Sequence record: PZ445428.1 | Strand: one strand, 5' to 3' | Origin: a phage | DNA length: 64,000 bases | Shown: positions 1 through 64,000 of the stretch, in pieces | Position numbering within the stretch: position 1 is the first letter of the stretch | How the letters are laid out: every line of letters begins with the position of its first letter | The notes under the pieces: model-generated | What the model was told of the DNA's origin: nothing | Databases searched by the model: none | The model's input: only the letters and a program-made list of their open reading frames with translations | Program-made: the position numbers and the translations under genes

Positions 1-394
1 GGATATACTCTTTTCGATCTGGCAATTCCTTAATACGAACTTCTGGTAAATAACCATGAACGTGTAGAACTTCACTTTTTGGCACACCAGCCCTTTCCAG
101 TAGATCATCCACGTTAGTAGTGATGTTCAGTACAGTCTCTGGATATCGTTGGAACCACTCCCCAATGCGGAGATGCGCAATGTTAGGTTCAACAGTCTGC
201 AATTCCTGACGACGCTTGTTGTAGAACTCGTGGGTTTTCCAGTAGAACTGTCCACGGAAAGCATGAATATCACATACTTCTTCCAGATCGTATTCATCCC
301 ACATTGCCTTGCCACTAGCAGTATCTGTACGGAATGCACGGATACCACTATCAACACTTAAACCTGCACCACTAACAATAATTAGTCTACGCAT
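1..394 (-). CDS. Sir2-family NAD-dependent deacetylase-like protein (N-terminal part; gene runs off window start)
   Basis: Hand translation of minus strand from ATG at 394: MRRLIIVSGAGLSVDSGIRAFR...TTNVDDLLERAG, matching Sir2 GAG.S..SGI..FR and QN.D.L motifs; not in ORF track because truncated. Confidence 0.55.
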   Translation of the reverse strand, partial: MRRLIIVSGAGLSVDSGIRAFRTDTASGKAMWDEYDLEEVCDIHAFRGQFYWKTHEFYNKRRQELQTVEPNIAHLRIGEWFQRYPETVLNITTNVDDLLERAGVPKSEVLHVHGYLPEVRIKELPDRKEYI

Positions 395-632
395 TTTTCA
401 CCTGCTCTCGGAAATTTTGACCAATACTATCTAATAGCTCAGCTAATTCTTTATTACCTTTTTCTACTAAGGTATTAGCAATAACTTCCAGCATAGTAGC
501 ACAAGATTCAACACCATCTTTGTAACCAGTTTCCCAGTGTTTCATTAAAACACCCTGAAACTCTTCATTGAGCTTGTTTAGGTCAATGAGGCTAACATTT
601 TCACTTGGTAGCTTCTGACTCGAGAATGCCAT
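387..632 (-). CDS. hypothetical protein (81 aa)
   Basis: ORF track 387..764; start moved to internal ATG (MAFSSQ...) that overlaps stop of upstream ORF. Confidence 0.4.
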   Translation of the reverse strand: MAFSSQKLPSENVSLIDLNKLNEEFQGVLMKHWETGYKDGVESCATMLEVIANTLVEKGNKELAELLDSIGQNFREQVKNA

Positions 633-804
633 ACAGTTTGTCCTCCAGTTCCATAATACGATTTTCATAGGAAGCACGCAGCTTCTCGATGGATAAAGCA
701 CGAACCGTAACCTCATCTGAGTTAATCGCCAGTTGAGCGAGGTCTTCCGTTTCCATGCGGCCATTGTAAATTAAGCGATATTTAAGATGTTTTACGTTTT
801 TCAT
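601..804 (-). CDS. hypothetical protein (67 aa)
   Basis: ORF track; AAGGAAG RBS upstream of ATG. Confidence 0.45.
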   Translation of the reverse strand: MKNVKHLKYRLIYNGRMETEDLAQLAINSDEVTVRALSIEKLRASYENRIMELEDKLYGILESEATK

Positions 805-813
805 TCTTCTTCC

Positions 814-1095
814 TTAGTTCTGTACTGTAAATGCGTTTTTATCGGCATGAGCATTATAAGGATCATTCATGCGATAGATTTTCACAGCTTTAGTAGACCC
901 TTTTGATTCTTCATAATCAATCCAGAGCCACTTGTCTTTGCCTACATAATGTACCCGAAATTTCTTAACTTTCTTATCGTTCCACGTTGCTACAACTCTA
1001 CGATAATCAAAGCCACCTAACCAATCAAGAGCCTTACGTTCTTCACTAGGCTCTCCCAAATGTGAAACGTCCACTTTAGGAAGCAATTCGCTCAT
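814..1095 (-). CDS. hypothetical protein (93 aa)
   Basis: ORF track; GAGAGGAG RBS upstream of ATG. Confidence 0.5.
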   Translation of the reverse strand: MSELLPKVDVSHLGEPSEERKALDWLGGFDYRRVVATWNDKKVKKFRVHYVGKDKWLWIDYEESKGSTKAVKIYRMNDPYNAHADKNAFTVQN

Positions 1096-1149
1096 AGCTT
1101 TCTCCTCTCAAATTTATAAATCTATTATACACAAATTTTTAGCTGAAAG

Positions 1150-1186
1150 CAAATAAAATAAAAGCCAGGTCGACTAGCAACCTGGC
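1150..1186 (-). terminator. rho-independent terminator downstream of nrdD
   Basis: Hairpin GCCAGGT...ACCTGGC preceded on plus strand by A-run (U-run on minus transcript). Confidence 0.6.
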
Positions 1187-1194
1187 TGATTCAC

Positions 1195-3069
1195 TTATTT
1201 AGCGCGAACGTCTCTATGTTTCACTCGACCCATAACCTCATGTTGTTTACCAGGGTTAAAAGGACGTGCTCCTGGGTTCCCAAGATAACCACAAACTCGA
1301 CGAGTTACCTCTAAAGTTTCAGGATCATGGTTTCCACAGATAGGACATTTGAATCCATCCTCAGAAGCGATAGTCTCACCCAAGAATCCACACTCACCAC
1401 AGGAATCTACGGGGGTATTAATACCGAAGTAATGAACCTTACTTGCAGCATAATTAATAACCCATTCCAATGCATCAGGGAATTTCTTCATATCAGGTAA
1501 TTCCACATAGGAAATGCACCCACCAGAAGCAATTGGGGTAAAGTTAGACTCATAATCAAACTTCACGTTTGGAGCAACCTTACGTTCCACATCAAGGTGA
1601 TGTGAGTTAGTATAGTATCCTTTACCAAGAATATCTTCATGCTCTGGGAAATATTCACGGTCTAGACGACAGAAGCGATCACATAGGGATTCAGAAGGCG
1701 TTGCATACAAACTGTACCCTAACTGAGTTTCTTCCTTCTTCTGATCTGCACGATCACGCATATATTGTAAAACACGCTGTACAAACTTAATGCAGGTGTC
1801 AGACATTGTATCTACATCCTTACCAAACATAAACTGTAACATTTCATGGCAGCCAATGTACCCTAGTGATACAGAAGCACGCTTGTAGAAATGATCAAAC
1901 ACATATTCATCGGGCCCCAGACGTAATCCAAAGGCTCCTGACATATAGAGGATGGGCGCAGCTTTAGCTTGAATGTATTTTAAGCGATCAACCCTCCACT
2001 CCAATGCTTTAAGTGCAGTATCAACACGCAGCTCAAGCAGATCGAAAAACAGATCAATATCTCCATCGGCTTCGATAGCGATTCGAGGAAGGTTTACAGA
2101 AACGACACCTAAGTTATTACGACCTGATGTTTCTCCATCTTCCGCAGCAGCTAAGAATGAGCGGCAGCCCATAGAAACTTTGTAGTCTCCAGTAACTTCA
2201 ACTACCTTATCATAGCTGATATAGTCAGGATACATACGTTCGGCAGTACACTTCATAGCTAACTTCTTGATATCGTAGTTTACATCACCAGGTTTCATAT
2301 TAACGCCATCACGAAGTACAAATACCAGTTTAGGGAAGATTGCAGTACGTTTATTGATACCCAGACCATCCATACGTACTTCTAGGATTGCTTTCTGTAC
2401 AAGACGAGCTTCCCAAGAAGTTCCTAAACCAAAGCCAAAGGTGATAAAAGGACTCTGACCATTAGAGTTGAACATCGTATTGATCTCATACTCTAGACCC
2501 TGACAGGCGTCGTAAACTTCTTTCTCAGTCATTTCCGTAGCCATTACAGATGCTTTGGCTTCGTCCTTAGTCCAACGCTTAGCGAACGCATGGTTCTTAT
2601 CATAAGATTTACGAACGTAAGGGGCTAATACTTCATCAAGACGGTCAACAGAAGTACCGCCATATTGATGGGAGCTAACCTGAGTAATAATCTGAGCTGT
2701 AATAGCAGCCGCAGTAGTGATAGAATTTGGCGTACTGATTTCAGCATTACCAACCTTCATACCATTCTTCAACATATCTTCCAAAGCAACGAGGCAACAG
2801 TTAGTCATACCTAAAGCTGCATAGTCAGCATCGTGGAAGTGAATATCACCAATCATATGAGCATTTCGAATCTGAATCGGCATTTCTTCTAGAATCAGAT
2901 ACTTACTCAACTCACCTGCTAGCATATCCCTTTGAGTAGGGAAGCGTTCTGAAGGTTTATTGGCGTTATTAAACAGCAGCTCTTCATCTGCTGAACCTTC
3001 GATAATTTCCTTGCAGTTTGTAATTAAAGACTGCATTCTTTTAATCTTCATCTGATCATTGTGATTCAT
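1195..3069 (-). CDS. nrdD: anaerobic ribonucleoside-triphosphate reductase (class III RNR)
   Basis: 624-aa ORF; C-terminal glycyl-radical motif RVCGYLG and CxxC zinc site (CGECGF...CPICG); AGGAGAAT RBS. Confidence 0.9.
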   Translation of the reverse strand: MNHNDQMKIKRMQSLITNCKEIIEGSADEELLFNNANKPSERFPTQRDMLAGELSKYLILEEMPIQIRNAHMIGDIHFHDADYAALGMTNCCLVALEDMLKNGMKVGNAEISTPNSITTAAAITAQIITQVSSHQYGGTSVDRLDEVLAPYVRKSYDKNHAFAKRWTKDEAKASVMATEMTEKEVYDACQGLEYEINTMFNSNGQSPFITFGFGLGTSWEARLVQKAILEVRMDGLGINKRTAIFPKLVFVLRDGVNMKPGDVNYDIKKLAMKCTAERMYPDYISYDKVVEVTGDYKVSMGCRSFLAAAEDGETSGRNNLGVVSVNLPRIAIEADGDIDLFFDLLELRVDTALKALEWRVDRLKYIQAKAAPILYMSGAFGLRLGPDEYVFDHFYKRASVSLGYIGCHEMLQFMFGKDVDTMSDTCIKFVQRVLQYMRDRADQKKEETQLGYSLYATPSESLCDRFCRLDREYFPEHEDILGKGYYTNSHHLDVERKVAPNVKFDYESNFTPIASGGCISYVELPDMKKFPDALEWVINYAASKVHYFGINTPVDSCGECGFLGETIASEDGFKCPICGNHDPETLEVTRRVCGYLGNPGARPFNPGKQHEVMGRVKHRDVRAK

Positions 3070-3327
3070 TATATTCTCCTTCTCTAACTAAGACTACTAT
3101 TATAGCTCATTTGAAGGCGTATGTCAATATAAATTTTCTAAAGAGCTAAGTAACTTGATCTGGCTCAATTTTTGGAAAATTGTTGTTGACACCTTACCCT
3201 ATTTTATACTATAATCCCGCGCCCATGTACGCGATATAAAATGATTATCTAGTATCATACATCTCCCTCTATAAGCAAGCAAATTTTTTATTTAACTGCA
3301 ATGTCATAGGCTTATTTAAAATTGTAG

Positions 3328-3356
3328 TTGCTTTTTACTGTAGATATTGGTATAAT
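3328..3356 (+). promoter_or_regulatory. sigma70-type promoter (-35 TTGCTT, 17-bp spacer, -10 TATAAT)
   Basis: Hexamers read directly upstream of phoH. Confidence 0.55.
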
Positions 3357-3429
3357 ATATTTGTAAGTTGATAAACAAGATCTTTTTGTTGATCCTCTGT
3401 TAGCGAAGTACACTATAGGAGTGTTATTT

Positions 3430-4179
3430 ATGGGAAAACTGCGTCAGAAAAGAGAAACCCGTAACGGGTCAAGAAAGCGTAACAGCAACTACGAAGATAA
3501 CATTATTCAGGGAAACTTCTCTGATTTTGCTATTCCCGTTGCTAAGTCCCTAGAAGGTAAAAACAAAGAGCAAAAATCATATATCAATATGATCAAGAAC
3601 AACACCATTACCGTTGGTATTGGTGAACCAGGTACGGGTAAGACTTTTATCCCTTCCGTTCTTGCTGCTCAGGAACTTACTAATCCTCGCTCTAATATTG
3701 AGCAAGTGATTTTAGTGCGTCCTAACGAACCTCTAGGCAAATCTCTTGGGATGCTACCGGGTGACCTGGCTGAGAAGCTAGAACCTTGGCTGGAACCGAT
3801 TGCAGATGGCATGAAATGGGCTATAGGTGATCAGGCATATAAAGGGTATGTAGAACGTCAGAAAGTTAAATTCCTGGCTATCGAGCATGCTCGTGGACGA
3901 ACTTTCAACAACTCCTATGTGATTGTCGATGAAGCTCAGAATATCTCAGTCGAAGCAATGATCTGTCTCCTAACTCGTGTAGGACAAGATTGTCGCTTAG
4001 TCATTTGCGGAGATATCGCTCAGAAAGACATTAAGGGTGACTCAGGCTTAGCACTTCTAATGGAAGTGTATAAGAGGTATGATTACTCTCCATTCTCAAT
4101 GATTGAACTTATTGAGAACGTACGTTCCCGAGAATCTAAAGCATTCTATGACATCTTTAAAGAGATGGGGCTGGTGTAA
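3430..4179 (+). CDS. phoH: PhoH-like ATPase
   Basis: ORF track 3421..4179, start moved to ATG 3430 after TAGGAG RBS; Walker A GEPGTGKT and VIVDEAQN motifs. Confidence 0.85.
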   Translation: MGKLRQKRETRNGSRKRNSNYEDNIIQGNFSDFAIPVAKSLEGKNKEQKSYINMIKNNTITVGIGEPGTGKTFIPSVLAAQELTNPRSNIEQVILVRPNEPLGKSLGMLPGDLAEKLEPWLEPIADGMKWAIGDQAYKGYVERQKVKFLAIEHARGRTFNNSYVIVDEAQNISVEAMICLLTRVGQDCRLVICGDIAQKDIKGDSGLALLMEVYKRYDYSPFSMIELIENVRSRESKAFYDIFKEMGLV

Positions 4180-4180
4180 T

Positions 4181-4423
4181 ATGGGAAATGTCGTACATCT
4201 ACATCGCAAAACTAAAATTCACCGCACTTCGCTGAGTGCTGCAAACATGATTACCCGTAAAGAGGGTGAAGAAAGTCCTAAGACTTCTCTAGCATGGAAA
4301 ATTGTAGCCTCTAATCCAAATCGACCGTTCAACTATAATGAATTGAATACTTCCGTAGATATTTTAATGGCTAAGGAAATACGAGAGAAATTAAGAGATA
4401 TGGCCGATAAAATTAAACGGTAA
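4181..4423 (+). CDS. hypothetical protein (80 aa)
   Basis: ORF track 4103..4423; start moved to ATG overlapping phoH stop (TAATATG). Confidence 0.45.
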   Translation: MGNVVHLHRKTKIHRTSLSAANMITRKEGEESPKTSLAWKIVASNPNRPFNYNELNTSVDILMAKEIREKLRDMADKIKR

Positions 4424-4430
4424 GACAGAT

Positions 4431-4465
4431 GAGCCTGGGTATGAAAATATCCGGGCTCTTTTTAT
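4431..4465 (+). terminator. rho-independent terminator
   Basis: Hairpin GAGCCTGG...CCGGGCTC followed by TTTTTAT. Confidence 0.6.
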
Positions 4466-4546
4466 CTGTAAAATTGTACTTGCATAATGACTCAAAACAA
4501 AGTAGAATATTTCCTAAATCCTGAGAACTACAAAAAGGAAACTGCA

Positions 4547-6880
4547 ATGGACTTTCGAATCACAAAAGTAATTAAACGCGACGGTACGATCCAGGACTTT
4601 GCTCCTGAAAAACTCAACGACTGGGCTGCGTGGGCATGTAAGAATGCTAACGTTAGCTGGTCTGCCGTAGTTATGGCTGCACTGAAAAATCTACCTAAAG
4701 GGGTTGTAGATTCCGATACACTTCAAGATGTATTAATCAAAGCAGCAGAAGGTTTGATCAAAGATAACCCTGCGTATGATGAAGTAGCGAAGGAATTACG
4801 TCTTGCACAGATGCGTAAACGCCTGTATGATTCCTATGAACCACCTTCTTTACGTTTCTTCCATGACCACATGGTTAAAGTTGGGGCTTGGGAAGATATG
4901 AGTGCATGGATTTCCGATGAACAGTTTGACGCTTTGAATGGTGTTATTGATCATGAACGTGATCGTCTCTTCACTAGCGGTGGTCTGAAACAGTTCTTCG
5001 ATAAGTATTCCCGTCGTAATATCGCAACTGGCGAAATTTACGAAACCCCGCAATTTGCCTACATGGGTATGGCAATGGCGATGTTATCTCAACCTAACTG
5101 GACAATTCTGGATGCAATCGACCTCTACAATGCAATGTCGCTCCATAAAATCAACGTTCCTACTCCGCCACTGGTTGGTCTGCGCTCTAGTGACCGTGGA
5201 TTTGCTAGTTGCTGCCTCGTGGATTCCACGGACACGCTGGATTCAATCGACACAGCCGAGCACATCGTTTTCAAAATGGTCGCAGCCAGAGCGGGAATCG
5301 GGTATCATCTTGAAAGCCGATCAATTGCTGATCCGGTGCGAAATGGGGCGTTCCCGCATTCCGGAAAACTGCCATATTATAGACACATCGACCGTTCAGT
5401 AAAAGCGAACACTCAGCAAACCCGTGGTGGTTCTGCTACTGTATCTTATCCGTACTTCGATCCTGAAATCATTCAGTTGATGCAGGTTAAACAGCAACGT
5501 GCTACAGACGAGAACAAAATCGATAAGATGGACTACTCTCTGAGCTTTAACAACCTTCTATTGAAACGTTATCTGAAAAACGAAGATATTACGCTCATGT
5601 CTTACTTCTATGCACCAGAAGTCCACGAAGCGTTTTATGGGGAAGATGAGGCTAAGTTTGAAGAAATCTATGTGGCAGCGGAGAAACGTGTGGCATCTCT
5701 TACAAAGATCGACCACGAAGGAAAAACAATTCCAGCAGCTCCTAAAATCCCTGCAAAAGAAATCCTAGATACTTGGTTACGTATCCGTATGGAAACAGGT
5801 CGTATGTACGCTCATCACATTGGGGAATCTAACCGTCATGGTAACTTCCTTGACCCGATTCGTATGACCAACCTTTGTGTAGAGATTACCCAGCCAACTC
5901 GTCCATTCCAGCACATTACGGAACTGTACAAAACTCCAGATCAACTGGATGATATGCGTCCAGAAGATATTGGTGAAGTATCTCTGTGTAACCTGGGTGG
6001 TGTTGTTCTAGGCCGTATGAGTTCTCTGGCAGAATGGGAGAAAACTTGCTACATCCTTCTGAAATTCGTTGATACTATCATTGAAATTCAGGACTATCCG
6101 TTCCCAACTATGGAATACACGGCTAAGAAGCGTCGTAACGTAGGTATTGGTCTGATGAATGCAGCAGGTGCAATGGCAGCAGAAGGTCTGGCTTACGAAG
6201 GTGAAGAAGCTCGTAACTGGATTCACCGTGAAGCTGAGAAGCTCTCTTACTTCCTGCATAAAGCCTCTGTACGTCTGGCAAAAGAACAAGGTGCATGTGA
6301 TTGGTTTAACCGTACCAAACCTTCTCAAGGAACTCTGGTAATCGACACCTATAAGAAAACTGTTGATGAACTGGTATCCGTAGGTCTAGAAATGGATTGG
6401 GAATCTCTGCGTGCAGATATCCTGAAATACGGTATGCGTAACTCTGTTCTGACAGCTCAGATGCCTGGTGAAAGTTCTTCTGTACTGTTAGGTGTTACCA
6501 ACTCAATTGAGCCACCTCGTAAGATTGTATCTATCAAGGGTAGTGCAGTGAACAAAGTAATTGCAATTGCTCCAGGTGCAACTGATTGGGATACTCTCAT
6601 GAGCTATAAACTAGCCTATGATGTAGATCGCATTGAGTGGATCAAGTGGGTAGCAACTATGCAGAAATTCTTCAGCCAGTCTATTAGTACGAACATGTAC
6701 TATGACTACACCAAGTTTGAGAATGAAATCATTCCTGGCCCAGTAGTAGTTCGTGATTTCATGACTGCTGTTAAGTACGGATGGAAGACTTGGTACTACG
6801 CTAACTTCAACACTGAAAACGGTGGTGGAGCAGGTGAAGAAGCCGCAGCTGGTTGTGCATCAGGTGGTTGCCAACTTTAA
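4547..6880 (+). CDS. nrdA: ribonucleoside-diphosphate reductase large subunit (class Ia)
   Basis: ORF track 4487..6880; start moved to ATG 4547 after AAGGAAA RBS (4487 possible); NLCVEI active-site region and C-terminal CASGGC tail. Confidence 0.9.
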   Translation: MDFRITKVIKRDGTIQDFAPEKLNDWAAWACKNANVSWSAVVMAALKNLPKGVVDSDTLQDVLIKAAEGLIKDNPAYDEVAKELRLAQMRKRLYDSYEPPSLRFFHDHMVKVGAWEDMSAWISDEQFDALNGVIDHERDRLFTSGGLKQFFDKYSRRNIATGEIYETPQFAYMGMAMAMLSQPNWTILDAIDLYNAMSLHKINVPTPPLVGLRSSDRGFASCCLVDSTDTLDSIDTAEHIVFKMVAARAGIGYHLESRSIADPVRNGAFPHSGKLPYYRHIDRSVKANTQQTRGGSATVSYPYFDPEIIQLMQVKQQRATDENKIDKMDYSLSFNNLLLKRYLKNEDITLMSYFYAPEVHEAFYGEDEAKFEEIYVAAEKRVASLTKIDHEGKTIPAAPKIPAKEILDTWLRIRMETGRMYAHHIGESNRHGNFLDPIRMTNLCVEITQPTRPFQHITELYKTPDQLDDMRPEDIGEVSLCNLGGVVLGRMSSLAEWEKTCYILLKFVDTIIEIQDYPFPTMEYTAKKRRNVGIGLMNAAGAMAAEGLAYEGEEARNWIHREAEKLSYFLHKASVRLAKEQGACDWFNRTKPSQGTLVIDTYKKTVDELVSVGLEMDWESLRADILKYGMRNSVLTAQMPGESSSVLLGVTNSIEPPRKIVSIKGSAVNKVIAIAPGATDWDTLMSYKLAYDVDRIEWIKWVATMQKFFSQSISTNMYYDYTKFENEIIPGPVVVRDFMTAVKYGWKTWYYANFNTENGGGAGEEAAAGCASGGCQL

Positions 6881-6889
6881 TAAAACTAA

Positions 6890-6916
6890 GGAGATCTTCG
6901 GGTCTCCTTTTTCTTT
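6890..6916 (+). terminator. rho-independent terminator after nrdA
   Basis: Hairpin GGAGATC-ttcg-GGTCTCC followed by TTTTTCTTT. Confidence 0.6.
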
Positions 6917-6926
6917 GAAATTTTAC

Positions 6927-6955
6927 TTGCTAATCGCGACCTGATTTGCTATAAT
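6927..6955 (+). promoter_or_regulatory. early promoter cassette (-35 TTGCTA, -10 TATAAT)
   Basis: Consensus hexamers with 17-bp spacer upstream of HNH/nrdB. Confidence 0.6.
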
Positions 6956-6979
6956 ATCTCTATATTAAGGAGATATACT

Positions 6980-7498
6980 GTGAAACCTCAATTAACAAAA
7001 GAATTTCTAGAGAAATACCTAGAACTCAGAGAAGATACACTCTATTGGAAGCCAAGAGAAACTAACAAGGGTGGATTTAACACTAGATTTGCTGGAAAAC
7101 CTGTAGGAGCCGTCAATGGAAATGGCTACCTATGCTTCCGACTTAATGTGGAAGGTTATAGATGGGAGTTAAGAAATCATGTAGTAATCTTCTGTCTCTA
7201 TTATGGATATTACCCTACTAAGACAGTAGATCATAAAGATACAAATAAACTTAATAACCACCCTTTAAGTCTAAGGGAATCAACCGATGCTGGTAACGCC
7301 CAAAATAGAGGAGCTGGTAAAAACAATACTCATGGGCATAAAAACCTAGAGCCTCTTAGTTCAGGAAACTGGAGGGTTAGGATAACACACAACGGTACTG
7401 TTTATAGATCTTCCGCAATGCCTTTAGAAAAAGCTCTAGAACATAGAGATATTAAACTTAAAGAATTTCATGGTGAATACGCTAATAATGGAGAATAA
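6980..7498 (+). CDS. HNH homing endonuclease (free-standing, between nrdA and nrdB)
   Basis: GTG start after AAGGAG RBS; HNH core VDHKDTNKLNNHPLSLRE; stop 3 nt before nrdB ATG. Confidence 0.7.
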   Translation: MKPQLTKEFLEKYLELREDTLYWKPRETNKGGFNTRFAGKPVGAVNGNGYLCFRLNVEGYRWELRNHVVIFCLYYGYYPTKTVDHKDTNKLNNHPLSLRESTDAGNAQNRGAGKNNTHGHKNLEPLSSGNWRVRITHNGTVYRSSAMPLEKALEHRDIKLKEFHGEYANNGE

Positions 7499-7501
7499 TT
7501 A

Positions 7502-8647
7502 ATGACAACCTTACTAAATCTGAACTGGAATCCTGATTCTGAAGAGCTATTTCTGGGTGATGCTTTGGGAGTAGCAGACTATGTTCGTGTTGCTCATCCA
7601 GAGCTAGAACGACTTGCACTATTGCAGAGGAGCCAGTTTTGGACTGAAACAGAAATCAGTCTAGAAAGTGACAAAAAGCAATGGCCTAATCTCCCAAGAG
7701 AAATACAAGAAATCACTCTGCTGAATTTAGCTTGGCAGGTTCAAACAGATTCATTTATTAGTAGAGCACCAGAAGCCGCAGTACTTCCTTTGGTTAGTCG
7801 CCCTGAGTTAGAGGGAATGCTAAAGCAGTGGAGCTACTTCGAAGATCTGCACAGCCGTGCTTATAGCAACATTATCCGTAACGTTCTGACTGATCCAGCA
7901 GAATTTATCGATTCTGTTACAAAAAACCAAGAAGCATTCGCACGTATCGCTGATTCCGTAGAACTGTTCGATGAACTGTATCAATTAGGTCAGTATTTCA
8001 TCGCAGTACGTGACCATCGTGGTGACAATACTTATCCAGAAACCGAGTTTCCTGAAGTTAAACGTGAAACTCAGGCTAAACTGTTAGATGCCTATTTTGC
8101 AATCTATGGTCTGGAAGCAATGCAGTTCTACGCATCTTTTGCTTGTACCTTTGCTCTAGCAGAAAACGATATTCTGCAAGGTATTGCTAAGAACCTGCAA
8201 TTGATTGCTAAAGATGAAGCTCTGCATACTCAAATGTCCAAAGCAGTTATCCAGATCATGTTCCAGCAGTTCGACCAAGATCTGATTGATGAAGCTCTGG
8301 CTAAAGCACCAGCGCAGCTTTTGAAAACTCTGCAAACTGAAATCAACTGGGGCCACTTTATCTTTAAAGGCCGTAGTCTGATTGGTCTGAACGCAGAACT
8401 TCTGGAAGAATACCTTTACTTTGTAGGACGTAACGCATTTATGCATATTGGCGTAGAATGGCCGAGCAATCTGCCAGTAATTACTAAGAACCCAATTCCG
8501 TGGATCATGAACTGGCTGGATACTACCTCTTTACAACCTGCTCCACAGGAAATCCAGATTGGTGCAGCTTATCGTGTAGGTCAGGTAACTGAGACTTCAA
8601 CTGATACCTTGAAAGACCTGGGTAATGAATTTGAGGGCATGTTCTAA
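7502..8647 (+). CDS. nrdB: ribonucleoside-diphosphate reductase small subunit (class Ia)
   Basis: 381-aa ORF directly after nrdA/HNH; di-iron/tyrosyl-radical subunit-like sequence. Confidence 0.85.
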   Translation: MTTLLNLNWNPDSEELFLGDALGVADYVRVAHPELERLALLQRSQFWTETEISLESDKKQWPNLPREIQEITLLNLAWQVQTDSFISRAPEAAVLPLVSRPELEGMLKQWSYFEDLHSRAYSNIIRNVLTDPAEFIDSVTKNQEAFARIADSVELFDELYQLGQYFIAVRDHRGDNTYPETEFPEVKRETQAKLLDAYFAIYGLEAMQFYASFACTFALAENDILQGIAKNLQLIAKDEALHTQMSKAVIQIMFQQFDQDLIDEALAKAPAQLLKTLQTEINWGHFIFKGRSLIGLNAELLEEYLYFVGRNAFMHIGVEWPSNLPVITKNPIPWIMNWLDTTSLQPAPQEIQIGAAYRVGQVTETSTDTLKDLGNEFEGMF

Positions 8648-9183
8648 TGATAGCAGCAATCTATGCAACTGGGCCGAAAGGGGAGTTCGGCCTCAATGGT
8701 AGACTCCCTTGGGGTTCCTTCAAAGAGGAACTAGATATATTTTATGCCACACTAGATTCTCTAGCACCTGATAACATCATCATTGGTGCAGGTACGTGGT
8801 TGGGCTTTCCTGAAACGCTTCAAAAGCGGATTTTAGGGGATTCTGATCTGTTTATTTATGCCAATGCCCACAAGCCTTTACCAGAAACTATTGGGTGCCC
8901 TACTCGAATTACTAGCATTGGGTATACTTTGCCTGAATTCTTTAAGGAAGAAGTAACAGTAGTATTGGGCGGAGCAGCTTTGCTCCTAGAGATGTATGCT
9001 AAAAATCACTTAGACATGGCATATGTTTCGACAATCGCATCAGCAACACCATTATCAGCTGATGTACACTTGCATCCACATATTACTATGACTAACTCGA
9101 TGGCAACCAGAATGGAGTATGCATCAGGGGAGAATGCGGATAAAACCCTTTCCTTCCTACAGGAGCTGGTAACGTTTAAATGA
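8647..9183 (+). CDS. frd: dihydrofolate reductase
   Basis: 178-aa ORF between nrdB and thyA; N-terminus IAAIYA..G..G.LPW DHFR-like; start overlaps nrdB stop. Confidence 0.65.
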
Positions 9184-10034
9184 AACAATATATTGAAACA
9201 GGAAAACGTATTCTCGAAGAAGGTCAGTGGGTAACTAATCCTAGAACAGGTGTACGTTGCCTCACTATTATTGATGCAGATTTCACTTTTAATGTGGGGG
9301 CTAATGAATTTCCTCTTATTACTACTCGTAAGGCATTTGCAAAACAAGCAATAATGGAAATGATTGGCTATCTACGTGGTTATGACTCCGCAGCACAATT
9401 CCGCGATATCGGGGTTAATACGTGGAACGCTAATGCAAATGAAAACCTTGCATGGTTGGATAATCCATATCGTAAAGGCGAGGATGATATGGGACGGGTC
9501 TATGGTGTTCAAGGACGTCATTGGACAAACTCTGATGGTCTTATGTTTGACCAATTATCCAAGATCTATCGTAACCTGAAAAGAGGGATTGATGATCGTG
9601 GGGAAATTCTAACTTTCTGGAATCCGGGGGAGTTCTCAAAGGGCTGCTTGCGTCCTTGTATGCACACCCATCAGTTCTCTATTCTAGGTGATACCTTATA
9701 TCTGAATTCATTTCAGAGGTCTAATGACTTCCTGCTAGGCCAGGTATTTAACATGGTTCAATGCTACGCTTTGCTTGCAATCATGGCTCAAATCACTGGA
9801 TATAAACCTGGGATCGCTCGCCAAAAGATCGTGAATCTTCACATCTATGAGAATCAGTATGAAGTTCTAATGGAACACAAACAGTTTGATCGTGAACCTT
9901 TTGAGCCGCCTCATCTGATTATTAATCCAGATATTCGAACTTTGGATGATGTATTAACTTGGGTAAGTAAGGATGATTTTACTGTTCGTGGCTATGAACA
10001 TCATCCTGCTATTGCATATCCATTTACGGTGTAA
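9180..10034 (+). CDS. thyA: thymidylate synthase
   Basis: 284-aa ORF; [10 protein letters not shown] catalytic-Cys region and QRSNDFLLG motif typical of ThyA. Confidence 0.85.
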
Positions 10035-10037
10035 CAT

Positions 10038-10391
10038 ATGTTAATTATACTATTATTTGTAATATTCTTTCTAAAACATTTTATGGCCGATTATCCTCTC
10101 CAAACACCATATATGCTAAGAAAGACTCATAAAATAGGGTGGAAACTTCCATTATTAACCCATTCTCTAGTACATGCTGTATTAACATTTGCAATTCTAA
10201 TTCTATTCACATCACTAGGGATGGCTATAGCTTTAGCTATTATGGAATTAATTTTACACTTTATTATAGATTATTGGAAAGCACAACGCTGTAAGTACGC
10301 TATAAGCGATGCTAAGTTTTGGATAGCTTTAGGATTTGATCAGTTACTGCACTATCTGACATACGCCTTAATAATCTTGATTATAATCTAA
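10038..10391 (+). CDS. small hydrophobic membrane protein
   Basis: ORF track; multiple predicted TM stretches. Confidence 0.5.
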   Translation: MLIILLFVIFFLKHFMADYPLQTPYMLRKTHKIGWKLPLLTHSLVHAVLTFAILILFTSLGMAIALAIMELILHFIIDYWKAQRCKYAISDAKFWIALGFDQLLHYLTYALIILIII

Positions 10392-10395
10392 CTCA

Positions 10396-10421
10396 AATAG
10401 CCCTTCGGGGCTATTATATTT
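10396..10421 (+). terminator. hairpin terminator
   Basis: AATAGCCC-ttcg-GGGCTATT hairpin then AT-rich run. Confidence 0.5.
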
Positions 10422-10430
10422 AAATTTCAT

Positions 10431-10459
10431 TTGCTTACTGAGTGAAATTCAAATATAAT
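10431..10459 (+). promoter_or_regulatory. early promoter cassette (-35 TTGCTT, -10 TATAAT)
   Basis: Hexamers with 17-bp spacer. Confidence 0.55.
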
Positions 10460-10483
10460 ATATTTTATAAATTGGAGACACCT

Positions 10484-10738
10484 ATGGGACTCTTTAAAAA
10501 GAAAGTTTATTTAACACAAAGTCAAGAACGCAGGTTCTTAACTCTGTCTCAGTATTATCACTTACCTTTCGATCATTTCGTAGAACGGGCGATAGAACAA
10601 TTCCTAGAAAAGGAACTAAGGGCAATAAGACCCGAACCGCCAAGAGTACCCAATGATGCACAGAGAGGCCACCCACGTATTCCTCCTATGCCGCCAATTC
10701 CTCAGGCGACTAGGGTCATTGTAGAGGGCGAAAAATAA
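10484..10738 (+). CDS. hypothetical protein (Pro-rich C-terminus)
   Basis: ORF track 10442..10738; start moved to ATG after GGAGACACC. Confidence 0.5.
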   Translation: MGLFKKKVYLTQSQERRFLTLSQYYHLPFDHFVERAIEQFLEKELRAIRPEPPRVPNDAQRGHPRIPPMPPIPQATRVIVEGEK

Positions 10739-11007
10739 TGTCTATTCTTTTATCTGCTTTAGAAGCAAAACAAAATACTATTGCTGTTATTAAACAGGAA
10801 GTAATTGACCTAGAATCACTTATTGCCGTAGAGATTGATAAAGCAATCAAAGAAAAAGAATTTAACTGCCATATTCAGGGATTAACTGAATATTCAGAAA
10901 ACGCCAGAAACAGCGTTATGCAACGACTTACTAAACTAGGCTATATCGTAGAGGCTAAGTATGAGCAGCGTGAAGGTTTTTGGCTTGAAATTGACTGGAG
11001 CAAATAA
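10738..11007 (+). CDS. hypothetical protein (89 aa)
   Basis: ORF track; start overlaps upstream stop (TAATG). Confidence 0.5.
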   Translation: MSILLSALEAKQNTIAVIKQEVIDLESLIAVEIDKAIKEKEFNCHIQGLTEYSENARNSVMQRLTKLGYIVEAKYEQREGFWLEIDWSK

Positions 11008-11483
11008 TGTCGGTTTTCCACATATATACAGATGGTGCATGTAAAGGTAATCCTGGGTTAGGCGCTTGGGGTTTTGTAGTATATGATCCTACTGATGAAC
11101 GTTTAGGTTCTAAATCCGGTTTTAATCCAAAAACCACAAATAATGAGATGGAACTCACAGCTATTGTTGAAGTTCTACGTTGGGCTACTAAAAATGATAA
11201 GCGCCCAGCTATGATCTACACTGACTCTACATACTGTAAAAATGGCATGGAAAGCTGGGTTTTCTCCTGGCAGAAAAAAGGCTGGAAGAAAGCCGATGGA
11301 GAAGCCCCTCTTAACCTAGAGTTGTGGAAAGAAGCATTCTCATTACTACAAAAATACATAAACTTCCACGACACCACACCGACCTTCGTTAAAGTCAAGG
11401 GGCACTCAGGTGGTCCTAGAAATGACGAAGTAGACGCTCTATGTAATACAGTTATAACAGAGCAAGAGTTAGCTGAGATGTAA
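11007..11483 (+). CDS. rnh: ribonuclease H
   Basis: N-terminus IYTDGACKGNPG typical of RNase HI. Confidence 0.8.
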   Translation: MSVFHIYTDGACKGNPGLGAWGFVVYDPTDERLGSKSGFNPKTTNNEMELTAIVEVLRWATKNDKRPAMIYTDSTYCKNGMESWVFSWQKKGWKKADGEAPLNLELWKEAFSLLQKYINFHDTTPTFVKVKGHSGGPRNDEVDALCNTVITEQELAEM

Positions 11484-11503
11484 TAAATAAATTAAAAATT
11501 CAG

Positions 11504-11532
11504 TTGCTTAAAGCCCTCGATTTTAGTATAAT
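11504..11532 (+). promoter_or_regulatory. early promoter cassette (-35 TTGCTT, -10 TATAAT)
   Basis: AAAAATTCAGTTGCTT...TATAAT; conserved leader with GAGGAGG RBS. Confidence 0.65.
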
Positions 11533-11559
11533 ATTCATATTGAAAGTGAGGAGGGCTTT

Positions 11560-11838
11560 ATGCGAATTTATAACTCAAATTCATTAGGTTTCAAACCATT
11601 GAGAAAACGTGCACAATCTCCGCGTCAGATCAGAAAGGCTAATATCGGAGAACCAGAAACGCGTCTTCCGCCACCTCCTGAACAACGTTTAGTTTATCTA
11701 GACGAGGAATTGGCAGAACGTGAACGTAAAGCTCAAGAAGAAATTGAGCGTAAGAAGATGTGTACTGCTCCGGCATATAATAAAGGTGCATATCAATACG
11801 TTTCTGATGAAGAACAAGCTAAGATGGTCGGCAGATAA
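11560..11838 (+). CDS. hypothetical protein (92 aa)
   Basis: ORF track; cassette promoter and RBS. Confidence 0.5.
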   Translation: MRIYNSNSLGFKPLRKRAQSPRQIRKANIGEPETRLPPPPEQRLVYLDEELAERERKAQEEIERKKMCTAPAYNKGAYQYVSDEEQAKMVGR

Positions 11839-11854
11839 TTTTTAAAAAATTCAT

Positions 11855-11883
11855 TTGCTAAACGCTTCAAAATCTCGTATAAT
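11855..11883 (+). promoter_or_regulatory. early promoter cassette (-35 TTGCTA, -10 TATAAT)
   Basis: Hexamers with 17-bp spacer. Confidence 0.6.
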
Positions 11884-11921
11884 ATACTTCATAAATTGAT
11901 CAACAAAAAGGAAAATAAATA

Positions 11922-12437
11922 ATGGCTAAGCAGAAAAACGCAAAAACTCAGGCAGCTCCAGCAGTTAAGACTTTCCCGCAGACCGAAGCTAATCGTAAGG
12001 CTCGTCTGGAACGTCATCTGCGTAAGCATCCTGAAGATGTTCAGGCTGCACAAGCTCTGGGTCGTCCGGCTCCTGTTCGTCAGAAACCGAAGGCTAAAAA
12101 CTCAACCCGAGCTGTAGCTAAACAGGTTGTGTTCATCAAAGGTGAAGGCCACAAGTCTGTACCTGTAACCCTGGGCTTCAACGGTGGAGCTGAAATGTTC
12201 TCCCGTAAGGACATGTCCCCGAAAGAGTACGAAAAAGCAGTTAATCAGAAACGTAAGCCAATGGCCGACGTATTCCGTGAAACTCGCGGCCAGTTCGGCT
12301 CTGTTAAACCGAATATCTTCGGTGTAGAGTATAGCCGTGACAACGTTCGCGCTCTGTGCTACGGCATTGGCATCAAGTTCACTGGTGCTTCTGATCGTAA
12401 ATCCGCTAAACCGGCTCGTAAGCGTAAAGCGAAGTAA
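11922..12437 (+). CDS. hypothetical basic protein (171 aa)
   Basis: ORF track; Lys/Arg-rich termini. Confidence 0.55.
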   Translation: MAKQKNAKTQAAPAVKTFPQTEANRKARLERHLRKHPEDVQAAQALGRPAPVRQKPKAKNSTRAVAKQVVFIKGEGHKSVPVTLGFNGGAEMFSRKDMSPKEYEKAVNQKRKPMADVFRETRGQFGSVKPNIFGVEYSRDNVRALCYGIGIKFTGASDRKSAKPARKRKAK

Positions 12438-12443
12438 TGATTG

Positions 12444-12460
12444 ATGGGGCGAAAGCCCCA
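12444..12460 (+). terminator. GNRA-tetraloop hairpin (TGGGGC-GAAA-GCCCCA), putative terminator/processing site
   Basis: Perfect 6-bp stem with GAAA loop right after stop codon; weak U-run. Confidence 0.4.
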
Positions 12461-12495
12461 TATACTAACTCTCTTTCTAACTAAGGATATTTTTT

Positions 12496-12711
12496 ATGTT
12501 CTCTAAGAAACCACGTTCCGTTACTGAAATCGTTGCTTCCTTTACCACAATTACTGACGAACTTCAAGCTCGTATTGATGCTGATCAGAAAACCGCTGCT
12601 GAAATTCAGAAACAGCAGGAAGAACTTGCTCTGAAATTGGCTGAAACCAATAAGAGCGAAAAATCTGCTCAAACTATTAAGGAAAACATCCTTAAACTGC
12701 TGGGTAAGTAA
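12496..12711 (+). CDS. hypothetical protein (71 aa)
   Basis: ORF track. Confidence 0.45.
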   Translation: MFSKKPRSVTEIVASFTTITDELQARIDADQKTAAEIQKQQEELALKLAETNKSEKSAQTIKENILKLLGK

Positions 12712-12712
12712 T

Positions 12713-12973
12713 ATGAGACATAATAACTCACGTATTATGTCTGGTATGCTTCAACGACTATTTAACGATGGAGCGGTGAGGGCTTATCGGACAGACATTA
12801 CCAATATTTGGAAACTAGAGTTTAGGTTATCAGATGATTCCGAAGCCATAAACAACCGTACCTTTACTTGGTATGAATTTGAAGATGAAGTTCAGCAGTT
12901 TAGCGAGGGTTACTTTGTAACACCTGGAGAAGCTCAGGCTGCCCTAGAGCACTACTGTAGGACTTATCTCTGA
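12713..12973 (+). CDS. hypothetical protein (86 aa)
   Basis: ORF track; start overlaps upstream stop. Confidence 0.45.
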   Translation: MRHNNSRIMSGMLQRLFNDGAVRAYRTDITNIWKLEFRLSDDSEAINNRTFTWYEFEDEVQQFSEGYFVTPGEAQAALEHYCRTYL

Positions 12974-13012
12974 TATACTAGGGGGCGAAAGCCCCTCTCA
13001 TTTGGAGAAACT

Positions 13013-13228
13013 ATGCGTAACTTCGTTGCAAAGAATGATTTTAACCGTGCTAGCACTCATAAGTCTGCTAGAGATTATACTCGTCTTTCTAAACATGAGC
13101 TTCTAGAAGAAATCATGGAAGAAAACTGGGATGTTAATGAAAATGGAACAGACCTGTTTGAAGAAGAAGAAATTCCCTTGAAAGACCCCAAGCAGTGGGA
13201 GTCTAACAAAGAGACCACTCTTTGTTAG
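13013..13228 (+). CDS. hypothetical acidic protein (71 aa)
   Basis: ORF track. Confidence 0.45.
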   Translation: MRNFVAKNDFNRASTHKSARDYTRLSKHELLEEIMEENWDVNENGTDLFEEEEIPLKDPKQWESNKETTLC

Positions 13229-13252
13229 TTTTCTACACAATAAGGATAAGTT

Positions 13253-13954
13253 ATGAAAGTAAAACCATTTGGTATGCTGGACATTGAATCCCTAGGGACT
13301 CCAGATAACTGTGGAACAACCCATATCGCAATGCCGTCTTTCGCTTTCGTAGCCATGCACGGAATTGATACAGACCCTGACCTGATCTTCGTAACCCTAG
13401 ACGTTCAAGATCAACTTAATGCAGGTGCTAAAGTTACTGCATCTACATTTGCTTTCTGGATGGATCAGGCTAAAAATAGCCCATCTGCCCTCCACATTAT
13501 GGAAGCTTTACAAAGCAAAGGTGCAAAACTCATTGCATTCCGTGATGGTAAACACCAGTGCACTAATGAACTAGGTTCAAACTATGGAGCTTACCTCATG
13601 GCTAAGAACATGATGGAAATCTTCCTAGACGAAAATGCACTGTACTACGGCAATGGCCCAGAATTTGATATGACTATCTACTCTGCTAATACGTTCCATG
13701 CTGGAACTAATGAAGCAGTCGTTCCATGGAAATTCTGGAATCTGGGTAACGTTCGTTCTTTCCGTAATCTGTGGATGCAAGCAGGTTATAATTACAAAGA
13801 ACTGGAAGCCGAAGGTGCTAGCTGGGCTAAGGCTAAAATGGAGAAGATGGACACCATTCGTTATGGAATCTATCCAGTTAAGCATGATCCAGCATTCGAT
13901 GCATTAGTTGAAAGTTACTGCGTTGCGCGCATGATCGAAAAAATCAAAATTTGA
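13253..13954 (+). CDS. putative DEDD-family 3'-5' exonuclease
   Basis: N-terminal LDIESLG resembles Exo-I (D.E) motif; 233 aa. Confidence 0.4.
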   Translation: MKVKPFGMLDIESLGTPDNCGTTHIAMPSFAFVAMHGIDTDPDLIFVTLDVQDQLNAGAKVTASTFAFWMDQAKNSPSALHIMEALQSKGAKLIAFRDGKHQCTNELGSNYGAYLMAKNMMEIFLDENALYYGNGPEFDMTIYSANTFHAGTNEAVVPWKFWNLGNVRSFRNLWMQAGYNYKELEAEGASWAKAKMEKMDTIRYGIYPVKHDPAFDALVESYCVARMIEKIKI

Positions 13955-13955
13955 T

Positions 13956-13984
13956 TTGCTTTCAGCTCCAAAATTCTGTATAAT
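13956..13984 (+). promoter_or_regulatory. early promoter cassette (-35 TTGCTT, -10 TATAAT)
   Basis: Hexamers with 17-bp spacer. Confidence 0.6.
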
Positions 13985-14024
13985 ATATTCATAAATTTGA
14001 GAAAACAAACAAAAGGAAAACACA

Positions 14025-14207
14025 ATGCCAGTATCTAAAAACACTCGTAAAAATGGTAAGAAAGCTACTCGTAACCTGGGCCTGCGTCGTATGGCTGAAC
14101 GTCAGTCCGGCATCCAGAAAATCTTTAACGTGCTGAATCGCGCTAATCCAAACATTGATAACAGTTCTGATACTGTTCTGCGCACTCTGCTGGCAATCGG
14201 TCTGTAA
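14025..14207 (+). CDS. hypothetical protein (60 aa)
   Basis: ORF track. Confidence 0.45.
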   Translation: MPVSKNTRKNGKKATRNLGLRRMAERQSGIQKIFNVLNRANPNIDNSSDTVLRTLLAIGL

Positions 14208-14220
14208 TAGACCGCTTTTA
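14199..14220 (+). terminator. hairpin terminator overlapping stop codon
   Basis: GGTCT-gtaat-AGACC followed by GCTTTTAAAA. Confidence 0.45.
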
Positions 14221-14260
14221 AAACAAATTCAAATCTCAAACTTCATATAAGGAAGAAATA

Positions 14261-14899
14261 ATGACTACTCGTATGTCTAAAACTCGTGCTCTGGCAACCA
14301 TCAAGTCTCTGGAAGCTAAAATCCGTAAAGCCACTGAACAACAGCTTCTGGTTGCAGTTGGTGAAGGTAAAGACCACAACCAAGTTGTTGTTGGTGCTGC
14401 AATCGAAGTAGATGCTCTGTCTACTCGTATTGCGAATGACTTCCAGTCTCTGCTGGATATGATGTCTCAGCGCGATCGCATCAAAGCTGCCCTGATTCAG
14501 AGCAACGCAGAAACGATTGTTGAAATCGGTTCTCGCAAAATGACCGTAGCGGAAGCTATCGAAGCCAAGCGTTCTATGGAACTCAAGGCACAGCTGTTGG
14601 CTAACATGCGTAAGCAGTTCCATGCTGCAACTGTTAAGTTCAACACTCAGAAAGCTCAATTTGATGCTAAGTACGAACGTCTTCAGGATAATATGTCCAC
14701 CCGTGACAAGAAGACTTCCGAAGATGAAATCAAAATGCAGATCAACCTGCTGGAACTGAAGCACACTCCGTTCCTGATCGATCCTCTGGGTCTGGAAGCG
14801 TTGATCAAGCAGCATGACGAAGACTATCAGGACTTTGCAACTAACGTTGACTTTGTTCTGTCTGAGTCCAACGCCTCTACTTTCATCGAAGTAGAGTAA
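14261..14899 (+). CDS. hypothetical protein (212 aa)
   Basis: ORF track; AAGGAAG RBS. Confidence 0.55.
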   Translation: MTTRMSKTRALATIKSLEAKIRKATEQQLLVAVGEGKDHNQVVVGAAIEVDALSTRIANDFQSLLDMMSQRDRIKAALIQSNAETIVEIGSRKMTVAEAIEAKRSMELKAQLLANMRKQFHAATVKFNTQKAQFDAKYERLQDNMSTRDKKTSEDEIKMQINLLELKHTPFLIDPLGLEALIKQHDEDYQDFATNVDFVLSESNASTFIEVE

Positions 14900-15282
14900 T
14901 GAATTAAAAGTCTAGCAAATCGGTAGACGAAAGCCCAAGCATCTTACCTCGCAGCAGCGGTTGAAATACGAGGTTAAATAAGACCGCTGACCATACTATA
15001 AAGTATAATCTATTGGAGATTATGTTTATTACATCAGACTCTTAATCTGACACGTAAAAACAAAGGTCGTTGGTAGTACCAACACAACTTCAAAGATCAA
15101 CGCTCAAGTATGAAAGCTGAAAAGTTAAAAGCACTCAAACTTCTAACCTTCTAAAGCTAAAAGATGCAAAGTATTCGTTGATGATTCAAACCCTAGGTCA
15201 AAGGTACATGGCTCATAAGATATGGCCTGTGGCGCCTCTAGGCTGTTTATCGGTTTGCTAGTCTCTCAATCTAAAAATGTAT

Positions 15283-15311
15283 TTGCGAAAACACTTTCAC
15301 TTCTGTATAAT
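15283..15311 (+). promoter_or_regulatory. early promoter cassette (-35 TTGCGA, -10 TATAAT)
   Basis: Hexamers with 17-bp spacer. Confidence 0.55.
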
Positions 15312-15341
15312 ATATTTTTAAATTGATGAGACGAGGCTATT

Positions 15342-15659
15342 ATGACTTTCCATATTCTGATTGATGATGTTCGTAACTTAAATGGAATGGATATTATCAT
15401 TCGAACCCCCGAAGCCGCTGTTGAGTTTCTGAATACAACCGATACCACTGGTCATTTCGTTTATATGGACAACGATCTGGCTGTAGATGGTATGGAAGGT
15501 TATCAAATTCTTCGTTTACTCTTAGAATTTGGCCAGAGACCCAAGAAAGTGGTACTAGTAACCTCTAACCCGGTAGCTAAAGAGACCATGCGTAATGATC
15601 TCCTAGACGAAGGGTATCAAGAAAGCCCTAATCGTATTGAGTACGATTGGCCGGAGTAA
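15342..15659 (+). CDS. hypothetical protein (105 aa)
   Basis: ORF track. Confidence 0.5.
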   Translation: MTFHILIDDVRNLNGMDIIIRTPEAAVEFLNTTDTTGHFVYMDNDLAVDGMEGYQILRLLLEFGQRPKKVVLVTSNPVAKETMRNDLLDEGYQESPNRIEYDWPE

Positions 15660-15666
15660 ACAAAAG

Positions 15667-16116
15667 ATGAAGGCAGCACTGCTACTAACTGCTGCCCTAG
15701 CCTTTAGCTTTAATAGTCATGCCACACATGATGCAAAAGAAATAGAATGTATTGCTAAAAACATCTATTTTGAGAGCCGAGGTGAGGGCACGAAGGGAAT
15801 GCTCGCAGTTGCACAGGTTACTAAAAACCGTGTTAACTCTGGTAAGTTCCCTGATACTTACTGTAAAGTAGTATATCAGTCTAACCAGTTTTCTTGGGTA
15901 TCCAAGAACCCAAAAGTTGATAAAACCGATGAGGCTTGGCAAGTTGCTAAGAATTTAGCTAGAGTGATATACTACGTTGATTTACCACAAGATCCAACAC
16001 ATGGAGCGTTATACTTCCATAGTGGTAAAGACAAACCTTATTGGACTAAAGTATTTAAGAAAACAACTAAGATCAAAGGACACACGTTCTATAAACCTGT
16101 CTCCCAAGAAACTTAA
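15667..16116 (+). CDS. putative cell-wall hydrolase (SleB-like), signal peptide
   Basis: ORF track 15637..16116, start moved to ATG 15667; N-terminal signal MKAALLLTAALAFS; GMLAVAQVTKNRV resembles SleB-family hydrolases. Confidence 0.5.
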   Translation: MKAALLLTAALAFSFNSHATHDAKEIECIAKNIYFESRGEGTKGMLAVAQVTKNRVNSGKFPDTYCKVVYQSNQFSWVSKNPKVDKTDEAWQVAKNLARVIYYVDLPQDPTHGALYFHSGKDKPYWTKVFKKTTKIKGHTFYKPVSQET

Positions 16117-16124
16117 AAATTCGG

Positions 16125-16153
16125 TTGCTTAATGCTTTAAAAACCTGTATAAT
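16125..16153 (+). promoter_or_regulatory. early promoter cassette (-35 TTGCTT, -10 TATAAT)
   Basis: Hexamers with 17-bp spacer. Confidence 0.6.
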
Positions 16154-16184
16154 ACTTTCATAAATTAATGAGAGGAAGCGAAAC

Positions 16185-16355
16185 ATGAAATCAGTTGTAA
16201 TTATTGGTGTTAATACTCGTGGTATTCGTACTACTAAAACTGTTAAAACTGCTAAGATTTCTGATGTTACATCAAACCCTAGCAAGTTTGATTTCGCTAA
16301 AGTCTCGGCAGTTATGACTGAAAAATCTTTTAATCAAACACTGGAAGCAAAATAA
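16185..16355 (+). CDS. hypothetical protein (56 aa)
   Basis: Hand-translated ORF below track cutoff (MKSVVIIGVNTRGIR...); GAGAGGAAG RBS; stop overlaps next ATG. Confidence 0.4.
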   Translation: MKSVVIIGVNTRGIRTTKTVKTAKISDVTSNPSKFDFAKVSAVMTEKSFNQTLEAK

Positions 16356-16798
16356 TGGAAGAGAATATCCTAGACGTTCTGCGTAGAGCTTTACAAGCAT
16401 CTAAAGTAAATGGTTCTGATAAAGAAGTAGTGAAGAGCTACCAGACTATAATTGGCGATCTTCAGCGGGTAGATAAAGACTTTATCACTTCTGAACAATT
16501 TGTAAATTATCTGAAAGCTCAGTTAAAGAGCATTGAAGCAACTAAAGCAAAACTGCAGGGTGCTGATCTGCAAAACTATAGTCTGCAATCTGCTCAGTAT
16601 GAATATGTACTTAACAGTTATTTAGAGAAGTATCTGCCTCCGCAGATGTCCTCTACTGAAATACGCAATTACTTTGCAGAATTAGTTAAACTGAATCCAG
16701 GTATTACCAAAGGTACCCTGATGAAAGCGATTAAGGAAGAATTTTCTGGTCGTTATGATGGTAAACTTGCAGCTCAAGTTGCTGGCGAATTTAATTAA
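16355..16798 (+). CDS. hypothetical protein (147 aa)
   Basis: ORF track. Confidence 0.55.
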   Translation: MEENILDVLRRALQASKVNGSDKEVVKSYQTIIGDLQRVDKDFITSEQFVNYLKAQLKSIEATKAKLQGADLQNYSLQSAQYEYVLNSYLEKYLPPQMSSTEIRNYFAELVKLNPGITKGTLMKAIKEEFSGRYDGKLAAQVAGEFN

Positions 16799-16806
16799 AA
16801 ATTGAT

Positions 16807-16835
16807 TTGCTAAATGCTTCAAAAGTTGATATAAT
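16807..16835 (+). promoter_or_regulatory. early promoter cassette (-35 TTGCTA, -10 TATAAT) driving an ORF-free region
   Basis: Hexamers with 17-bp spacer; no start codon or ORF follows for about 1.1 kb. Confidence 0.6.
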
Positions 16836-17963
16836 AGTTACATAAATTAGAGAGAACAGCGAGCCGATTACGCTGAGTGCAGAATCCCAACCGGAGCGCA
16901 TTGAATAGAGTCGGTGAGTTGTACTAGGATTCCTGATTAGAGAGGTTCCAGGCACCGCAGGGTTTACTCTGTACCGCTTCCAGCTATCGATATCAGGAAT
17001 GAATAGTGCGCAAAACTCGGGAGCTGTCCCGAAACCTCGTAAACTCTTCTCTCTAATTTAATTAAACGATGGATCTCAGCACGAGCCAGTCACAGTGTGA
17101 AACATGGTGCGTGACCCAGGGGTAGAAGACTAGGAGTTGGCTTGAGAAACCCATGTAACTCCTAACGCTGACCCGTCTAGGTTGCAAATCGAGACATGTG
17201 TATATCACAATGAGGTAAGTGACCATCAAATAGTGGGTAGCGTAATTTTTAGGTGAATGATGGAGGTCTAACGACTGAGGGCATCATCTCGGGATTACCA
17301 GCCACGAAATAGTGGGGTGTCGAACTGACTTATGTAATAACACTGCCGTCCTAGTATAAACGGTAATATCAAGCCGTAACTGGTGGAAGATGTAGGTTCG
17401 AATCCTACGGTCGGTAAGAATTAGATAACTCGGGCTTATACCGGATAAGCATTCGCTGCGGAAGTACATACTATGACGGTTCAGGAGGTACGCCGCCTGA
17501 TCAGTATGAGGTTAGAATCGAAACCGCTAAACCACGAGGAAACCTGACGGCCTCAGCCAAACTCGGAAACTCAGGATCGCTGCTTAGTGCGTGCCCTGTT
17601 TTAACCTAGAGACTAAGCACTCCAGCTTCGCATCGAAAATCGGAGGTGCGATTCTACTAGACCGCGTAACTATGAGAGGGGGAAATGCTCACATGAAACA
17701 TGTGACTAATGGTGCACAATAGAACAGGTAAACGCGATAAGTCCTGTTGAGTAGCAGCAGAAGGCTGGGAGTCATGACCTGAGCCTAACCGAGTTCTCCA
17801 CATAGGGAGGACATAACCACGAAGTCACCTTGACTTAAACTGGAAGATATTGTCTGACGGCAGGGCTGAAGAGCTTAATCTGAGGGGGCTGACCCTACCT
17901 ACCGCCGGGTATCTTTAAGAGCTTTTGAGAGAGTTCTTAAAAATACCTAACAAAATCTATTTT
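16836..17963 (+). ncRNA. candidate large structured non-coding RNA / tRNA-like precursor region
   Basis: 1.1 kb with stops in all plus frames, higher GC than surroundings, promoter upstream, tRNA-like T-arm (GTAGG-TTCGAAT-CCTAC near 17392-17408), canonical tRNA-Arg directly at 3' end. Confidence 0.3.
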
Positions 17964-18038
17964 CGGGGTGTAGTCTAAGGGATAGGCAGGAGTCTTCTAA
18001 ATTCCTTTATGCAGGTTCGAATCCTGTCACCTCGGCCA
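17964..18038 (+). tRNA. tRNA-Arg (anticodon TCT)
   Basis: Cloverleaf read by eye: acceptor CGGGGTG/CACCTCG, anticodon loop CTTCTAA, T-arm GCAGG-TTCGAAT-CCTGT, CCA encoded. Confidence 0.7.
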
Positions 18039-18064
18039 ATTTTATTAACTAGTAGGAAAATAAA

Positions 18065-18265
18065 ATGAAAACACGATATATAGTAAAAGCAGTAGGTGAA
18101 CATTCTCAAGTAAATACCACTGATGTTACAGCACTAGCGTTTGAAGTAGTCTCCGGTATAGTTATATTTCATAATGGAGATATTAAAGCACCTGAATTTG
18201 CTGTGGATTCTGGCCTGTTTATTTCTGCCACTAAAGTAACTGTAGTATCTAACTCTTCTAAATAA
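18065..18265 (+). CDS. hypothetical protein (66 aa)
   Basis: ORF track. Confidence 0.45.
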   Translation: MKTRYIVKAVGEHSQVNTTDVTALAFEVVSGIVIFHNGDIKAPEFAVDSGLFISATKVTVVSNSSK

Positions 18266-18276
18266 TAAGGAAATAT

Positions 18277-19221
18277 ATGTTTACTAAAAACACTAAAGAA
18301 CTAACTTCTGAACAAAAAGTAATTCGTACTATTAAACGTTGGGGTGTTGGTGCTGTAGTTGGTCTTGGTGCTCTTATTCTGGCTCTCAATTCCTATACAG
18401 TTGTTCAGGACGGTACTGTAAAGACTCAGACATTCTTGGGTAAAGTTAACCCGAACCCTGTACTGCCAGGGTTTCACATTGTCAACCCATTCGCTTCTTT
18501 TGATACTTTTAGTACGAAAGATATTTCCATGAAACTGGATAAGCTTCAGGTTCCTAGCCAGGATAAGTTTAAGTCCACTGTTGATATTACTGTTATGTTG
18601 CAGTTCGATGGTGCTAAAGCTCCGATGAACCGTGTTAACGCAGGTACTCAGGATCAGGCGCTGAACAAGTATGTTGAAGAGAAGATGCTGTCTACTATCC
18701 GTGAATTTGGTAAGTCTGTACCGAAAGCACAGGATCTGTTCGACGCTAAGATTCAGGCACAGCTGCAAACTGCAATTCAGCAGGAAGTTGAAGAATATGC
18801 TCGTCCTTATGGTTACACCGTGAAGCAAGTATTCCTTCAGGATATTACACTTCCGCCAGTAATCATGGAACAGGTTCAGAACACAAAAGTTCGTGAAGAA
18901 CAAGTTAACGCCGCTAAAGCTGAACTAGCTCGTGTTGAACAAGAAGCACAGCAGAAAGTTAAGCAAGCTGAAGCAGATCGTTCTGCTCGTGAAAACATGG
19001 CAGTAGCTAACGAACGTGACGCAGATGCTAAACTGTACGCAGCTAAGAAAGAAGCTGAAGCTAACGCCGCACTGCAACGTACCATTACCCCTGAAATGAT
19101 TCGTTGGAAACAGCTGGAAGTTGAAATGCTTCGTGCTGAGAAATATCAGGGTGGTGTACCGCAGACTGTAGTTGGTACTGGTTATGATGGCCAGATGATC
19201 ATGGATATGCGTAACAAGTAA
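18277..19221 (+). CDS. putative SPFH/band-7 (prohibitin-like) membrane protein
   Basis: N-terminal TM helix, central SPFH-like region, long Ala/Glu/Gln coiled-coil tail. Confidence 0.5.
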   Translation: MFTKNTKELTSEQKVIRTIKRWGVGAVVGLGALILALNSYTVVQDGTVKTQTFLGKVNPNPVLPGFHIVNPFASFDTFSTKDISMKLDKLQVPSQDKFKSTVDITVMLQFDGAKAPMNRVNAGTQDQALNKYVEEKMLSTIREFGKSVPKAQDLFDAKIQAQLQTAIQQEVEEYARPYGYTVKQVFLQDITLPPVIMEQVQNTKVREEQVNAAKAELARVEQEAQQKVKQAEADRSARENMAVANERDADAKLYAAKKEAEANAALQRTITPEMIRWKQLEVEMLRAEKYQGGVPQTVVGTGYDGQMIMDMRNK

Positions 19222-19245
19222 TAGACATACGTAACATCTGAAGTA

Positions 19246-19330
19246 AGCCCGCGTTTCCTCCGAGAGCGCGGGCTTTTCTGTATTTAAGGCAAAAGAAAAG
19301 CCCCTTACCTTTCGGCAGGGGCTTTGTTTT
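19246..19330. terminator. bidirectional terminator region between convergent genes
   Basis: Two hairpins (AAGCCCGCG...CGCGGGCTT and GCCCCT...AGGGGC) flanked by T-runs on one side and A-runs on the other. Confidence 0.6.
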
Positions 19331-19539
19331 TGGTTTAGAACCATACTCTCTTGTTACAGCAACCACCCATACGGGAGACCAATCTTGACTGAAAATCTAC
19401 TCTAGGGGGCAGGATAAGAGTAGGCTTAAAGGCAAACGGATTGAACACCGGTATTTGCGTAAACATTGCTGGAGAGCAACAACGTGCTACAGGCATTGGG
19501 CAGCATGATGTAGGCTTTCTACAACACATTTAAACCTCC

Positions 19540-19968
19540 TTAGGAGTTATTCCCATTGTTTTGAGCTTTTGCAATCTGACTCTGGCAGTAGCTGTTAAAC
19601 TTCCCCATGTAAGAGACAAGAAGCTTTCCATCCTCTGTTTTAGCGAATTCTTCGAAAAGGGACAATACGGCCTGTCCCTCAGCAGAAACTTGCTGTTGTT
19701 GAGGTTGTTGAACCTGCTGCTGTTGAGGCATTTGCATCTGCTGCTGAGGCTGCATTTGTTGAGGCATTTGCGGCTGCCCGCTCATTTGCTGCATCATCTG
19801 CATAGGGTTTACACTTCCAGGATTCTGCTGGAATTGCTGTTGCATATTCTGAGCTTCTGCCAAACGCTGTTGCAACTGCTGTAGGTAAGGGTTATCCAGA
19901 CCCGGAACGGGCTGCTGGGAGCCCATTGGTTGATTAAATCCGTTGTTTACAAAACCATATTTACTCAT
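19540..19968 (-). CDS. Gln/Pro/Met-rich low-complexity protein (142 aa)
   Basis: ORF track; GGAGGAG RBS; poly-Q/QQMQ repeats. Confidence 0.5.
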   Translation of the reverse strand: MSKYGFVNNGFNQPMGSQQPVPGLDNPYLQQLQQRLAEAQNMQQQFQQNPGSVNPMQMMQQMSGQPQMPQQMQPQQQMQMPQQQQVQQPQQQQVSAEGQAVLSLFEEFAKTEDGKLLVSYMGKFNSYCQSQIAKAQNNGNNS

Positions 19969-19989
19969 AATGGGCTCCTCCCCTTAATA

Positions 19990-20976
19990 TTAAGCTGGCA
20001 GCTTAGCTTGTAGGCCAGCCAGCGTCTGAGTGATAGCACCTAGGCTAACAGCGATCTGGTTGATTACCTGACCGTTTGCACCACTACCCTGAGCGATTGC
20101 TTCGCGTAGACGACATTCGTTCAGTTCGTCCTGGATACGCGCAGTAGTTACACCAGCGATCGCAGACTGAAGTTCACAGCAGCACTCAGCAATCTGACGT
20201 TCCAGAGAGTTCTGGTTAGCACACATCTGAGCCTGAACAGCGGCGAACTGGTTGTTTGTCTGGATAGACTGAGCAAAAGAGATCTGTGCAGCATCAAACT
20301 TGTCCTGTGCACGAGCGATCTGGTTAGCAGCGAAAGCTTGATCCATCTGACGAGAAAGATCGAACTGACCCTGAATAACGTTACGAGTTTCCTGACAGAT
20401 CTGGTTGGACAGGTTAGCACCAGTACCATACACAGTAGTCAGAATCTGTTGAGTGCTAGAAGCTTGAGCAGCACCTACACCATTAACAGCGTTTAGAACA
20501 GCACCAGTACCTTGATTTGCTTCAGTACGAGTAGTGTTGATTGCAGCTAGAATACTTGCAGTATCCTGGTTGGAAAGGATAGCGTCCACAGCAGTTCCCT
20601 CAGTGGCAACACCAGCACCACGACCTAAACCACCGAAACCACCGAATCCGCCTGTTAATAGAGCACCAATCAGGATAGCTCCGAATAGACCCATACCTTC
20701 ACCACCGAAAGCACCCTGTGCAGCAGCTGGGTAACCACCCATCAGACCTGGGAAGCCGCTAGTGAATACGTTTACTGGTTCTTGCATTTTATGTTTCCTA
20801 TGTTTATGACAGCCCTCATGGTCGTCATCTTCTTCATCGTCATCATCGTGATCACGATGTTTCTTTTCGTAGGCTTTGACCTTCTCCCACTTATGTTTGT
20901 CTGATTCCTCATGACGTCTCAGTTCTGCTGCGACTTCACTTACGGTCTCAGGTTTCTTAGTTACTTCATCTGTCAT
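19990..20976 (-). CDS. hypothetical protein with His/Asp-rich N-terminal segment and Gly-rich hydrophobic core
   Basis: ORF track 19990..20985, start moved to ATG at 20976 after AGGAGG RBS. Confidence 0.55.
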   Translation of the reverse strand: MTDEVTKKPETVSEVAAELRRHEESDKHKWEKVKAYEKKHRDHDDDDEEDDDHEGCHKHRKHKMQEPVNVFTSGFPGLMGGYPAAAQGAFGGEGMGLFGAILIGALLTGGFGGFGGLGRGAGVATEGTAVDAILSNQDTASILAAINTTRTEANQGTGAVLNAVNGVGAAQASSTQQILTTVYGTGANLSNQICQETRNVIQGQFDLSRQMDQAFAANQIARAQDKFDAAQISFAQSIQTNNQFAAVQAQMCANQNSLERQIAECCCELQSAIAGVTTARIQDELNECRLREAIAQGSGANGQVINQIAVSLGAITQTLAGLQAKLPA

Positions 20977-21182
20977 TTTTGACACCTCCTAGTATATAGA
21001 AAATGTGTGTCTCTTTGATCACTCATCCATAACATATACTTTACACTACCCCAGCGAAAATGTCAAGGGGTCTTTAAAAATTGCCCCCGGATTTTTATTG
21101 GGGTAATAATTTTGGGGTCTGCCCACTCACCTGCTACCCTTAAGTGCCCTACTATTTTCCTACAAAAAGTTTAAAAATTCGA

Positions 21183-21211
21183 TTGCTTGAACGCTAAATT
21201 CTCTGTATAAT
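21183..21211 (+). promoter_or_regulatory. early promoter cassette (-35 TTGCTT, -10 TATAAT)
   Basis: Hexamers with 17-bp spacer. Confidence 0.6.
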
Positions 21212-21242
21212 ATATTTATAAATTAATGAGAAGGAAGTAAAT

Positions 21243-21707
21243 ATGAACAAGTTCAAAGGCATTCGAGTTATTCCTTGTCTTATTCCTAAAACCTTCAAAA
21301 GATTCGCTGAATGGCGTGGTGATGAAGAAGAACTTAGTCATTGCTTCCATAAATATAAAGAAATAGAGTGTGAACCACGTTTCAATCGTCCAGGTCTTTA
21401 CATGGATCGTATTAACAAAGAAGCATGGTACGAACTAGAAATGCTTGATGGTACTATTCGAGCTTTCAGCACAGAATATGAGCATCAAGAATGGGTCTGG
21501 AAGTATAAGTACTCTCACGGTGATCGTATTCTGAACAAAGGCGAATATGAAGAAATGCGCCGTATGTTCCAACTATATAACGTGCCTCTAGAGCAGCAGC
21601 CAGATGTATACAGAGCTAGCCGTGAATACTGGCATGATAAAGCAATAGGACGAGATATGGAGTTGTGTTTACTTCGTTCTTCTAAACGAAAAGCTGAGAA
21701 GGAATAA
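21243..21707 (+). CDS. hypothetical protein (154 aa)
   Basis: ORF track. Confidence 0.55.
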   Translation: MNKFKGIRVIPCLIPKTFKRFAEWRGDEEELSHCFHKYKEIECEPRFNRPGLYMDRINKEAWYELEMLDGTIRAFSTEYEHQEWVWKYKYSHGDRILNKGEYEEMRRMFQLYNVPLEQQPDVYRASREYWHDKAIGRDMELCLLRSSKRKAEKE

Positions 21708-21712
21708 AAATA

Positions 21713-22003
21713 ATGAAACACTACGCAGAACGTGAAATTGATGAATTAGACTTTGCTGGCGGGTTTTATTCCACCCATGTTAGTGCTATGACCGCAGAAG
21801 GACTTAATTCTAAGTCGGCTATTGCGGCAGAATTAGCATTTCGTGATTTTACTATTGCTGAAATGCAAGAGCATATTATGCGACTAGAGAATCAGGTGGA
21901 TGAACTCCTGAAGCACAATGAGGAACTAGGTGAAGATCTCCATGAACTCACAGAAGAACGTGATACTCTTTACATGAAGTTAGCCGGTCATGAATCTTTT
22001 TAA
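21713..22003 (+). CDS. hypothetical protein (96 aa)
   Basis: ORF track. Confidence 0.5.
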   Translation: MKHYAEREIDELDFAGGFYSTHVSAMTAEGLNSKSAIAAELAFRDFTIAEMQEHIMRLENQVDELLKHNEELGEDLHELTEERDTLYMKLAGHESF

Positions 22004-22009
22004 ATTTAT

Positions 22010-22038
22010 TTGCTAAATAACTTGAATTTCTATATAAT
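22010..22038 (+). promoter_or_regulatory. early promoter cassette (-35 TTGCTA, -10 TATAAT)
   Basis: Hexamers with 17-bp spacer. Confidence 0.6.
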
Positions 22039-22068
22039 ATACTTATAAATTTGAGAGAGGAAGCAAAT

Positions 22069-23133
22069 ATGATTAAGACTGGTCTAGTAATTGGTAAATT
22101 CGCACCATTAACTCGTGGTCATATCAACCTTATTAATACTGCGGCGACAATGTGTGAGCGCGTTATCGTTGTAGTTAGCCACGACAATCGTTGGCTGGAT
22201 AAGCAAAACTCTAGGGATCAAGAAGTCCTACAGTTGAAGAATCGTTTACGATGGCTTGAGCAGACTTATGCAGATATTGAGCATGTGGAAATCCACGATC
22301 TTATCGAAGATGATATTCCTGAGTACCCTAATGGATGGGAAGCATATACCAAGATACTCCAGGAGTGTTATGGTATGTATCCTGAAATCACTATCTTTTC
22401 TAGTGAAATTGGGTATGATGCGGAGTACAAAAAGTATCTGCCAAACTTCGGCCATTATATTGTAGACTCGGAACGCACTCGTGTACCAATCTCTGCTACT
22501 ATGATTCGTGAGAATCTGATGAAGTATTGGGAGTTCCTGCCTAGCATAGTTCGTAAAGACTATGTTCGCAAGGTAGTTGTTATCGGTACTGAAAGCTCTG
22601 GCAAGACAACTTTAACAAAGTATCTTGCGAAGTTATATAATACTTCATGGGTTGAAGAGTATGGTCGTACATACTGTGAAGTTGACTTAGTAGGCAACGA
22701 AAGCCTACTGACTAGCGACGACTACACGAAGATTGCATTTAGGCACAAAGAGCTAGAGTTTGAAGCAGAATGTACTGCAAATAAGATCATGTTTGTGGAT
22801 ACCAATGCTTTCATTACTGAGTTCTACCATAGACTCTACGAACATCGTAAGAATCCTGTGGTTACGGCTATTGCGAAAGAAGAACATTACGATTTAGTTA
22901 TTGTTCTAGCACCTACTGTGAAGTGGGTAGATGATGGTTTACGTATTAACTCAGATCGTTCTATTACTTCAGAACTATTCGAGCAGATGAAGGAGGAGTT
23001 CCCTAACCAATTCCCAGAGGGACGCACTGTTTATATCGACTCACCGGACTACAAAGTTCGTATGGACGAAGCTGTAAATGCTGTAGACTGGTTAATTCAT
23101 TATGTTGACGCGGGAGCTATCCAATATGACTAA
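22069..23133 (+). CDS. nadR: NadR-like bifunctional NMN adenylyltransferase / ribosylnicotinamide kinase
   Basis: ORF track 22051..23133, start moved to ATG 22069; N-terminal nucleotidyltransferase motif GKFAPLTRGH and C-terminal Walker A GTESSGKTT. Confidence 0.65.
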   Translation: MIKTGLVIGKFAPLTRGHINLINTAATMCERVIVVVSHDNRWLDKQNSRDQEVLQLKNRLRWLEQTYADIEHVEIHDLIEDDIPEYPNGWEAYTKILQECYGMYPEITIFSSEIGYDAEYKKYLPNFGHYIVDSERTRVPISATMIRENLMKYWEFLPSIVRKDYVRKVVVIGTESSGKTTLTKYLAKLYNTSWVEEYGRTYCEVDLVGNESLLTSDDYTKIAFRHKELEFEAECTANKIMFVDTNAFITEFYHRLYEHRKNPVVTAIAKEEHYDLVIVLAPTVKWVDDGLRINSDRSITSELFEQMKEEFPNQFPEGRTVYIDSPDYKVRMDEAVNAVDWLIHYVDAGAIQYD

Positions 23134-23803
23134 TTATCTTGTAAATGACTTTAAAAACTGGAAACCTCTGGAATATCTGTGGCTGTTCATTGCAGTGGCC
23201 TTCATTAGTTTGGCTAACTATAATGGTACAGCACTAGATTGGGCAACAGCAATCACCAACGTTGTTTGTGTTATTCTGGTTGCAAAGGGGCGTGTTTCTA
23301 ACTATGTCTGGGGTTTGGTAGGTGTTCTGACCTACGGAATTACAGCTCTAAATGCTGATCTTTATGGTAACGCAGCGCTAAACCTGTTGTACTACGTCCC
23401 TATGCAGTTCTACGGAATGTACTTGTGGCATAAAAATAAGCCAAGTAATCTGCCGGATGTTCCAACTAAAGTTCTGACAAAAGCTCAAGCTTTGCTGACT
23501 CTAGGGATTTTAGCAGTAGCAACATTAGGTTATGGTAGTTTCCTTGCTACTACGGCTGATCCATTCCCAATGTTAGACGCATTTACCGCGGTTGGCAGTG
23601 TGATTGCTATGTGGCTTATGGTTAAGCAGTATGCTGAACAGTGGCTGATCTGGATTGCCATTAACTTTGGTACTGTGTACATCTGGCTTGTAACTGCCCA
23701 ATCTACGGGTGCATCTTACGCAATCCTGGCAATGTGGCTGGTATTCTTAGGTAACTCTATTATGGGAGCCTATAAAGGCTACTTTGTAAGAGTTAACAAG
23801 TAA
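23126..23803 (+). CDS. putative PnuC-like nicotinamide riboside transporter
   Basis: Multi-TM 226-aa ORF overlapping nadR-like stop (ATGACTAA); PnuC is the usual NadR partner (inference). Confidence 0.45.
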   Translation: MTNYLVNDFKNWKPLEYLWLFIAVAFISLANYNGTALDWATAITNVVCVILVAKGRVSNYVWGLVGVLTYGITALNADLYGNAALNLLYYVPMQFYGMYLWHKNKPSNLPDVPTKVLTKAQALLTLGILAVATLGYGSFLATTADPFPMLDAFTAVGSVIAMWLMVKQYAEQWLIWIAINFGTVYIWLVTAQSTGASYAILAMWLVFLGNSIMGAYKGYFVRVNK

Positions 23804-23813
23804 TTGAATTTAT

Positions 23814-23838
23814 AGCCCTCTACCTGAGGGCTATTATA
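23814..23838 (+). terminator. hairpin terminator
   Basis: AGCCCTC-tacct-GAGGGCT after stop codon; weak U-run. Confidence 0.4.
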
Positions 23839-23851
23839 CAGAAAATTTCAC

Positions 23852-23880
23852 TTGCTAATTGCCGAAATTTTCTGTATAAT
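23852..23880 (+). promoter_or_regulatory. early promoter cassette upstream of tRNA genes (-35 TTGCTA, -10 TATAAT)
   Basis: Hexamers with 17-bp spacer; next feature is a tRNA. Confidence 0.6.
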
Positions 23881-23894
23881 ATATTCATAAATTC

Positions 23895-23988
23895 GGAAGA
23901 TTAACCCTAAAGGTAAGGGAGTTGTTTGCTAAACAACCAGTAGCTGTGGAGACACGGTGTATCAGTTCGAGTCTGGTATCTTCCTCCA
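23895..23988 (+). tRNA. tRNA-Ser (anticodon GCT)
   Basis: Acceptor GGAAGAT/ATCTTCC, anticodon loop TTGCTAA, long variable arm, T-loop TTCGAGT, CCA encoded. Confidence 0.75.
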
Positions 23989-23995
23989 AATTCAT

Positions 23996-24073
23996 GGTTC
24001 CTTAGCTCAATCAGGTTAGAGCATTCCCCTCATAAGGGACAGGTTCTCGGATCATACCCGAGAGGAGCCACCA
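23996..24073 (+). tRNA. tRNA with CAT anticodon (Met/fMet/Ile2 class)
   Basis: Acceptor GGTTCCT/AGGAGCC, anticodon loop CTCATAA, atypical T-loop ATCATAC, CCA encoded. Confidence 0.55.
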
Positions 24074-24090
24074 ATTAACTAGGAGACTTT

Positions 24091-24279
24091 ATGTCTAAAT
24101 TCCAAGAACTAATGAGAGAGTTGGGTGAGCATCGCTGCAAGGATTGTTATGGGTCTGGAGAGCAAAACGATGCAGAGCCTGGAGATACTCGATTCAATAA
24201 GTGGACTTGTCCTACCTGCGAAGGTACAGGTATCAACCCTCTTTACACTATTTCTATCTACGTGGGAATTGCTAAATAA
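24091..24279 (+). CDS. small zinc-ribbon protein (62 aa)
   Basis: ORF track; AGGAG RBS; CKDC...CPTCEGTG Cys pairs. Confidence 0.5.
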   Translation: MSKFQELMRELGEHRCKDCYGSGEQNDAEPGDTRFNKWTCPTCEGTGINPLYTISIYVGIAK

Positions 24280-24617
24280 TGGATATTTTTACTACTCCAG
24301 CAGTCAACCTTTTAGGTGTAGGTCTGTTCCAAGCTACCATCTATCGTACTGATGATTCTACTGATGTGGTAATGTTCATCGTACCTGAATTCTTCCTAGA
24401 AAAGTTCTTTGAAGAGTTTGAGCAGTTCCGTGAAGAACATAATGCTCACTCCGATATGGAAGATCTAGCAGCTATGTTCCCTGCAGTTTACGGCTATATC
24501 TTTGAAAGTAATGGTCTGGATCTTAATAAATCTGAGCTGGTCGAACTTAATTGGGGAATTAGTTTTGAAGTTGGCTCTCCATTCCCCCGATACTTCCAGG
24601 GTTTAGAGATCCGCTAA
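24279..24617 (+). CDS. hypothetical protein (112 aa)
   Basis: ORF track. Confidence 0.5.
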   Translation: MDIFTTPAVNLLGVGLFQATIYRTDDSTDVVMFIVPEFFLEKFFEEFEQFREEHNAHSDMEDLAAMFPAVYGYIFESNGLDLNKSELVELNWGISFEVGSPFPRYFQGLEIR

Positions 24618-24625
24618 GATTACAT

Positions 24626-24702
24626 GGGGGTGTAATCGAATTGGCATAGGTACTGGACTTAAAATTCAGGTTTTGTGGGTTCGAATCCCACCACCCCTAC
24701 CA
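24626..24702 (+). tRNA. tRNA with TAA anticodon (Leu-like D-loop, short variable loop)
   Basis: Acceptor GGGGGTG/CACCCCT, anticodon stem CTGGA/TTCAG loop CTTAAAA, T-arm GTGGG-TTCGAAT-CCCAC, CCA encoded; D-arm imperfect. Confidence 0.5.
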
Positions 24703-24719
24703 AATAAAAGGAAACTGAT

Positions 24720-24887
24720 ATGTATCAGAGACCGTCACCACCAGCTCGAAGATCAAGAGAAACTCTTTTGATGGAGTTGGCGAAAAACTTCAAGGCTAAA
24801 CTTGAAGACGATAATTTTACTACAGATGAAGATATTGACTTCATTTGCAAACTATTAAAAATGAAATTGGAGAAAAAACATGGCTAA
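24720..24887 (+). CDS. hypothetical protein (55 aa)
   Basis: Hand-translated ORF below track cutoff; stop overlaps next ATG. Confidence 0.3.
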   Translation: MYQRPSPPARRSRETLLMELAKNFKAKLEDDNFTTDEDIDFICKLLKMKLEKKHG

Positions 24888-25086
24888 TCCAGAAGTAGTT
24901 ACACAGCGTTTGCTGATTAAAGGTGTAGTAGCTGAAGCAGGTCTTACCGAAGCTGTTGCAGATTTTCAGGCACAGTTCACAGCTATTCTCACCCAAGCTA
25001 AAGAAACTGGTGCGGAGGAGTATGCTGCTGCAACTCTAGCGCTCACGTTAGCTGGACTTGATCTGGCAGAAGAAGCCGGAGTTTAA
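24880..25086 (+). CDS. hypothetical protein (68 aa)
   Basis: ORF track. Confidence 0.45.
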   Translation: MANPEVVTQRLLIKGVVAEAGLTEAVADFQAQFTAILTQAKETGAEEYAAATLALTLAGLDLAEEAGV

Positions 25087-25116
25087 CTCCTCCAAGCAGA
25101 AATTTTAAAAATGTAC

Positions 25117-25146
25117 TTGCTTTTTACTTAAGATTTCTGCTATAAT
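25117..25146 (+). promoter_or_regulatory. early promoter cassette (-35 TTGCTT, -10 TATAAT)
   Basis: Hexamers with 18-bp spacer. Confidence 0.55.
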
Positions 25147-25175
25147 AGTTATATAAATTGATGAGAGGAATCAGA

Positions 25176-25451
25176 ATGTCAAAACGTGTTACAGCAACTG
25201 GTATTGAAAGCTCAGTATGTAAATCCTGGGGTGGTTGGGAAGGTGAGATTGAATGGCTTTATTTCTACAATGTAGAACTTCTGCCTGAAATTAAAGCCCA
25301 CTGTATCGAAGCTGGTATGTCTCCTGATGCTAAAGCAGATATCGAAATTACTATGACTAAACTAGAAGGTCGTGTAATTACTGTTAGTGATGAAGGTGAA
25401 GAGGTCTTCGAACTTCCATTCACCTTGAAAGTCACTCCTTCGTTTGATTAA
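25176..25451 (+). CDS. hypothetical protein
   Basis: ORF track 25158..25451; start moved to ATG 25176 after GAGAGGAA. Confidence 0.5.
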   Translation: MSKRVTATGIESSVCKSWGGWEGEIEWLYFYNVELLPEIKAHCIEAGMSPDAKADIEITMTKLEGRVITVSDEGEEVFELPFTLKVTPSFD

Positions 25452-25460
25452 CTGATACAG

Positions 25461-25499
25461 CACTGAGCAAGTTCTTTAAAATTTGACTTGCTCAGTGCC
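25461..25499 (+). terminator. 13-bp inverted repeat hairpin overlapping the next promoter -35
   Basis: GCACTGAGCAAGT...ACTTGCTCAGTGC, perfect stem. Confidence 0.5.
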
Positions 25500-25516
25500 T
25501 TAAAACTTGATATAAT
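25488..25516 (+). promoter_or_regulatory. early promoter cassette upstream of tRNA cluster (-10 TATAAT)
   Basis: TTGCTC / TATAAT with 17-bp spacer; -35 lies in the 3' arm of the upstream hairpin. Confidence 0.5.
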
Positions 25517-25641
25517 AGTTATCTAATTTGGAAAACATATCTGAATGAGAAGTAACTAAGCGAGTTGCTTTGAGGGGTAAGGTCAGGATAGCCTGAAATA
25601 TTCCACCTTGAGTTTAACCGACTTACTTTTCATTCAAATAT

Positions 25642-25732
25642 GTTGGATTAGTATCGTAGAGGTAGCGAAGCAGACTGTAAATCTGCCGACTCGGAAGGGT
25701 CTCGGGTGGTTCGACTCCATCATCCAACACCA
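25642..25732 (+). tRNA. tRNA-Tyr (anticodon GTA)
   Basis: Acceptor GTTGGAT/ATCCAAC, anticodon loop CTGTAAA, long variable arm, T-loop TTCGACT, CCA. Confidence 0.75.
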
Positions 25733-25740
25733 AATTTAAT

Positions 25741-25815
25741 GCACCTATCGTCTATCGGTTAGGACATCAGGTTTTCAACCTGAGAAGCTCGGTTCGATTC
25801 CGTGTGGGTGTACCA
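25741..25815 (+). tRNA. tRNA-Glu (anticodon TTC)
   Basis: Acceptor GCACCTA/TGGGTGT, anticodon stem TCAGG/CCTGA loop TTTTCAA, T-loop TTCGATT, CCA. Confidence 0.6.
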
Positions 25816-25822
25816 AATTAAT

Positions 25823-25899
25823 GTTCTGCTAGACAAACAGGTAAAGTCCCTACCCTTTCAAGGTAGGGTTTGCGGGTTCGATCCCCGCACAGAACGCCA
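25823..25899 (+). tRNA. tRNA with TTC anticodon (second Glu-type)
   Basis: Acceptor GTTCTGC/ACAGAAC (one mismatch), anticodon stem CTACC/GGTAG loop CTTTCAA, T-arm GCGGG-TTCGATC-CCCGC, CCA. Confidence 0.55.
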
Positions 25900-25907
25900 T
25901 ATTCTGC

Positions 25908-25984
25908 ATTCCTAGAGTGTTACTGGACAGCATGTCGGTCTCCAAAACCGTACGGTCTAGGTTCGAGTCCTAGTAGGTTTGCCA
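25908..25984 (+). tRNA. tRNA-Trp candidate (anticodon CCA)
   Basis: Anticodon loop CTCCAAA, T-arm CTAGG-TTCGAGT-CCTAG, CCA encoded; acceptor stem has two T-T mismatches. Confidence 0.4.
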
Positions 25985-25990
25985 ATATTT

Positions 25991-26065
25991 GCACCTTTAG
26001 CTGAGATGGATTAGCGCTTGCCTGAAGAGCTTGAGAGGTTGGATCGTTACCAACGGGGTGCACCA
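25991..26065 (+). tRNA. tRNA candidate (anticodon GAA, Phe?)
   Basis: Perfect acceptor GCACCTT/GGGGTGC and D-arm; anticodon stem imperfect, loop CTGAAGA; atypical T-loop ATCGTTA; CCA. Confidence 0.45.
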
Positions 26066-26082
26066 ATTTGAAGGAGATGCTG

Positions 26083-26355
26083 ATGCATCCTGAAAACTTC
26101 TTTATATACTGTACTAGTCCTTTGCTTAAACGCCGGATTAATAAAGTATATCACTACAGAGCTAGTCAACAGCCTTATATTTATGATTCTAGTGGAGATC
26201 ACATTCCACTTGAGCAACTAGGGACTGATTATATGGTTTTGAAGCACTTTAATGAGGCAAAGATCTCAAGCGTTCATAACCGACAAAACTCTAAAACGTG
26301 GTGGTATAAGAAGCGTAAGAAAGGCATCAAATTTCTGAAAAATGTAGTTGCTTAA
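26083..26355 (+). CDS. hypothetical basic protein
   Basis: ORF track 26068..26355; start moved to ATG about 6 nt after AAGGAG. Confidence 0.45.
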   Translation: MHPENFFIYCTSPLLKRRINKVYHYRASQQPYIYDSSGDHIPLEQLGTDYMVLKHFNEAKISSVHNRQNSKTWWYKKRKKGIKFLKNVVA

Positions 26356-26376
26356 ATCCTTAAAGTTCTGTATAAT
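26348..26376 (+). promoter_or_regulatory. early promoter cassette (-35 TTGCTT, -10 TATAAT)
   Basis: Hexamers with 17-bp spacer; -35 overlaps upstream stop codon. Confidence 0.55.
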
Positions 26377-26404
26377 TATTACATAAATTGAACTGGAGAA
26401 CTAG

Positions 26405-26593
26405 ATGAAAGCACCTAAACCGAAATTAGTTAAGTTCGACTGCTGTGACACTGAAATCTTATTTACTAAGTTTGGTGAATTTAAGATGTGTGAATGTGGA
26501 ACATGTGGTTACGATCATGGTGATGGATATTATTGCAGAACCCTCGGGCCTTCTGAACTAATCCACTTCTCATGGCCGGAAAGTAAAGAATAA
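26405..26593 (+). CDS. small Cys-rich protein (62 aa)
   Basis: ORF track; CCDT...CECGTCGYDHGDGYYC. Confidence 0.45.
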   Translation: MKAPKPKLVKFDCCDTEILFTKFGEFKMCECGTCGYDHGDGYYCRTLGPSELIHFSWPESKE

Positions 26594-26595
26594 TA

Positions 26596-26671
26596 CGACC
26601 GTTGGCTGAATGGCTTAGGCGGGGGCCTGCAAAACCTCCTTATGTGAGTTCGAATCTCATGCGGTCGTCCA
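26596..26671 (+). tRNA. tRNA-Cys (anticodon GCA)
   Basis: Acceptor CGACCGT/GCGGTCG, anticodon loop CTGCAAA, T-loop TTCGAAT, CCA. Confidence 0.6.
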
Positions 26672-26678
26672 AATTTAT

Positions 26679-26761
26679 GGGTCGTTAGCCAAGCGGTTTG
26701 GCGGTGGACTGTTAATCCATGTCGAAAGACAACGTAGGTTCGAATCCTGCACGGCCCGCCA
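26679..26761 (+). tRNA. tRNA with GTT (Asn) anticodon and 13-nt variable arm
   Basis: Acceptor GGGTCGT/ACGGCCC, D-stem GCCA/TGGC, anticodon stem GTGGA/TCCAT loop CTGTTAA, variable hairpin GTC-GAAA-GAC, T-loop TTCGAAT, CCA. Confidence 0.55.
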
Positions 26762-26789
26762 TTTTTCACTAAAAACTGAGGAAATAGAT

Positions 26790-26975
26790 ATGACAACTCA
26801 TGCAATTGCTCGACTAGAAGCTGATCGCGATAGTATTAAGAACAATATTAAAGTTCGTGATCAAATCATTAAGGTTTTAAAGGCAGAACTGCTTGAAGAA
26901 CTTCAACATCAAGTAGATCGTCGTGAGTCTTTAAAAGAAGTCGAGGAAGCTCTGTCTAAACTCAAAGCTGAATAA
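26790..26975 (+). CDS. hypothetical coiled-coil protein (61 aa)
   Basis: ORF track. Confidence 0.45.
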   Translation: MTTHAIARLEADRDSIKNNIKVRDQIIKVLKAELLEELQHQVDRRESLKEVEEALSKLKAE

Positions 26976-26984
26976 ACAAATTAT

Positions 26985-27061
26985 GCGATCGGGGCTGGCT
27001 TGGTAATGGTACTCCCCTGTCACGGGAGAGAATGTGGGTTCGAATCCCATCGGTCGCGCCA
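26985..27061 (+). tRNA. tRNA-Asp (anticodon GTC)
   Basis: Acceptor GCGATCG/CGGTCGC, anticodon stem CTCCC/GGGAG loop CTGTCAC, T-loop TTCGAAT, CCA. Confidence 0.7.
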
Positions 27062-27067
27062 AATTAT

Positions 27068-27143
27068 ACATCCATAGCTCAATGGTTAGAGCTACCGCCT
27101 CTTAAGCGGAGGGTTCTAGGTTCAAGTCCTAGTGGGTGTACCA
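27068..27143 (+). tRNA. tRNA-Lys (anticodon CTT)
   Basis: Acceptor ACATCCA/TGGGTGT, D-arm GCTC..GAGC, anticodon loop CTCTTAA, T-loop TTCAAGT, CCA. Confidence 0.65.
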
Positions 27144-27149
27144 AATACT

Positions 27150-27237
27150 GGGGTCTTAGCTAATCGGTTAAGCGTCATGGATAGCGGTGAATTCCGGCCT
27201 ATGAAGGGAGTAACACGTAGTCTCCCAGACTCCACCA
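27150..27237 (+). ncRNA. tRNA-like element (88 nt) with canonical acceptor and D-arm but no canonical T-loop
   Basis: GGGGTCT...AGACTCC-A-CCA acceptor pairing; D-arm GCT-AATCGGTTA-AGC; remainder does not fold as standard cloverleaf. Confidence 0.3.
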
Positions 27238-27487
27238 AATTTCAGTGCAGAACACGGAGCTAGCAATTCGGAAGTGCTGACGCGCGATAAGCTGCCTATG
27301 TACTTGCAAAGCGGACGTGTCCTAGACTCGGACTCTTGCACTGAAACCAATTAAACATTCTAGCGTGGTGGAGAGGGGACACCAGCTTGCCGAGGGTAGA
27401 AGCTCGTTCGATTCGAGTGAAAGAATGGTTCTCGTAAATCCGCACAAGTGATAGTAGGTTCAAGTCCTGCCTAGATTGACTTATTAT

Positions 27488-27561
27488 GCGTCCATAGTTA
27501 AAAGGTATAATTTCTGGTTGCCAACCAGATGTTGAGAGTTCGATTCTCTCTGGCCGCACCA
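27488..27561 (+). tRNA. tRNA-Gly (anticodon GCC)
   Basis: Acceptor GCGTCCA/TGGCCGC (one mismatch), anticodon stem TCTGG/CCAGA loop TTGCCAA, T-arm GAGAG-TTCGATT-CTCTC, CCA. Confidence 0.65.
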
Positions 27562-27808
27562 AATTTAGGTTTATGCTTCCTAGAGAACGTACTCCTAAAT
27601 AAACAAGGCGATGAGTTTCCGGCCGGTTCTAGTCGCTGAAAATCCTCCCGACCAGGTAGGTGTAGGTAAACGAAAGTTTACTTATTAAGTAAGTCCGACA
27701 CATCGGCGGGTGTGTTCTAGTATTTAAAGAAGGTCTCGCAAACTTTCTCGCTAGCATGAGTTCATAGCTCGGTGACTTACCTAATAAGTAAATTTATTAA
27801 AAATGTAA

Positions 27809-27837
27809 TTGCTATTTAGCTTAATTCTCTGTATAAT
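27809..27837 (+). promoter_or_regulatory. early promoter cassette (-35 TTGCTA, -10 TATAAT)
   Basis: Hexamers with 17-bp spacer. Confidence 0.6.
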
Positions 27838-27869
27838 ATATTTTATAAAGTGATGAGAAGGAAAGCAAA

Positions 27870-28028
27870 GTGAAATTAAAAATTGCAGATGTACTTATGT
27901 GTACTTGGGTAATTCCAATCATAATTGTTGGTTTTAACGCAGATATACTTTCCACAGCGTGGAAGATTGTAGGGCTAAGTACAGGGTTCACAATGCTAGG
28001 GTTAAGCATGTTGTGGACGAAAAACTAA
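27870..28028 (+). CDS. small hydrophobic protein (52 aa), GTG start
   Basis: Hand-translated ORF after cassette RBS GAAGGAAAG; below track cutoff. Confidence 0.3.
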   Translation: MKLKIADVLMCTWVIPIIIVGFNADILSTAWKIVGLSTGFTMLGLSMLWTKN

Positions 28029-28032
28029 TATT

Positions 28033-28109
28033 CTCCGATTAGCTCAATTGGCTAGAGTACACCGTTTGGGGTGGTGGGGTTGAAGGTTCGAGTCCTTCAT
28101 TGGAGACCA
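28033..28109 (+). tRNA. tRNA-Pro (anticodon TGG)
   Basis: Acceptor CTCCGAT/ATTGGAG, anticodon stem CACCG/TGGTG loop TTTGGGG, T-arm GAAGG-TTCGAGT-CCTTC, CCA. Confidence 0.6.
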
Positions 28110-28124
28110 AATAAGAGGTTAATA

Positions 28125-28277
28125 ATGCGTCATTTAAATAGGCAAAAAACAAAAGCACCTAAAAGGTTTAAGACTTGGTGCGGTTGTGATAGAGAACTCG
28201 TTTCTCTAGGAGAGAAATGTTCTGTTTGTGGTGTACGCTTTGTTAAGTTCAAACAAAGATTTAAATTTGCGAGTTAG
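28125..28277 (+). CDS. small zinc-ribbon protein (50 aa)
   Basis: ORF track 28071..28277 trimmed to ATG after AAGAGG (track 5' part overlaps tRNA-Pro); CGCD...CSVCG. Confidence 0.4.
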   Translation: MRHLNRQKTKAPKRFKTWCGCDRELVSLGEKCSVCGVRFVKFKQRFKFAS

Positions 28278-28345
28278 ATCTCTGGTAGAGATCACTAGTC
28301 TCATAAGCTAGTAAGAGGTCGGTTCGATTCCGACACTCGCATCCA
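28268..28345 (+). tRNA. tRNA with CAT anticodon (Met/fMet/Ile2 class)
   Basis: Acceptor TGCGAGT/ACTCGCA, D-stem GATC/GATC, anticodon stem CTAGT/GCTAG loop CTCATAA, T-loop TTCGATT, CCA. Confidence 0.65.
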
Positions 28346-28356
28346 AAAAGTATTAA

Positions 28357-28434
28357 GGGTTGCTAGCTCAACTGGTTTAGAGCACTGGTCTTTTAAACCA
28401 TAGGTTACAGGTTCGAGTCCTGTGCAACCCACCA
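28357..28434 (+). tRNA. tRNA-Lys (anticodon TTT)
   Basis: Acceptor GGGTTGC/GCAACCC, anticodon loop CTTTTAA, T-arm ACAGG-TTCGAGT-CCTGT, CCA. Confidence 0.7.
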
Positions 28435-28438
28435 AATT

Positions 28439-28512
28439 GCTCGGTTAGTTTAATGGGAGAACCCCGTCTTTACACGGCGGTTGCGATAGTTCGATTCTAT
28501 CACCGAGTACCA
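28439..28512 (+). tRNA. tRNA-Val (anticodon TAC)
   Basis: Acceptor GCTCGGT/ACCGAGT, anticodon stem CCGTC/GGCGG loop TTTACAC, T-arm GATAG-TTCGATT-CTATC, CCA. Confidence 0.65.
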
Positions 28513-28536
28513 CTTAACTAAAATAAGGAATTGCAA

Positions 28537-28896
28537 ATGCAATTATCATCTAAAGTTCAAGGTTTCTTCACACATGCAACAGCAGAATTTGCTATTAGCA
28601 AGGGTTGGGACTTTGAGCAAGAACTTTCTGAGTTCTATAAAGATATAGATATGAATACACCATACATGGCCTTAGCTTCTGGACAAGAGTTCTCAGAAGG
28701 TGATCTTTTCAAGGCAAGTCAAGGCGAGGTAACGCCTGGTTTTGCCGCTTTTTGGAGTGGCTTCACAATTAAAGAAGAAGCTCCAGATGATGATGTATTT
28801 ATGCAAAGCATGCACTCTGGGAGTTCTGATATGTTATTCGTTAAAGATGTACGACATATCCAAGAAGTGGTAAAAACGTATTTGCAAAATGCTTAA
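28537..28896 (+). CDS. hypothetical protein (119 aa)
   Basis: ORF track 28531..28896; start moved to ATG after TAAGGAA. Confidence 0.55.
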   Translation: MQLSSKVQGFFTHATAEFAISKGWDFEQELSEFYKDIDMNTPYMALASGQEFSEGDLFKASQGEVTPGFAAFWSGFTIKEEAPDDDVFMQSMHSGSSDMLFVKDVRHIQEVVKTYLQNA

Positions 28897-28910
28897 TTTC
28901 TTGTTATAAT
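28882..28910 (+). promoter_or_regulatory. early promoter cassette (-35 TTGCAA, -10 TATAAT) driving ORF-free leader plus tRNAs
   Basis: Hexamers with 17-bp spacer; -35 overlaps upstream stop. Confidence 0.55.
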
Positions 28911-29150
28911 ATTTATATAAATTGATGGGGAGAAATCCTCATCAAAGTTCACTAAGGTATTAGCTCGACCTAGGACTGGCTGCCACCAAGCACGATCCCT
29001 ACGACTCGGGAGAAGTTCTAGATTAGTCCACTAGATTCAGCGGCAACTGAATAGTGTATCGGGTTTGTGAAGAGCGGGTATCCAAGCCTGGCTAATGGCA
29101 CTGGGTATTACGCACACCGAGCTAATAGCCTTAGTAAACTTGAAGAATTT

Positions 29151-29225
29151 GGGCGAATAGTGTCAGCGGGAGCACACCAGACTTGCAATCTGGTAGGGAG
29201 GGTTCGAGTCCCTCTTTGTCCACCA
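29151..29225 (+). tRNA. tRNA-Ala (anticodon TGC)
   Basis: Acceptor GGGCGAA/TTTGTCC, anticodon stem CCAGA/TCTGG loop CTTGCAA, T-arm GAGGG-TTCGAGT-CCCTC, CCA. Confidence 0.65.
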
Positions 29226-29231
29226 AATTTT

Positions 29232-29307
29232 GGGGTCATAGGTTATTTGGTTAAACTTACTGCCTTGCAAGCAGTAGAACTCAGTTCAATTCTGAGTGAC
29301 TCCACCA
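29232..29307 (+). tRNA. tRNA with TGC anticodon (second Ala-type)
   Basis: Acceptor GGGGTCA/TGACTCC, anticodon stem ACTGC/GCAGT loop CTTGCAA, T-arm CTCAG-TTCAATT-CTGAG, CCA. Confidence 0.6.
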
Positions 29308-29326
29308 AACAAATTAAGGAAATAAT

Positions 29327-29545
29327 ATGGTATTCTTAGCAGCCTCTGTAGTTCTTGCATCTTTAGCGTTAGCTATCTATTTTAGAACTGCTAAAGATTT
29401 ATCTAAAGAAAAGAAAACTTTCTTTACTGATTACTCTTGGGGTGCTCCATACGCTATCAATTCTATCAGTCTAGAAGCTATGTTGATAATGGTATTCAGT
29501 GGTATAGGTTCTATCGTTGCTGGATTACTTTTTATTTCTAACTAA
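29327..29545 (+). CDS. small membrane protein (72 aa)
   Basis: ORF track; two hydrophobic helices. Confidence 0.45.
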   Translation: MVFLAASVVLASLALAIYFRTAKDLSKEKKTFFTDYSWGAPYAINSISLEAMLIMVFSGIGSIVAGLLFISN

Positions 29546-29552
29546 ACAAAAT

Positions 29553-29633
29553 GGGGATGTGGCGAAATTGGCAGACGCGCTAGATTTAGGTTCTAGTCTT
29601 CGGGTGTGGGTTCGAGTCCCTCCATCCCTACCA
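29553..29633 (+). tRNA. tRNA-Leu (anticodon TAG)
   Basis: Acceptor GGGGATG/CATCCCT, Leu-type D-loop GAAATTGGCAGAC, anticodon stem CTAGA/TCTAG loop TTTAGGT, extended variable region, T-loop TTCGAGT, CCA. Confidence 0.65.
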
Positions 29634-29653
29634 TTTTAAAATAGGATTAATTA

Positions 29654-29818
29654 ATGTTAAAGATGCCAGTAAAACATATTTGGTTAGCTAGAAATAGGGC
29701 TACTAATGAATTTGTCTTTATTGATACAGGAATGACATATGATCAACGAATATATGATCTTCTGTATTCCGTGTCTGCTGAAGAAGTACACAAATTAATT
29801 CTAAAAGATGCAACATAA
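29654..29818 (+). CDS. hypothetical protein (54 aa)
   Basis: Hand-translated ORF between two tRNAs; weak RBS; below track cutoff. Confidence 0.3.
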   Translation: MLKMPVKHIWLARNRATNEFVFIDTGMTYDQRIYDLLYSVSAEEVHKLILKDAT

Positions 29819-29820
29819 TT

Positions 29821-29913
29821 GGAAGAGCAAATCGACTTGGTGACGAAAACCGCTTGGAAAGTGGCTGACTTGTGAAAGCAGGCTTGAGAGTTCGAATCTC
29901 TCTTCTTCCGCCA
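29821..29913 (+). tRNA. tRNA-Ser (anticodon GGA)
   Basis: Acceptor GGAAGAG/TTCTTCC, 3-bp D-stem, anticodon loop TTGGAAA, long variable arm, T-arm GAGAG-TTCGAAT-CTCTC, CCA. Confidence 0.65.
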
Positions 29914-29920
29914 AACAATT

Positions 29921-30010
29921 GGAAGTACGGGCGTAGTGGTATGCAACTAGTCTTGAAAACTAGCCCGCTGTAGCGATATGGTGATGGTTCGACTCCATGT
30001 GCTTCCGCCA
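29921..30010 (+). tRNA. tRNA-Ser (anticodon TGA)
   Basis: Acceptor GGAAGTA/TGCTTCC, anticodon stem CTAGT/ACTAG loop CTTGAAA, long variable arm, T-loop TTCGACT, CCA. Confidence 0.7.
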
Positions 30011-30016
30011 AATCTT

Positions 30017-30145
30017 GGAATATGCCGGAATTGGTAGACGGGACTGCCGAATAGGTTTACTAGGAACATCCACTCCTAGAAATATACCTTAAAAGCGGTT
30101 GAGTTAAATGGTCTAACTCGTGAAGGTTCAAGTCCTTCTATTCCT
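30017..30145 (+). tRNA. oversized tRNA-Leu(TAA)-like gene (~129 nt) with ~40-nt insertion in anticodon arm; possible intron-containing or disrupted tRNA
   Basis: Acceptor GGAATA/TATTCC, Leu-type D-arm CCG-GAATTGGTAGA-CGG, T-arm GAAGG-TTCAAGT-CCTTC, variable hairpin GAGTTA...TAACTC, anticodon stem ACTGC/GCGGT enclosing CTTAAAA loop plus inserted hairpin CTAGGA...TCCTAG; no CCA. Confidence 0.35.
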
Positions 30146-30395
30146 TGATACATCAATGGCTCAAAGAGTAACGGTGCACCTTTCTAGAGAATTTCCTGGG
30201 CGAGAATCCAGGTGTAATCAACTAGTCGTTAGTGTGATGAGTTTCGGAGAGCCGCCACAATTGAAGATCATTGTCTGTTTGAGTCTACCATTTAGGGTCG
30301 TTACTTGTAGCGCCTATCTGCTAGGTCTAATCACTAGGTAAAGGCATGCAAGCTTCTAGTGTAGAGAGTTCGCTACTCCTCGATGGTTTTCAATT

Positions 30396-30472
30396 GTGGC
30401 TATATCATAATTGGTTAATGATCCTGATTGTGAATCAGGCCTATGTGGATTCGAGTTCCACTAGCCACCCCA
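30396..30472 (+). tRNA. tRNA-His (anticodon GTG)
   Basis: Acceptor GTGGCTA/TAGCCAC, anticodon stem CCTGA/TCAGG loop TTGTGAA, T-arm GTGGA-TTCGAGT-TCCAC, CCA. Confidence 0.75.
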
Positions 30473-30478
30473 AATATT

Positions 30479-30553
30479 GCGTCCTTATTTCAACGGAAAG
30501 AATGTAAAGCTACGAACTTTACGATCGGGGTTCGATTCCCTGAGGATGCACCA
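30479..30553 (+). tRNA. tRNA-Arg (anticodon ACG)
   Basis: Acceptor GCGTCCT/AGGATGC, anticodon stem TAAAG/CTTTA loop CTACGAA, T-loop TTCGATT, CCA. Confidence 0.7.
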
Positions 30554-30577
30554 ATTAACTTAAACAGGAAAATAATA

Positions 30578-30778
30578 ATGGCTGATTTCTGTAAAGAATG
30601 CTCTATCGATATGTGGGGCAAAGATACACAAGATCTTTCTGGTCTTATCACTGAAGCTGAAGTTAAAGAAGGCTATGGTGCTGTAGTAATCTGCGAAGGT
30701 TGTGGTATTATCCGTGTTGATCATGAAGGCAAACGCCTTGAAGAACCTGAGCCAATCGCAACGGTTCCTGTAGAGTAA
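30578..30778 (+). CDS. small zinc-ribbon protein (66 aa)
   Basis: ORF track 30443..30778 trimmed to ATG after AGGAAAATAATA (5' part of track ORF overlaps two tRNAs); CKEC...CEGCG. Confidence 0.5.
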   Translation: MADFCKECSIDMWGKDTQDLSGLITEAEVKEGYGAVVICEGCGIIRVDHEGKRLEEPEPIATVPVE

Positions 30779-30786
30779 CAAATTAT

Positions 30787-30862
30787 TGGGATGTAGATCA
30801 ATTGGCAGATCGTCGGCCTCTGACTCCGAAGGTTCCTGGTTCGATCCCAGGCATCCCAGCCA
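30787..30862 (+). tRNA. tRNA-Gln (anticodon CTG)
   Basis: T1-A72 acceptor TGGGATG/CATCCCA (Gln-like), anticodon loop CTCTGAC, T-arm CCTGG-TTCGATC-CCAGG, CCA. Confidence 0.65.
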
Positions 30863-30868
30863 AACAAT

Positions 30869-30944
30869 TGGAGAATAGTGTAGTGGTTCGCACAACGGCC
30901 TTTGACTCCGTTAGTGGTAGGTTCAATTCCTCCTTCTCCTGCCA
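30869..30944 (+). tRNA. tRNA-Gln (anticodon TTG)
   Basis: Acceptor (T)GGAGAA/TTCTCC(T), anticodon loop CTTTGAC, T-loop TTCAATT, CCA. Confidence 0.6.
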
Positions 30945-30950
30945 ATTTAT

Positions 30951-31025
30951 GCGTGATTAGTTCAGTGGCTAGAATAACTGGCTTCCAACCAGTAGACACG
31001 AGTTCGACTCTCGTATCCCGCACCA
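30951..31025 (+). tRNA. tRNA-Gly (anticodon TCC)
   Basis: Acceptor GCGTGAT/ATCCCGC, anticodon stem ACTGG/CCAGT loop CTTCCAA, T-arm ACGAG-TTCGACT-CTCGT, CCA. Confidence 0.7.
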
Positions 31026-31039
31026 AATAAGGAAACGTT

Positions 31040-31261
31040 ATGCACGTTTTTGAGTTTCGTAATAAAAGCCCCAATAGACGCGTTTTGATTATTGGTGAAA
31101 CATATCGAGCTTACGAGCAAGAAGATGGTTCAGTTTTACTAAACGATGAAAAGCAAGGTTATAGCTTTCATCCAGAAGAAACGTATGAAGAGTTTCGTAC
31201 TAAGTTTCTTTTACCAGACTGGCTAGCAGTAGCCGAGCAACGAGAATCCGAAGATGGCTGA
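31040..31261 (+). CDS. hypothetical protein (73 aa)
   Basis: ORF track; AAGGAAA RBS. Confidence 0.5.
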   Translation: MHVFEFRNKSPNRRVLIIGETYRAYEQEDGSVLLNDEKQGYSFHPEETYEEFRTKFLLPDWLAVAEQRESEDG

Positions 31262-31427
31262 TAACCTGAAACTAAAGGTTGACAAACAGAAGAAACGTGT
31301 AGAGATTGAGCTTGGTGACGAACGCCTAGCACTATCCTTCGAGTTTCTTCAGCAGTTGGCGATGACAGTAATGTCTGATAAGTCTCCTGTATTTGAAAAA
31401 GAAATCCCGTTGAAATGACGGGTTTAT

Positions 31428-31502
31428 TGCTCCTAAAGCATTGCTGGCGATGCAGTTGCCTTGTAAGCATCTGAACCGGGTTCGATTCCTGGTGGGAGCA
31501 CC
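31428..31502 (+). tRNA. tRNA-Thr (anticodon TGT)
   Basis: Acceptor GCTCCTA/TGGGAGC, D-stem GCAT/ATGC, anticodon loop CTTGTAA, T-arm CCGGG-TTCGATT-CCTGG, CCA. Confidence 0.65.
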
Positions 31503-31517
31503 AAATTTAAAAATTCA

Positions 31518-31546
31518 TTTGCCTTCTCTCTTATTTCTTGTTATAA
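31518..31546 (+). promoter_or_regulatory. early promoter cassette (-35 TTGCCT, -10 TATAAT)
   Basis: Hexamers with 17-bp spacer. Confidence 0.55.
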
Positions 31547-31577
31547 TATTTATATAAATTAATGAGAGGGAAACCAA

Positions 31578-31871
31578 ATGAAACGTTATCTTTCTGTCGT
31601 GTTCCAAACTGGTGGTCAGCGTTATACCTACGAATTTCCAGAGTCTTGGAAAATCAAAGAAGGTGATCAGGTTGTTGTACTGACACCGCGTGAAGGCTTC
31701 AAAGTGGTTACGGTTAAACAAGTATTTCCTAAAGATCACGAACCATCTAAATCTATTAATTATAAGATGATTCATGGTCTGGTACGAAAAGTACCACGGA
31801 CGGAAGTTGAAGTAGATAAAGATGGTGAAGCTAAATACCAGTATACTTCTTACCTAGACGAGATGCGATAA
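31578..31871 (+). CDS. hypothetical protein (97 aa)
   Basis: ORF track; cassette RBS GAGAGGGAA. Confidence 0.55.
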   Translation: MKRYLSVVFQTGGQRYTYEFPESWKIKEGDQVVVLTPREGFKVVTVKQVFPKDHEPSKSINYKMIHGLVRKVPRTEVEVDKDGEAKYQYTSYLDEMR

Positions 31872-32095
31872 TGAGAATTACCTTTACTGAGAAGATAATA
31901 TGTAATGGGATTATGATCATTACAGCGTGGGAAGGTAAACAATGGTGCAGTATAACGGGTCTTAAAGCAGAAGATCAAACACCAGAAAACATTCTCAAAA
32001 TAAAACAAAACATGGCAAAACATGCTAAACGTCCTGGTGCTCCTAGGAATGGCATACGTTTTGCAGCAAAATGCTCCGATAGTTCAAACGGTTAG
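31871..32095 (+). CDS. hypothetical protein (74 aa)
   Basis: ORF track; 3' end overlaps tRNA-Ile by about 20 nt, so the call is uncertain. Confidence 0.35.
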   Translation: MRITFTEKIICNGIMIITAWEGKQWCSITGLKAEDQTPENILKIKQNMAKHAKRPGAPRNGIRFAAKCSDSSNG

Positions 32096-32148
32096 AACAG
32101 GCGACCGATAATCGTCAAATCTTGGTTCGATCCCAAGTTGGAGTACCA
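32073..32148 (+). tRNA. tRNA-Ile (anticodon GAT)
   Basis: Acceptor GCTCCGA/TTGGAGT, anticodon stem GGCGA/TCGTC loop CCGATAA, T-arm CTTGG-TTCGATC-CCAAG, CCA. Confidence 0.65.
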
Positions 32149-32192
32149 AAACAACGGAGAGTCACTACCGTAAGTGTGAAGTTGAAAAATAT

Positions 32193-32268
32193 AGTTAGTT
32201 GGCAGATCGGTTATGCACCTCCTTCATACGGAGCGATCAGAGTGGTTCGATTCCACTACTAACTACCA
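32193..32268 (+). tRNA. tRNA with CAT anticodon (Met/fMet/Ile2 class)
   Basis: Acceptor AGTTAGT/ACTAACT, anticodon loop TTCATAC, T-arm AGTGG-TTCGATT-CCACT, CCA. Confidence 0.6.
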
Positions 32269-32637
32269 AACAGAAGATCAGGCCATAGTGCCAGATCCTG
32301 CTGAGAAGAGAGTCCACATTCTATAAATGGACGGGCGTGACAGCAGGAAGTAGACTGCAACTCGATGCTATCTAAGAGTATAAATGTAGAAGCTAAGACT
32401 TTAGATAGTCATTGTCTTAGCGTGAGTAATCACGTAGTTGCAACAGACCAGGAAGATCGCAACGTTAAAATCAAAGCTCCTGTGCTTTTCTTCTTAATCG
32501 AGACCATCAATCTCACCGGAATGCTAGCACCCCAACAGTAGCTAGTGATTAAGAGAAAAGCAAACCTGCCTTCCAGTTTTTATCTTGCTTCTGGGTTATC
32601 AAAAAGCTGAGCCAATTTCTAACATCAGGGAGATCTA

Positions 32638-33006
32638 ATGAAAGCATATCAAAGTCTTAAATCCGGCGTAATTAACCTTGTTCATGACAATCAGATCATT
32701 CAGCTATACTCTAAAGACGGCGAACTTAAACAGAAAGTTCTAGTTGAAGATCTAGAAGGTATCACACCTCACTTTGATCCTGAAGCCTTCCGCATCGTGG
32801 ATGTTAAAGTAGTTCCTCAAGTCGAGGGTGGTCAACACCTAAATGTCAACGTATTAAGTCGTGATCAGCTTTTGGATGCTCAGAAACATCCTGAAAAATA
32901 TCCTCAGTTGACCATTCGTGTCTCTGGTTATGCTGTTCGATTTAATGCACTGACGCGTGAACAACAGAACGACGTTATTAGTCGTACATTTACTCAGGCG
33001 ATCTAA
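32638..33006 (+). CDS. grcA: autonomous glycyl-radical cofactor (GrcA/YfiD-like)
   Basis: 122-aa ORF ending [11 protein letters not shown]...[36 protein letters not shown], nearly collinear with E. coli YfiD glycyl-radical domain (RVSGY motif). Confidence 0.8.
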
Positions 33007-33087
33007 TGGGGTTTGGATACGATTTCTCCCAGCTACGCAAGGTAGTCGAGCAAACTCCATTTATCTCCGAAGTTTTAGGAGAACTTA

Positions 33088-33387
33088 GTGGACAGAGCAT
33101 TAAGACGTCACCACCGTCAACGTGTCAAGAACAATCGCAAGAAGTATTGGACAGTCTTCCCTCATGAAGAAAGTCCTAAACGGTTAGGTATTATTACTAC
33201 CACTCCTTGTATTTGCTCTTGCTGGATGTGTGGCAACCCACGCAAATACTATAAAAATAGTAAAGCAGCAATGAAAATCTCGGAGATTAAAAAGATGGAT
33301 TCAGGATATAATGAAATCACGTTTACAGGTGGTATCTCTGATGAGTTCGATGGTTTTGTATCACAAGACGTTATCGAAATTATCTAA
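33088..33387 (+). CDS. hypothetical basic Cys-rich protein (99 aa), GTG start
   Basis: ORF track; AGGAG RBS. Confidence 0.45.
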   Translation: MDRALRRHHRQRVKNNRKKYWTVFPHEESPKRLGIITTTPCICSCWMCGNPRKYYKNSKAAMKISEIKKMDSGYNEITFTGGISDEFDGFVSQDVIEII

Positions 33388-33396
33388 TTAAATAAC

Positions 33397-33432
33397 AAAC
33401 CCCGGCTATTGAATAAGTAGTTGGGGTTTTCT
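33397..33432 (+). terminator. rho-independent terminator
   Basis: AAACCCCGGCTA...TAGTTGGGGTTT hairpin followed by TTCTTAT. Confidence 0.5.
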
Positions 33433-33453
33433 TATATACACAGGATTTTCAAA

Positions 33454-33639
33454 ATGAAAATTTTTAAAGTGAACTACCGTGGACTATGGTTAGGTGGTAC
33501 AGCTATTGTTGTTGCGGAAACTGCGGAAAAAGCAATCGAACTGGCTAGAAACCATAGATCTTCTATAGAGTTTGAAGGTGTGACAGTAGAAGAACTCCCT
33601 AGCAGTGGGGTAGTATACAACGATAACGGGAATTACTGA
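33454..33639 (+). CDS. hypothetical protein (61 aa)
   Basis: ORF track 33421..33639 trimmed to ATG downstream of terminator. Confidence 0.45.
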   Translation: MKIFKVNYRGLWLGGTAIVVAETAEKAIELARNHRSSIEFEGVTVEELPSSGVVYNDNGNY

Positions 33640-33696
33640 TGTTATATTTTAAAGTTCGACCACATTAAGTTAATTCACAGACTTAATGGAGAAAAT

Positions 33697-34092
33697 ATGA
33701 GCCGTACTTATCGCAAACAATCTGGAAATCATTACTGGCGTGACAAACATCGTTGCACTTATAACTTCCACAGCACTAATGTGCGTATTCCCTATGTTTA
33801 CACAGATCGTGAAGGTAAACAGTGGAAATACTACAAAGTTCGCTCTAATGAAGCATGGGCTATGTCTTGGGATGAAGTTGATGCAGAAATTCAGGAAGGC
33901 ATCCTGAATAACGAAAAGAAAGATGGTCACTGGTGGGATTCTATCAACCAGAGTGTTAAATGGCACTCTAACAAAATGGTTCGACAGGGAAATCGCCGTG
34001 AGTTACATCGTGTAATGAAAGATCCAGAAAATTACGACTACAATCGAGATCACGACCTTCGTAAGAAAGGCATCTGGTGGATCTACGACTAA
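33697..34092 (+). CDS. hypothetical Trp/His-rich protein (131 aa)
   Basis: ORF track. Confidence 0.55.
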   Translation: MSRTYRKQSGNHYWRDKHRCTYNFHSTNVRIPYVYTDREGKQWKYYKVRSNEAWAMSWDEVDAEIQEGILNNEKKDGHWWDSINQSVKWHSNKMVRQGNRRELHRVMKDPENYDYNRDHDLRKKGIWWIYD

Positions 34093-34109
34093 TTTCGTAA
34101 ATAATTCAT

Positions 34110-34138
34110 TTGCTAAAACCCTCTCCTTTTGATATAAT
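34110..34138 (+). promoter_or_regulatory. early promoter cassette (-35 TTGCTA, -10 TATAAT)
   Basis: Hexamers with 17-bp spacer. Confidence 0.6.
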
Positions 34139-34168
34139 ATTTATATAAATTGATGAGAGGGCTTTGAA

Positions 34169-34441
34169 ATGAAAGAAGCAGAAATTAATGAAATGGCTAG
34201 GGTTTTCGTAGTTTCCTATATGCAAGGTAGCTGCAATAGTCTTTTCGATTCAGCAGTAGTATTTCAGGAAGAATTAGCTGAGAAAGGTATACATATGGAA
34301 GATACTGAAATTGAGGATCTTCTGATGGAAGCTGCAAGTAGTGCAGAAGTATTCTTGTGTGATAATTGTGGTTGGTGGTGTCCTGAGCATGACCGTTCTG
34401 AAGAAGGCTCTTACTGTTCTGACTGTGAGGGAGAAGAATAA
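34169..34441 (+). CDS. hypothetical acidic Cys-cluster protein (90 aa)
   Basis: ORF track; CDNCGWWCPEH...CSDCEG. Confidence 0.5.
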   Translation: MKEAEINEMARVFVVSYMQGSCNSLFDSAVVFQEELAEKGIHMEDTEIEDLLMEAASSAEVFLCDNCGWWCPEHDRSEEGSYCSDCEGEE

Positions 34442-34737
34442 TGAATAAGTTTACTATTGCACTGATGATTTCCGCAGTTAGTTTCAGTTCTCTGGCATCC
34501 ACCAAAGTTTCTATGAAAAATGGTAATGTTAAAGTTCAGCAGAACGGCATTACCACTGAGTATGGTAAAGTCAGATTAGTAAAGGAGCGTAATGGTAATA
34601 TAGAAATTATGACCAATAAAAACTTCTCTACTCCAGCTATTACCATTCAGCGTAACGGTAATATTACTACCCAACGTTCCAACAATTCTGACTCGTTTAC
34701 TTGTCGTTATGATTGTGGTGTGGAAGTAGAAGAATGA
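34441..34737 (+). CDS. secreted small protein (signal peptide)
   Basis: ORF track; N-terminal MNKFTIALMISAVSFSSLAS. Confidence 0.5.
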   Translation: MNKFTIALMISAVSFSSLASTKVSMKNGNVKVQQNGITTEYGKVRLVKERNGNIEIMTNKNFSTPAITIQRNGNITTQRSNNSDSFTCRYDCGVEVEE

Positions 34738-35261
34738 TTACTCAAGAAAGGTTAAAAGAACTGCTAGAGTATAATCCTGAGACAGGACAATTTACTAATA
34801 AAATCCTAAGAGGTAGACTAAAGGTAGGTGCATTTGCAGGCACGTTAAGGTCTGATGGGTATATCCAAATAAGGCTTGATAAAAAAGCATATTATGCACA
34901 ACAACTAGCTTTCCTATATATGACAGGTATACTTCCAGAGGAAGTTGATCACATTAATAGGATTAGGTCGGATAACAGATGGGTTAATCTTAGAGAATCT
35001 AACAGACAAGAAAATAGTAGAAATCGTAAATCCACTAGTAACTCTGGATACTTAGGTGTGTCTTGGAATACAAAGGCACAGAAATGGCAAGTAATGGTGC
35101 GAAATTCCACGGGAAATAATATATTTGGTGGTTATTTTAACTATGAAGATTTAGATTATGCCGTTGCTAAAGCTAATGGATTACGACTAGAATTGCATGG
35201 AACTCTAGCAGTTATCGAAGAGTTTAGCGGTTTTCCACAAGAAAGAGAGAGAAGAACGTGA
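34734..35261 (+). CDS. HNH homing endonuclease (second copy)
   Basis: ORF track 34713..35261, start moved to ATG 34734; HNH core EVDHINRIRSDNRWVNLR plus AP2-like GYLGVSWNTKAQKWQ. Confidence 0.7.
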   Translation: MITQERLKELLEYNPETGQFTNKILRGRLKVGAFAGTLRSDGYIQIRLDKKAYYAQQLAFLYMTGILPEEVDHINRIRSDNRWVNLRESNRQENSRNRKSTSNSGYLGVSWNTKAQKWQVMVRNSTGNNIFGGYFNYEDLDYAVAKANGLRLELHGTLAVIEEFSGFPQERERRT

Positions 35262-35551
35262 AAGAAATAAACTTAAACAGTTACGCGAGGATTCTAGCGA
35301 CGGAACCAGTTCTGGAGTTCCTTCGTAAAGAACATACTGAATTCTGGCAAGAGTACAGCTTTGAGCATGGTTCAGAAGCAGCCGCAGCCTTTGCTAGAAA
35401 AAGAATTGACGAGTATGTTGACCCAGTAATTACTGATGGATTTATCAAGATGCCCCTTTGGGATCTGATGCAAAAATTCGGTGACACAATGGTAATGGGA
35501 CGAGTTCCTTACTTCACTGAAATCTACTTTGACGAAAAGGATATTAAATGA
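35258..35551 (+). CDS. hypothetical protein (97 aa), GTG start
   Basis: ORF track. Confidence 0.45.
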   Translation: MKEINLNSYARILATEPVLEFLRKEHTEFWQEYSFEHGSEAAAAFARKRIDEYVDPVITDGFIKMPLWDLMQKFGDTMVMGRVPYFTEIYFDEKDIK

Positions 35552-35832
35552 TTGTTTCTCCGTTTGCTCTTTGGTTTATTATTGGTGCAGTCGTTGCGAT
35601 TTACAGCTGTGTTGACGATGTGTTCTTCTCGAAAAACAAGGCTGTATTGTTAGAGCATATGCGGCGAACTTCCTCAGATATCTTAACCTTCTTTGGTGAG
35701 GAAAAGGCATACAAGATCGCTCTAGCAATATTTATTATATTTGACACATTATTCGGGCCGGTAGCTCTCTACGGATTCTATCGTAAAACCCGCAAGATGA
35801 AACAACTCAAAGCTGAATACTTTGGGAAGTAA
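35548..35832 (+). CDS. small membrane protein (94 aa)
   Basis: ORF track. Confidence 0.5.
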   Translation: MIVSPFALWFIIGAVVAIYSCVDDVFFSKNKAVLLEHMRRTSSDILTFFGEEKAYKIALAIFIIFDTLFGPVALYGFYRKTRKMKQLKAEYFGK

Positions 35833-35949
35833 AGAACTCGCGTAGGACCGAGTTAGTGTCACCTACTAACGTTACGGAGGGGAGTCGTGCCCCCGACAGG
35901 CAAAAGTGGTGAGTTGGTCGCTGACCTCAATTTTAACTTAGGAGCTAAC

Positions 35950-36294
35950 ATGACTTTTCTTTTAATTATTCTTGTTGCATGGCTGTTGATCGGAGCTGGT
36001 TATGCAATTGCACTTACTCGTCATCTTGATGAATACTCCGCTGAGTGGTTTGTAAAGTATCTACGACTAGACGATAAAGCTGAATCTTTTTCTAGTGAAG
36101 ATGAACGAAAAGCTGTTATGGAAATGACCCCGAAGCAATGTTTACGTTACATGCGTGTTGTTGGCTTCTTTGGTCTATTATTCCTTGGGCCGATTGGTAC
36201 TACAATCGCCCCGTACAAAGAAACAGTTGCCGACATCAAACTATGGAGAACTGCTGGATCGCTACGTCGTGCTAGAGAATTGAGTACCAAATAA
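35950..36294 (+). CDS. membrane protein (114 aa)
   Basis: ORF track 35887..36294, start moved to ATG after AGGAG. Confidence 0.5.
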   Translation: MTFLLIILVAWLLIGAGYAIALTRHLDEYSAEWFVKYLRLDDKAESFSSEDERKAVMEMTPKQCLRYMRVVGFFGLLFLGPIGTTIAPYKETVADIKLWRTAGSLRRARELSTK

Positions 36295-36335
36295 GATTGA
36301 TCTCAAATCAACTTACTAGCAAAACAATAATGACA

Positions 36336-36370
36336 AAGCCCAGCCTGCACTTTTGCGACTGGGCTATTTT
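36336..36370 (+). terminator. rho-independent terminator
   Basis: AGCCCAG...CTGGGCT hairpin followed by TTTTT. Confidence 0.6.
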
Positions 36371-36386
36371 TGTAATAAAATTTCAG

Positions 36387-36415
36387 TTGCGTAGATGCCC
36401 AAAGTCTTGTATAAT
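36387..36415 (+). promoter_or_regulatory. early promoter cassette (-35 TTGCGT, -10 TATAAT)
   Basis: Hexamers with 17-bp spacer. Confidence 0.55.
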
Positions 36416-36446
36416 ATGTTTATAGATTGAGGCAAAAGGATAATTT

Positions 36447-37145
36447 ATGAGAATCATTTCAAAGTTTAATGATGTTTATGATTTACAGAACAGTTTATTT
36501 GACCCCGACCGTGTTTGGGAACGTAAATCAGACGAGATTCTGGTAAAAGTAACTGAAGATGTAGAAAAGAACATCGTTCATGATCGCCAAGTATTTCAAG
36601 AAGGCTCTATGTCCTTCCGCGGTGACTTCGAGTATCATGTAAATCCACTATTCGTTGCAGGTGAAGTGTACTGGTTACATGGGTTATACTGCTGGCATCC
36701 AAAATTCAGCTTCAAAACGTTTAATCTCGATGCAGTGTTCGACAAAATGGAAGAAATGGGATTACACGCTCGCTCTTACTTACTAGACAAAAGTCGTGGT
36801 GATGTTCGAGAATCCATGCGAGATATGCTGATTGAGGCAAAACCAAAAGCAGAACGTATCTTATCTGAGCTGAGAGTACCGATTGCGTATGTGAAGGGTA
36901 TTAAGAAGAACGACAACGATGATATTCGTAACTTCGTTATTCAGACCAACATTCGTTTCCATCAGTCAGGTATTCCGTGGCAGGAAATTGAAAGTAACTT
37001 ATATCGTTTACACCAAGTTCTCGAACAGTATATCTTCGGAGTGCTAGGAACTGGTGAGCCTGATATGATCACCGTATCAGATAAAGACAGGTTAGCAGCT
37101 CATGGTTTCGATACAAAAACTTCTTTCAGGAATATGGCAAGGTAA
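36447..37145 (+). CDS. hypothetical protein (232 aa)
   Basis: ORF track. Confidence 0.55.
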   Translation: MRIISKFNDVYDLQNSLFDPDRVWERKSDEILVKVTEDVEKNIVHDRQVFQEGSMSFRGDFEYHVNPLFVAGEVYWLHGLYCWHPKFSFKTFNLDAVFDKMEEMGLHARSYLLDKSRGDVRESMRDMLIEAKPKAERILSELRVPIAYVKGIKKNDNDDIRNFVIQTNIRFHQSGIPWQEIESNLYRLHQVLEQYIFGVLGTGEPDMITVSDKDRLAAHGFDTKTSFRNMAR

Positions 37146-37551
37146 GTGGTATATTCTGGGAGCTGGACTAGCGATAGGCATCGGATTTGGTGCTTATCAT
37201 CTAGTAAATAAGGTAGAGACTTTAGCAGGAGATCTAGCGGTAGCTACTAAAAAGATCTCAACTCTAGAAACTTCCTTAAACAAGGTGAAAGCAGAGAGTG
37301 AACAGCGTGAAACACGCATGAATCAATACTTCACTTTCCACAACATTTCACAACAAGATCTTGATAAAAAGATCGCCCAGCTTGATAAAGCTCTTAGTCG
37401 TCAAGACATTATAGCTGCAAAGCCTGGACTGGTAACATTAATAGCTAAAAAGCAGAGTAAAGAGTTCGAGGAAAGATTAGCATGTTTAACTGGAAACTTG
37501 GAATACTGCTCGCAGCCGCAATCACCGTCACAGGCTGCGCAGAAACGGTAG
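37102..37551 (+). CDS. membrane-anchored coiled-coil protein (i-spanin-like?)
   Basis: ORF track; N-terminal TM then coiled-coil; overlaps downstream lipoprotein gene. Confidence 0.3.
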   Translation: MVSIQKLLSGIWQGKWYILGAGLAIGIGFGAYHLVNKVETLAGDLAVATKKISTLETSLNKVKAESEQRETRMNQYFTFHNISQQDLDKKIAQLDKALSRQDIIAAKPGLVTLIAKKQSKEFEERLACLTGNLEYCSQPQSPSQAAQKR

Positions 37552-37835
37552 TACCAGAGCCGTCACATGAGTTAAAGCAAGCCCATGTGGATTGGCCTAA
37601 AGGACTTCAGCCTTGTAGCTTTGATTTCAAATTCGAAAAGAAACTAGCTACAAATGGTGAAGATGGCGTAGTAGTTGTTGTACCGTATAAAGATTGGAAT
37701 ATGTTAGCGAAATGTCGTGAGGCAGAATTTTCGTATATTTCAAGACTGACTAGTATGGTTTGCTTCTACCGCCAAGATTTACAAGAACAACGTTGCTTAG
37801 TTTACTATCCACCCATTACAAATAGGAAAGATTAA
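37482..37835 (+). CDS. lipoprotein (o-spanin-like?)
   Basis: ORF track; lipobox ...AITVTGC; embedded in 3' end of preceding ORF in another frame. Confidence 0.4.
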   Translation: MFNWKLGILLAAAITVTGCAETVVPEPSHELKQAHVDWPKGLQPCSFDFKFEKKLATNGEDGVVVVVPYKDWNMLAKCREAEFSYISRLTSMVCFYRQDLQEQRCLVYYPPITNRKD

Positions 37836-38581
37836 TGTCAGTATTAGTCGGTTTACATGGTGAGGCTGGTGCGGGGAAAGATACCGTAGCAAAATTGATG
37901 TTAGAATGGTGCAATGATACGTTCCCAACGTATTTAGCCCGCCAATACAGTTTTGCTAAACCCGTTTACGAACTTGCATCCGTAATCCTCGGGGTAACTC
38001 CAGAGTTTCTGGGAGAGCGCAGGGGAAAAGAGGTTAGTCAATGGTTTAATGTGACTCAATCTCAATTGGAGCGAGCTAGGGATGTGTGGTTTAAATACGG
38101 AATCGACAAATATGAAGACTTCTCGTACGTTTGGCCGATTTTTGAAGGAAAATACCTTGATCCTCAGCAGCTTATCAGTCAGGAGGAAGCACTATATAGT
38201 GTATTTATCTCCCCAAGAAAGATGCTACAGCTTGTAGGTACTGAGTTAGGAAGGCAGCTGGTGCATGAACGCATTTGGCTCATAATTCTGGAGCAATCCA
38301 TCGCTAAAGACGACCCAGACGTCGCCGTAGTAACAGATGTGAGATTCCCTAATGAAGGAGAGTTGATCAGAGAAACAAATCGTCTAGATATGGATTCTCT
38401 GTTAGTAAATGTCGTACCCGCGGAACGTGAATATACTATAAAGACAAACCATCCGTCAGAAAATGGTATTCCCGTTAAATACATTACTCACGAATTTGTT
38501 AATACATTCGAGGGTATGCACAACCTTAAACTAGAAGTAAATAACTTCTGTGACTTAGAGCTAGAACCACTAGTTGGATAA
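37835..38581 (+). CDS. dnk: deoxynucleoside monophosphate kinase
   Basis: N-terminal P-loop GLHGEAGAGKDT resembles phage dNMP kinases. Confidence 0.6.
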   Translation: MSVLVGLHGEAGAGKDTVAKLMLEWCNDTFPTYLARQYSFAKPVYELASVILGVTPEFLGERRGKEVSQWFNVTQSQLERARDVWFKYGIDKYEDFSYVWPIFEGKYLDPQQLISQEEALYSVFISPRKMLQLVGTELGRQLVHERIWLIILEQSIAKDDPDVAVVTDVRFPNEGELIRETNRLDMDSLLVNVVPAEREYTIKTNHPSENGIPVKYITHEFVNTFEGMHNLKLEVNNFCDLELEPLVG

Positions 38582-38594
38582 TTAAAGGATCACT

Positions 38595-39194
38595 ATGACT
38601 AATAAGAAAGAAGAGAAGACTAACCTGTTTCACACTGTTCGCCAATCTAACGAATATACCTTTTTCTTTGACGAAGAATTAGGTTCACCAGATGAGTATC
38701 GTGATCTTTCAATGATACTGATGCAGGCTGGTGAAGAAGATGAAATTAATCTGATGATTAATGGGCCTGGTGGTTATGTTGATACTGCTGCACAGCTATC
38801 TAACCTGATTGCCAACTGTCGTGGAACGGTTATTGGACACCTGCTCGGTCCTAGTGCCTCTGCTTACTGCACAATCTTCCTGTCTTGCCACGGTTGGGTT
38901 GTACATCCACATGCTACGCTTATGGGACATACGTTCTCTGGCGGATTCTGTGAGAAAGGTCAAGAAATCAAGAAAGCCTATGAATCTTACAACCAGTTCG
39001 TAGAAGATATGATGCTCGATGTTTACTTCCCGTTCTTCTCCATCGATGAAATCGAGGATATGGTAAAAGAGAATAAAAATATCTATCTCGACAGCAAAGA
39101 AATCAATAAGCGTATTGAAGTATTGGCGAACTATCGCAAAGAGCAGTACAGTAAAGCTCAATGCCCTCATCCAGAAGAACATGGAGAAGTGTAA
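38595..39194 (+). CDS. ClpP-like serine peptidase (putative)
   Basis: INGPGGYVDTAAQLSNLI resembles ClpP INSPGG... segment. Confidence 0.4.
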   Translation: MTNKKEEKTNLFHTVRQSNEYTFFFDEELGSPDEYRDLSMILMQAGEEDEINLMINGPGGYVDTAAQLSNLIANCRGTVIGHLLGPSASAYCTIFLSCHGWVVHPHATLMGHTFSGGFCEKGQEIKKAYESYNQFVEDMMLDVYFPFFSIDEIEDMVKENKNIYLDSKEINKRIEVLANYRKEQYSKAQCPHPEEHGEV

Positions 39195-39203
39195 GTAATT
39201 TTA

Positions 39204-39235
39204 AGCCAGAGTTTAACGACTCTGGCTTTTCTTTT
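39204..39235 (+). terminator. rho-independent terminator
   Basis: AAGCCAGAGT-ttaacg-ACTCTGGCTT followed by TTCTTTT. Confidence 0.6.
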
Positions 39236-39297
39236 GCCTAAAATTCTTCTTGACAACGATAAAAAATTGTGCTCCAGAAGTGAACTTTAAAAACACG

Positions 39298-39326
39298 TTG
39301 TAATTTTCCTCTAGACTTAGTATAAT
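39298..39326 (+). promoter_or_regulatory. promoter (-35 TTGTAA, -10 TATAAT) for lysis genes
   Basis: Hexamers with 17-bp spacer; additional TTGACA at about 39250. Confidence 0.45.
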
Positions 39327-39350
39327 GGTAATGGTTAGAGGAGGTTACAA

Positions 39351-40007
39351 GTGGAAAAGTTTCTACAACTATTAACGGTACTGCTCCAAGAAGCGAAAGA
39401 TCCAGCTTCGCTTCTAAAACGTCTGCTAACTATCTTAGTTGCTGTCATTATTTTCTTATTTGTTAGTAATACTAGCGAGGTGATGTCATTTTTAAAGACT
39501 TTCTCCACGTCTGCGGTTTTACAGGATGTTCAAACCCAAAGGATCGATAACTTTCCTAATATAGCTCGAGAAAAGAGTATGGTGCTTTTCTCGCAAACGG
39601 GTGCGGATGCTGTTTTTGTAGTCAAGTATAAACCCGATGCTATTAATGATTATTCCAACATTATCGCATGGGAGAGCAATGCGCAATTAGATAGGGCTGA
39701 CTTGGCCGATAAAGCAGTAAATAAGACGTCTGAAATGTATAGACGTCACCTGGAAGGCTTTAACTACGCTTCGGACTTAACTGTAAAGATTAATAAATAT
39801 ATGGGGGCAAATATCCCTACGTTTAAGAACGTTACATTTAATTATATTTACACGTGTCCGTATTTCAACCTGAATAATATCTACGCTGGATATGTAGGTA
39901 TTGCATGGAAGGATAAACCCGTAGATACAGCTGACTCGGAACAATTTAACGAGTACTTAACAAAGCTTTGCTCACCGCAGCAAAGATCATTAGGTAGATC
40001 TATATGA
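39351..40007 (+). CDS. putative holin / membrane protein
   Basis: GTG start after AGAGGAGG; N-terminal TM segment; immediately upstream of, and overlapping, the endolysin gene. Confidence 0.45.
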   Translation: MEKFLQLLTVLLQEAKDPASLLKRLLTILVAVIIFLFVSNTSEVMSFLKTFSTSAVLQDVQTQRIDNFPNIAREKSMVLFSQTGADAVFVVKYKPDAINDYSNIIAWESNAQLDRADLADKAVNKTSEMYRRHLEGFNYASDLTVKINKYMGANIPTFKNVTFNYIYTCPYFNLNNIYAGYVGIAWKDKPVDTADSEQFNEYLTKLCSPQQRSLGRSI

Positions 40008-40417
40008 GTTTTAAATTTGGTAAAAATAGCGAAAAACAACTTGCTACTGTAAAACCCGAGCTACAAAAGGTAGCTCGGAGAGCATTAGAACTGTCTCCTT
40101 ACGATTTTACTATCGTTCAAGGGATTCGTACTGTTGCTCAAAGTGCCCAAAACATTGCTAATGGCACATCATTCCTCAAAGATCCTAGTAAGAGTAAACA
40201 CGTTACTGGAGATGCAATCGATTTTGCACCATATATTAATGGTAAGATTGATTGGAACGATCTTGAGGCATTTTGGGCTGTTAAGAAGGCTTTCGAACAA
40301 GCTGGAAAAGAATTGGGCGTGAAACTTCGTTTCGGGGCTGACTGGAATGCATCTAACGATTATCGTGATGAAATTCAACGTGGTACCTACGACGGTGGTC
40401 ATGTAGAATTGGTTTAA
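40004..40417 (+). CDS. lys: endolysin, L-alanyl-D-glutamate peptidase (M15-like)
   Basis: 137-aa ORF; sequence and length as expected for T5-type endolysin; Zn-ligand-like H/D residues. Confidence 0.7.
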   Translation: MSFKFGKNSEKQLATVKPELQKVARRALELSPYDFTIVQGIRTVAQSAQNIANGTSFLKDPSKSKHVTGDAIDFAPYINGKIDWNDLEAFWAVKKAFEQAGKELGVKLRFGADWNASNDYRDEIQRGTYDGGHVELV

Positions 40418-40428
40418 ATAGTAAGGTA

Positions 40429-40452
40429 AGGCGGGGTTCTCCCGCCTTTTAA
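40429..40452 (+). terminator. rho-independent terminator after endolysin
   Basis: AGGCGGGG-ttct-CCCGCCTT followed by TTTT. Confidence 0.6.
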
Positions 40453-40492
40453 AGCAAAGGGGGCTTTAATAACTTAATGATAGGAGAAAGCC

Positions 40493-40909
40493 ATGTTTGC
40501 AGAACTATTCACAATGACGCTATTAGGTATCTGGAAAATAAGTCTGATAGTGTTCGTCTTAATGATAATTTTAACTATAGTCGCACTAGTCACCCAAAAT
40601 GACCTACTAAAAAGAGTCATCCAAGGGCTAGAGTATATAATTATGGGCACATTCGGTGTTTGCAAATGTAAATGCCAGAGGAATACGAAATATTGTTGGT
40701 TATGGATGGAATTAGAAAGCTGTCTATCTGTCGCCTTGGCTGTCTCATTCGGTATGATTCTTATGGCCCTTACTCTAGCACTGATACCATTAATGCTGGC
40801 TGGGGGAGTCACGGCTTATTTCACTCTTTTCTCCCCTATACTTATGTATTCAATCTACCCAATCACTATGTTCTTAGTGAGGAAGAGATTCCCGCATATT
40901 GCACATTAA
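40493..40909 (+). CDS. membrane protein (138 aa)
   Basis: ORF track; TAGGAGAAAG RBS; four hydrophobic segments. Confidence 0.5.
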   Translation: MFAELFTMTLLGIWKISLIVFVLMIILTIVALVTQNDLLKRVIQGLEYIIMGTFGVCKCKCQRNTKYCWLWMELESCLSVALAVSFGMILMALTLALIPLMLAGGVTAYFTLFSPILMYSIYPITMFLVRKRFPHIAH

Positions 40910-40922
40910 GATAAAAAAGTAA

Positions 40923-40951
40923 TTGACTTCCTGCTTAAATTTTTATATAAT
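40923..40951 (+). promoter_or_regulatory. early promoter cassette (-35 TTGACT, -10 TATAAT)
   Basis: Hexamers with 17-bp spacer. Confidence 0.6.
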
Positions 40952-40982
40952 ATATGTATAAATTGAATCAGAGGAGTTCACT

Positions 40983-41393
40983 ATGTCAGATCGTTTCTAT
41001 ACTCAGATGGCCAACCATTACAATATGGCTCCGTATGAATTGAACATCGCATTACGTGACCTCGATTCACCAGAGCGTCAGAAACTTGAGAAAAAGGCGG
41101 GAATTCGTATGTCTAGCAAGGGCAAAAAACTTACTCGTATTGACTTAAATACTATGCTAATGGAAGAGCTTGGCAGAAACATTGAAGGTCAAAAACTGCC
41201 TCTCAATGTGTTAGAATTGATGCTGGATAAAGTCAAGAAGAAAACTTATAAGAAAGTAGAAGTACCAGAAGGCAGGCTAAAAGCCCCTTATCAGGCTGCT
41301 GTATCCGAGTGCTTGGGAGCTACTTTAGATATGAGCACTGCGACTGTTAAAGTAATGAAGGCATTTTTGGAGGCCATTAATAAACATGAGTAA
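40983..41393 (+). CDS. hypothetical protein (136 aa)
   Basis: ORF track. Confidence 0.55.
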   Translation: MSDRFYTQMANHYNMAPYELNIALRDLDSPERQKLEKKAGIRMSSKGKKLTRIDLNTMLMEELGRNIEGQKLPLNVLELMLDKVKKKTYKKVEVPEGRLKAPYQAAVSECLGATLDMSTATVKVMKAFLEAINKHE

Positions 41394-41676
41394 ATTAGTA
41401 TATCTGTTAAAGGGATCTACCTGCAATCCGTGCAAACTTTTCGAGCCTGTGTTCGATAAAGTAGTGGATGAATACAGTTTGGAAGTCCATAAGGAAACTG
41501 ATAATACTGAGCTAATGCAGAAGTTTGGTGTACGCCAAGTTCCTGTTGTGGTTCTAGCAGATCGTCTCCCGAACGGTCGTATTGAGGCTAATCATATTAT
41601 GGTTGGTCGTCAGCTTCGTAAAGAAACTATGCACGAGGCTATCAAAACATTCCTGGAAGATAATCCAGAAGATTAA
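41386..41676 (+). CDS. thioredoxin-like protein
   Basis: CNPC active-site-like CxxC and VRQVPVVVL cis-Pro region. Confidence 0.5.
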   Translation: MSKLVYLLKGSTCNPCKLFEPVFDKVVDEYSLEVHKETDNTELMQKFGVRQVPVVVLADRLPNGRIEANHIMVGRQLRKETMHEAIKTFLEDNPED

Positions 41677-41683
41677 TAATTCA

Positions 41684-41713
41684 ACCCAGATCTTAGCTGA
41701 TCTGGGTTTTTTA
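41684..41713 (+). terminator. rho-independent terminator
   Basis: ACCCAGATC-ttagct-GATCTGGGT followed by TTTTTTATT. Confidence 0.65.
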
Positions 41714-41717
41714 TTAG

Positions 41718-41746
41718 TTGCTAAACGCTAAAATTTTTGATATAAT
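41718..41746 (+). promoter_or_regulatory. early promoter cassette (-35 TTGCTA, -10 TATAAT)
   Basis: Hexamers with 17-bp spacer. Confidence 0.6.
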
Positions 41747-41780
41747 ATACATATAAATTGATGAGAGGAGTATCAAATAA

Positions 41781-42161
41781 ATGAATTACGCTTACTTAAT
41801 AATCCATAATAACGTAGTTTGTGGTACTCGCGCTGTCGAAATGGGTATCACAGAAGAAAAGTATAACTCTTTGTCTGAATCGGAGCAAGAATACTATGTC
41901 GAACAAGCTGCTTGGGAATATGCTGAAGCTTATCCCGAAGAACGTGAAGGCCGCGTTACTATTGTTGTGTCTTTGGGCTTGGTTGGCTGTGATACCGAAG
42001 TTGATACAGATTTAGAAACGCTTGAAGAATGGGAAGAGCTAGATATTGGCGAACAAAACGCTATTATCAAAACATCTTTCTGGGAAGCAGTAGACTGCCA
42101 TGTAGTCTTTGAGCCTAACGATAACGAAGCTGAAAAGCACACTAATTGGATGACTCGATAA
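41781..42161 (+). CDS. hypothetical acidic protein (126 aa)
   Basis: ORF track. Confidence 0.5.
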   Translation: MNYAYLIIHNNVVCGTRAVEMGITEEKYNSLSESEQEYYVEQAAWEYAEAYPEEREGRVTIVVSLGLVGCDTEVDTDLETLEEWEELDIGEQNAIIKTSFWEAVDCHVVFEPNDNEAEKHTNWMTR

Positions 42162-43024
42162 TGAAAAAAGAATTTAATGTACATGAAACGCTGGTAGTTC
42201 CTGATACCGCTAACCTGTTCTTCGTAGGTGATATTCATGGTTGCCATGATATGCTGGAAGATGCACTCAAACTAGCAGGATACAAGGATCGTCGTGACTA
42301 TGTTGTTTGCGTTGGTGATCTAATCGACCGTGGTAAGCAGAATTTACAGGTTCTAGCGAAGTTCCTTTACAACCCACGTTTCCGCAGCGTTCGTGGCAAT
42401 CATGATCAGTTTATGATTGGTGGCGACTATGCCAACTGGATGTACAACGGTGGTAGTTGGGCAATGAATGATATGGATACTGATACCATTAAGGGTATTG
42501 CAGCAGATATGGCTGAAAAACTTCCAGTATTCATGACTATTCTGCATCGTGGCAAGAAGTATGGCGTAGTTCATGGTGGTGTCCCATTCCAATATAAGGA
42601 TAATGGGAATGATGTACATAAACCTAACTGGGATACTATCATTCAGACTATCGAAGCCAGCAAACTCGATAAGAATGATCATCCAGCATATTACATCGAG
42701 CCTTATCTGTGGGATCGTGATGTAATTCAGGAAATTGGGTTCAATCTGGCACGTCAAGGTGCTACAGATGAGTATTTCCAGCGGTACGCTAGCTTTAAGG
42801 CAGAATTAGTAATGGAAGTACCTCCGGTGGATGGTGTGGATTTCGTATTCCATGGTCATACTGGTGTTCCATATCCAATTCTGTACCAGAACCGTGTTTA
42901 CCTCGATACTGGCGGTGTTTTCAACGGCAAGTTGACGGTTGCGCAAGTTAGTGATGATGCTAACAAAATTATAACGTTTACCACAGATCGTGATGATAGC
43001 TGTGGTGTGCAGAGGGTTCTCTAA
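42161..43024 (+). CDS. Ser/Thr protein phosphatase (calcineurin-like metallophosphoesterase)
   Basis: ORF track 42146..43024, start moved to ATG overlapping upstream stop; GDIHGCHD, GDLIDRG, GNHD motifs. Confidence 0.7.
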   Translation: MKKEFNVHETLVVPDTANLFFVGDIHGCHDMLEDALKLAGYKDRRDYVVCVGDLIDRGKQNLQVLAKFLYNPRFRSVRGNHDQFMIGGDYANWMYNGGSWAMNDMDTDTIKGIAADMAEKLPVFMTILHRGKKYGVVHGGVPFQYKDNGNDVHKPNWDTIIQTIEASKLDKNDHPAYYIEPYLWDRDVIQEIGFNLARQGATDEYFQRYASFKAELVMEVPPVDGVDFVFHGHTGVPYPILYQNRVYLDTGGVFNGKLTVAQVSDDANKIITFTTDRDDSCGVQRVL

Positions 43025-43398
43025 TGGAACGCGAAGAACGTTACATAGTTATAAAGCTAGCCGATATTGAGAAAGCCCTAGAATTAGGGCATATCAATCA
43101 AAGCAACATTACTACGCTAGAGCATATCGTTACTAAGATATGGTATAGTCGTAATCAGCGTGGTAAAGAGGATCTCAAAACTGTCGTGGTAGAACAAGAT
43201 TGGCCTGAATATGAAAAAGTTTGGGAAATGCTTGAAGAACGGGATGAAAAAGAAGACTATGCCAACTCTGAGTATAATAGTGGGTGGGATAATGCATTAA
43301 TGCATATAGGTAGTGGCGAGAAACCTTACCTAATAAGAGGTATTAGCCCTTACGCTACAGGTTGGAATACTTATATGAAATCCTTGAGGAATGAATAA
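43024..43398 (+). CDS. hypothetical protein (124 aa)
   Basis: ORF track. Confidence 0.5.
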   Translation: MEREERYIVIKLADIEKALELGHINQSNITTLEHIVTKIWYSRNQRGKEDLKTVVVEQDWPEYEKVWEMLEERDEKEDYANSEYNSGWDNALMHIGSGEKPYLIRGISPYATGWNTYMKSLRNE

Positions 43399-44021
43399 TG
43401 AAAGTTAAATTCTGGTCGGATTTGCACTTAGACCACCCAGGGACATTACGTTTCCGTCCATGGTTTAAGAACATGAAAGAGCACGATGAATATATTCTGG
43501 ATACCCTATCCAAGCACATCGGCAAGCGTACTAAGCTCGTCCTGCTAGGAGACATTGCAGTAGGTCGTGAAGGTCTGGCAAAATTAAAATCGGTTATCTA
43601 CAACGTGCCGAACCAACTTATCCTGGGCAACCATGATGCTGAACGTCAGGGTCTGCGTATTAAAGATCTTGTAGACGTTTACGATGATATTCAGGCTCTA
43701 GGTAAGCAGACTGGTGGTGGCAAGAAGTTCTGGCTGTCACACTGCCCATTGCACGAAGCTGAACTTCGGGGTAAGGTAAACATCCACGGACACGTTCACA
43801 CCAATTCTGTACGTGACCAACGTTATATCAACGTTTCATTTGAAATGAGCAAGACACCGATTACTCTAGAAGATATCGTGTCTGGTAAGTATCAGACGTG
43901 GAACAAGATTGTTGACCCAATTACTGGTGTTGTATCTGAAATTAGCCAAGATATGGTTGATATCCTTAGTAAGGGGTTTACTTTCGCTGATGGACACCCT
44001 GTGAGGACTAACAATGTTTGA
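43398..44021 (+). CDS. metallophosphoesterase
   Basis: DLHLDHP...LGDIAVG...GNHD...GHVH motifs. Confidence 0.6.
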   Translation: MKVKFWSDLHLDHPGTLRFRPWFKNMKEHDEYILDTLSKHIGKRTKLVLLGDIAVGREGLAKLKSVIYNVPNQLILGNHDAERQGLRIKDLVDVYDDIQALGKQTGGGKKFWLSHCPLHEAELRGKVNIHGHVHTNSVRDQRYINVSFEMSKTPITLEDIVSGKYQTWNKIVDPITGVVSEISQDMVDILSKGFTFADGHPVRTNNV

Positions 44022-44123
44022 TTTTGATGGAATGGCTCGTGAAATATTTATTGCGATAGCAATAGTAGTTCTTATTTCTTTCTTCACTGGCCTAGGAATA
44101 GGCCTTTTATTTTAAAACTTCAG

Positions 44124-44152
44124 TTGCTAAAATGCTTTAATTTCTGTATAAT
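44124..44152 (+). promoter_or_regulatory. early promoter cassette (-35 TTGCTA, -10 TATAAT)
   Basis: Hexamers with 17-bp spacer. Confidence 0.6.
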
Positions 44153-44182
44153 TACTTTATAAATTGATGAGAAGGAATCAAA

Positions 44183-44614
44183 ATGCAAAAGGTTGATAAA
44201 GCACTCTTAATCGCAGCAGCAGATAAGTTTGAACAAGTTAAAGCTACTTTTAGAGCAGTCTTCCAGACCTATGTTCAAGACAAATCAAACCCTATTTCTG
44301 AACGTTTGATGATGTGGGAATGTTTTGCTTGTAATGCTCTGCTAATTTCCGATTATAAGGGAGAAGTATCTGAGGAGTTACACGAGATCTTTATTAATGA
44401 AGATACTCCACGCTATCAGTTAGTGAACTTCCAAGATCTGGCTGAGCAAGTTATTCCTGATGATCTTTGGGACAAGTATTACGGTGATCCTGAAGAAGAT
44501 GGTATGGAACCTGAGAAGTGCATCGAACTGATCTGTAAAGATCATCCGCATATTGCGGAAAAGTTTGAAGCGGTATTTGCTTCTGAGTTCTCCGGTTTTG
44601 TGAATGACTGGTAA
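44183..44614 (+). CDS. hypothetical protein (143 aa)
   Basis: ORF track. Confidence 0.55.
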   Translation: MQKVDKALLIAAADKFEQVKATFRAVFQTYVQDKSNPISERLMMWECFACNALLISDYKGEVSEELHEIFINEDTPRYQLVNFQDLAEQVIPDDLWDKYYGDPEEDGMEPEKCIELICKDHPHIAEKFEAVFASEFSGFVNDW

Positions 44615-44631
44615 TTAATTTAAAAATTCAC

Positions 44632-44660
44632 TTGCTTGATGCTTCAAAATGCTGTATAAT
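44632..44660 (+). promoter_or_regulatory. early promoter cassette (-35 TTGCTT, -10 TATAAT)
   Basis: Hexamers with 17-bp spacer. Confidence 0.6.
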
Positions 44661-44692
44661 AGCTTCATAAATTAATGAGAGAGGATTCAAAC

Positions 44693-44944
44693 ATGGAAAA
44701 CATGACTAAAAACGAAATGGCAAACGTATTGGCTATCCTGCTGGATATGCAGGGTCTGGAAGGTCAGCTGATGAAGATGTCCATTCCGGCAATGAAGAAG
44801 ATGTATGATTCTCTGAACAAGAACGCTATGGCATTCAACCTCGCTAAACAAGAAGCACGTTTTGCGAAAGAGCATCAGGCAACTGCCGAACGTCGTGCAG
44901 CTTCCTTTGAGCGTGAAGTTAAACAACTGAAAGGTAAGAAATAA
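44693..44944 (+). CDS. hypothetical protein (83 aa)
   Basis: ORF track 44675..44944 trimmed to ATG after cassette RBS. Confidence 0.5.
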   Translation: MENMTKNEMANVLAILLDMQGLEGQLMKMSIPAMKKMYDSLNKNAMAFNLAKQEARFAKEHQATAERRAASFEREVKQLKGKK

Positions 44945-45342
44945 TGACTAATGGAAAATTCTTACTTGTACTAGGGCTGAATGCTCTAGTTTCTATAGCT
45001 ATCACACTCGGTGTTACTGATTTTATGCTCAACCAACATGAGAAGAAGGAAGCACTTGAGCAAGTATATATTAGCCCTGAAATTAAAGCACAGGCAGAAC
45101 GTAATAAAATGCTCGCAGAAGCAAACCTTGTGCTTAATCAAGCAGAGTTTGATAAAGCTCTCTCGATATATTCAGGTGCTAAAATAAAAGATGCGCATGT
45201 GCTAAAGGATTTAGAAGAAATAAAGCATCAAATTGAAGAGGCCAAAAGATTTTGTAAATCAATTGACCAATCTTTAGAAAAAATCACGTTCTATAGAACT
45301 ATAAGCCCATATATTGAGTGTGGTCATGGAGTAGTTAAATGA
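44944..45342 (+). CDS. hypothetical membrane-anchored protein
   Basis: ORF track. Confidence 0.5.
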   Translation: MTNGKFLLVLGLNALVSIAITLGVTDFMLNQHEKKEALEQVYISPEIKAQAERNKMLAEANLVLNQAEFDKALSIYSGAKIKDAHVLKDLEEIKHQIEEAKRFCKSIDQSLEKITFYRTISPYIECGHGVVK

Positions 45343-45620
45343 TAACAGAAATTCTAATTGGATTGCTAGTAATTACAACGATAGCAGCAATCGGTGGTAT
45401 AATTGGCATCATTAATGCCAGTAAAAATATGGAAGCTATGAAGCTTACTAATGAAGGGTTACACAAACGTCTGGTCGAACAAGAAGAAGCTATTGAAATG
45501 GCTCAGCGAAGATCAGATATTCTTAAAGATAAACTAACAACTGTCGAGTCTCTGGCCGGAAACGTTAAACTGCCTGTTAAAATATTACGTGCACAGATTA
45601 TTACGGAGATTAAGAAATGA
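45339..45620 (+). CDS. hypothetical protein (93 aa)
   Basis: ORF track; overlapping start/stop. Confidence 0.5.
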   Translation: MITEILIGLLVITTIAAIGGIIGIINASKNMEAMKLTNEGLHKRLVEQEEAIEMAQRRSDILKDKLTTVESLAGNVKLPVKILRAQIITEIKK

Positions 45621-45862
45621 TTATGTTCCTCCTAGCGATGTATCTTGTTGTTATTGCGGTTCTGGTTCAAAAGTACCACACCTGGACTATTAAGAACGTT
45701 GCAAAAGTAGCACTGTTTATTATTCCAGTTCCGGTTCTTATCGTTGCCTTAGTTCTCACGATGATTGCGGGTAAGATCACCAAGACTAACGTTAAACGTA
45801 TTATCGACGAAATACAGCAATCTTCTGACCTAATCGAGGATATCCTGAAAGATGAAGCTTAA
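45617..45862 (+). CDS. small membrane protein (81 aa)
   Basis: ORF track. Confidence 0.5.
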   Translation: MIMFLLAMYLVVIAVLVQKYHTWTIKNVAKVALFIIPVPVLIVALVLTMIAGKITKTNVKRIIDEIQQSSDLIEDILKDEA

Positions 45863-46181
45863 TCACTTAGAAGCAACTTTACTGCACGAGTTCCTGGGTT
45901 TTGTTACTGATGGTTTCATCCAGACAGATGCCCAAACTACCGAAGTTCTCGGGCGGATTCGTGGGAAGCTAGAAGGTACGTTGGAAGATTTCTGGCGTCC
46001 ACTGTCTGAATTACCGCCACTTCAACTAAAGGTAATTGTTAAAGATATCGAGACTGGTGAAGAACGTGAAATGATCCGTAAAGAGTACGCGGATAGCTAT
46101 TCTCCAGCTTCTCTGATTATGCACCACGACGATGAACCAGAAACCCTCTGGACAGCCCATTACAAATGGCGTCTCCCGTGA
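45852..46181 (+). CDS. hypothetical protein (109 aa)
   Basis: ORF track. Confidence 0.5.
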   Translation: MKLNHLEATLLHEFLGFVTDGFIQTDAQTTEVLGRIRGKLEGTLEDFWRPLSELPPLQLKVIVKDIETGEEREMIRKEYADSYSPASLIMHHDDEPETLWTAHYKWRLP

Positions 46182-46281
46182 TTGAACTATCAACTGTTAC
46201 GGCAATCCTAGTCTTCGGTTTAGTGTTTGCCGTTTTCATTATTGTGGAGCAGGCCAAAGTAATAAGGAGACTTAAAAACAG

Positions 46282-46482
46282 ATGATCAATTTTTATAACC
46301 CTCGATTGCAAAAAGCAACATGGGATTACTTCATAATCCTGCCAGCCTTCATGCTAAGCTGCGCAATCATCAATATTATGTATCAAGAAGCTGGTTGGAC
46401 AGTTCAAGACTTCCATGTTTCGCAAGTTTTACCTTTTATGTATGAAGGCTTTATCGCAGCAATAAATGGAGTTCGCAAATGA
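46282..46482 (+). CDS. hypothetical protein (66 aa)
   Basis: ORF track. Confidence 0.4.
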   Translation: MINFYNPRLQKATWDYFIILPAFMLSCAIINIMYQEAGWTVQDFHVSQVLPFMYEGFIAAINGVRK

Positions 46483-46946
46483 CAGCACTACAGAGATTAC
46501 AAAACTACTGGTTTGATGGCCAATTTAACGATCTGTTTGTCCAGTTATTTGTCGAAACGAATGGACGCTTTAACTACCGCTTCTTCAACACATTCCACGA
46601 ATCTAAATACTCTCATACAGAAATTAACGCAGCGATTCAAGACCTCACAGGTTCTAAGGTAATTCCTTATCGTGATGTAGATTTCGCTCCTGATTGTTTC
46701 GGTTTTGAACTGTTTAAGAAAGCGTATAAATTCGGTAAGTTCGAGGATGCACGTCAATGGGTTCATGACTTTTGGTACAATACCGATATCGTTCCTAGTC
46801 GTGTTCTGATCCTCAACTGGATTGCAAAACAACATCCACCTAAGCAGCAAAGTTCGTTCCTCCCAACTGATACAAGGAATCTATACCATGACTCAAAAGA
46901 AAAATCCAGTTCTAGAGCAGATGAAGCAGTTGGAGAAGCGGATTGA
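46479..46946 (+). CDS. hypothetical protein (155 aa)
   Basis: ORF track. Confidence 0.5.
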   Translation: MTALQRLQNYWFDGQFNDLFVQLFVETNGRFNYRFFNTFHESKYSHTEINAAIQDLTGSKVIPYRDVDFAPDCFGFELFKKAYKFGKFEDARQWVHDFWYNTDIVPSRVLILNWIAKQHPPKQQSSFLPTDTRNLYHDSKEKSSSRADEAVGEAD

Positions 46947-47271
46947 GGAAGGCACTCTAGAAGGTCGAGATATTGTTAATCATGCCTTTGATCTTACTAC
47001 AGACCATGCTGACCCAATCGTTGCAGGTGAAACAGCAGATCTTATTGGTCTTTTAATGGCGGTTGGCCAGTTAATGGACATTACTCAGGAAGAGATTGAT
47101 AATGGTGAAGAAGTCACTGTTCAAGATGTTCTTGGTGCTATAGATCTAGTTGTTAATGCCTATGCTTATAAGCGTCGTCACGCAATTAACGAGTATTCAG
47201 TATCTCGTGAAATGACTGAATCATTACTTGAAACTGCTGACTTAGCTCTGCAAGGCAAGAAACTCCACTAA
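46888..47271 (+). CDS. hypothetical protein (127 aa)
   Basis: ORF track 46822..47271 trimmed to first ATG; still overlaps upstream ORF by 59 nt. Confidence 0.45.
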   Translation: MTQKKNPVLEQMKQLEKRIEEGTLEGRDIVNHAFDLTTDHADPIVAGETADLIGLLMAVGQLMDITQEEIDNGEEVTVQDVLGAIDLVVNAYAYKRRHAINEYSVSREMTESLLETADLALQGKKLH

Positions 47272-47277
47272 TCCTAG

Positions 47278-47307
47278 AGGCCAGGACTTAATTGTTCTGG
47301 CCTTTTG
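47278..47307 (+). terminator. rho-independent terminator
   Basis: AGGCCAGGA...TTCTGGCCT hairpin followed by TTTTGTGT. Confidence 0.6.
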
Positions 47308-47315
47308 TGTATACT

Positions 47316-47834
47316 ATGCGTGATAAAATAAATGATTTACTTTATGAGGAAGCTCTAGCTTTCCCATATAATAAGTTCACAAAGTCTGACGGTTCTATTA
47401 ATAGAACGAAGATTAGACAGTTACACCCTGACTTCCAACAAGAAGCACTAAACCTTATATTCGTTAGAAGAGCTATTAAAGCTCATGGTAAGTTCTTTGG
47501 GTATGAGAGAGTTAAGTATAGAACTATGCAACAGCAGGTTGAGATTTATTGTCCGGATCATGATGGATATTACTTGCAGACTGCACGTTCTCACTTAGAA
47601 GGTCATGGTTGCCGATTATGTGCGCACAAAGTTGTGACACGCCTTACAGAATATGGTGTGTATACCGTACCAGCATCTCTCCACAAATTTGTAGTTGACG
47701 GTGAGCACATAATTTGGTATAATAAAGATCAAAAGTTAAAACAGGAGTTAAAGAAAGATGGAGTACGTAGTTTGGTCAAACCCCTTAGCTCTCCTGTCCC
47801 ACAAACTGTTCAAGACGACGTGGGGAAGGAATGA
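47316..47834 (+). CDS. hypothetical protein (172 aa)
   Basis: ORF track 47292..47834 trimmed to ATG (MRDKIND...). Confidence 0.5.
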   Translation: MRDKINDLLYEEALAFPYNKFTKSDGSINRTKIRQLHPDFQQEALNLIFVRRAIKAHGKFFGYERVKYRTMQQQVEIYCPDHDGYYLQTARSHLEGHGCRLCAHKVVTRLTEYGVYTVPASLHKFVVDGEHIIWYNKDQKLKQELKKDGVRSLVKPLSSPVPQTVQDDVGKE

Positions 47835-48045
47835 GGTTGATATAAGTCTAACACCTTACCCAAATAATCATCCTCTAGTTCCTACCTTGTTTAAGGTAAG
47901 GATTAATGATAAAGAATACTTACTAGATTCTTTTGGACATGAATTTGTATTGGAAGCTATAGAGGACAATAGTATCTCTATGGGCGAATTAATTAATAGA
48001 GCAGCCACGTTCGACAAGAGCTGGATGCTAATCTGGAGTAACTAA
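47758..48045 (+). CDS. hypothetical protein (95 aa)
   Basis: ORF track; overlaps upstream ORF by 77 nt. Confidence 0.4.
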   Translation: MEYVVWSNPLALLSHKLFKTTWGRNEVDISLTPYPNNHPLVPTLFKVRINDKEYLLDSFGHEFVLEAIEDNSISMGELINRAATFDKSWMLIWSN

Positions 48046-48230
48046 TGGAAACCTTATTACTAGTAATACTTGGCGGCTCACTCTTAACCATCCTAGGCTT
48101 GATACTTGTATGCAGTCGCCTAAATGTTAAGAATCTAGAACTAAATAGTGAGAACGAAATTCTTAACCGAGAAATTAAACAACATAATATCGCAGCTTGT
48201 AAGCTATTAGATAAACTGGAGAATAAATAA
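48045..48230 (+). CDS. small membrane protein (61 aa)
   Basis: ORF track. Confidence 0.45.
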   Translation: METLLLVILGGSLLTILGLILVCSRLNVKNLELNSENEILNREIKQHNIAACKLLDKLENK

Positions 48231-48862
48231 TGTTTACACAACAATCTATCCAAGTAGTAGCAGACCATGAATTAGATACATGGGACTATAGTTTTAAAGA
48301 TCTAACTGCAACGGTTCAGTTCAAATCTATGAAGATGTCGTTTTTGCACACTGATCTGCAAGGTTGCAAGGATTTCGAAAGCAAACTCATGAGTGCTCGG
48401 GCTATCTTTGGCACGGCTCGCATCCCGGCTGATAACCTCATTAATGCACTGATCGATGCTGGATACAAACTCGTGAAGACTGAGGTGAATCGTCCTAGTA
48501 ATAACAGTATGCAGCTACCATCTTTAGGTTCTGGGTACATCACAGCTATGACAAATTCTGATAAAAGATTAATGTCGGATATGCACAATGTTAAACTTGG
48601 GGGTACTATTGAAGCCTCTACACCTTACCGAATTGGGGAAGCTGGTGGCACTGGAGCTACGGAGGTATTCAGAGAAGTAGCCCAGAAACAGTTCGAGGAC
48701 TCCGGAGCTTCTAGGAACCGTGTAATACCTTTGGATGCTAAAGCTTCTGGGAAGCAGATCTATACTGTGCATCTGAGTACACCATCTAGCAGAAATGAGA
48801 GCTTTGCTGATGCAGTTATGGAAGCTCTTGTAGATCTTACCAATGACAGTGGTTTTAAGTAA
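48230..48862 (+). CDS. hypothetical protein (210 aa)
   Basis: ORF track. Confidence 0.55.
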   Translation: MFTQQSIQVVADHELDTWDYSFKDLTATVQFKSMKMSFLHTDLQGCKDFESKLMSARAIFGTARIPADNLINALIDAGYKLVKTEVNRPSNNSMQLPSLGSGYITAMTNSDKRLMSDMHNVKLGGTIEASTPYRIGEAGGTGATEVFREVAQKQFEDSGASRNRVIPLDAKASGKQIYTVHLSTPSSRNESFADAVMEALVDLTNDSGFK

Positions 48863-48931
48863 GTAACACACAAGCCTCTACGGAGGCTTTAAAATAAAAA
48901 GCAGGTCATCTGACCTTAAAAAGGAAATACA

Positions 48932-49819
48932 ATGAGTACATATAATTTCAAAGACAAACTGAGACAAAATGCCGGTAAAGGGAAAACTAAGGAAACAAAT
49001 AACATTCCAAATGCTAAGATCCTACCATTCCCTGAACTAACCCAAGAAGAAAAAGATAAACTAGCATTTATGTTTGACACCTTGCTAGGGTTGAATGGGC
49101 GTTTATATTCTACGTTATCTTTAAATGAGAAACGTTTAGTGGAGTTCTTCGGAAAACGTTATCAAGTTACATCTAAGGGTAATGCTCTTAAAGAAGGAGA
49201 GAAACCCTACACAGTTATTAAGATTAGTGCATATGCACATCGTTTTTTAATTCGTGCGCTAGAGACAGAATACTTCACGTTACCCTCATTTAGTGCATTC
49301 CATATCTTCGAAGATGAACGAATGAATATTGATGATTTATATGGAGATCGTTATCAATATTCTGGAAGTCCTTTTCATGATGCATTGAGAAGCTACCCAA
49401 ATTGTTATCTACCAATCAGAGCATCACAAGGTAAAGCAAGTGTCTTTGCAGTGTATTCAGGATCTAAAGCATCTGATATAGAAACTTATATTTATAAAGA
49501 ACGCAGATCTGCTATTCCTGAAGAAGCACGTTATGAAAATCCAATCCTACCAACTAAAGAAGTCAAGGAAACCAAAACTTCTACTACTCAAACAGAATCT
49601 CCTTATCTGAAATTTGAGAAACAAACTGGATGGGTTCTAGAAATGGGTATAGCTTCACCGCTTGCTGCAGCATTCATCAATAGATATCTAGAAATTCCTG
49701 ACGAGTTCCACTCACGTTATAACACGAATATTCAGATCACTGATGAATTAATTGCAATTGCAAAAGATACACCTACAGATACCGAGGCGTATCAAAAAGC
49801 GTACCAAGAACTACTGTAA
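48932..49819 (+). CDS. hypothetical protein (295 aa)
   Basis: ORF track; AAAAGGAAA RBS. Confidence 0.55.
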   Translation: MSTYNFKDKLRQNAGKGKTKETNNIPNAKILPFPELTQEEKDKLAFMFDTLLGLNGRLYSTLSLNEKRLVEFFGKRYQVTSKGNALKEGEKPYTVIKISAYAHRFLIRALETEYFTLPSFSAFHIFEDERMNIDDLYGDRYQYSGSPFHDALRSYPNCYLPIRASQGKASVFAVYSGSKASDIETYIYKERRSAIPEEARYENPILPTKEVKETKTSTTQTESPYLKFEKQTGWVLEMGIASPLAAAFINRYLEIPDEFHSRYNTNIQITDELIAIAKDTPTDTEAYQKAYQELL

Positions 49820-49829
49820 ATATCTGCAT

Positions 49830-49858
49830 GTCTCGGTACACAATACCTGTACCGAGAC
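49830..49858. repeat. perfect 11-bp inverted repeat hairpin (GTCTCGGTACA...TGTACCGAGAC) at end of early gene array
   Basis: Read directly; no U-run follows. Confidence 0.6.
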
Positions 49859-50189
49859 AACAATACAAACTCTCGTTGACAGATAGATTAATGTATGTTA
49901 TCATAACTCTATGAGTTAATAAAATTAACCATTTAGAGTTGCCACACAGAAGGTGTGGTGGTTCAGGAATCTTAAATTACTGACTTGTAGCGTAGGATAC
50001 GGAGCGACAGGACAAGTCAACAGGTAATTTAATAAAGATTACTAGAAACATCACGAGACCTTCTGGCGGGGGCAAAGCTCTATATGAGAACCCTGGGGGA
50101 TCTTATACTTATATAAAAACTGATACTGTCAAATAGGTAAATTAACGTTCAAGATGATACACCGGTTGCCGCTCATCTGCTAGGATGGC

Positions 50190-50470
50190 TCAACACTTTC
50201 TTCTAGACTCCTAAGTTTCTAGGAAAACTCTCGATATCCAGGGCAGTTTTCATTATTCCTAGAAACTCTAGCAATAGGCGGTTAATACAGTAAACTGTCA
50301 TTTCAGTCGCTACCCTCCTTCAATGACAGGGCGGTTATAGGGAGGGCGGTTATTTCTAGGAGACATTTTTTGAAAACACATTTCTGGAAATTCTCATCGG
50401 ATTTGCACATTACATTTCTAGAAATTTATGGTCGGATTTGCACATTGATAGAAGACTCCAGAATTTCTAT
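50190..50470. repeat. cluster of TTTCTAGRAA-type palindromic motifs (about 6 copies)
   Basis: AGTTTCTAGGAAAACT, TTCCTAGAAACT, CATTTCTAGGAGA, TACATTTCTAGAAATTTATG, CCAGAATTTCTATG read in sequence. Confidence 0.5.
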
Positions 50471-50996
50471 GAACATTGAAAATAGCAGCATTATTTCGGG
50501 CCGAAGGCCCATGTTTGCCTGAGTTTTTAGAGCCACAGGAATTTTCACTTGTCAAGCAATTTTGCCCCCTTTAACTAATAAAATTTCACATAATCTCCAC
50601 CTATCTCAAATCTCCCCAAAACATCCCACATTATCCCCAAAAACGCAGCAAATAAGGCGTTTCACGCCATTTCCGCTGCCCCTTCCGTTTCTCCTCTTAT
50701 TTTCTCTCACTGCGTCAACTCTCACACAAACTCACACAATCACACACTCTCTCATCGAACTCACAAAAACTTCATCGGATTCGCACATCTTAACCCTAGA
50801 AAAATCATGTCGTATTTGCACATATGCGGCTGGATTTGTGCGCAGCACGAGTCTGCCCGAGTTTTTAGGAAAATTCATTGTCGGATTTGCACAATATAAA
50901 ATATTTTCGGGTCGGATTTGCACACTACCAAAAATTGTCGGATTCGCACATACACGCCCACGCGTAATTCATGGCGGCAAATGTCGGATTTGCACA
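50394..50996 (+). repeat. array of about 9 direct copies of 14-bp motif GTCGGATT(T/C)GCACA with irregular spacing
   Basis: Copies near 50397, 50431, 50775, 50809, 50830 (degenerate), 50880, 50911, 50937, 50983, all same orientation. Confidence 0.8.
50570..50760 (+). repeat. CA/CT-rich low-complexity tract (CTCACACAA repeats)
   Basis: Strand-biased pyrimidine+A composition; generates spurious Pro/Ser/Thr/His ORFs. Confidence 0.6.
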
Positions 50997-51039
50997 AAAG
51001 CGCAGGGCAAAATGAAAATGCCCTGCTGGCCGAAATGCG

Positions 51040-51175
51040 AATGATAATGAGAACGATTCGCATTTGAGAAGTTGAATGCGAATGAGAATGAGTCGCGTTT
51101 GGAAAGTGGAATGAGAATGGTTATTATTTACAGAGTTGAATGCGAATGAGTCGCATAATGAGAATGATTTGCATT
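51040..51175 (+). repeat. tandem GAATGCGAATGAGAATGA-family repeats
   Basis: GTTGAATGCGAATGAG twice plus several GAATGAGAATG units. Confidence 0.7.
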
Positions 51176-51204
51176 TAGGGAGGGAAGTGAGAAACACTGC
51201 TATT

Positions 51205-51305
51205 TAAGTTATCCACAGGTTTATCAACAGCACGATTTGACTTGACAAAACCCTAGCGATTTTGAGGCGTTTTCAACAGACTTATCAACAGGTTATCCTA
51301 CTGGA
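51205..51305. promoter_or_regulatory. cluster of DnaA-box-like 9-mers (one perfect TTATCCACA, plus TTATCAACA x2 and TTATCCTAC)
   Basis: Consensus TTATCCACA at about 51209-51217; related boxes at about 51221, 51282, 51293. Confidence 0.5.
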
Positions 51306-51345
51306 TAAATATACAGTATTCCTGCGTAGGGAATAACTCTAATAT

Positions 51346-51385
51346 AGCGTTTAAACGCTCTCAAACGCATTCTAAGCGGTTTAAT
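51346..51385 (+). repeat. copy A of ~30-bp repeat AAACGCTCT..AA.GC.ATTCTAAGCG.TTT
   Basis: Near-identical to copy at 54931-54968; inverted related copy at 54393-54430. Confidence 0.55.
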
Positions 51386-51691
51386 TTTGGAGGAGGTATT
51401 TTAATAAGGGGAAATTTGTTTGCAGGCAGAAAAGGCGGGGCCGATAGTTGCGCCCCGTTATTATTAGAGGAGTGGGCAATTATCCCGCTTTGCCATTTCG
51501 CGCCACTCCTCCCACTGTTTCACCTTGCGGCGATGTTCCAAAAACTTTTTAAACCACTGTTTCATAATGCCATCGCACCTAGAATGAGAATGATTATTAT
51601 TAACATTGCAAAGCCGTTCCCAAATCGTAAACGCTGGGAATGTTTCCCAGCGGTATTATTAGATTTATGGGATTGCGTTTTACGCCACCAG

Positions 51692-51877
51692 CTATTCACG
51701 GTAGACACGCCAGCCGTCATTAAACATTTCACGGCTGTAAAATTCATGATTGAATTTGTAACCGTCCTCAGTGGTGATCACTTCATATTTCATGAATAAA
51801 TATTCATGGATAGAAAAATAACGATGGGTTACTTTTTCACCTTCTAGCATAGCCTTTACAGCTTCATTTCTAGTCAT
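51692..51877 (-). CDS. hypothetical protein (61 aa)
   Basis: ORF track; start overlaps stop of upstream gene (ATGA); AAGGTGG RBS. Confidence 0.45.
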   Translation of the reverse strand: MTRNEAVKAMLEGEKVTHRYFSIHEYLFMKYEVITTEDGYKFNHEFYSREMFNDGWRVYRE

Positions 51878-52218
51878 TGCGCCACCTTTCGAAACGCTGT
51901 TTCAATACTTTCAGCGGTTGATTGAATATACGCGCCTTTCATAATCAGGCGCTCTGTACATACTTTGCGGAAAATATCAATAAATTCATCTTCATTTTCT
52001 GCAATCAAAGGCTCACCCATAACCTGAATATCGCATGAGTTAAAAGTAAGAAACTGAAAGGCAAGCTCGCGAGCGACAACGGCATTAATCTTATAATGTG
52101 CTTTTCCTTCATAGATGTTAACCACGCCTTTATAAACTGGTGAAAGCTGATTTAAATAGTTTGCTAACAATGCCGGACGGCAATTAGTTACAAAGCGGTT
52201 GCCTTCATAAATAACCAT
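51874..52218 (-). CDS. hypothetical protein (114 aa)
   Basis: ORF track 51874..52317 trimmed to ATG after AGGAG RBS. Confidence 0.5.
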   Translation of the reverse strand: MVIYEGNRFVTNCRPALLANYLNQLSPVYKGVVNIYEGKAHYKINAVVARELAFQFLTFNSCDIQVMGEPLIAENEDEFIDIFRKVCTERLIMKGAYIQSTAESIETAFRKVAQ

Positions 52219-52354
52219 TAGAAATATACTCCTGTTACCAGATTGTAGCACAAACGGACGGTAGCAGATATTGACAGCGCCACGGCACAAACGCCCCCAA
52301 ACGCCGCCACTATACAAACAACGGTTTCACAAGTTTTTTCAAAATCGCTTTTCA

Positions 52355-52567
52355 TTATAATACCCCACGAAAAGCAGCGTAAAAAGTAGCAAAGTGTTTA
52401 ACCGTTTCCGCTATCAAATTGCCGCGCTTATCAAATTTCTTTTCTGTAACACGGAAAGCGTTTTTGTTGCGCGGTACATATTCAATTTTGCAGTCGTCAC
52501 GCTCAAACGTGTTAACATCCACCAGCTTAAAACCTTTAGAACGGGCAAGGGATACATTTTTCAACAT
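52355..52567 (-). CDS. hypothetical protein (70 aa)
   Basis: ORF track; strong AGGAGG RBS. Confidence 0.5.
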   Translation of the reverse strand: MLKNVSLARSKGFKLVDVNTFERDDCKIEYVPRNKNAFRVTEKKFDKRGNLIAETVKHFATFYAAFRGVL

Positions 52568-52624
52568 TTTACTTCCTCCTAGTAAGGGAATTTTTTACTC
52601 CACCATTTCGGTGTAAAGGCATTA

Positions 52625-52657
52625 TAACAAAAAAGGCCGCCGATTAGGGCGACCTTT
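52625..52657 (-). terminator. hairpin terminator (minus strand)
   Basis: AAGGCCGC...GCGACCTT hairpin with A-run on plus strand to the left. Confidence 0.45.
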
Positions 52658-52670
52658 ACAAAACTTTACA

Positions 52671-53144
52671 TTACGCTATTTCTGTGACTTCAATACTGTA
52701 TAACTCTCTTAAAGCCTGAATGAGAACGTTGTACTCTTCCCATTCTTTCCCCTCGGGAATATATACAAGTTGCTTTAATCGGTTGGCGTATAATAACGCC
52801 TTGTTATCATTAATAGCTACGCCGCCGTGTTTAACAATCCATCGTGTAACAGTTCCAATCGGATCACCGCCATTAACATAAATACCTGATTGCGTCAACT
52901 GATATTTATAGAGGCTGCCTTCAATACTATTATCTTCAATGCCGCTTTCGAAATCCTCATCATTTTCGAAACGAGAAGCATTATCATATGCTAGTTCTTG
53001 GGCGAAAGCGTCCAGATCACAGCCAGCAGGAATAAAATGTTCCTCCGTCCAGTTCTCTCCGCAATAGCCCGTATTGCAATCTGATATAACGATCATATCG
53101 TGGTTAGCTTTCCCGCTAACAGGTAAACCGTATTTCTCTGACAT
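52671..53144 (-). CDS. hypothetical protein (157 aa)
   Basis: ORF track; AGGAGA RBS; CG-rich codon usage unlike the early region. Confidence 0.6.
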   Translation of the reverse strand: MSEKYGLPVSGKANHDMIVISDCNTGYCGENWTEEHFIPAGCDLDAFAQELAYDNASRFENDEDFESGIEDNSIEGSLYKYQLTQSGIYVNGGDPIGTVTRWIVKHGGVAINDNKALLYANRLKQLVYIPEGKEWEEYNVLIQALRELYSIEVTEIA

Positions 53145-53160
53145 TAATTAGTCTCCTAAC

Positions 53161-53193
53161 TAAAAGGGAAAAGGCGGGGCAAACTACCCCGCC
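53161..53193 (-). terminator. rho-independent terminator (minus strand)
   Basis: GGCGGGG-caaacta-CCCCGCC hairpin with A-run on plus strand to the left. Confidence 0.55.
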
Positions 53194-53202
53194 CGATTAT
53201 TA

Positions 53203-54210
53203 TTACTCGCTTTCGGCGTTTTGGGTAAAGGTGGAAATGTCAATGCCTTTTACCATTTCGTCGATCATTTCAGCGATGTTAAAAGATTGTACCATTTCTA
53301 ACATTGCCGCTTCCATTGCCGCGCCTGCTACTGCTTTAGCTTTTGCGTTAGTCGGGGCGTACTGGTCAACCGCTACGCTTAACAGGTTAGCGATCACTAC
53401 GCGGCCAATCGGCGTATCAATATAACCTTTAATCATAAACGGTGCTTTTTTCGCCGCTACTTTTGTGATTTGAGTCAAAGCAATTTTACCCGCTTCCAGT
53501 TTAGCAGCGTTTACAACGGCGGATTTATTAGCGGCGATGATAGAAGTTACTTTAGACATAGTGTTATTTCCTTTATTTTCAGTAGTTTGCGCAATTGCGC
53601 TTGAAGTTTGAGTGTTAGAGCTTACAGCTTGTTTAGCTACGTTGTCAACTGGTTTTAATGTAAATCCAGATTTTGCGACATTCATCACATTATCCTCATC
53701 CTCAAAATAACTTTGAGGAAACAACATGTTACCTGTCGAACGTTCAAAACACAATACGCCGGTAGTAGAAATTGAATCATCTTTCGCGCGGCTAATATGT
53801 GTACCACACTCGCCCCAAATGCTAGACAATAAATCTTCTACACTGCTAGAGTTAATATTAGATACCCGAACGCCGAAAACTTGATCTTTATCCTGTACAT
53901 TATAACCACGGGCAAGATAACCGCGATCGTCATGACCTACAATGATAAAATCAATATTGTTTTCACGGCGATTATTAAAGATGAAATAATCACGGTTATA
54001 TAATACTAAAATCCGCGTAGGATCAAGTAATTGTGTGAAATCATCAATTGAATAATCCACCTCACAATCATCTAAAATCATGCTGTGGATTTGTTCAACC
54101 TTTGCCGCCGTATGGTGAACGCTTGCCGCGCTACTACCATCTAGCAGATTGCGCAAACTACCTTTTAAAATAGTTGCGTTTTCTGGTACTGCAATTCTGG
54201 TCAAAGACAT
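53203..54210 (-). CDS. hypothetical protein (335 aa)
   Basis: ORF track; GAGGGAG RBS; Ala/Lys-rich C-terminal half. Confidence 0.6.
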   Translation of the reverse strand: MSLTRIAVPENATILKGSLRNLLDGSSAASVHHTAAKVEQIHSMILDDCEVDYSIDDFTQLLDPTRILVLYNRDYFIFNNRRENNIDFIIVGHDDRGYLARGYNVQDKDQVFGVRVSNINSSSVEDLLSSIWGECGTHISRAKDDSISTTGVLCFERSTGNMLFPQSYFEDEDNVMNVAKSGFTLKPVDNVAKQAVSSNTQTSSAIAQTTENKGNNTMSKVTSIIAANKSAVVNAAKLEAGKIALTQITKVAAKKAPFMIKGYIDTPIGRVVIANLLSVAVDQYAPTNAKAKAVAGAAMEAAMLEMVQSFNIAEMIDEMVKGIDISTFTQNAESE

Positions 54211-54392
54211 TTCTTTGTCTCCCTCGTTAATCGGTGAGTGAATGATATAGATATTTGTTCACTATGGGCAACGTTTATTTTACCTTTTTATTTTTCTTGC
54301 TCAAATCGAAAAAGTATGCTAACCGCGCGTTTTCTATTTCTAGCTCTCTGTAAGCGTACACAAGGCTTTATTATAATAAGGGTAACAGTGAG

Positions 54393-54430
54393 AAAACCGC
54401 TTAGAATCGATTCTAGACCGCTTAAAATTG
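54393..54430 (-). repeat. inverted copy of TTCTAAGCGG-family repeat
   Basis: AAACCGCTTAGAATCGATTCTAGACCGCTTAAAA. Confidence 0.45.
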
Positions 54431-54930
54431 ATTGCGGTTGTTAGTGCTACCTATTTACCCTGTATATTTATACAGTAGGATAACCTGTTTATAAGTCTGT
54501 AGATAAGTCCTCTTATCTCTGCCTATTGCGTCAAGTTATTTTGTGCTGTGTATAACTTTGGGGATAAGTTAAATGATAGTGGTTCTCACTTAGCCCGATA
54601 GTTTCTCATAGTTATTATTTCTCATTAATTTATATGTATATTATATATTATGGAATAGTTAGTTGGCTAATAGGATTTTCCGTGATTAATAGTCTGCTAA
54701 TGATAACGCATGTTACAATCCACCAGCGCGATTACCATCCTAGCGACTGTTAGCGTGCTAATGATCCATAACGTTACCAATTCTTAAATGATACTCATTC
54801 TCATTGTAGGAAAGTTACGAAATGCTGTTATAAAGCAACATGTCAATAGCAAAGCGGGTAAGGCATAAAAATAAATTTTGTCAATACCCGAAAGTTATTA
54901 AATGTGGTGTGAATAAGTTATCAACAGGGT

Positions 54931-54968
54931 CTAAAACGCTCTGTAAGCGATTCTAAGCGCTTTTGATG
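54931..54968 (+). repeat. copy B of ~30-bp repeat, preceded by DnaA-box-like TTATCAACA
   Basis: CTAAAACGCTCTGTAAGCGATTCTAAGCGCTTTTGATG; TTATCAACA at about 54918. Confidence 0.55.
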
Positions 54969-55377
54969 AAAAGCTATCCCATCATAAGGGGACTATACCG
55001 AACGCCTCACCACGAGGATTTTAGATTTTGTCAAGTACCCTAGAGCAGATATAAATGAAAAAATTACTTGCTTAAATGGTTGTTTTCGTGTTATTCGCGC
55101 GCCCGTTTCATTAAATTTAGTGCCTTGCTGGACGTTTGCGGAGACTGGTTTTCTTTACGTTTCTTTACAAAAATAAGGTTGCGCCATTTTCGGGAATAAC
55201 CTATTATTTATCTCGTAGGACGGCAAGACGGAAACGAAAGGCCAGAATACACGGTAAGGATAACAGCGATTGACAGTCTGTATGACCTTTCAAAACCTTA
55301 CCACGCTCTTTAAAAATCAGGTACAAGATACATATTAAAGCCTATCGGCTTACTCCACTAAACAAGGATAAGACGAT

Positions 55378-55569
55378 ATGAGAGAAAAACTGTATGATGC
55401 GACTATTTCAAATGAAATCAGGACGCTAGATAAAATTACAGTAGAACAAGCCGAAAATGTGATTAAATTTGTTGAAAAATATGATGGTGAATGTTTCTTT
55501 ATAAGAGACGATATCTACGCATGTTGTTACAAATCACATAATTTTTCAGTTACTCATAAAGGTTTATAA
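55378..55569 (+). CDS. hypothetical protein (63 aa)
   Basis: ORF track. Confidence 0.45.
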   Translation: MREKLYDATISNEIRTLDKITVEQAENVIKFVEKYDGECFFIRDDIYACCYKSHNFSVTHKGL

Positions 55570-55570
55570 T

Positions 55571-55780
55571 ATGAAACAATCTCTTTTGCTAACGGGTAAA
55601 CCTGCTAGCCCATTAAACAGCAGAACAAAAAAGCTCTTGACAGTAGCGCAACAATCCGTAAAATACAGATTCAAGCAATACAAGAAAGGCAAGCAACAAG
55701 GTTTAGAAATGGTGTGGCGTAATATAATGATTGATTTATATAACTCACATCAAATCGAAAAAAGTTTAAAAAACGCTTGA
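55571..55780 (+). CDS. hypothetical basic protein (69 aa)
   Basis: ORF track. Confidence 0.45.
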   Translation: MKQSLLLTGKPASPLNSRTKKLLTVAQQSVKYRFKQYKKGKQQGLEMVWRNIMIDLYNSHQIEKSLKNA

Positions 55781-55962
55781 CGCTCCAGCCGATAGGCTCT
55801 AATATGTATCTCGTACCACGGCGAATGACAAAACGCCCTGCTCTTTAAAAATTTGGATAACGGTAATGTTTAGGCTAACTCCTAGCGGATTATAATCTAA
55901 TACCGATTTAAAACATCAAATCGGTATTGTGGAATAATCCCCAATAAACCGGAGTATTAAAA

Positions 55963-56214
55963 ATGCAAAACGTTATTACCGCGCCGAAAGTTGGTCAATC
56001 TGTATTCATTCCTTTTGTTACTAAAACGGATGAATTAACCGGAAAAGCCGAACGTATTAAAGGTGCGGCGCTTGATCCTTTCGATAAAATCGAAGCGGTC
56101 TATGCGGAAACGGAACGCAGTAACCACGGCAAGCCGATTTATAACGTCCGTGTTAAATCAGGCGACGTTGTAAAGATCATTCAAAAAGATGATAAATGGC
56201 AAGCTATCGCATAA
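55963..56214 (+). CDS. hypothetical protein (83 aa)
   Basis: ORF track; GGAGTATTAAAA before ATG. Confidence 0.5.
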   Translation: MQNVITAPKVGQSVFIPFVTKTDELTGKAERIKGAALDPFDKIEAVYAETERSNHGKPIYNVRVKSGDVVKIIQKDDKWQAIA

Positions 56215-56470
56215 TAAGCGGTAACGATTTTAAATTAAAATATCATGCTTAGAGCGGCAATTATGAGCTAACTCGAAGTAATAGCGAGAAATTACCATAC
56301 CAGTGAAAGTGATAAAAGCTATCGGTTATAACCTTTAGCGCCTTAATTGGCTTTAAATTGAAAACTATAATCTAGAGTTTTCGTTATATATTTCGTGACT
56401 ATATACCGGAATATATAGCGGCTAATTCTAGCCATAATCCCTTAATTAAAAATTGAATGGAGTATTAAAT

Positions 56471-56887
56471 ATGTCTAACGTTAAAACCGAAAAAACCGCA
56501 AAATTCTCTTGGAACGAAGAAAACACCGAAAAAGCGGTATCAATGTATAATACTTTCGTAAAAGATAGCGGCATTGAATTTGCTAACACTGACGGCTTAA
56601 AAGAAATTGCCGCCGCCGTTGGCGCTGCAAGTCCTGTTTCTGTACGTTCTAAATTGACAAGCGCGAAAGCGTATCAGAAAAGCGATAAACCGCGTAAAGT
56701 TGGCGGCGGGTCTAGTGTCCGTAAAGCTCACTATGTACGCGTCATTGCTAAACACGCCATTGATTCAGGTATCGTAAAAGATGCTGACGATCTGGCATCG
56801 CTGGAAAGTGCAAAATTGGAAACGCTGGACGCGGTAGCGCAATTGCTCGGCGTAGCGGAGGAAGTAAAACAGGCCGCAGGTGAATAA
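56471..56887 (+). CDS. hypothetical protein (138 aa); possible A2-like pre-early protein
   Basis: ORF track 56453..56887 trimmed to ATG after AATGGAGT; size and position relative to A1-like gene fit T5 A2 (inference only). Confidence 0.4.
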   Translation: MSNVKTEKTAKFSWNEENTEKAVSMYNTFVKDSGIEFANTDGLKEIAAAVGAASPVSVRSKLTSAKAYQKSDKPRKVGGGSSVRKAHYVRVIAKHAIDSGIVKDADDLASLESAKLETLDAVAQLLGVAEEVKQAAGE

Positions 56888-56936
56888 ATTTTAATTAGCG
56901 GGGAATATTCCCCGCTATCCCTGAAAGGAGAATAAA

Positions 56937-57164
56937 TTGATTTTCTATCCTAGCGAGTCGCTAATATTAGGTTTATTCCTGATAGCGGTTATATTTATCT
57001 TTAATTACGGTAAATATATAATTGCAATAATCGGTATTAATTCAGTATATGCCGCCGATAAATTTAAACGATCGGCAAATGTGCAAAAGTATTTAGCCAT
57101 TATCTTTTTAACGCTGGCTATAGCTTGCGGTTTTAGTTCTAGTCTAGTGCCTATATTAGAATAA
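56937..57164 (+). CDS. small membrane protein (75 aa), TTG start
   Basis: ORF track; AAAGGAGA RBS. Confidence 0.35.
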   Translation: MIFYPSESLILGLFLIAVIFIFNYGKYIIAIIGINSVYAADKFKRSANVQKYLAIIFLTLAIACGFSSSLVPILE

Positions 57165-57270
57165 TATTGCAAATTATAACGCCTTTAAAAGTCCCCACTT
57201 CGGGTAAGGCGTTATATTTGGCAATATTGCCAGTATTAATAATTATCCCTTTAATGGAGTTGAATTAGTT

Positions 57271-58935
57271 ATGAATATTTCCGCTGAAAAACAAGCTCAA
57301 ATCGTTAAACTTGCTGCTGATTTTAATTTCTACGGTAAACGTTTACGCGCTACTAAGCTGGAAGTGTGCGACGATATTTCAAAAGCTGTTTACGATACAA
57401 CGAAACATTCAACCGCAATCTGTGACTGGCTGGAAGCAAACAAGCCAGCAAAACCAAAAGCGGCAAAAGCTGAAAAGGCGATTAAAAATGATGATCGCCC
57501 CGAAGCGGCAGGGATTGTTTCTAGTACCGTTGAACAATGGGAAGTTAAATCCGGTCGCCGTTTTATTCTAACGTCGATTCAAAATAACACTTTCCCGCAT
57601 AAAAACTTTTTAGCAAGTCTGGAAAAATTCGCTGATTATATCGGCGCTGAATTGCTGATTAGTAAATTCATTTACAATAAAAACGGCTTCCAGAATGGTG
57701 AAGGTAGCGACGGCATTAAATACGATCCCGCATTTAATAAATATATTTGCGAGAAAAACGTATTTTTGAATAATCGCCGCTTTGCTTTCATGGCTGAAAT
57801 TAACGTATTACCAACGGCAGATTATCCGCTTTCAGGATTCGCAGAAACCGCCACGGCTTTAAATATTGAAGGTTTGGCAATCGGTCACGCTAAAATCACC
57901 GCTGAAAGTGTGCCAGCGTTAAAAGGTGAAATTGTGCGCCGTATGTATTCAACCGGAACGGCTACGCTTAAAAACTACATCCAGCAGAAAGCAGGTCAAA
58001 AAGCTGAAGCGTTACATAATTTCGGCGCTTTGCTGGTGGAGTTCGACGACGACGGCGAATTTTTTGTTCGCCAGCTTGAAACAATGGATGAAAGCGGAAT
58101 GTTCTATGATTTGAATATTTGCGCCACTCCTAGCGGTTGCAAAGAAATTACAGGACACGTTTTAGGCTTGCAATATGGCGATATTCATGCCGAAAAATTA
58201 GATGATGAATGTGCCGTTGCGTCATGGGCTAGTGAAAATTCATTGCTGGATATTCTTAAACCGAAATATCAGTTTATTCATGATGTGCATGATTTTACAT
58301 CCCGCAATCACCATAACCGCGCAAGTGGTGTATTCCTTGCTAAACAGTACGCCGCAGGACGTGACAAAGTTCTGGATGATCTAATTGATACGGGTCGCGT
58401 ATTGGAATCAATGGAGCGTGATTTTAGTCAGACAATCATTGTTGAATCTAACCATGATTTAGCGCTTTCACGCTGGCTTGATGATCGCAACGCTAACATT
58501 AAGGACGATCCCGCAAACGCCGAACTATATCACCGCCTGAATGCAGCCATTTACGCCGCAATCGGTGAACGTGATGAAACGTTTAACGTGTTAGATTACG
58601 CGCTTAGAAACGTTGCTGGCTGCGAATTTAACGCCATATTCCTGACTACTGACCAGTCGTTTAAAATCGCTGGCATTGAATGCGGCGTACATGGTCACAA
58701 CGGCATTAACGGCAGTCGTGGCAATCCTAAGCAGTTTAAGAAACTTGGACGCCTTAACACTGGTCACACTCACACGGCTAGTATTTACGGCGGCGTTTAT
58801 ACCGCTGGCGTTGCTGGTAATCTTGATATGGGCTACAACGTCGGCGCTAGTAGCTGGACGCAAACGCATTTAATTACCTATGCAAACGGTCAAAGAACAT
58901 TGATTGACTTTAAGAATGGTAAATTCTTTGCATAA
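57271..58935 (+). CDS. A1: A1-like pre-early protein (metallophosphoesterase-type nuclease domain)
   Basis: 554-aa ORF with GDIHAE and HD..H metallophosphatase-like motifs; size close to T5 A1 and adjacent to dmp-like gene. Confidence 0.6.
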   Translation: MNISAEKQAQIVKLAADFNFYGKRLRATKLEVCDDISKAVYDTTKHSTAICDWLEANKPAKPKAAKAEKAIKNDDRPEAAGIVSSTVEQWEVKSGRRFILTSIQNNTFPHKNFLASLEKFADYIGAELLISKFIYNKNGFQNGEGSDGIKYDPAFNKYICEKNVFLNNRRFAFMAEINVLPTADYPLSGFAETATALNIEGLAIGHAKITAESVPALKGEIVRRMYSTGTATLKNYIQQKAGQKAEALHNFGALLVEFDDDGEFFVRQLETMDESGMFYDLNICATPSGCKEITGHVLGLQYGDIHAEKLDDECAVASWASENSLLDILKPKYQFIHDVHDFTSRNHHNRASGVFLAKQYAAGRDKVLDDLIDTGRVLESMERDFSQTIIVESNHDLALSRWLDDRNANIKDDPANAELYHRLNAAIYAAIGERDETFNVLDYALRNVAGCEFNAIFLTTDQSFKIAGIECGVHGHNGINGSRGNPKQFKKLGRLNTGHTHTASIYGGVYTAGVAGNLDMGYNVGASSWTQTHLITYANGQRTLIDFKNGKFFA

Positions 58936-58987
58936 TTAAATTTAATCGGCGGTTGAAATATACCGCCATTAATAAAAGGATAATTAA

Positions 58988-59260
58988 ATGTCTATTAAAA
59001 TTAATATTCCATCTAGTAAAAACGTGTCAGATGTTTACGATATTAGCCAGATAAGGCAGGGCACTGTATATCAAAATATTAAAGATGGTGAATGTTATAT
59101 TTACCAGAATGAATTAAACGGTCATTCATATATTATTGAATCACACGATTTTTATTCTTTTGAAACTGACCACGAGGCAAGGGAATTTATTTCTGATAAT
59201 GATTTGCCTGACGCATGGAAAGAAACAAATCTAAACTTTGTTGTAAGTTTAGAAAAATAA
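58988..59260 (+). CDS. hypothetical protein (90 aa)
   Basis: ORF track. Confidence 0.45.
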   Translation: MSIKINIPSSKNVSDVYDISQIRQGTVYQNIKDGECYIYQNELNGHSYIIESHDFYSFETDHEAREFISDNDLPDAWKETNLNFVVSLEK

Positions 59261-59296
59261 ATTAATCCCGTAATTAAATAATCTGGAGTTATAAAC

Positions 59297-59689
59297 ATGA
59301 AACAATCAAACATTCCTTTTGATCGCGCCGCTTCTTCAATCGTTCTGGTTTATTCTAATGGTGAACGCTATCACGTTGAATCAGGTCATGTTATCGACGA
59401 TTTGCTAAACTATAACGAAGCGTTACAGGTTACAACGTTTGCATATATGACAGGGAAAGCGGCAAGCCATATTAAAGCAAAAGGCGTTTATGTCGATACA
59501 ATCAAACAAGAAACGATTATTATCGATGCTGTTAAATCCGGTCTAGCGTTTGCAGTTGTCGCGCCGTGTCTCGGTTGCCTTGATGATCAAATGGTATCGG
59601 CAAAGGTCTACACTTGCGCGGGGATTCGTTCTAGCGTATCCGGTGAAGATGTTAGCTTTATTGCTGATGCTCTCGCTTTTGGTCTGTAA
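59297..59689 (+). CDS. hypothetical protein (130 aa)
   Basis: ORF track. Confidence 0.5.
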   Translation: MKQSNIPFDRAASSIVLVYSNGERYHVESGHVIDDLLNYNEALQVTTFAYMTGKAASHIKAKGVYVDTIKQETIIIDAVKSGLAFAVVAPCLGCLDDQMVSAKVYTCAGIRSSVSGEDVSFIADALAFGL

Positions 59690-59778
59690 TAGTTAATTGA
59701 ACATTGCCAGCTAATCTAATATAATTAGCTGGCAAGATTGAATTAATAACCCAGTCCCTTAAATGGAGAAAGTAACAA

Positions 59779-60513
59779 ATGAATCAAGTTAACATGAATA
59801 TTACCCGCACTTTCCCGCATATTTCCCGCGTTATGATTTGGGATTTAGACGGAACGGTTATAAATAGTTTTCATCGTGTAGCGCCTTGCTTTGATGATAA
59901 CGGGAATTTAGATTTAGTTAAGTATTCCCGCGAAGCCTGCAAACATGATTTAATTATGCAGGATTCTTTATTGCCATTGGTTGAATATATGCGCCAATGT
60001 ATGAATGATGCTAATACATTAAACATCATTTGCACCGCTCGCTTAATGTCTAAAAGCGATTATTTCTACTTACGTAAACAAGGTCTAAGAGGGCGCGGAA
60101 ATAGTAACATTCGCGTGTTTTCCCGAGATACATTACATAAATACTTTGAAGCGGAAAAGGTTAGCGATATATATCACAGCAAAGACGCTGTATATAAATC
60201 TTATTACTTTGAACTGTTTAAACAGCTATATCCGAACGCTGATTTTACGATGATTGATGATCATAAAGGCGTATTATCAGCAGCAGCAAACGCAGGATTT
60301 AAAACACTGGACGCTCAAGCCGTTAACGATATCCTATCAATCGGGGTAACATTGATCGGTGAAACCTTTATTGATGAATCGCTTGATGATGATAACGATT
60401 ATCAATTCCTAGCCGAACGTTTAAAAATGTGTTGGGAAGGTATGACCGAAGAAGAACGCAGCGAATATAGTACCACGCCGCAACAGTTCATTGATAAATT
60501 AAAAGTTGCCTAA
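59779..60513 (+). CDS. dmp: 5'-deoxyribonucleotidase-like HAD-family hydrolase
   Basis: 244-aa ORF; HAD motif I IWDLDGTVI near N-terminus; size matches T5 dmp. Confidence 0.6.
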   Translation: MNQVNMNITRTFPHISRVMIWDLDGTVINSFHRVAPCFDDNGNLDLVKYSREACKHDLIMQDSLLPLVEYMRQCMNDANTLNIICTARLMSKSDYFYLRKQGLRGRGNSNIRVFSRDTLHKYFEAEKVSDIYHSKDAVYKSYYFELFKQLYPNADFTMIDDHKGVLSAAANAGFKTLDAQAVNDILSIGVTLIGETFIDESLDDDNDYQFLAERLKMCWEGMTEEERSEYSTTPQQFIDKLKVA

Positions 60514-60677
60514 CAATTAAAAATAAAATAGTCACGGTGTGTAATGATAACATGCCGTGACTATTAGCTTGCTAAGTACCGGGGCGGTAATGAGACTCAT
60601 TCTCATCTGGGGAACCACTGGGCCCACCTCCATGTGTAATCTTATGAAATTTGGCAAAAAGGTAATTAGCGCTAAAC

Positions 60678-60923
60678 TTAGGAGGAACGCCTATCTACTG
60701 GCTTATCTCCCGATTCTGACATACGAAATCTCCTCCGAGAACTTCTTGAGCCATCGCTCCACTCCCGCTCGAACTCCTCCCGTTTCTCCGCAAACCTCCT
60801 CTCTCTTTCCGAAAGCTCCCGCATCAGCCCCGAGACATATTCACGATGCCTGTTGATTGCCGCAGCCGTCCCGAAAATACCTGCAAGCACCCCGATAATA
60901 AATATGATTACTAAAGTTGACAT
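60678..60923 (-). CDS. small membrane protein (81 aa)
   Basis: ORF track 60678..60959 trimmed to internal ATG (MSTLVIIFIIG...). Confidence 0.35.
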   Translation of the reverse strand: MSTLVIIFIIGVLAGIFGTAAAINRHREYVSGLMRELSERERRFAEKREEFEREWSDGSRSSRRRFRMSESGDKPVDRRSS

Positions 60924-61031
60924 TATCCCACACACCCCGCCATTGCCGCAATAAACCAAACTACGAAAATTAGAAATAGTACAGTCCCGAATCCGAAACT
61001 ATTTATCCAACTCTCGTACACTTCCCCTCTT

Positions 61032-61310
61032 TTATTTCTTCTGTTGTCGTTTGACATCTCTTTGCTTCTCCTGTAAGCCTGGTATTTGGAAGATCCTAGA
61101 TATTGCACGAACCATTACGACTGTCCCGATAAGATCCATTACTTCATCGAAGCCGGATTCTTCTAGTAAGAAGGATGTTCCCATAACATCTTCCATTGTA
61201 TCTTGTATGACGTCTTGAATAATTTCGTTTATTGCATCATGTATTGCCTTTGTCTTGGGATCTAACTCTAGAGGTAGAGGTTCCTGAAAAGGCTTATCAT
61301 TTTCTTGCAT
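61032..61310 (-). CDS. hypothetical acidic protein (92 aa)
   Basis: ORF track. Confidence 0.4.
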   Translation of the reverse strand: MQENDKPFQEPLPLELDPKTKAIHDAINEIIQDVIQDTMEDVMGTSFLLEESGFDEVMDLIGTVVMVRAISRIFQIPGLQEKQRDVKRQQKK

Positions 61311-61384
61311 TGTGTTTGCTACCTGTACCTCATCCCAAAAATAAAAATTTTTGTTTACTTCGAGATCTTTTTAATTTATACTAA

Positions 61385-61651
61385 TTACAAGTATCCAGAT
61401 TGTTCGAGATTAAATTTACAATCACCGTATTTTAAATCGAATTGTGATAAGTCCCACCAACCAAATTTAGTACGCATCTGTACTTTAGGGAAACGATATC
61501 CTACTTCACGAACATCTCGGATTGTTAAGCTATAGTGACCCGACCCTGCTGCCCACGAAGTTTTCACATATGAAGTACAGAATGGTTTCGGTTGTGGTGC
61601 ACAGCCAGATAATAGTGTTATAGTAGCTAAAGCGATTAGTAACTTTTTCAT
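61385..61651 (-). CDS. llp: lipoprotein, Llp-like (putative lytic-conversion / receptor-blocking lipoprotein)
   Basis: ORF track 61385..61669 trimmed to ATG (MKKLLIALATITLLSGC...); lipobox LLSGC; divergent from adjacent receptor-binding protein gene as in T5 llp-oad. Confidence 0.5.
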   Translation of the reverse strand: MKKLLIALATITLLSGCAPQPKPFCTSYVKTSWAAGSGHYSLTIRDVREVGYRFPKVQMRTKFGWWDLSQFDLKYGDCKFNLEQSGYL

Positions 61652-61734
61652 TTTAGTTCTCCAGTTCAATTTATAAATATATTATAACAAAATAATAGGA
61701 ACAGAGCAACTACATTTTTAATTTAGGAGATTGT

Positions 61735-63507
61735 ATGGGTTTTTTCGCAGGAAAGTTTAGTGATGGTAAAACAGTATTATCACTAACAAACAATAATGGT
61801 GGAGACACCAATGAACATTACAGTCCTGGTGGTAATACAATATTTCACTCTGATATGCCCTTCGTTCTAGTAGACGGGACATATGAGGCTGCTCTAGGTA
61901 ACGCCGGTAATGGGTATTTTGTTTGTGCGATGCCTTCTGATATCATTAATATGAAGTCTAATGATCCTGGTAGAGTAATCCTTACTGCTATTGAGATTAA
62001 TGGTACGCATAGGGGGTTCCTCAATGGTACACAATCGCAAGTAGGTCAGTATCTTACTTTTGCAGAAGAGCCATCACGCGCATTTGCTGCTGTTGGATTA
62101 AGTTCAGCTTTTGCTATTGGGGATAGTTTGGCTAGTGGTACATATATATACAATAGTTTAATAGGTCATGAAGAATCTATAGCGCGTCAAGGTACTGGTG
62201 GTACACTAATTCAGGGTTCTGATTTTGGTATAGTAAGGCCAGGTGGATTTGTACCTGCAGGTGAAGCTATTGCAGGGGCTTATGATTTACTAGGCTTCCC
62301 CAAAGGGTCTAGTACTGTACCTTTGGATGGTGGAAATGCTAAATACTGGGATCCGAACTGGTATAACCCTATTGGGTCTGCTGGTAGGGGGCATAATCAT
62401 TTTTATGTGTGTAGCTCTAACATTCGTAGCTACATCGGAAAGAAAAGAGAAGTTCCTGCGAATACTAACGTATTCTATAACCCTAGTACTCTAGTTTACG
62501 CATGTAGGGGATCCGCTAGTAACATGGCTAGTCAGTCTGTTAACACCGTTTATGTTCAGGATTGGTATAATATTACTCCGACCAAAGTTATTTGGTATGT
62601 ACTGAATCTACGTTATTCAAATGGTAATATGGGAGTTTCTGGAACTCCCTTTACTGGTTCTGATATACTTATTTCCCCCTCTAATTTTACTATTAAAGGT
62701 GTTAGTCTCCCTAACACAGGATATAAGTTCATTAACCAGAATGCTTTTGGGAACTTGGGTTATCGTCCTGACATGGAGTACGTGGGTAATAATGCTGCGT
62801 ATACTGGAGTTTTTGGCGATACAACCGCTAGATGTGAGTTCATTGGCTCTAATAATGGTAGTCTATGGTCCCCTGTAAACTACGGAGGTGCTGCCTCCCA
62901 GATTAGTATATACAAGTTTAATGCGGGTAAACAGTGGTACGTAGATACTAATACTAACTCTATTGGCAACGAACATGGGGCTGTGTGGAGTCCAAGTACA
63001 GTTCCTCTCAGATTATTTCCAAATAACGTGGCTAGTACGTATGTTGGGGATGATATTACTCCTTCGTACCCAGGTACTGGAGATTACTATCTTCCTCTAT
63101 CAACTGTTTGGTTGGGGCTACCTAATGCCCATTCTACTATCATCCTAACTACTGAAGTTATTATGGGTAATATTAATACTGCCGGACAACCAATACGTAC
63201 GTATGGTGGTAGTGCTTGGCAGGTACAGGGTAGGCGTCAACAGAGCTATACTGCGGGTGATGGAGTATTCCACCAAATATTGACTTTGCCACCTGGTTAC
63301 TTAGTACCTTATCATGGAACTTCTTCTTATAGCTATTGGCAATTATGGGGTAGTAGACCAGATATGGAATTCCGTAGAAACGGATATATCTACACAGTAA
63401 AGAACCTGGGTAATGGTAATGTCGAGTTCGGTGTAATTATACATGCTGGATCTCAGGCTGCTATATTCCTACCAAGACTACGTGTAACTGCACAGCGCCT
63501 GACCTAA
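61735..63507 (+). CDS. receptor-binding tail protein (pb5/Oad/Hrs-like)
   Basis: 590-aa Gly/Asn/Ser/Thr/Tyr-rich ORF next to llp-like gene; GGAGATTGT RBS. Confidence 0.55.
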
Positions 63508-63518
63508 AGGAGGTAATT

Positions 63519-64000
63519 ATGGCAAATGATGTTTTAGTACCTGATCTCATGTCTCCTGAAGGCATGGACGTAATTGAGGCTTATCTACAATGTGGTAGTG
63601 ATGTACGAATGGCCTCACGTACTCTTGGAATGTCGGAAATTGCATTCCGCGATATTATGAATCGTGGTGAGGTAAAGAATTATCTCAACGACATATTTAT
63701 GGAGAGTGGCTTCCGCAATCGTGACAAGTTATTTGGTGTACTCGATGAAGTCATCAAGCGCAAGTTGGAAGAACTCGAAGAAACTGGTATGGGATCTGAC
63801 CAGGATATCATGGATATTCTGTGGAAAGCCCATAAAATGAAGATGGAAGAAATGAAGATGATGGTAGAGCTGGAGAAAGCGAGAGCTGCTACACGTGCTC
63901 CTACTAATCAGACTAACATTCAGAACAACATTATTGCTGGCTCCGGTGATCAGAACTACATGGACTTAATTACTTCGCTAGCAACTGGAGGTAGAAAGTA
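63519..64000 (+). CDS. HTH DNA-binding protein, possibly terminase small subunit (3' end beyond window)
   Basis: AAGGAGG RBS; helix-turn-helix-like [16 protein letters not shown]; no stop before window end. Confidence 0.35.

What the first reader, a model, noticed from the sequence alone, without database searches (positions are those of the whole stretch)
32638..33006. Phage-encoded GrcA/YfiD-like spare glycyl-radical domain alongside phage NrdD
The C-terminal 60 residues are nearly collinear with E. coli YfiD ([11 protein letters not shown]...[29 protein letters not shown]). The same genome encodes a glycyl-radical class III RNR (nrdD, 1195-3069) but no visible NrdG activase in this window. 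The small protein could repair oxygen-cleaved host PFL or act with the phage NrdD.
Basis: partly seen in the sequence, partly recalled or inferred. Interest (0 to 1): 0.55.

Follow-up and report, generated by a model that had tools for sequence, protein, structure and literature searches.

The report
Phage copy of GrcA spare part
This T5-like coliphage gene encodes a small "spare part" protein, a relative of E. coli GrcA/YfiD and phage T4 Y06I, that most likely restores the host's oxygen-damaged pyruvate formate-lyase; this protein family is already known and was tested biochemically in T4, so the finding is correct but ordinary.

Summary
Window 32638-33006 (+) is an intact 122-aa ORF, bas27_0140 of Escherichia phage TrudiGerster (T5-like, Epseptimavirus).

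- **Glycyl-radical domain.** Residues 61-122 match E. coli TdcE at 52/62 positions, GrcA at 49/62 and PflB at 47/62. The PFL-activase recognition heptapeptide RVSGYAV is exact, and Gly97 is invariant in 123/123 homologues.
- **N-terminal half.** It has diverged strongly but links to GrcA through the T4-like phage proteins in profile-profile comparison.
- **Selection.** Both halves are under purifying selection (dN/dS 0.03-0.18 for the whole gene).
- **Structure.** The closest solved structure is YfiD (6OWR).
- **Best explanation (inferred).** Host PflA installs a radical on Gly97, and the protein then docks on O2-cleaved host PFL/TdcE and restores its activity, as shown in vitro for T4 Y06I. 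This function was not tested here.
- **NrdD link.** A direct role with phage NrdD is not supported. NrdD has its own complete RVCGY domain and zinc site, and the small protein is PFL-type. An indirect link is plausible, because PFL makes formate, the reductant of class III RNRs of this type.
- **No activase.** No NrdG- or PflA-like gene exists anywhere in the 114-kb genome.
- **Small new detail.** All T5-like copies carry the TdcE-type tail signature (A104, R107, S115, Q120, A121).

Verdict: a known family and low interest.

The parts
32638..33006 (+). CDS of the GrcA/YfiD-like autonomous glycyl radical cofactor (122 aa plus stop). It is bas27_0140, named 'putative formate acetyltransferase' in the record.
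   Evidence: ORF list and sequence; record annotation; Pfam, PDB, NCBIfam and PHROG hits; dN/dS 0.03-0.18 among six T5-like orthologues.
32638..32817 (+). N-terminal half (aa 1-60). This is the diverged GrcA-type region thought to help docking on cleaved PFL and activation. It carries a 6-aa insertion (YSKDGE, aa 24-29) relative to most homologues.
   Evidence: hhalign of the T5-like N-terminal profile against the T4-like/jumbo-phage profile gives probability 92.5%, E 4.9e-7. The T4-like profile against the bacterial GrcA profile gives 97.4%, E 9e-12. The direct T5-like versus bacterial comparison gives only 11%. dN/dS is 0.05-0.23. AF2 predicts five beta strands at pLDDT about 86. The role of the YfiD N-terminus is taken from PMC8683613.
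32818..33003 (+). Glycyl radical domain (aa 61-122), collinear with the C-terminal 62 residues of PflB, TdcE and GrcA.
   Evidence: 52/62 identical to E. coli TdcE, 49/62 to GrcA, 47/62 to PflB and 47/62 to T4 Vs.6. Foldseek top hits are 6owr (YfiD), 2pfl and 1cm5. 32 columns are invariant in a 59-sequence alignment.
32917..32937 (+). RVSGYAV heptapeptide (aa 94-100). The Gly97 codon GGT at 32926-32928 is the predicted radical site.
   Evidence: Read directly from the sequence. R94, V95, S96, G97, Y98 and A99 are invariant in 123/123 homologues and V100 in 122/123.
32627..32633 (+). Shine-Dalgarno-like AGGGAGA, 4 nt before the ATG.
   Evidence: Sequence; conserved as (A/T/G)GGGAGA or CAGGAGA in five related phages.
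31519..31547 (+). Sigma-70-like promoter candidate (TTGCCT-17-TATAAT with extended TG). It could drive the unit containing tRNA-Ile, tRNA-Met, small ORFs and the grcA-like gene.
   Evidence: Consensus scan only, 10/12 matches. Not evidence of function.
33397..33429 (+). Intrinsic-terminator-like hairpin (14-bp stem) downstream of the grcA-like gene and the next small ORF(s).
   Evidence: Consensus scan.
1195..3069 (-). Phage nrdD (class III anaerobic RNR, 624 aa). It is a context gene and only indirectly linked, as a consumer of PFL-derived formate (inference).
   Evidence: Pfam NRDD 574.5 bits plus Gly_radical 80.9 bits. It is 53% identical to E. coli NrdD and retains the equivalents of C175, M382, C384, the four zinc-site cysteines and G681.

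Best explanation
[quoted passage not shown] The proposed mechanism has four steps.

1. The gene is expressed with the early tRNA/nucleotide-metabolism region.
2. The host pyruvate formate-lyase activating enzyme PflA, a radical-SAM enzyme, recognises the exact RVSGYAV loop and abstracts a hydrogen from Gly97. The phage encodes no activase of its own.
3. The protein docks on host formate-lyase (PflB and/or its paralogue TdcE) whose own C-terminal radical domain has been cut off by O2 at Gly734, and it supplies the radical to Cys419 in trans. The N-terminal half aids docking.
4. This keeps pyruvate -> acetyl-CoA + formate running in a micro-oxic infected cell that, I assume, no longer makes its own GrcA.

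The likely benefit is continued ATP supply (via acetyl-CoA/acetate) and formate. Formate is the reductant used by class III ribonucleotide reductases of the E. coli/T4 type, which the phage also encodes.

Shown here: the identity and integrity of the domain, conservation of the radical glycine, purifying selection, absence of a phage activase, and completeness of the phage NrdD. Inferred: activation by PflA, rescue of cleaved PFL/TdcE, and the physiological benefit.
For: - **Domain identity.** Pfam Gly_radical scores 66.3 bits. The best solved relatives are YfiD 6owr (5.7e-29) and PFL (1.7e-26). The AF2 model's top Foldseek hits are 6owr, 2pfl and 1cm5.
- **Similarity to formate-lyases.** 47-52 of 62 positions are identical to PflB, GrcA and TdcE.
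- **Radical site.** Residues R94-A99 of the RVSGYAV motif, including Gly97, are invariant in 123/123 homologues and V100 in 122/123.
- **Phage family.** The protein matches PHROG 1209 over its full length. It has relatives in 1584 phage records, including T4 vs.6, which RefSeq names GrcA.
- **N-terminal half.** It is linked to GrcA through the T4-like proteins by hhalign.
- **Selection.** dN/dS is 0.03-0.18 for the whole gene, and both halves are constrained.
- **Biochemical precedent.** T4 Y06I and YfiD are activated by PFL-AE and restore O2-cleaved PFL. The YfiD N-terminal half promotes binding and activation (PMC8683613; PMC13450708).
- **No phage activase.** None is found by tblastn, phmmer, Pfam or annotation.
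- **Host targets.** All 5426 complete E. coli genomes carry matching loci, median three per genome; only tdcE hits were listed, and K-12 has pflB, tdcE and grcA.
- **Formate link.** Formate is the hydrogen donor of the E. coli class III RNR (Mulliez 1995, cited in PMC4493059). The phage NrdD keeps the Met-Gly-Cys loop of that type.
Against: - No experiment exists on any T5-like copy.
- The protein scores below the curated NCBIfam GrcA cutoff (118 against 170 bits). However, the validated T4 Y06I also fails it (151 bits).
- The N-terminal half is not detectably similar to E. coli GrcA in a direct comparison (hhalign probability 11%).
- AF2 predicts the N-terminal half as folded, whereas the YfiD N-terminus is disordered in solution (against PMC8683613). 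Docking may therefore differ.
- The formate/NrdD benefit is purely inferential.
Confidence: 0.8

Rival explanations
1. The T5-like protein is a spare part tuned to TdcE (2-ketobutyrate/pyruvate formate-lyase 4) rather than, or in addition to, PflB. It would then be a spare part for a second glycyl radical enzyme.
For: The five variable tail positions 104/107/115/120/121 read A-R-S-Q-A, exactly as in E. coli TdcE (PflB reads SKTQS, GrcA reads SPAES). All 32 T5-like homologues are closest to TdcE, against 1 of 78 other GrcA-like proteins. Among the closest C-terminal-domain hits, ARSQA occurs only in fragments whose upstream sequence matches the TdcE C-terminus (DGYFHHEADVEGG). The best E. coli DNA match is tdcE, 76.6% over 184 nt. 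The signature is kept in both Epseptimavirus and Tequintavirus under strong purifying selection.
Against: The substitutions are conservative (S/A, K/R, T/S). The first half of the domain (L73, K83, H84, Q90) is GrcA/PflB-like rather than TdcE-like. Nucleotide identity to tdcE is barely higher than to pflB or grcA (75% against 72%), so the pattern may reflect old ancestry or chance convergence. PflB is the abundant enzyme, and TdcE itself has PFL activity, so specificity may be irrelevant. No contact analysis could be done.
Confidence: 0.12
2. The protein works directly with the phage class III RNR, either as a spare radical domain for O2-cleaved NrdD or as a radical relay that compensates for the missing NrdG.
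For: It is encoded in the same genome as nrdD, and the genome lacks nrdG. GrcA-like genes also occur in other phage lineages that carry nrdD/nrdG, namely T4 and a 352-kb jumbo phage.
Against: Its best local alignment with NrdD covers 31 residues (11 identical) for E. coli NrdD and 15 residues (6 identical) for the phage NrdD, against 47-52 of 62 for the formate-lyases. It has RVSGYAV, not the RRVCGYLG of NrdD, and lacks the zinc-site cysteines that precede the NrdD glycine loop. Phage NrdD is complete, with its own Gly594. A glycyl radical protein cannot replace a radical-SAM activase. The gene lies about 30 kb from nrdD in a different transcription unit.
Confidence: 0.03
3. The protein is an antagonist or decoy. 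It would soak up host PflA or occupy PFL to shut down or redirect host fermentation rather than to repair it.
For: Phages often encode mimics of host proteins. The N-terminal half differs greatly from host GrcA.
Against: Every residue of the radical loop, and 32 columns of the domain, are invariant with catalytically competent relatives. The T4 homologue restores PFL activity rather than blocking it (PMC8683613). A decoy would not need the radical glycine kept under such strict constraint (C-terminal-half dN/dS mostly at or below 0.02).
Confidence: 0.04
4. The gene is a decaying fragment of a captured formate-lyase gene with no function. The record calls it 'putative formate acetyltransferase'.
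For: It corresponds to only the last 8% or so of a 760-aa enzyme.
Against: The ORF is intact in about 440 T5-like records at 87% identity or more. It has a conserved Shine-Dalgarno sequence and dN/dS well below 1 in both halves. The N-terminal half is homologous to those of other phage GrcA proteins.
Confidence: 0.01

Closest known systems
Bacteriophage T4 Vs.6 / Y06I (autonomous glycyl radical cofactor; validated by Wagner et al. 2001 BBRC 285:456, as summarised in PMC8683613)
   Same: It has the same architecture and size (120 against 122 aa) and the same MKAYQ start. The N-terminal halves are homologous (hhalign probability 92.5% between the T5-like and T4-like/jumbo profiles). The RVSGYAV radical loop is identical. 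Both are encoded by a virulent coliphage that also carries nrdD.
   Different: Overall identity is only about 51%. The last 180 nt of the T4 gene are 176/180 identical to E. coli grcA, indicating a recent exchange with the host. The T5-like domain is at most 75-77% identical in DNA to any E. coli gene and carries a TdcE-type tail. T4 also encodes its own NrdG, and TrudiGerster does not.
E. coli GrcA/YfiD (PDB 6OWR; TIGR04365)
   Same: It is a standalone protein of about 14 kDa with a C-terminal glycyl radical domain (49/62 identical). It is the top sequence and fold match in the PDB. The YfiD N-terminal half of about 60 aa is not needed for catalysis but promotes binding and activation (PMC8683613), and the phage protein has a region of the same length.
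   Different: The N-terminal half is not directly alignable (hhalign probability 11%). The protein scores 118 bits against the 170-bit equivalog cutoff, whereas E. coli GrcA scores 234. It has a 6-aa insertion at residues 24-29. AF2 predicts the N-terminal half as a beta unit rather than as disordered.
C-terminal glycyl radical domain of E. coli TdcE and PflB (formate C-acetyltransferases)
   Same: 52/62 (TdcE) and 47/62 (PflB) positions are identical and collinear to the last residue. The tail signature ARSQA is identical to TdcE.
   Different: It lacks the roughly 700-aa ten-stranded barrel with the catalytic Cys418/Cys419, so it cannot be a formate acetyltransferase by itself. The product name in the GenBank record is therefore a misnomer.
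Short GrcA2/GrcA3 spare-part proteins (about 80 aa; NF008341, NF038360) of Firmicutes and Actinobacteria
   Same: The radical domain is 73-86% identical.
   Different: Those proteins lack the 60-aa N-terminal half. The phage protein scores below both curated cutoffs (116 against 158 bits, and 90 against 145 bits).

Membership tests
GrcA/YfiD-type autonomous glycyl radical cofactor (spare part for PFL) | Small standalone protein (about 120-130 aa) without the formate-lyase catalytic barrel | tested here: met
   The ORF encodes 122 aa. The match to full-length PFL models covers only their last 60 or so positions.
GrcA/YfiD-type autonomous glycyl radical cofactor (spare part for PFL) | C-terminal glycyl radical domain (Pfam PF01228) above the gathering score | tested here: met
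   66.3 bits against a cutoff of 22.2, covering aa 62-103.
GrcA/YfiD-type autonomous glycyl radical cofactor (spare part for PFL) | Radical glycine within the PFL-type loop RVSGYAV | tested here: met
   The motif is exact at aa 94-100. Gly97 is invariant in 123/123 homologues.
GrcA/YfiD-type autonomous glycyl radical cofactor (spare part for PFL) | Radical domain near-identical and collinear to the C-terminus of the formate-lyase it replaces | tested here: met
   52/62 identical to TdcE, 47/62 to PflB and 49/62 to GrcA, ungapped to the C-terminal residue.
GrcA/YfiD-type autonomous glycyl radical cofactor (spare part for PFL) | GrcA-type N-terminal half (about 60 aa) | tested here: inconclusive
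   It is homologous to the T4-like/jumbo-phage N-terminal halves (probability 92.5%, E 4.9e-7), and those are homologous to bacterial GrcA (97.4%, E 9e-12). The direct comparison gives only 11%. A single-sequence search of 1.8 billion representatives found nothing informative.
GrcA/YfiD-type autonomous glycyl radical cofactor (spare part for PFL) | Score above the curated NCBIfam equivalog cutoff (TIGR04365, 170 bits) | tested here: not met
   The score is 118.4 bits. Calibration: E. coli GrcA scores 234, the validated T4 Y06I scores 151, and two jumbo-phage copies score 136-137. The cutoff therefore excludes all phage members tested, including the biochemically proven one.
GrcA/YfiD-type autonomous glycyl radical cofactor (spare part for PFL) | Fold of the radical domain as in YfiD/PFL | tested here: met
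   The AF2 model has mean pLDDT 76.7. The Foldseek PDB top hits are 6owr (E 1.1e-5), 2pfl and 1cm5.
GrcA/YfiD-type autonomous glycyl radical cofactor (spare part for PFL) | Radical installed by PFL-activating enzyme, and activity restored to O2-cleaved PFL | not testable with these tools
   This has been shown only for E. coli YfiD and T4 Y06I (PMC8683613; PMC13450708).
Class III RNR (NrdD) glycyl radical domain / NrdD accessory | RxCGY loop preceded by a four-cysteine zinc site; similarity to the NrdD C-terminus | tested here: not met
   The loop is RVSGYAV and the protein contains no cysteine. Only 11/31 and 6/15 residues are identical in the best local alignments to E. coli and phage NrdD.
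Formate C-acetyltransferase (PflB/TdcE), the product name given in the GenBank record | Full barrel of about 760 aa with the catalytic Cys-Cys pair; TIGR01255 cutoff 994 bits | tested here: not met
   The score is 84.4 bits, matching profile positions 683-743 only.
Glycyl-radical activating enzymes (NrdG/PflA, radical SAM) encoded by the phage | A CxxxCxxC radical-SAM protein homologous to NrdG or PflA anywhere in the genome | tested here: not met
   tblastn and phmmer with E. coli NrdG, T4 NrdG and E. coli PflA against all 114 kb give a best tblastn E of 0.11 and a best phmmer E of 0.016. The only CxxxCxxC motif lies in a 99-aa ORF with no Pfam hit. None is annotated.

The most novel reading that the evidence does not exclude
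The T5-like clade (Epseptimavirus and Tequintavirus) carries a spare part whose post-glycine tail is TdcE-type at all five diagnostic positions. Its phage-specific N-terminal half is predicted to be folded. It may therefore be matched to TdcE, or serve both TdcE and PflB. That would make it the first spare part shown for a glycyl radical enzyme other than PflB. It may be kept by the phage to secure formate for its NrdG-less, host-activated class III RNR during micro-oxic infection.
Probability: 0.12. Interest if true: 0.4.

Novelty: already known. Interest (0 to 1): 0.18.

Why it matters
The gene illustrates how virulent enterobacterial phages carry auxiliary genes that keep host anaerobic energy and formate metabolism working when oxygen intrudes, a likely condition in the gut. 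It adds nothing conceptually beyond T4 Y06I (2001). The practical points are modest.

- The GenBank product name 'putative formate acetyltransferase' is a misnomer.
- The curated GrcA model cutoff misses every phage member tested here, including the validated one.
- The TdcE-type tail of the T5-like clade gives a cheap, testable handle on a question the 2026 glycyl-radical-enzyme review calls open: whether spare parts serve enzymes other than PflB.

Tried and rejected
1. **Hidden activase.** I ran tblastn and phmmer --max with E. coli NrdG, T4 NrdG and E. coli PflA against the whole genome, plus a CxxxCxxC scan.
   - The best tblastn hit had E = 0.11.
   - The best phmmer hit (E = 0.016) was a 22-aa patch (9/22 identical) in the 93-aa ORF just downstream of nrdD. 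That ORF has no Pfam hit and no cysteine motif.
   - The single CxxxCxxC motif sits in a 99-aa ORF next to the grcA-like gene. That ORF is too short for a radical-SAM enzyme, has no Pfam hit and matches phrog_4499 of unknown function.
   - All of these were rejected as activases.
2. **N-terminal search.** An exhaustive phmmer search with the N-terminal 60 aa against 1.8 billion representatives found only a 46-aa fragment and one spurious hit, so it was uninformative. Profile-profile comparison was needed instead.
3. **C-terminal search.** A search with the C-terminal 62 aa alone was meant to rank full-length PFL, TdcE and GrcA proteins. The list was dominated by short fragments and GrcA3 proteins. 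It was useful only for the signature count.
4. **Bacterial relatives.** A scan of 185,579 species-representative genomes found no bacterial full-length relative of the T5-like form and no near-identical donor.
5. **Recent capture from E. coli.** This was rejected for the T5-like gene (72-75% nt identity). It holds for the 3' half of T4 vs.6.
6. **Literature.** A search for T5-like phages together with pyruvate formate-lyase found nothing.

Full report
**What is there**

The window is 100% identical to Escherichia phage TrudiGerster (MZ501108.1; Demerecviridae, Markadamsvirinae, Epseptimavirus; a T5-like phage isolated on E. coli K-12). Window position equals record position minus 50661. The window runs across the end of the linear record at window 63518/63519.

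The ORF at 32638-33006 (+) starts with ATG, encodes 122 aa and ends in TAA. It is bas27_0140, annotated 'putative formate acetyltransferase'. An AGGGAGA Shine-Dalgarno sequence lies 4 nt upstream and is conserved in five relatives.

The gene sits at the end of the large tRNA array. It follows tRNA-Ile, tRNA-Met and a 58-aa ORF, between a promoter-like site at 31519-31547 and a terminator-like hairpin at 33397-33429. Both of those sites are consensus matches only.

**Is the similarity real?**

Yes.
- Pfam Gly_radical scores 66.3 bits against a gathering score of 22.2.
- phmmer against all PDB chains gives E. coli GrcA/YfiD (6owr) at 5.7e-29 and pyruvate formate-lyase at 1.7e-26. Weaker hits cover the other glycyl radical enzymes.
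- The last 62 residues align without gaps to the very C-termini of E. coli TdcE (52/62 identical), GrcA (49/62), PflB (47/62) and T4 Vs.6 (47/62).
- An AlphaFold2 model built on a 59-sequence alignment (mean pLDDT 76.7) finds 6owr, 2pfl and 1cm5 as its only significant Foldseek hits in the PDB.

In a MAFFT alignment of the query, 120 database homologues, T4 Vs.6 and E. coli GrcA, residues R94-A99 (including Gly97) are invariant in 123/123 sequences and V100 in 122/123. Another 25 or so positions of the domain are also invariant. The glycine is conserved, so the finding is not refuted.

**Is the whole protein a GrcA, or a PFL tail fused to something else?**

NCBIfam's GrcA equivalog (TIGR04365) matches only aa 54-121 and scores 118 bits, below its cutoff of 170. 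I calibrated this. E. coli GrcA scores 234 bits. The biochemically validated T4 Y06I scores only 151, and two jumbo-phage copies score 136-137. The cutoff therefore excludes all phage members tested and is not informative here.

PHROG 1209 covers the protein end to end (9e-47). Profile-profile comparison of the N-terminal halves alone gave three results:
- T5-like against T4-like/jumbo-phage: probability 92.5%, E 4.9e-7, over the full length.
- T4-like/jumbo-phage against bacterial GrcA: probability 97.4%, E 9e-12.
- T5-like against bacterial GrcA directly: probability 11%.

The N-terminal half is thus a strongly diverged GrcA N-terminus, linked by transitivity. It carries a 6-aa insertion at residues 24-29.

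**Is it a working gene?**

Among six T5-like orthologues from two genera, dN/dS is 0.03-0.18 for the whole gene and 0.05-0.23 for codons 1-60. For codons 61-122 it is at or below 0.02 in most pairs, with a maximum of 0.16. tblastn finds the protein in 1584 phage records:
- about 440 T5-like records at 87% identity or more;
- about 1000 T4-like and other large enterobacterial and Aeromonas phage records at about 51-57% identity.

Several sister phages already annotate it as 'glycyl radical cofactor'. One record notes similarity to T5p055 of T5.

**What is known about the family**

According to Andorfer et al. 2021 (PMC8683613) and a 2026 review (PMC13450708):
- E. coli YfiD/GrcA and T4 Y06I are the only validated 'spare part' proteins.
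- PFL-activating enzyme installs the glycyl radical on them, and they restore activity to PFL cleaved by O2 at Gly734.
- YfiD residues 1-60 are disordered in solution. They are dispensable for catalysis but promote binding to cleaved PFL and radical installation.
- Whether spare parts exist for glycyl radical enzymes other than PFL is still open.

T4 vs.6 is Y06I and is named GrcA in RefSeq.

**Mechanism proposed**

Every step below is inferred by homology.
1. Host PflA abstracts a hydrogen from Gly97 in the exact RVSGYAV loop.
2. The protein docks on O2-cleaved host formate-lyase and passes the radical to Cys419.
3. Pyruvate cleavage resumes.

I assume, from general knowledge of T5 biology rather than from anything tested here, that an infected cell no longer makes new host GrcA. 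A phage-encoded copy then makes sense.

**Relation to nrdD and the missing nrdG**

The ORF at 1195-3069 is on the minus strand and is a complete class III RNR (Pfam NRDD 574 bits plus its own Gly_radical domain). It is 53% identical to E. coli NrdD. It retains the equivalents of C175, M382, C384, the four zinc-site cysteines and G681, as C91, M300, C302, C557/C560/C575/C578 and G594.

The small protein aligns with NrdD only locally: 11/31 identical with E. coli NrdD and 6/15 with the phage NrdD. It contains no cysteine. A direct spare-part or relay role for NrdD is therefore not supported.

No NrdG- or PflA-like gene exists anywhere in the 114-kb genome.
- None is annotated.
- The best tblastn hit has E = 0.11 and the best phmmer hit has E = 0.016.
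- Pfam finds nothing in the candidate ORFs.

T4, by contrast, has nrdG next to nrdD. NrdG homologues occur in 2280 phage records, but no E. coli or Salmonella T5-like phage of about 110 kb appeared in the sampled list. Both radical proteins of this phage must therefore rely on host activases: NrdG for NrdD and PflA for the GrcA-like protein. This is an inference.

An indirect link is plausible. Formate, the product of PFL, is the hydrogen donor of the E. coli class III RNR (Mulliez 1995, cited in PMC4493059). The phage enzyme keeps the Met-Gly-Cys loop of that type.

**A small new detail**

At the five variable tail positions 104/107/115/120/121 the protein reads A-R-S-Q-A. This is identical to E. 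coli TdcE; PflB reads SKTQS and GrcA reads SPAES.
- All 32 T5-like homologues are closest to TdcE, against 1 of 78 other GrcA-like proteins.
- Among the most similar C-terminal domains in the 5.8-billion-protein database, ARSQA occurs only in fragments whose upstream sequence matches the TdcE C-terminus.
- The best E. coli DNA hit is tdcE, at 76.6% over 184 nt.
- Nucleotide identity over the 180 nt encoding the last 60 residues is only 75% to tdcE, against 72% to pflB and grcA. This is therefore not a recent capture.
- The first half of the domain is more GrcA/PflB-like.

I treat 'tuned to TdcE' as a low-probability variant reading.

**Contrast with T4**

The last 180 nt of T4 vs.6 are 176/180 identical to E. 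coli grcA, with 58/60 third codon positions identical. Identity collapses to 97/202 aligned columns immediately upstream. That is a sharp mosaic boundary at the start of the radical domain. It indicates a recent exchange with the host gene.

**Verdict**

The NrdD partnership is not supported, except indirectly through formate. The family, its presence in phages and its mechanism are already known, and sister phages already carry the correct annotation. Interest is low. The TdcE-type tail and the predicted folded N-terminal half are minor leads.

Noticed in passing
L004 7558-7920 (-) (T4 vs.6) compared with L006 4067-4450 (-) (E. coli K-12 grcA): T4 vs.6/Y06I is a mosaic. Its last 180 nt are 176/180 identical to E. 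coli grcA (58/60 third codon positions). Identity drops to 97/202 aligned columns immediately upstream, with the break about 182 nt from the 3' end, at the start of the glycyl radical domain. This suggests recent gene conversion with the host gene.
   Followed up: partly
window 1195-3069 (-) and the whole record MZ501108.1: The phage carries a complete class III RNR gene (nrdD) but no nrdG or other radical-SAM activase anywhere in its 114 kb. It presumably depends on host NrdG. NrdG is common in T4-like, FelixO1-like and rV5-like phages and in vibriophages, but it did not appear in T5-like coliphages in the sampled list.
   Followed up: partly
window 814-1095 (-): The 93-aa ORF bas27_0055, directly downstream of nrdD, shares a 22-aa patch (9/22 identical) with E. 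coli NrdG residues 87-108 (phmmer E 0.016 within the genome). It has no cysteine motif and no Pfam hit, and it matches phrog_7953 of unknown function. It may be chance or a degraded nrdG remnant.
   Followed up: partly
window 33006-33387 (+): There is an annotation conflict just downstream of the grcA-like gene. The record has two 53-aa ORFs (33006-33167 and 33226-33387). Relatives annotate one 99-aa ORF with a GTG start (33088-33387), an AGGAGA Shine-Dalgarno sequence and a CxCxCxxC motif (TPCICSCWMCGNPRK), matching phrog_4499. Across six phages, the 99-aa frame is the better conserved one in the overlap. This ORF holds the only CxxxCxxC motif in the genome, but at 99 aa it is too short to be a radical-SAM enzyme.
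   Followed up: partly
window 32638-32817 (+): AlphaFold2 predicts the N-terminal 55 or so residues as a five-stranded beta unit at pLDDT about 86. The equivalent region of E. coli YfiD is reported as disordered by NMR. No PDB fold match was found for this part (PMC8683613).
   Followed up: no
window 63518/63519: The window continues from the last base of the linear GenBank record (114179) into its first base, so it was cut from a circularised copy of the genome.
   Followed up: yes
window about 17960-32270 (+): There is a dense array of about 30 annotated tRNA genes interspersed with many ORFs of 55-120 aa of unknown function. The grcA-like gene lies at its downstream edge.
   Followed up: no
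window 1-394 (-), 22069-23803 (+), 6980-7498 (+): Several other auxiliary genes are annotated in the record: a Sir2-like protein (cut by the window start), a putative NMN adenylyltransferase next to an NMN transporter, and a homing endonuclease inserted between nrdA and nrdB.
   Followed up: no
NCBIfam TIGR04365: The curated GrcA equivalog cutoff (170 bits) is failed by all four phage GrcA-like proteins tested, including the biochemically validated T4 Y06I (151 bits). Automated annotation by this model alone would therefore miss them.
   Followed up: yes

What the first reader, a model, noticed from the sequence alone, without database searches (positions are those of the whole stretch)
37102..37835. 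Overlapping membrane-anchored coiled-coil protein and embedded lipoprotein (spanin-like pair) 1.5 kb upstream of holin/endolysin
The second ORF (lipobox VTGC) starts inside the 3' end of the first in another frame, the hallmark arrangement of Rz/Rz1 spanins, yet the pair is separated from the holin-endolysin cassette by dNMP kinase and ClpP-like genes.
Basis: inference. Interest (0 to 1): 0.35.

Follow-up and report, generated by a model that had tools for sequence, protein, structure and literature searches.

The report
Known T5-type overlapped spanin gene pair
These two overlapping genes are the already annotated inner-membrane and outer-membrane spanin subunits of a T5-like coliphage, the proteins that break the host outer membrane at the end of lysis, and their position apart from the holin and endolysin genes is normal for this phage family.

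Summary
The window around the finding is 100% identical to Escherichia phage TrudiGerster (MZ501108, Epseptimavirus, Demerecviridae). In that record the same two ORFs, with the same ends, are annotated i-spanin (bas27_0152) and o-spanin (bas27_0153).

- **i-spanin:** 37102..37551, 149 aa, one N-terminal transmembrane helix followed by a helical segment with heptad periodicity.
- **o-spanin:** 37482..37835, 117 aa, signal peptide with lipobox VTGC.
- **Overlap:** the o-spanin starts 70 nt inside the i-spanin in another frame. This is the "overlapped" architecture, not "embedded".

The proteins are 84% and 91% identical to T5.045 and T5.044. Kongari et al. 2018 catalogued this "T5 family" of spanins with the same 70-bp overlap. 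Both proteins match the PHROG families that contain the experimentally validated T4 spanins PseT.3 and PseT.2. The two cysteines essential in T4 PseT.2 are conserved here.

The order spanins, dNMP kinase, Clp-like protease, terminator, promoter, holin, endolysin is the same in T5, Klebsiella phage Spivey and Serratia phage Slocum. I found no direct experiment on a T5-family spanin. Interest is low.

The parts
37102..37551 (+). i-spanin gene (149 aa), the inner-membrane subunit. Short N-terminal cytoplasmic stretch, one TMD, helical periplasmic domain with heptad periodicity, two periplasmic Cys (C128, C136).
   Evidence: ORF. Identical to bas27_0152 'i-spanin'. phrog_739 at 3.5e-37. 84% identical to T5.045. 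Helix 23-79. Heptad test.
37150..37206 (+). Transmembrane helix of the i-spanin (residues 17-35, YILGAGLAIGIGFGAYHLV).
   Evidence: Kyte-Doolittle maximum 1.55 over 19 residues. Invariant between the window and T5.
37482..37835 (+). o-spanin gene (117 aa precursor, 99 aa mature), an outer-membrane lipoprotein with four periplasmic Cys (C45, C78, C94, C105).
   Evidence: ORF. Identical to bas27_0153 'o-spanin'. phrog_812 at 8.4e-29. 91% identical to T5.044. C19, C94 and C105 are invariant across T5-like and T4-like relatives.
37482..37538 (+). Lipoprotein signal peptide of the o-spanin (MFNWKLGILLAAAITVTGC). The lipobox VTGC is at 37527..37538. Cys19 is the lipidated residue and Ala at +2 suggests outer-membrane sorting.
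   Evidence: Sequence and regular-expression match. Cys19 is invariant in alignment A3.
37482..37551 (+). 70-nt overlap. It encodes the i-spanin C-terminal 23 residues and, in another frame, the o-spanin signal peptide.
   Evidence: Coordinates. The same 70-bp overlap is reported for T5, EPS7, SPC35 and DT57C in PMC6139136.
37468..37472 (+). GAGGA Shine-Dalgarno sequence, 9 nt upstream of the o-spanin ATG and inside the i-spanin coding sequence.
   Evidence: Read from the sequence.
36353..36381 (+). Promoter-like site upstream of the 232-aa ORF (36447..37145) that precedes the spanins. Probable start of the transcription unit that carries the spanins. Inferred.
   Evidence: Consensus scan, 9 of 12 matches. 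T5 has an annotated promoter at the equivalent place upstream of T5.047.
39203..39228 (+). Intrinsic terminator-like hairpin after the Clp-like protease gene. Probable end of the unit that carries the spanins, dNMP kinase and protease.
   Evidence: 11-bp stem followed by a T run. Annotated terminators at the same position in T5, Spivey and Slocum.
39298..39326 (+). Promoter-like site of the separate holin-endolysin operon.
   Evidence: 10 of 12 matches. T5 has an annotated promoter upstream of its holin.
39351..40007 (+). T-type (class III) holin, the first step of the lysis pathway that the spanins complete.
   Evidence: Pfam Phage_holin_T at 5e-114 and phrog_860. Annotated holin.
40004..40417 (+). 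Endolysin (M15-type peptidase). Its degradation of the cell wall is thought to free the spanin complex to act.
   Evidence: phrog_465 at 2.4e-54 and Pfam Peptidase_M15_4. Annotated endolysin.

Best explanation
This is the two-component spanin of a T5-like phage (Escherichia phage TrudiGerster, Epseptimavirus).

The 149-aa i-spanin is anchored in the inner membrane by one N-terminal helix and extends a mostly helical domain with heptad periodicity into the periplasm. The 117-aa o-spanin is made as a prolipoprotein. It would be lipidated at Cys19, cleaved by signal peptidase II and sorted to the inner leaflet of the outer membrane. The two subunits are expected to bind through their C-terminal regions and form a disulfide-stabilised bridge across the periplasm, threaded through the peptidoglycan.

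The T-type holin permeabilises the inner membrane and the M15 endolysin destroys the wall. The complexes are then free to move and oligomerise. In the model developed for lambda and T4, they fuse inner and outer membranes, removing the last barrier to virion release.

The pair seems to be transcribed with the dNMP kinase and Clp-like protease genes in a unit separate from the holin-endolysin operon. This is harmless because spanins stay inert until the wall is gone.

Shown here: gene structure, targeting signals, purifying selection in both frames, family membership and conserved synteny. Inferred from homologues: lipidation, complex formation, disulfides, membrane fusion and timing.
For: - The window is 100% identical to MZ501108, where the same ORFs are annotated i-spanin and o-spanin.
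- PHROG matches are phrog_739 at 3.5e-37 and phrog_812 at 8.4e-29. T4 PseT.3 and PseT.2 hit the same families at 1.3e-37 and 5e-42.
- T4 pseT.3/pseT.2 complement lambda RzamRz1am, and PseT.2 C87 and C98 are essential (PMC6139136).
- Those cysteines align with C94 and C105 here and are invariant across six T5-like and T4-like sequences, as is the lipobox Cys.
- The KPGL motif of the i-spanin is conserved from T4 to T5-like phages.
- Identity to T5.045 and T5.044 is 84% and 91%.
- The published catalogue lists T5, EPS7, SPC35 and DT57C as overlapped spanins with a 70-bp overlap, lengths of 147-149 aa (i-spanin) and 117 aa (o-spanin), and one predicted coiled coil at about residues 33-75.
- TMD, lipobox and Shine-Dalgarno sequence are present. 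Helix and heptad periodicity are supported.
- The wobble-position bias switches at the frame boundary.
- Synteny with the holin-endolysin operon 1.5 kb downstream holds in T5, Spivey and Slocum.
Against: - I found no direct experiment on a T5-family spanin. A full-text search for T5 spanin terms returned only the bioinformatic catalogue.
- Function is therefore transferred from T4 homologues that are only 20-24% identical.
- There is no Pfam or NCBIfam family match and no solved structure.
- The single-sequence o-spanin model was too poor to use, with pLDDT 42.
- Lipoprotein processing and topology were judged from sequence rules, not from a dedicated predictor.
- The promoter and terminator assignments rest on consensus scans that found no more sites than shuffled sequence, plus annotations in related records.
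Confidence: 0.93

Rival explanations
1. The lipoprotein is a superinfection-exclusion or receptor-blocking lipoprotein, like T5 Llp or phage Cor, and not an o-spanin. On this view the upstream membrane protein is unrelated.
For: T5-like phages do encode small outer-membrane lipoproteins with that role (Llp, cited in PMC4342426). A lipobox alone does not separate the two functions.
Against: - The window has a separate Cor/Llp-type lipoprotein at 61385..61651 (-), beside the receptor-binding protein gene (phrog_1119 at 1.6e-21).
- The ORF at 37482 matches only the spanin family phrog_812, which contains T4 PseT.2.
- It keeps the cysteine pair that is essential in PseT.2.
- It is always paired with an i-spanin homologue, even when a homing endonuclease is inserted between the two genes in phiR201.
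Confidence: 0.02
2. The second ORF is a chance overlapping reading frame and only the first is a real gene.
For: Many relatives annotate only one of the two genes. In oldekolle, for example, the stretch under the o-spanin carries no annotated CDS.
Against: - The ORF is intact at 117 aa in T5, HildyBeyeler and oldekolle, and tblastn finds it in 541 phage records.
- Substitutions downstream of the i-spanin stop fall on its third codon positions (21-27 of 35-39).
- It has a good Shine-Dalgarno sequence.
- It has homologues at 38-45% identity in Klebsiella and Serratia phages, and in T4.
- Missing o-spanin calls are a documented annotation artefact: 196 of 528 systems in PMC6139136.
Confidence: 0.01
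3. The pair is a real membrane-protein and lipoprotein complex, but its main role is not lysis. It might act in envelope remodelling or DNA-transfer steps early in infection, because it is co-transcribed with nucleotide-metabolism and protease genes and not with holin and endolysin.
For: The spanins appear to sit in a transcription unit bounded by a promoter-like site at 36353 and a terminator at 39203, separate from the holin-endolysin operon. No T5-family spanin has been tested experimentally.
Against: T4 homologues also lie far from t and e, yet they function as spanins. Every defining spanin feature is present (see membership test). Spanins are inert until the wall is degraded, which is established knowledge from the lambda system, so location and timing are not constrained.
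Confidence: 0.04

Closest known systems
Phage T5 spanins T5.045 (i-spanin) and T5.044 (o-spanin), the 'T5 family' of Kongari et al. 2018, which includes EPS7, SPC35, Stitch, DT57C, AKFV33 and FFH1
   Same: - 84% and 91% protein identity.
- The same 70-nt overlap. The i-spanin is 147 aa in T5 and 149 aa here and in EPS7; the o-spanin is 117 aa in all.
- Lipobox ITGC in T5 against VTGC here.
- The same neighbours: dnk, Clp-like protease, terminator, promoter, holin, endolysin.
- The ribosome-binding region upstream of the EPS7 i-spanin is nearly identical to the one in the window.
   Different: - T5 has the HNH endonuclease hegF between the upstream 232-aa gene and the i-spanin. In the window that gene is absent, and the i-spanin start overlaps the upstream ORF by 44 nt.
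- The first ~16 residues of the i-spanin and about ten residues of the o-spanin differ.
Phage T4 PseT.3 / PseT.2 spanins (experimentally validated)
   Same: - The same PHROG families, 739 and 812.
- Pairwise BLASTP E-values of 1e-4 and 5e-7.
- The conserved KPGLV motif in the i-spanin.
- The conserved C-terminal motif of the o-spanin, M-x-C-x-Y-R-x-x-L-x-E-x-x-C, which contains the two essential cysteines.
- Both pairs lie away from the holin and endolysin genes.
   Different: - Only 20-24% identity.
- The T4 genes count as 'separated' (4-nt overlap), whereas these overlap by 70 nt.
- The T4 i-spanin has no cysteines; this one has two near its C-terminus.
- This o-spanin has two extra cysteines (C45, C78) and is longer.
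Phage lambda Rz / Rz1 (prototype two-component spanin)
   Same: The same predicted topology and presumed mechanism: a type II inner-membrane protein with a helical periplasmic domain, plus an outer-membrane lipoprotein encoded out of frame within its 3' part, with periplasmic cysteines.
   Different: - No detectable sequence homology; no Pfam family matches either protein.
- Lambda Rz1 is fully embedded within Rz and is small and proline-rich, with 40 mature residues. Here the gene is overlapped and the mature o-spanin is 99 residues, with strands predicted in a low-confidence model.
- Lambda's spanin genes are the last genes of its lysis cassette.
Phage P2 LysB / LysC (prototype of the 'overlapped' architecture)
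   Same: The same genetic architecture: the o-spanin starts inside the 3' end of the i-spanin gene and runs beyond it (PMC6139136).
   Different: P2 is named in PMC6139136 only as the example of this architecture. I did not compare the sequences here.

Membership tests
Two-component spanin (functional class, criteria of Summer 2007 / Kongari 2018) | i-spanin: a small protein with one N-terminal transmembrane domain and the rest predicted to be periplasmic | tested here: met
   One hydrophobic stretch at residues 17-35 (KD 1.55) and no other. It is invariant against T5. Orientation (N-in, C-out) was not tested with a topology predictor.
Two-component spanin (functional class, criteria of Summer 2007 / Kongari 2018) | i-spanin periplasmic domain is alpha-helical or coiled-coil | tested here: met
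   AlphaFold helix at 23-79, with ten-residue block means of pLDDT 78-93 over residues 41-80. Heptad a/d hydrophobicity is 10 of 12, reached by 6 of 5000 shuffles. The catalogue predicts one coiled coil at residues 33-75 for the EPS7 orthologue.
Two-component spanin (functional class, criteria of Summer 2007 / Kongari 2018) | o-spanin: an N-terminal signal peptide ending in a lipobox Cys, with a residue after the Cys that allows outer-membrane sorting | tested here: met
   MFNWKLGILLAAAITVTG|C fits [LVI][ASTVI][GAS]C, with Ala at +2. The Cys is invariant in six relatives. LipoP and SignalP were not available, and lipidation itself cannot be tested here.
Two-component spanin (functional class, criteria of Summer 2007 / Kongari 2018) | The two genes are adjacent, in an embedded, overlapped or separated arrangement | tested here: met
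   70-nt overlap, with the o-spanin running 284 nt past the i-spanin stop. This is the overlapped arrangement.
Two-component spanin (functional class, criteria of Summer 2007 / Kongari 2018) | Periplasmic cysteines available for intermolecular disulfides (present in 507 of 528 systems) | tested here: met
   The i-spanin has C128 and C136. The o-spanin has C45, C78, C94 and C105. The statistics come from PMC6139136.
Two-component spanin (functional class, criteria of Summer 2007 / Kongari 2018) | Required for outer-membrane disruption, or able to complement lambda RzamRz1am | not testable with these tools
   This needs genetics. It has been shown for T4 homologues only. No T5-family experiment was found.
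T4 PseT.3 / PseT.2 sequence family (PHROG 739 / 812), including the T5 subfamily | Significant profile match of both proteins to the family models | tested here: met
   phrog_739 at 3.5e-37 and phrog_812 at 8.4e-29. T4 PseT.3 and PseT.2 match the same models.
T4 PseT.3 / PseT.2 sequence family (PHROG 739 / 812), including the T5 subfamily | Conserved C-terminal cysteine pair of the o-spanin (T4 C87 and C98, both essential) | tested here: met
   C94 and C105 align with T4 C87 and C98 and are invariant in alignment A3. Their essentiality in T4 is from PMC6139136.
Lambda Rz / Rz1 sequence families and embedded architecture | Sequence match to the Pfam families of lambda Rz and Rz1 | tested here: not met
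   Neither protein matches any Pfam family at E <= 0.01.
Lambda Rz / Rz1 sequence families and embedded architecture | o-spanin gene lies wholly inside the i-spanin gene | tested here: not met
   The o-spanin ends at 37835 and the i-spanin at 37551.
Llp / Cor superinfection-exclusion lipoproteins | Profile match to the Cor/Llp family and a position next to the receptor-binding protein gene | tested here: not met
   The ORF at 37482 matches only phrog_812. The Cor-like lipoprotein of this phage is a different gene, at 61385..61651.

The most novel reading that the evidence does not exclude
The spanins of Demerecviridae sit in a conserved transcription unit with dNMP kinase and a Clp-like protease, separate from the holin-endolysin operon. 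This could mean they are made early and held in check, or processed, by something other than the cell wall, for example the adjacent Clp-like protease. It could also mean the unusually large four-cysteine o-spanin has a second role in the envelope. Nothing in the data points to either idea. They are simply not excluded, because no T5-family spanin has been studied experimentally.
Probability: 0.04. Interest if true: 0.35.

Novelty: already known. Interest (0 to 1): 0.05.

Why it matters
It matters little beyond correct annotation. The pair is the standard outer-membrane-disruption module of T5-like phages. It is already annotated in the source genome and catalogued in the spanin literature. 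The check has two small uses. It confirms that a sequence-only reader can recognise an overlapped spanin pair. It also shows again that o-spanins are often left unannotated in related phage records, which affects automated lysis-gene inventories for therapeutic T5-like phages. The T5-family spanins have still not been tested experimentally.

Tried and rejected
- **Pfam and NCBIfam scans of both proteins.** Pfam found nothing. NCBIfam gave only sub-threshold coiled-coil noise, such as FtsL at 20 bits against a cut-off of 50. These libraries have no model for this spanin family.
- **PDB sequence search.** Only chance hits with E > 0.5, so there is no solved relative.
- **Single-sequence AlphaFold model of the o-spanin.** Mean pLDDT was 42, so I did not use it or run a fold search.
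- **Literature search for experiments on T5 spanins.** It returned only the bioinformatic catalogue. The T5 holin/endolysin operon paper (PMID 38926173, cited in PMC12894885) is not held in the library.
- **First guess at the T4 pseT coordinates.** It was wrong. The correct region was fetched.
- **Apparent end of the i-spanin at residue 136.** tblastn alignments with relatives stop there. This is not a real difference: T5, oldekolle and HildyBeyeler all continue with ...SQPQSQSQAVHKK. The low-complexity tail is probably masked.
- **Rejected readings.** A chance ORF, an Llp/Cor-type exclusion lipoprotein, and membership of lambda Rz/Rz1 (see rivals and membership test).

Full report
**What is there**

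The window carries two ORFs at the stated coordinates.

- ORF1 is 37102..37551 (+) and encodes 149 aa. It has a single strongly hydrophobic stretch at residues 17-35 (YILGAGLAIGIGFGAYHLV), followed by a charged domain.
- A single-sequence AlphaFold model places residues 23-79 in one continuous helix. Ten-residue block means of pLDDT are 84, 93, 93 and 78 over residues 41-80.
- Residues 36-79 have hydrophobic residues at 10 of 12 a/d heptad positions. Only 6 of 5000 shuffles reach that value.
- ORF2 is 37482..37835 (+) and encodes 117 aa. It begins MFNWKLGILLAAAITVTGC, a basic residue followed by a hydrophobic core and the lipobox VTGC, with Ala after the Cys.
- A GAGGA Shine-Dalgarno sequence lies 9 nt upstream of the ORF2 ATG.
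- ORF2 starts 70 nt before the ORF1 stop, in another frame, and runs 284 nt beyond it.
- The holin gene starts 1515 nt downstream of ORF2. dNMP kinase and Clp-like protease genes lie between.

The only correction is that the arrangement is 'overlapped', not 'embedded'.

**Is it more than chance?**

Yes, on three grounds.

- A simple lipoprotein-signal rule was applied to all 894 start/ORF combinations of at least 50 aa in the window. It picks out only this ORF and one other locus, a Cor/Llp-like gene at 61385..61651.
- In nucleotide alignments with T5, HildyBeyeler and oldekolle, substitutions in the i-spanin-only part fall on the third codon position of the i-spanin frame (41/55, 38/52, 26/31).
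- In the o-spanin-only part they fall on the third position of the o-spanin frame (27/39, 21/35, 24/36).

The wobble bias switches frame where the coding frame is proposed to switch. Both ORFs are therefore real genes under purifying selection.

**Identity of the sequence**

Window 33000..41900 is 100% identical to Escherichia phage TrudiGerster (MZ501108; locus tags bas27; Epseptimavirus, Markadamsvirinae, Demerecviridae). In that record bas27_0152 (87763..88212) is annotated 'i-spanin' and bas27_0153 (88143..88496) 'o-spanin'. These map exactly onto 37102..37551 and 37482..37835. The neighbours are annotated dNMP kinase, Clp-like protease, holin and endolysin.

**Family**

- The two proteins match PHROG 739 (3.5e-37) and PHROG 812 (8.4e-29), both 'Rz-like spanin'.
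- They are 84% and 91% identical to T5.045 and T5.044.
- tblastn finds both genes in about 540 phage records. Almost all are T5-like phages of Salmonella, Escherichia, Klebsiella, Shigella, Serratia and other hosts.
- Kongari et al. 2018 (PMC6139136) define a 'T5 family' of spanins (EPS7, Stitch, SPC35, AKFV33, FFH1, DT57C, T5). They state that the T5 spanins overlap by 70 bp.
- Their supplementary tables list EPS7, the type phage of this genus, with a 149-aa i-spanin, a 117-aa o-spanin, a 70-nt overlap and one predicted coiled coil at residues 33-75.
- The same paper notes that Shivani and phiR201 have the pair split by a homing endonuclease. I confirmed this for phiR201.

**Link to experimentally tested spanins**

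T4 PseT.3 and PseT.2 hit the same PHROG models at 1.3e-37 and 5e-42. They align pairwise with the window proteins at E = 1e-4 and 5e-7.

I aligned six sequences: the window, T5, Klebsiella phage Spivey, Serratia phage Slocum, Aeromonas phage AS-szw and T4.

- The o-spanin alignment keeps the lipobox Cys invariant. It also keeps the C-terminal motif C-x-Y-R-x-x-L-x-E-x-x-C.
- The i-spanin alignment keeps the K-P-x-L motif.

The two cysteines in the o-spanin motif correspond to T4 PseT.2 C87 and C98. PMC6139136 reports that T4 pseT.3/pseT.2 complement a lambda RzamRz1am lysis defect, and that both cysteines are essential. By contrast, no Pfam family matches either protein. The pair is therefore a functional and architectural analogue of lambda Rz/Rz1, not a detectable sequence relative.

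**The 'odd' position**

The order is: 232-aa conserved ORF, i-spanin, o-spanin, dNMP kinase, Clp-like protease, terminator, promoter, holin, endolysin. The same order is annotated in T5, Klebsiella phage Spivey (Sugarlandvirus) and Serratia phage Slocum.

In the window the scan finds three matching signals:

- a terminator-like hairpin at 39203..39228;
- a promoter-like site at 39298..39326, before the holin;
- a promoter-like site at 36353..36381, before the 232-aa ORF.

The scan as a whole found no more sites than shuffled sequence, so these assignments rest mainly on agreement with the T5, Spivey and Slocum annotations. Separation of the spanins from the holin-endolysin operon is therefore a conserved, already documented trait of the family. 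It also parallels T4, where the spanin genes lie far from t and e.

**Mechanism**

Shown here:

- two real genes with the correct targeting signals;
- membership of the PseT.3/PseT.2 spanin family;
- conserved cysteines;
- a conserved neighbourhood next to a T-type holin (Pfam Phage_holin_T at 5e-114) and an M15 endolysin.

Inferred from the lambda and T4 systems:

- The i-spanin sits in the inner membrane and the o-spanin is lipidated and sorted to the outer membrane.
- Their C-terminal regions bind, giving a disulfide-linked bridge held within the peptidoglycan mesh.
- After holin triggering and endolysin action, the complexes are freed and fuse the two membranes.

**Rivals**

- An Llp/Cor-type exclusion lipoprotein is unlikely. 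That function is covered by a different gene next to the receptor-binding protein.
- A chance ORF is excluded by the selection pattern.
- A non-lysis role cannot be formally excluded, because no T5-family spanin has been tested. Nothing supports it.

**Verdict**

The finding is a correct reading of an already annotated and catalogued feature. Novelty: already known. Interest: low.

Noticed in passing
window 61385..61651 (-), next to 61735..63507 (+): This is the only other lipoprotein-signal ORF in the window (MKKLLIALATITLLSGC...). It matches phrog_1119, 'Cor superinfection exclusion protein' (1.6e-21). It lies divergently next to the 590-aa receptor-binding tail protein (phrog_4815). This is the expected position of the T5 Llp-type lytic-conversion lipoprotein.
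   Followed up: partly
window 36447..37145 (+) against 37102; L002 4246..4743 (T5 hegF): The i-spanin start overlaps the 3' end of the conserved 232-aa upstream ORF (phrog_4243, unknown function) by 44 nt. In T5 the HNH endonuclease hegF lies between these two genes. The first ~16 residues of the i-spanin differ accordingly.
   Followed up: partly
L010 2043..3440 (Yersinia phage phiR201): In phiR201 a ~700-bp endonuclease gene lies between the i-spanin and the o-spanin, turning the overlapped pair into a separated one. Kongari et al. 2018 reported this.
   Followed up: yes
L008 (Salmonella phage oldekolle) about 783..1136, and many other hits: The o-spanin ORF is intact (117 aa, lipobox ITGC) but not annotated in oldekolle. 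In many other T5-like records it is labelled 'hypothetical protein', or only one spanin is annotated. This is a systematic annotation gap.
   Followed up: partly
window 40493..40909 (+): A 138-aa hydrophobic ORF lies directly downstream of the endolysin. It is the homologue of T5.039, annotated 'contains four transmembrane domains', and matches phrog_5944 of unknown function. Its position beside the lysis operon makes it a possible candidate for a lysis-related membrane protein.
   Followed up: no
window 34713..35261 (+): This ORF is annotated in TrudiGerster as a putative homing endonuclease (bas27_0147). It is one of several mobile endonucleases scattered through this early region in T5-like phages.
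   Followed up: no
Hits H56, H88, H65, H104: Short records (1.7-6.3 kb) named 'Listeria phage LM 4-11-1', 'Listeria phage LM 4-14-1' and similar carry T5-like spanin genes at 86-91% identity. A spanin pair makes no sense in a phage of a Gram-positive host. These are probably mislabelled or contaminant contigs.
   Followed up: no

What the first reader, a model, noticed from the sequence alone, without database searches (positions are those of the whole stretch)
50394..50996. Array of about nine 14-bp direct repeats (GTCGGATTTGCACA) in a 1.6-kb non-coding region
Same-orientation copies at irregular spacing (21-46 bp within sub-clusters, with a 330-bp CA-rich gap) strongly suggest an iterated protein-binding site (iteron-like). 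The array lies between the early gene array and the pre-early module, where T5-type phages have the injection-stop / first-step-transfer boundary. Nearby are a second motif family (TTTCTAGRAA palindromes, 50190-50470) and a CA-repeat tract. Not CRISPR-like: repeats are too short and there are no regular spacers or cas genes.
Basis: partly seen in the sequence, partly recalled or inferred. Interest (0 to 1): 0.7.

Follow-up and report, generated by a model that had tools for sequence, protein, structure and literature searches.

The report
Known T5 repeat array at injection-stop border
The 14-base repeats are real, but they are the "direct repeat D" array already annotated in phage T5 at the border where DNA injection pauses; their function has never been shown, and they most likely bind a phage protein next to a conserved DNA nick.

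Summary
Eight same-strand copies of GTCGGATTTGCACA (2 mismatches or fewer) lie at 50396-50996, against 0.36 expected by chance in the whole window.

The window is Escherichia phage TrudiGerster, a T5 relative. The array is the orthologue of T5 "direct repeat D" (DRD). DRD is annotated in GenBank AY587007 and described by Davison as part of Repeat Region 3, the injection-stop region. It is therefore not new, although no function has ever been assigned.

- The inner end of the terminal repeat (window about 50530) falls inside the 329-bp gap in the array.
- The last copy sits 3 nt from the T5 major nick 1 site (R/GCGCRGG, window 51000). This arrangement holds in E. coli, Klebsiella, Pantoea, Proteus, Vibrio and Aeromonas phages.
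- The motif is conserved while the spacers are not, and it drifts between subfamilies while the neighbouring DnaA boxes stay invariant.
- All 15 genome-wide copies lie on the nicked strand.
- No such arrays occur in bacterial genomes.

Best guess (confidence about 0.35): the copies are binding sites for a phage protein, most plausibly the essential pre-early DNA-binding protein A2, which controls restart of DNA transfer. The rivals are terminase recognition, a stop signal read by a pre-existing host or virion protein, the nicking system, and a replication origin.

The parts
50396..50409 (+). DRD copy ATCGGATTTGCACA, outside the terminal repeat; homologue of T5 DRD copy 8
50431..50444 (+). DRD copy GTCGGATTTGCACA, outside the terminal repeat; homologue of T5 DRD copy 7. 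With the previous copy it forms a 35-bp unit that includes a TTTCTAGAAA palindrome.
50774..50787 (+). DRD copy ATCGGATTCGCACA, the first copy inside the terminal repeat (T5 copy 6)
50809..50822 (+). DRD copy GTCGTATTTGCACA (T5 copy 5)
50880..50893 (+). DRD copy GTCGGATTTGCACA (T5 copy 4)
50911..50924 (+). DRD copy GTCGGATTTGCACA (T5 copy 3)
50937..50950 (+). DRD copy GTCGGATTCGCACA (T5 copy 2)
50983..50996 (+). DRD copy 1, GTCGGATTTGCACA, 3 nt upstream of the nick-1 site. This is the copy conserved in every Demerecviridae lineage examined.
50964..51006 (+). Bipartite major nick-1 site: GTAAT (50964-50968), about 30 nt that contain DRD1, then R/GCGCAGG (51000-51006). The nick is expected between 50999 and 51000 on the + strand.
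50524..50545 (.). Inner boundary of the long terminal repeat, which is also the physical right end of virion DNA. The conserved motif is TTTTTAG|AGCCACAGGAATTTT, and the repeat starts at about 50530 and runs rightwards.
50560..50770 (+). C/A-rich, G-poor tract (C+A 66%, G 6%) that fills most of the gap between the two DRD sub-clusters, just inside the terminal repeat
48574..48587 (+). Outlying DRD copy GTCGGATATGCACA inside the ORF019-like early gene; homologue of T5 DRD copy 10
43415..43428 (+). Outlying DRD-like copy GTCGGATTTGCACT, on the same strand
50039..50473 (.). Cluster of seven TTTCTAGRAA palindromes interleaved with the outer DRD copies
51034..51206 (.). GAATGMGAATGAGAATGA repeats and palindromes (T5 DRC/DRE, palindromes E-I), which resemble Fur boxes. 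The estimated first-step-transfer shear point of T5 (9618) maps here.
51209..51302 (+). DnaA boxes and variants (TTATCCACA at 51209; TTATCAACA at 51222 and 51283), corresponding to T5 IRD'-spacer-IRC'
56471..56887 (+). Gene A2, the pre-early DNA-binding protein essential for second-step transfer and the candidate DRD binder

Best explanation
Identity (essentially certain). The array is the orthologue, in Epseptimavirus TrudiGerster, of T5 'direct repeat D' (DRD). It lies in the non-coding Repeat Region 3 that spans the inner end of the 10-kb terminal repeat, at the border between first-step-transfer (FST) and second-step-transfer (SST) DNA. Mechanism (inferred). Each 14-bp copy is an asymmetric recognition site for a phage-encoded, sequence-specific DNA-binding protein. 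The most likely candidate is the pre-early protein A2. The array begins 3 nt from major nick 1, where DNA transfer pauses, and its density falls off towards the SST DNA. A2, made from the FST DNA and partnered with the A1 phosphoesterase, would load onto these co-oriented sites at or just behind the paused nick. There it would release or restart transfer, either as a binding ratchet or by bringing A1 to the nick. Because the array lies in the terminal repeat, the same sites sit 0.24-0.47 kb from the right genome end, where A2 could also pair or protect the ends. What is shown: identity, conservation, geometry and the A2 fold prediction. What is inferred: protein binding, the identity of the binder and the role in restart.
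Confidence: 0.35

Rival explanations
1. Packaging signal. The copies are recognition sites for the small terminase subunit (like lambda cosB R sites or the T7 SRL/SRR arrays). They would mark the inner terminal-repeat boundary where the terminase cuts and starts packaging.
For: The terminal-repeat end (window about 50530) falls in the gap between the two sub-clusters, 86 bp from the outer pair and 244 bp from the inner group. It lies at a motif, TTTTTAG|AGCCACARGAATTTT, that is conserved even in Klebsiella and Pantoea phages. A paralogous 52-nt DRD-palindrome-DRD module flanks the boundary on both sides (family D4). Co-orientation would suit directional packaging. By inference from the left end being injected first, the right end should be packaged first.
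Against: In Vibrio phage Pontus all eight copies lie inside the repeat and none flank the boundary. The invariant feature across lineages is proximity to nick 1, not to the repeat end; the distance from nick to repeat end varies from 350 to 472 nt. There are no DRD copies at the other cut site, the left terminus.
Confidence: 0.2
2. The array is part of the stop signal itself. It would be read by something present before any phage gene is expressed, either a host DNA-binding protein (for example weak DnaA binding, since ATTTGCACA is one mismatch from TTWTNCACA) or a virion or channel component. This would hold the DNA at 8%.
For: Its position is immediately distal to the FST end and the nick. 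The 3' half resembles a DnaA box, and a few variants (TTTTGCACA) meet the strict consensus. Real DnaA boxes sit 200-300 bp away.
Against: The frequent variant ATTCGCACA breaks the invariant T4 of the DnaA box. The 5' half GTCGG is equally conserved and DnaA does not explain it. The motif drifts between subfamilies although DnaA boxes do not. No such arrays occur in host genomes. Binding on the cytoplasmic side would favour entry rather than block it (inference).
Confidence: 0.13
3. The copies belong to the nicking system. They would be binding sites, or low-frequency 'minor nick' sites, for the late nicking endonuclease or a partner protein, tuning nicking at site 1.
For: DRD1 lies inside the bipartite nick-1 site (GTAAY, about 30 nt, R/GCGCRGG) in all lineages. 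All DRD copies lie on the nicked strand. The TrudiGerster nick-4 homologue has a DRD-like GTCGTTTTTGCACA in the same register, and T5 copies 11 and 12 are 365 bp from nick 4. The spacers of all four nick sites share a TTT in register with the DRD core.
Against: Nick sites 2 and 3, and T5 nick 4, have no DRD yet are major nicks. The array copies lack GCGCRGG. Interruption-deficient T5 mutants have been isolated (title in the reference list seen), so nicks are dispensable, whereas the array is strongly conserved.
Confidence: 0.12
4. Iteron-type replication origin: DnaA boxes plus directly repeated initiator sites plus an asymmetric A/T- or C/A-rich tract.
For: The overall layout (DnaA boxes, 8-10 direct repeats, a skewed tract) recalls plasmid oriV regions.
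Confidence: 0.05

Closest known systems
Bacteriophage T5 'direct repeat D' (DRD) in Repeat Region 3 / injection-stop (iss) region (Heusterspreute et al. 1987; Wang et al. 2005, GenBank AY587007; Davison 2015 and bioRxiv 10.1101/866236)
   Same: The 14-mer, strand, order and spacing are the same. So is the position across the inner end of the terminal repeat, next to major nick 1 and the DnaA-box inverted repeats.
   Different: There are eight copies in the array instead of nine, because one T5 copy lies in a segment absent here. One spacing differs by 10 bp (35/71 against 25/81).
Plasmid and phage iterons (P1 RepA, pSC101, RK2, lambda O sites)
   Same: Multiple co-oriented short repeats in a non-coding region that also carries DnaA boxes. 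The motif is conserved while the spacers are free to vary.
   Different: The repeat is 14 bp rather than 17-22 bp, and the spacing is irregular. There is no adjacent initiator gene and no evidence of origin function.
Terminase recognition repeats near genome ends (lambda cosB R1-R3; T7 SRL/SRR heptamer arrays beside the terminal repeat). This comparison rests on my own knowledge.
   Same: Arrays of short direct repeats lie next to a terminal-repeat boundary or terminase cut site.
   Different: Here the family-wide invariant is adjacency to a nick, not to the cut site. Nothing comparable lies at the other terminus.
oriT regions of conjugative plasmids (a nic site plus accessory-protein binding repeats). 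This comparison rests on my own knowledge.
   Same: A strand-specific nick has an adjacent array of oriented protein-binding repeats at a place where DNA transfer is controlled.
   Different: No relaxase is present. The nick is made in phage DNA at several genome sites, most of them without repeats.
DnaA-box clusters (oriC, datA)
   Same: The 3' half ATTTGCACA is one mismatch from TTWTNCACA, and real DnaA boxes lie nearby.
   Different: The conserved GTCGG half, the tolerated T4-to-C variant and the drift between lineages do not fit DnaA.

Membership tests
T5 direct repeat D (DRD) array | Consensus TGTGCAAATCCGAC (equivalent to GTCGGATTTGCACA on the other strand) | tested here: met
   All T5 annotated DRD copies match the window motif with 1 mismatch or fewer.
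T5 direct repeat D (DRD) array | Location in the non-coding region across the inner end of the long terminal repeat, between pre-early and early genes | tested here: met
   The terminal-repeat end maps to window about 50530, inside the array.
T5 direct repeat D (DRD) array | Same order, orientation and spacing as in T5, with the first copy next to major nick 1 | tested here: met
Iteron-type replication origin | Regularly spaced direct repeats (about 22 bp, two helical turns) of 17-22 bp | tested here: not met
   The motif is 14 bp and the spacing is 26-343 bp with no helical phasing.
Iteron-type replication origin | Adjacent gene for a Rep-type initiator | tested here: not met
Iteron-type replication origin | Origin activity | not testable with these tools
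   The literature places T5 origins near the genome centre.
CRISPR array | Repeats of 24-40 bp with regular unique spacers, plus cas genes | tested here: not met
   The repeats are 14 bp with irregular spacing, and the homologous spacers are conserved among close relatives. The window is a lytic phage genome.
DnaA-box cluster | Match to TTWTNCACA with invariant T2, T4 and CACA | tested here: not met
   The consensus copy has A at position 1. A common variant has C at position 4. The extra conserved GTCGG half is unexplained, and the motif drifts between lineages while true boxes do not.
Terminase small-subunit recognition site (cosB/pac-like) | Repeats bound by the small terminase subunit next to the cut site | not testable with these tools
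   The geometry is compatible in T5-like phages but not in Pontus.

The most novel reading that the evidence does not exclude
The DRD array together with nick 1 is the family-wide cis-acting core of two-step DNA transfer in Demerecviridae. The nick provides the pause. The co-oriented DRD copies are the landing pad on which the Myb/GcrA-like protein A2 (with A1) assembles to restart transfer. The lineage-specific motif variants co-evolve with A2.
Probability: 0.25. Interest if true: 0.75.

Novelty: already known. Interest (0 to 1): 0.35.

Why it matters
How T5 stops DNA entry at 8% and restarts it with A1 and A2 has been unresolved for about 60 years. The repeat array itself is old news. This analysis narrows the conserved cis elements to a compact module that can be mutated: a DRD copy 3 nt from nick 1, amplified into an oriented array across the terminal-repeat end. 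It also names a concrete candidate binder, A2. This turns a vague 'region rich in repeats' into direct binding and mutagenesis experiments with the T5 engineering tools that now exist. It also matters for phage engineering and for understanding which DNA is exposed to host defences during the pause.

Tried and rejected
- CRISPR-like array: rejected on repeat length and spacing.
- Coding region or ncRNA over the array: the small ORFs are not conserved, because relatives carry frame-breaking indels. There is no Rfam hit, and no convincing promoter or terminator lies inside the array.
- Nick determinant: nick sites 2 and 3 have no DRD.
- Host regulatory array: a two-copy pattern scan of 185,579 genomes found only one contig, which is T5-like phage DNA.
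- Rep-like neighbour: the ORF018 homologue model gave no fold match.
- Replication-origin skew: the cumulative GC skew only follows the switch in transcription direction.
- Sequence search of A2 against the PDB: nothing significant.
- Davison 2015 (PMC4743489) and the supplements of the 2020 preprint are not held, so I could not check whether DRD1-nick adjacency or the Vibrio and Aeromonas variants were already noted there.
- Covariation test of the putative RNA at 49911-50125: failed, because the relatives are too divergent to align.

Full report
**1. Observation**

GTCGGATTTGCACA with up to 2 mismatches occurs 12 times in the window. All 12 are on the + strand, against 0.36 expected from dinucleotide-preserving shuffles.

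Eight copies form the array, starting at 50396, 50431, 50774, 50809, 50880, 50911, 50937 and 50983. Start-to-start spacing is 35, 343, 35, 71, 31, 26 and 46. The 329-bp gap is strongly C/A-rich; positions 50560-50770 are 66% C+A and 6% G.

The outer DRD pair and the first inner pair are paralogous 52-nt DRD-palindrome-DRD modules (family D4).

The region 49820-51460 lies between convergent genes. It has no Rfam match and only non-conserved small ORFs.

**2. What the window is**

The region is 100% identical to Escherichia phage TrudiGerster (Bas27, MZ501108; Epseptimavirus, Demerecviridae). In all, 527 phage records match it.

Window position equals record position minus 50661. The window wraps around to the record start (the small terminase subunit gene) at 63519.

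To the left of the array lie early genes. To the right lie the pre-early genes, including A2, A1 and dmp.

**3. The array is already known**

GenBank AY587007 (T5) annotates 'direct repeat D' copies as follows:
- Copies 1-6 at 9672-9895, inside the left terminal repeat, which ends at 10139.
- Copies 7-9 at 10225-10409, outside the repeat.
- Copy 10 at 12073, in ORF019.
- 'Major single-stranded nick 1, 7.9%' at 9661-9668.

The reverse complement of these copies is exactly the window motif. The spacing pattern is orthologous.

[quoted passage not shown] He reports it as conserved in 25 T5-like phages and overrunning the terminal repeat by 270 bp. He places the estimated FST shear point at 9618. 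He assigns the stop signal mainly to the DnaA-box inverted repeats IRD'-spacer-IRC' and to DRE, and gives DRD no function.

Papers from 2026 still call the mechanism unknown.

*(a) Position of the terminal-repeat boundary.* Contigs that end at the right terminal repeat place the inner boundary 243-245 nt before the first in-repeat copy. In the window this is about 50530, at TTTTTAG|AGCCACAGGAATTTT. That motif is also conserved in Klebsiella and Pantoea phages. Two copies are therefore outside the repeat and six are inside.

*(b) Strand bias.* In more than 30 T5-like loci every copy is on one strand. In the complete TrudiGerster genome all 15 hits with 2 mismatches or fewer are on that strand.

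*(c) Motif against spacer conservation.* Against the Klebsiella phage vB_Kpn9-P3 and the related IMG/VR locus L112 (10-11 copies each; phage A1 protein 74% identical) and Pantoea phage AAS21 (8 copies; A1 65% identical), motif positions are 80-88% identical. The rest of the region is 39-42% identical. Information content collapses at the motif edges.

*(d) Reach across the family.* The element is family-wide:
- Vibrio phages Pontus and pVp-1 (A1 about 32% identical) carry 8-9 co-oriented TMGRATTTGCACCTA copies.
- Aeromonas phage AhSzq-1 carries RTCGAATWWSTACTT copies.
- Proteus phage 2 and Vibrio phage D386 keep essentially one copy.

*(e) Adjacency to the nick.* In most lineages examined the nick-proximal copy lies 3 nt before GCGCAGG. 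The exceptions are D386, where a single copy lies 12 nt before GCGCGGG, and pVp-1, where no GCGCRGG was found. The published T5 nick consensus is R/GCGCRGG. The strand that carries the DRD motif is therefore the nicked strand.

*(f) Drift against invariance.* The canonical DnaA box TTATCCACA nearby is unchanged in every lineage where one was found (all but the Klebsiella phage), whereas DRD drifts.

*(g) Absence from host genomes.* A two-copy DRD pattern is absent from 185,579 bacterial and archaeal genomes, apart from one 2.6-kb contig that is itself T5-like phage DNA.

**5. Mechanism**

The conservation pattern indicates a sequence-specific, asymmetric protein-binding site. The drift between lineages next to invariant DnaA boxes, and the absence from host genomes, favour a phage-encoded binder.

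The location links the array to two-step transfer. It starts at nick 1, about 50 bp from the estimated FST end, and T5 ejection pauses at nicks in vitro.

The only phage proteins needed for restart are A1 and A2. A2 is a DNA-binding dimer that associates with A1.

I therefore propose that DRD copies are A2 sites that nucleate an A1-A2 complex at the paused nick to restart transfer. I rate this at about 0.35, because no binding data exist.

**6. Rival explanations**

- Terminase recognition of the terminal-repeat boundary is supported by the boundary lying in the gap. It is weakened by Pontus, by the variable distance from nick to repeat end, and by the lack of copies at the left terminus.
- A stop signal read by a pre-existing host or virion factor, such as DnaA, is weakened by the tolerated T4-to-C variant, the conserved GTCGG half and the motif drift.
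- A role in the nicking system is suggested by strand coupling, by DRD1 lying inside the nick site, and by a DRD-like copy at the TrudiGerster nick-4 homologue. However, nick sites 2 and 3 lack DRD.
- An iteron-type origin is unsupported: spacing is irregular, there is no Rep-like neighbour, and the mapped origins lie elsewhere.

**7. Verdict**

The feature is the already annotated T5 DRD array, so its novelty is 'already known'. Its function is still open, and the analysis here makes it directly testable.

Noticed in passing
window 50964-51006, 37982-38023, 19231-19272; TrudiGerster record 29239-29279: The major nick sites look bipartite: GTAAY, then 28-32 nt, then R/GCGCRGG. In the 114 kb scanned (record positions 50001-50661 not covered) this pattern picks exactly four sites, all on one strand. 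Their positions match T5 nicks 1, 2, 3 and 4. Five other GCGCRGG occurrences lack the upstream element. This may be the 'additional recognition sequence' that the literature suspected.
   Followed up: partly
window 51043-61286 (especially 51034-51206): Palindromes that resemble Fur boxes (5 mismatches or fewer to GATAATGATAATCATTATC) occur 13 times in the window. All lie within, or at most about 0.7 kb beyond, the terminal repeat (first-step-transfer DNA), against about 3 expected per window. Similar boxes lie in the same place in T5, Pantoea, Proteus and Aeromonas phages, and the T5 shear point maps onto them. A full-text search of the held papers for 'Fur box' with phage T5 listed nothing on this.
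   Followed up: partly
window 49876-50125 (+): A near-consensus sigma-70 promoter (TTGACA, 17 nt, TGtTATCAT; 11 of 12 positions) is conserved in relatives and fires towards the repeat array. The 215 nt downstream fold far better than shuffles (z -5.7). Relatives keep the promoter, the 5' end and a GGGGG 3' end but have very different internal sequences, and no shared structure could be derived.
   Followed up: partly
window 50498-50545: The terminal-repeat inner boundary lies at the conserved motif TTTTTAG|AGCCACAGGAATTTT. Just before it is a GGGCC-GAA-GGCCC hairpin, which reads as a UUCG-type loop on the other strand. After it comes about 240 bp in which the strand whose 5' end would lie at the right genome terminus (if the deposited ends are the physical ends) is G-poor, a telomere-like asymmetry.
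   Followed up: partly
TrudiGerster record 28883-29279 (outside the window); T5 78651-79048: There is a second mini-cluster of DRD-like copies near nick 4, inside the SbcC-like nuclease gene on the opposite coding strand. In TrudiGerster one copy (GTCGTTTTTGCACA) lies 3 nt before GCGCGGG, as DRD1 does at nick 1. T5 lacks that copy but has DRD copies 11 and 12 about 365 bp away.
   Followed up: partly
window 50277-50353: There are three direct copies of GG(G)CGGTTAT (50277, 50329, 50344). The motif is also conserved in the Klebsiella and Pantoea phage regions.
   Followed up: no
L126 4954-5141; L129 7147-7308; L128 3507-3778; L136 5817-6010: Distant relatives carry other dense tandem arrays in the same non-coding region. 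Proteus phage 2 has nine copies of CCATTCTATTATTC. Vibrio phage Pontus and the Aeromonas phage have 8-bp TCTAGCCA/TCTAGACT tandem arrays of 13-21 units. Vibrio phage D386 has 16-bp repeats.
   Followed up: no
window 63519-64000: The window wraps around the deposited record. Record position 1, the start of the small terminase subunit gene, is at window 63519, so the source is a circularly permuted assembly with a single collapsed terminal repeat.
   Followed up: yes
window 60586-60604: A DRC-like palindrome resembling a Fur box (GGTAATGAGACTCATTCTC) lies about 20 bp from the position that corresponds to the left genome terminus of the related phage vB_SenS-3.
   Followed up: no
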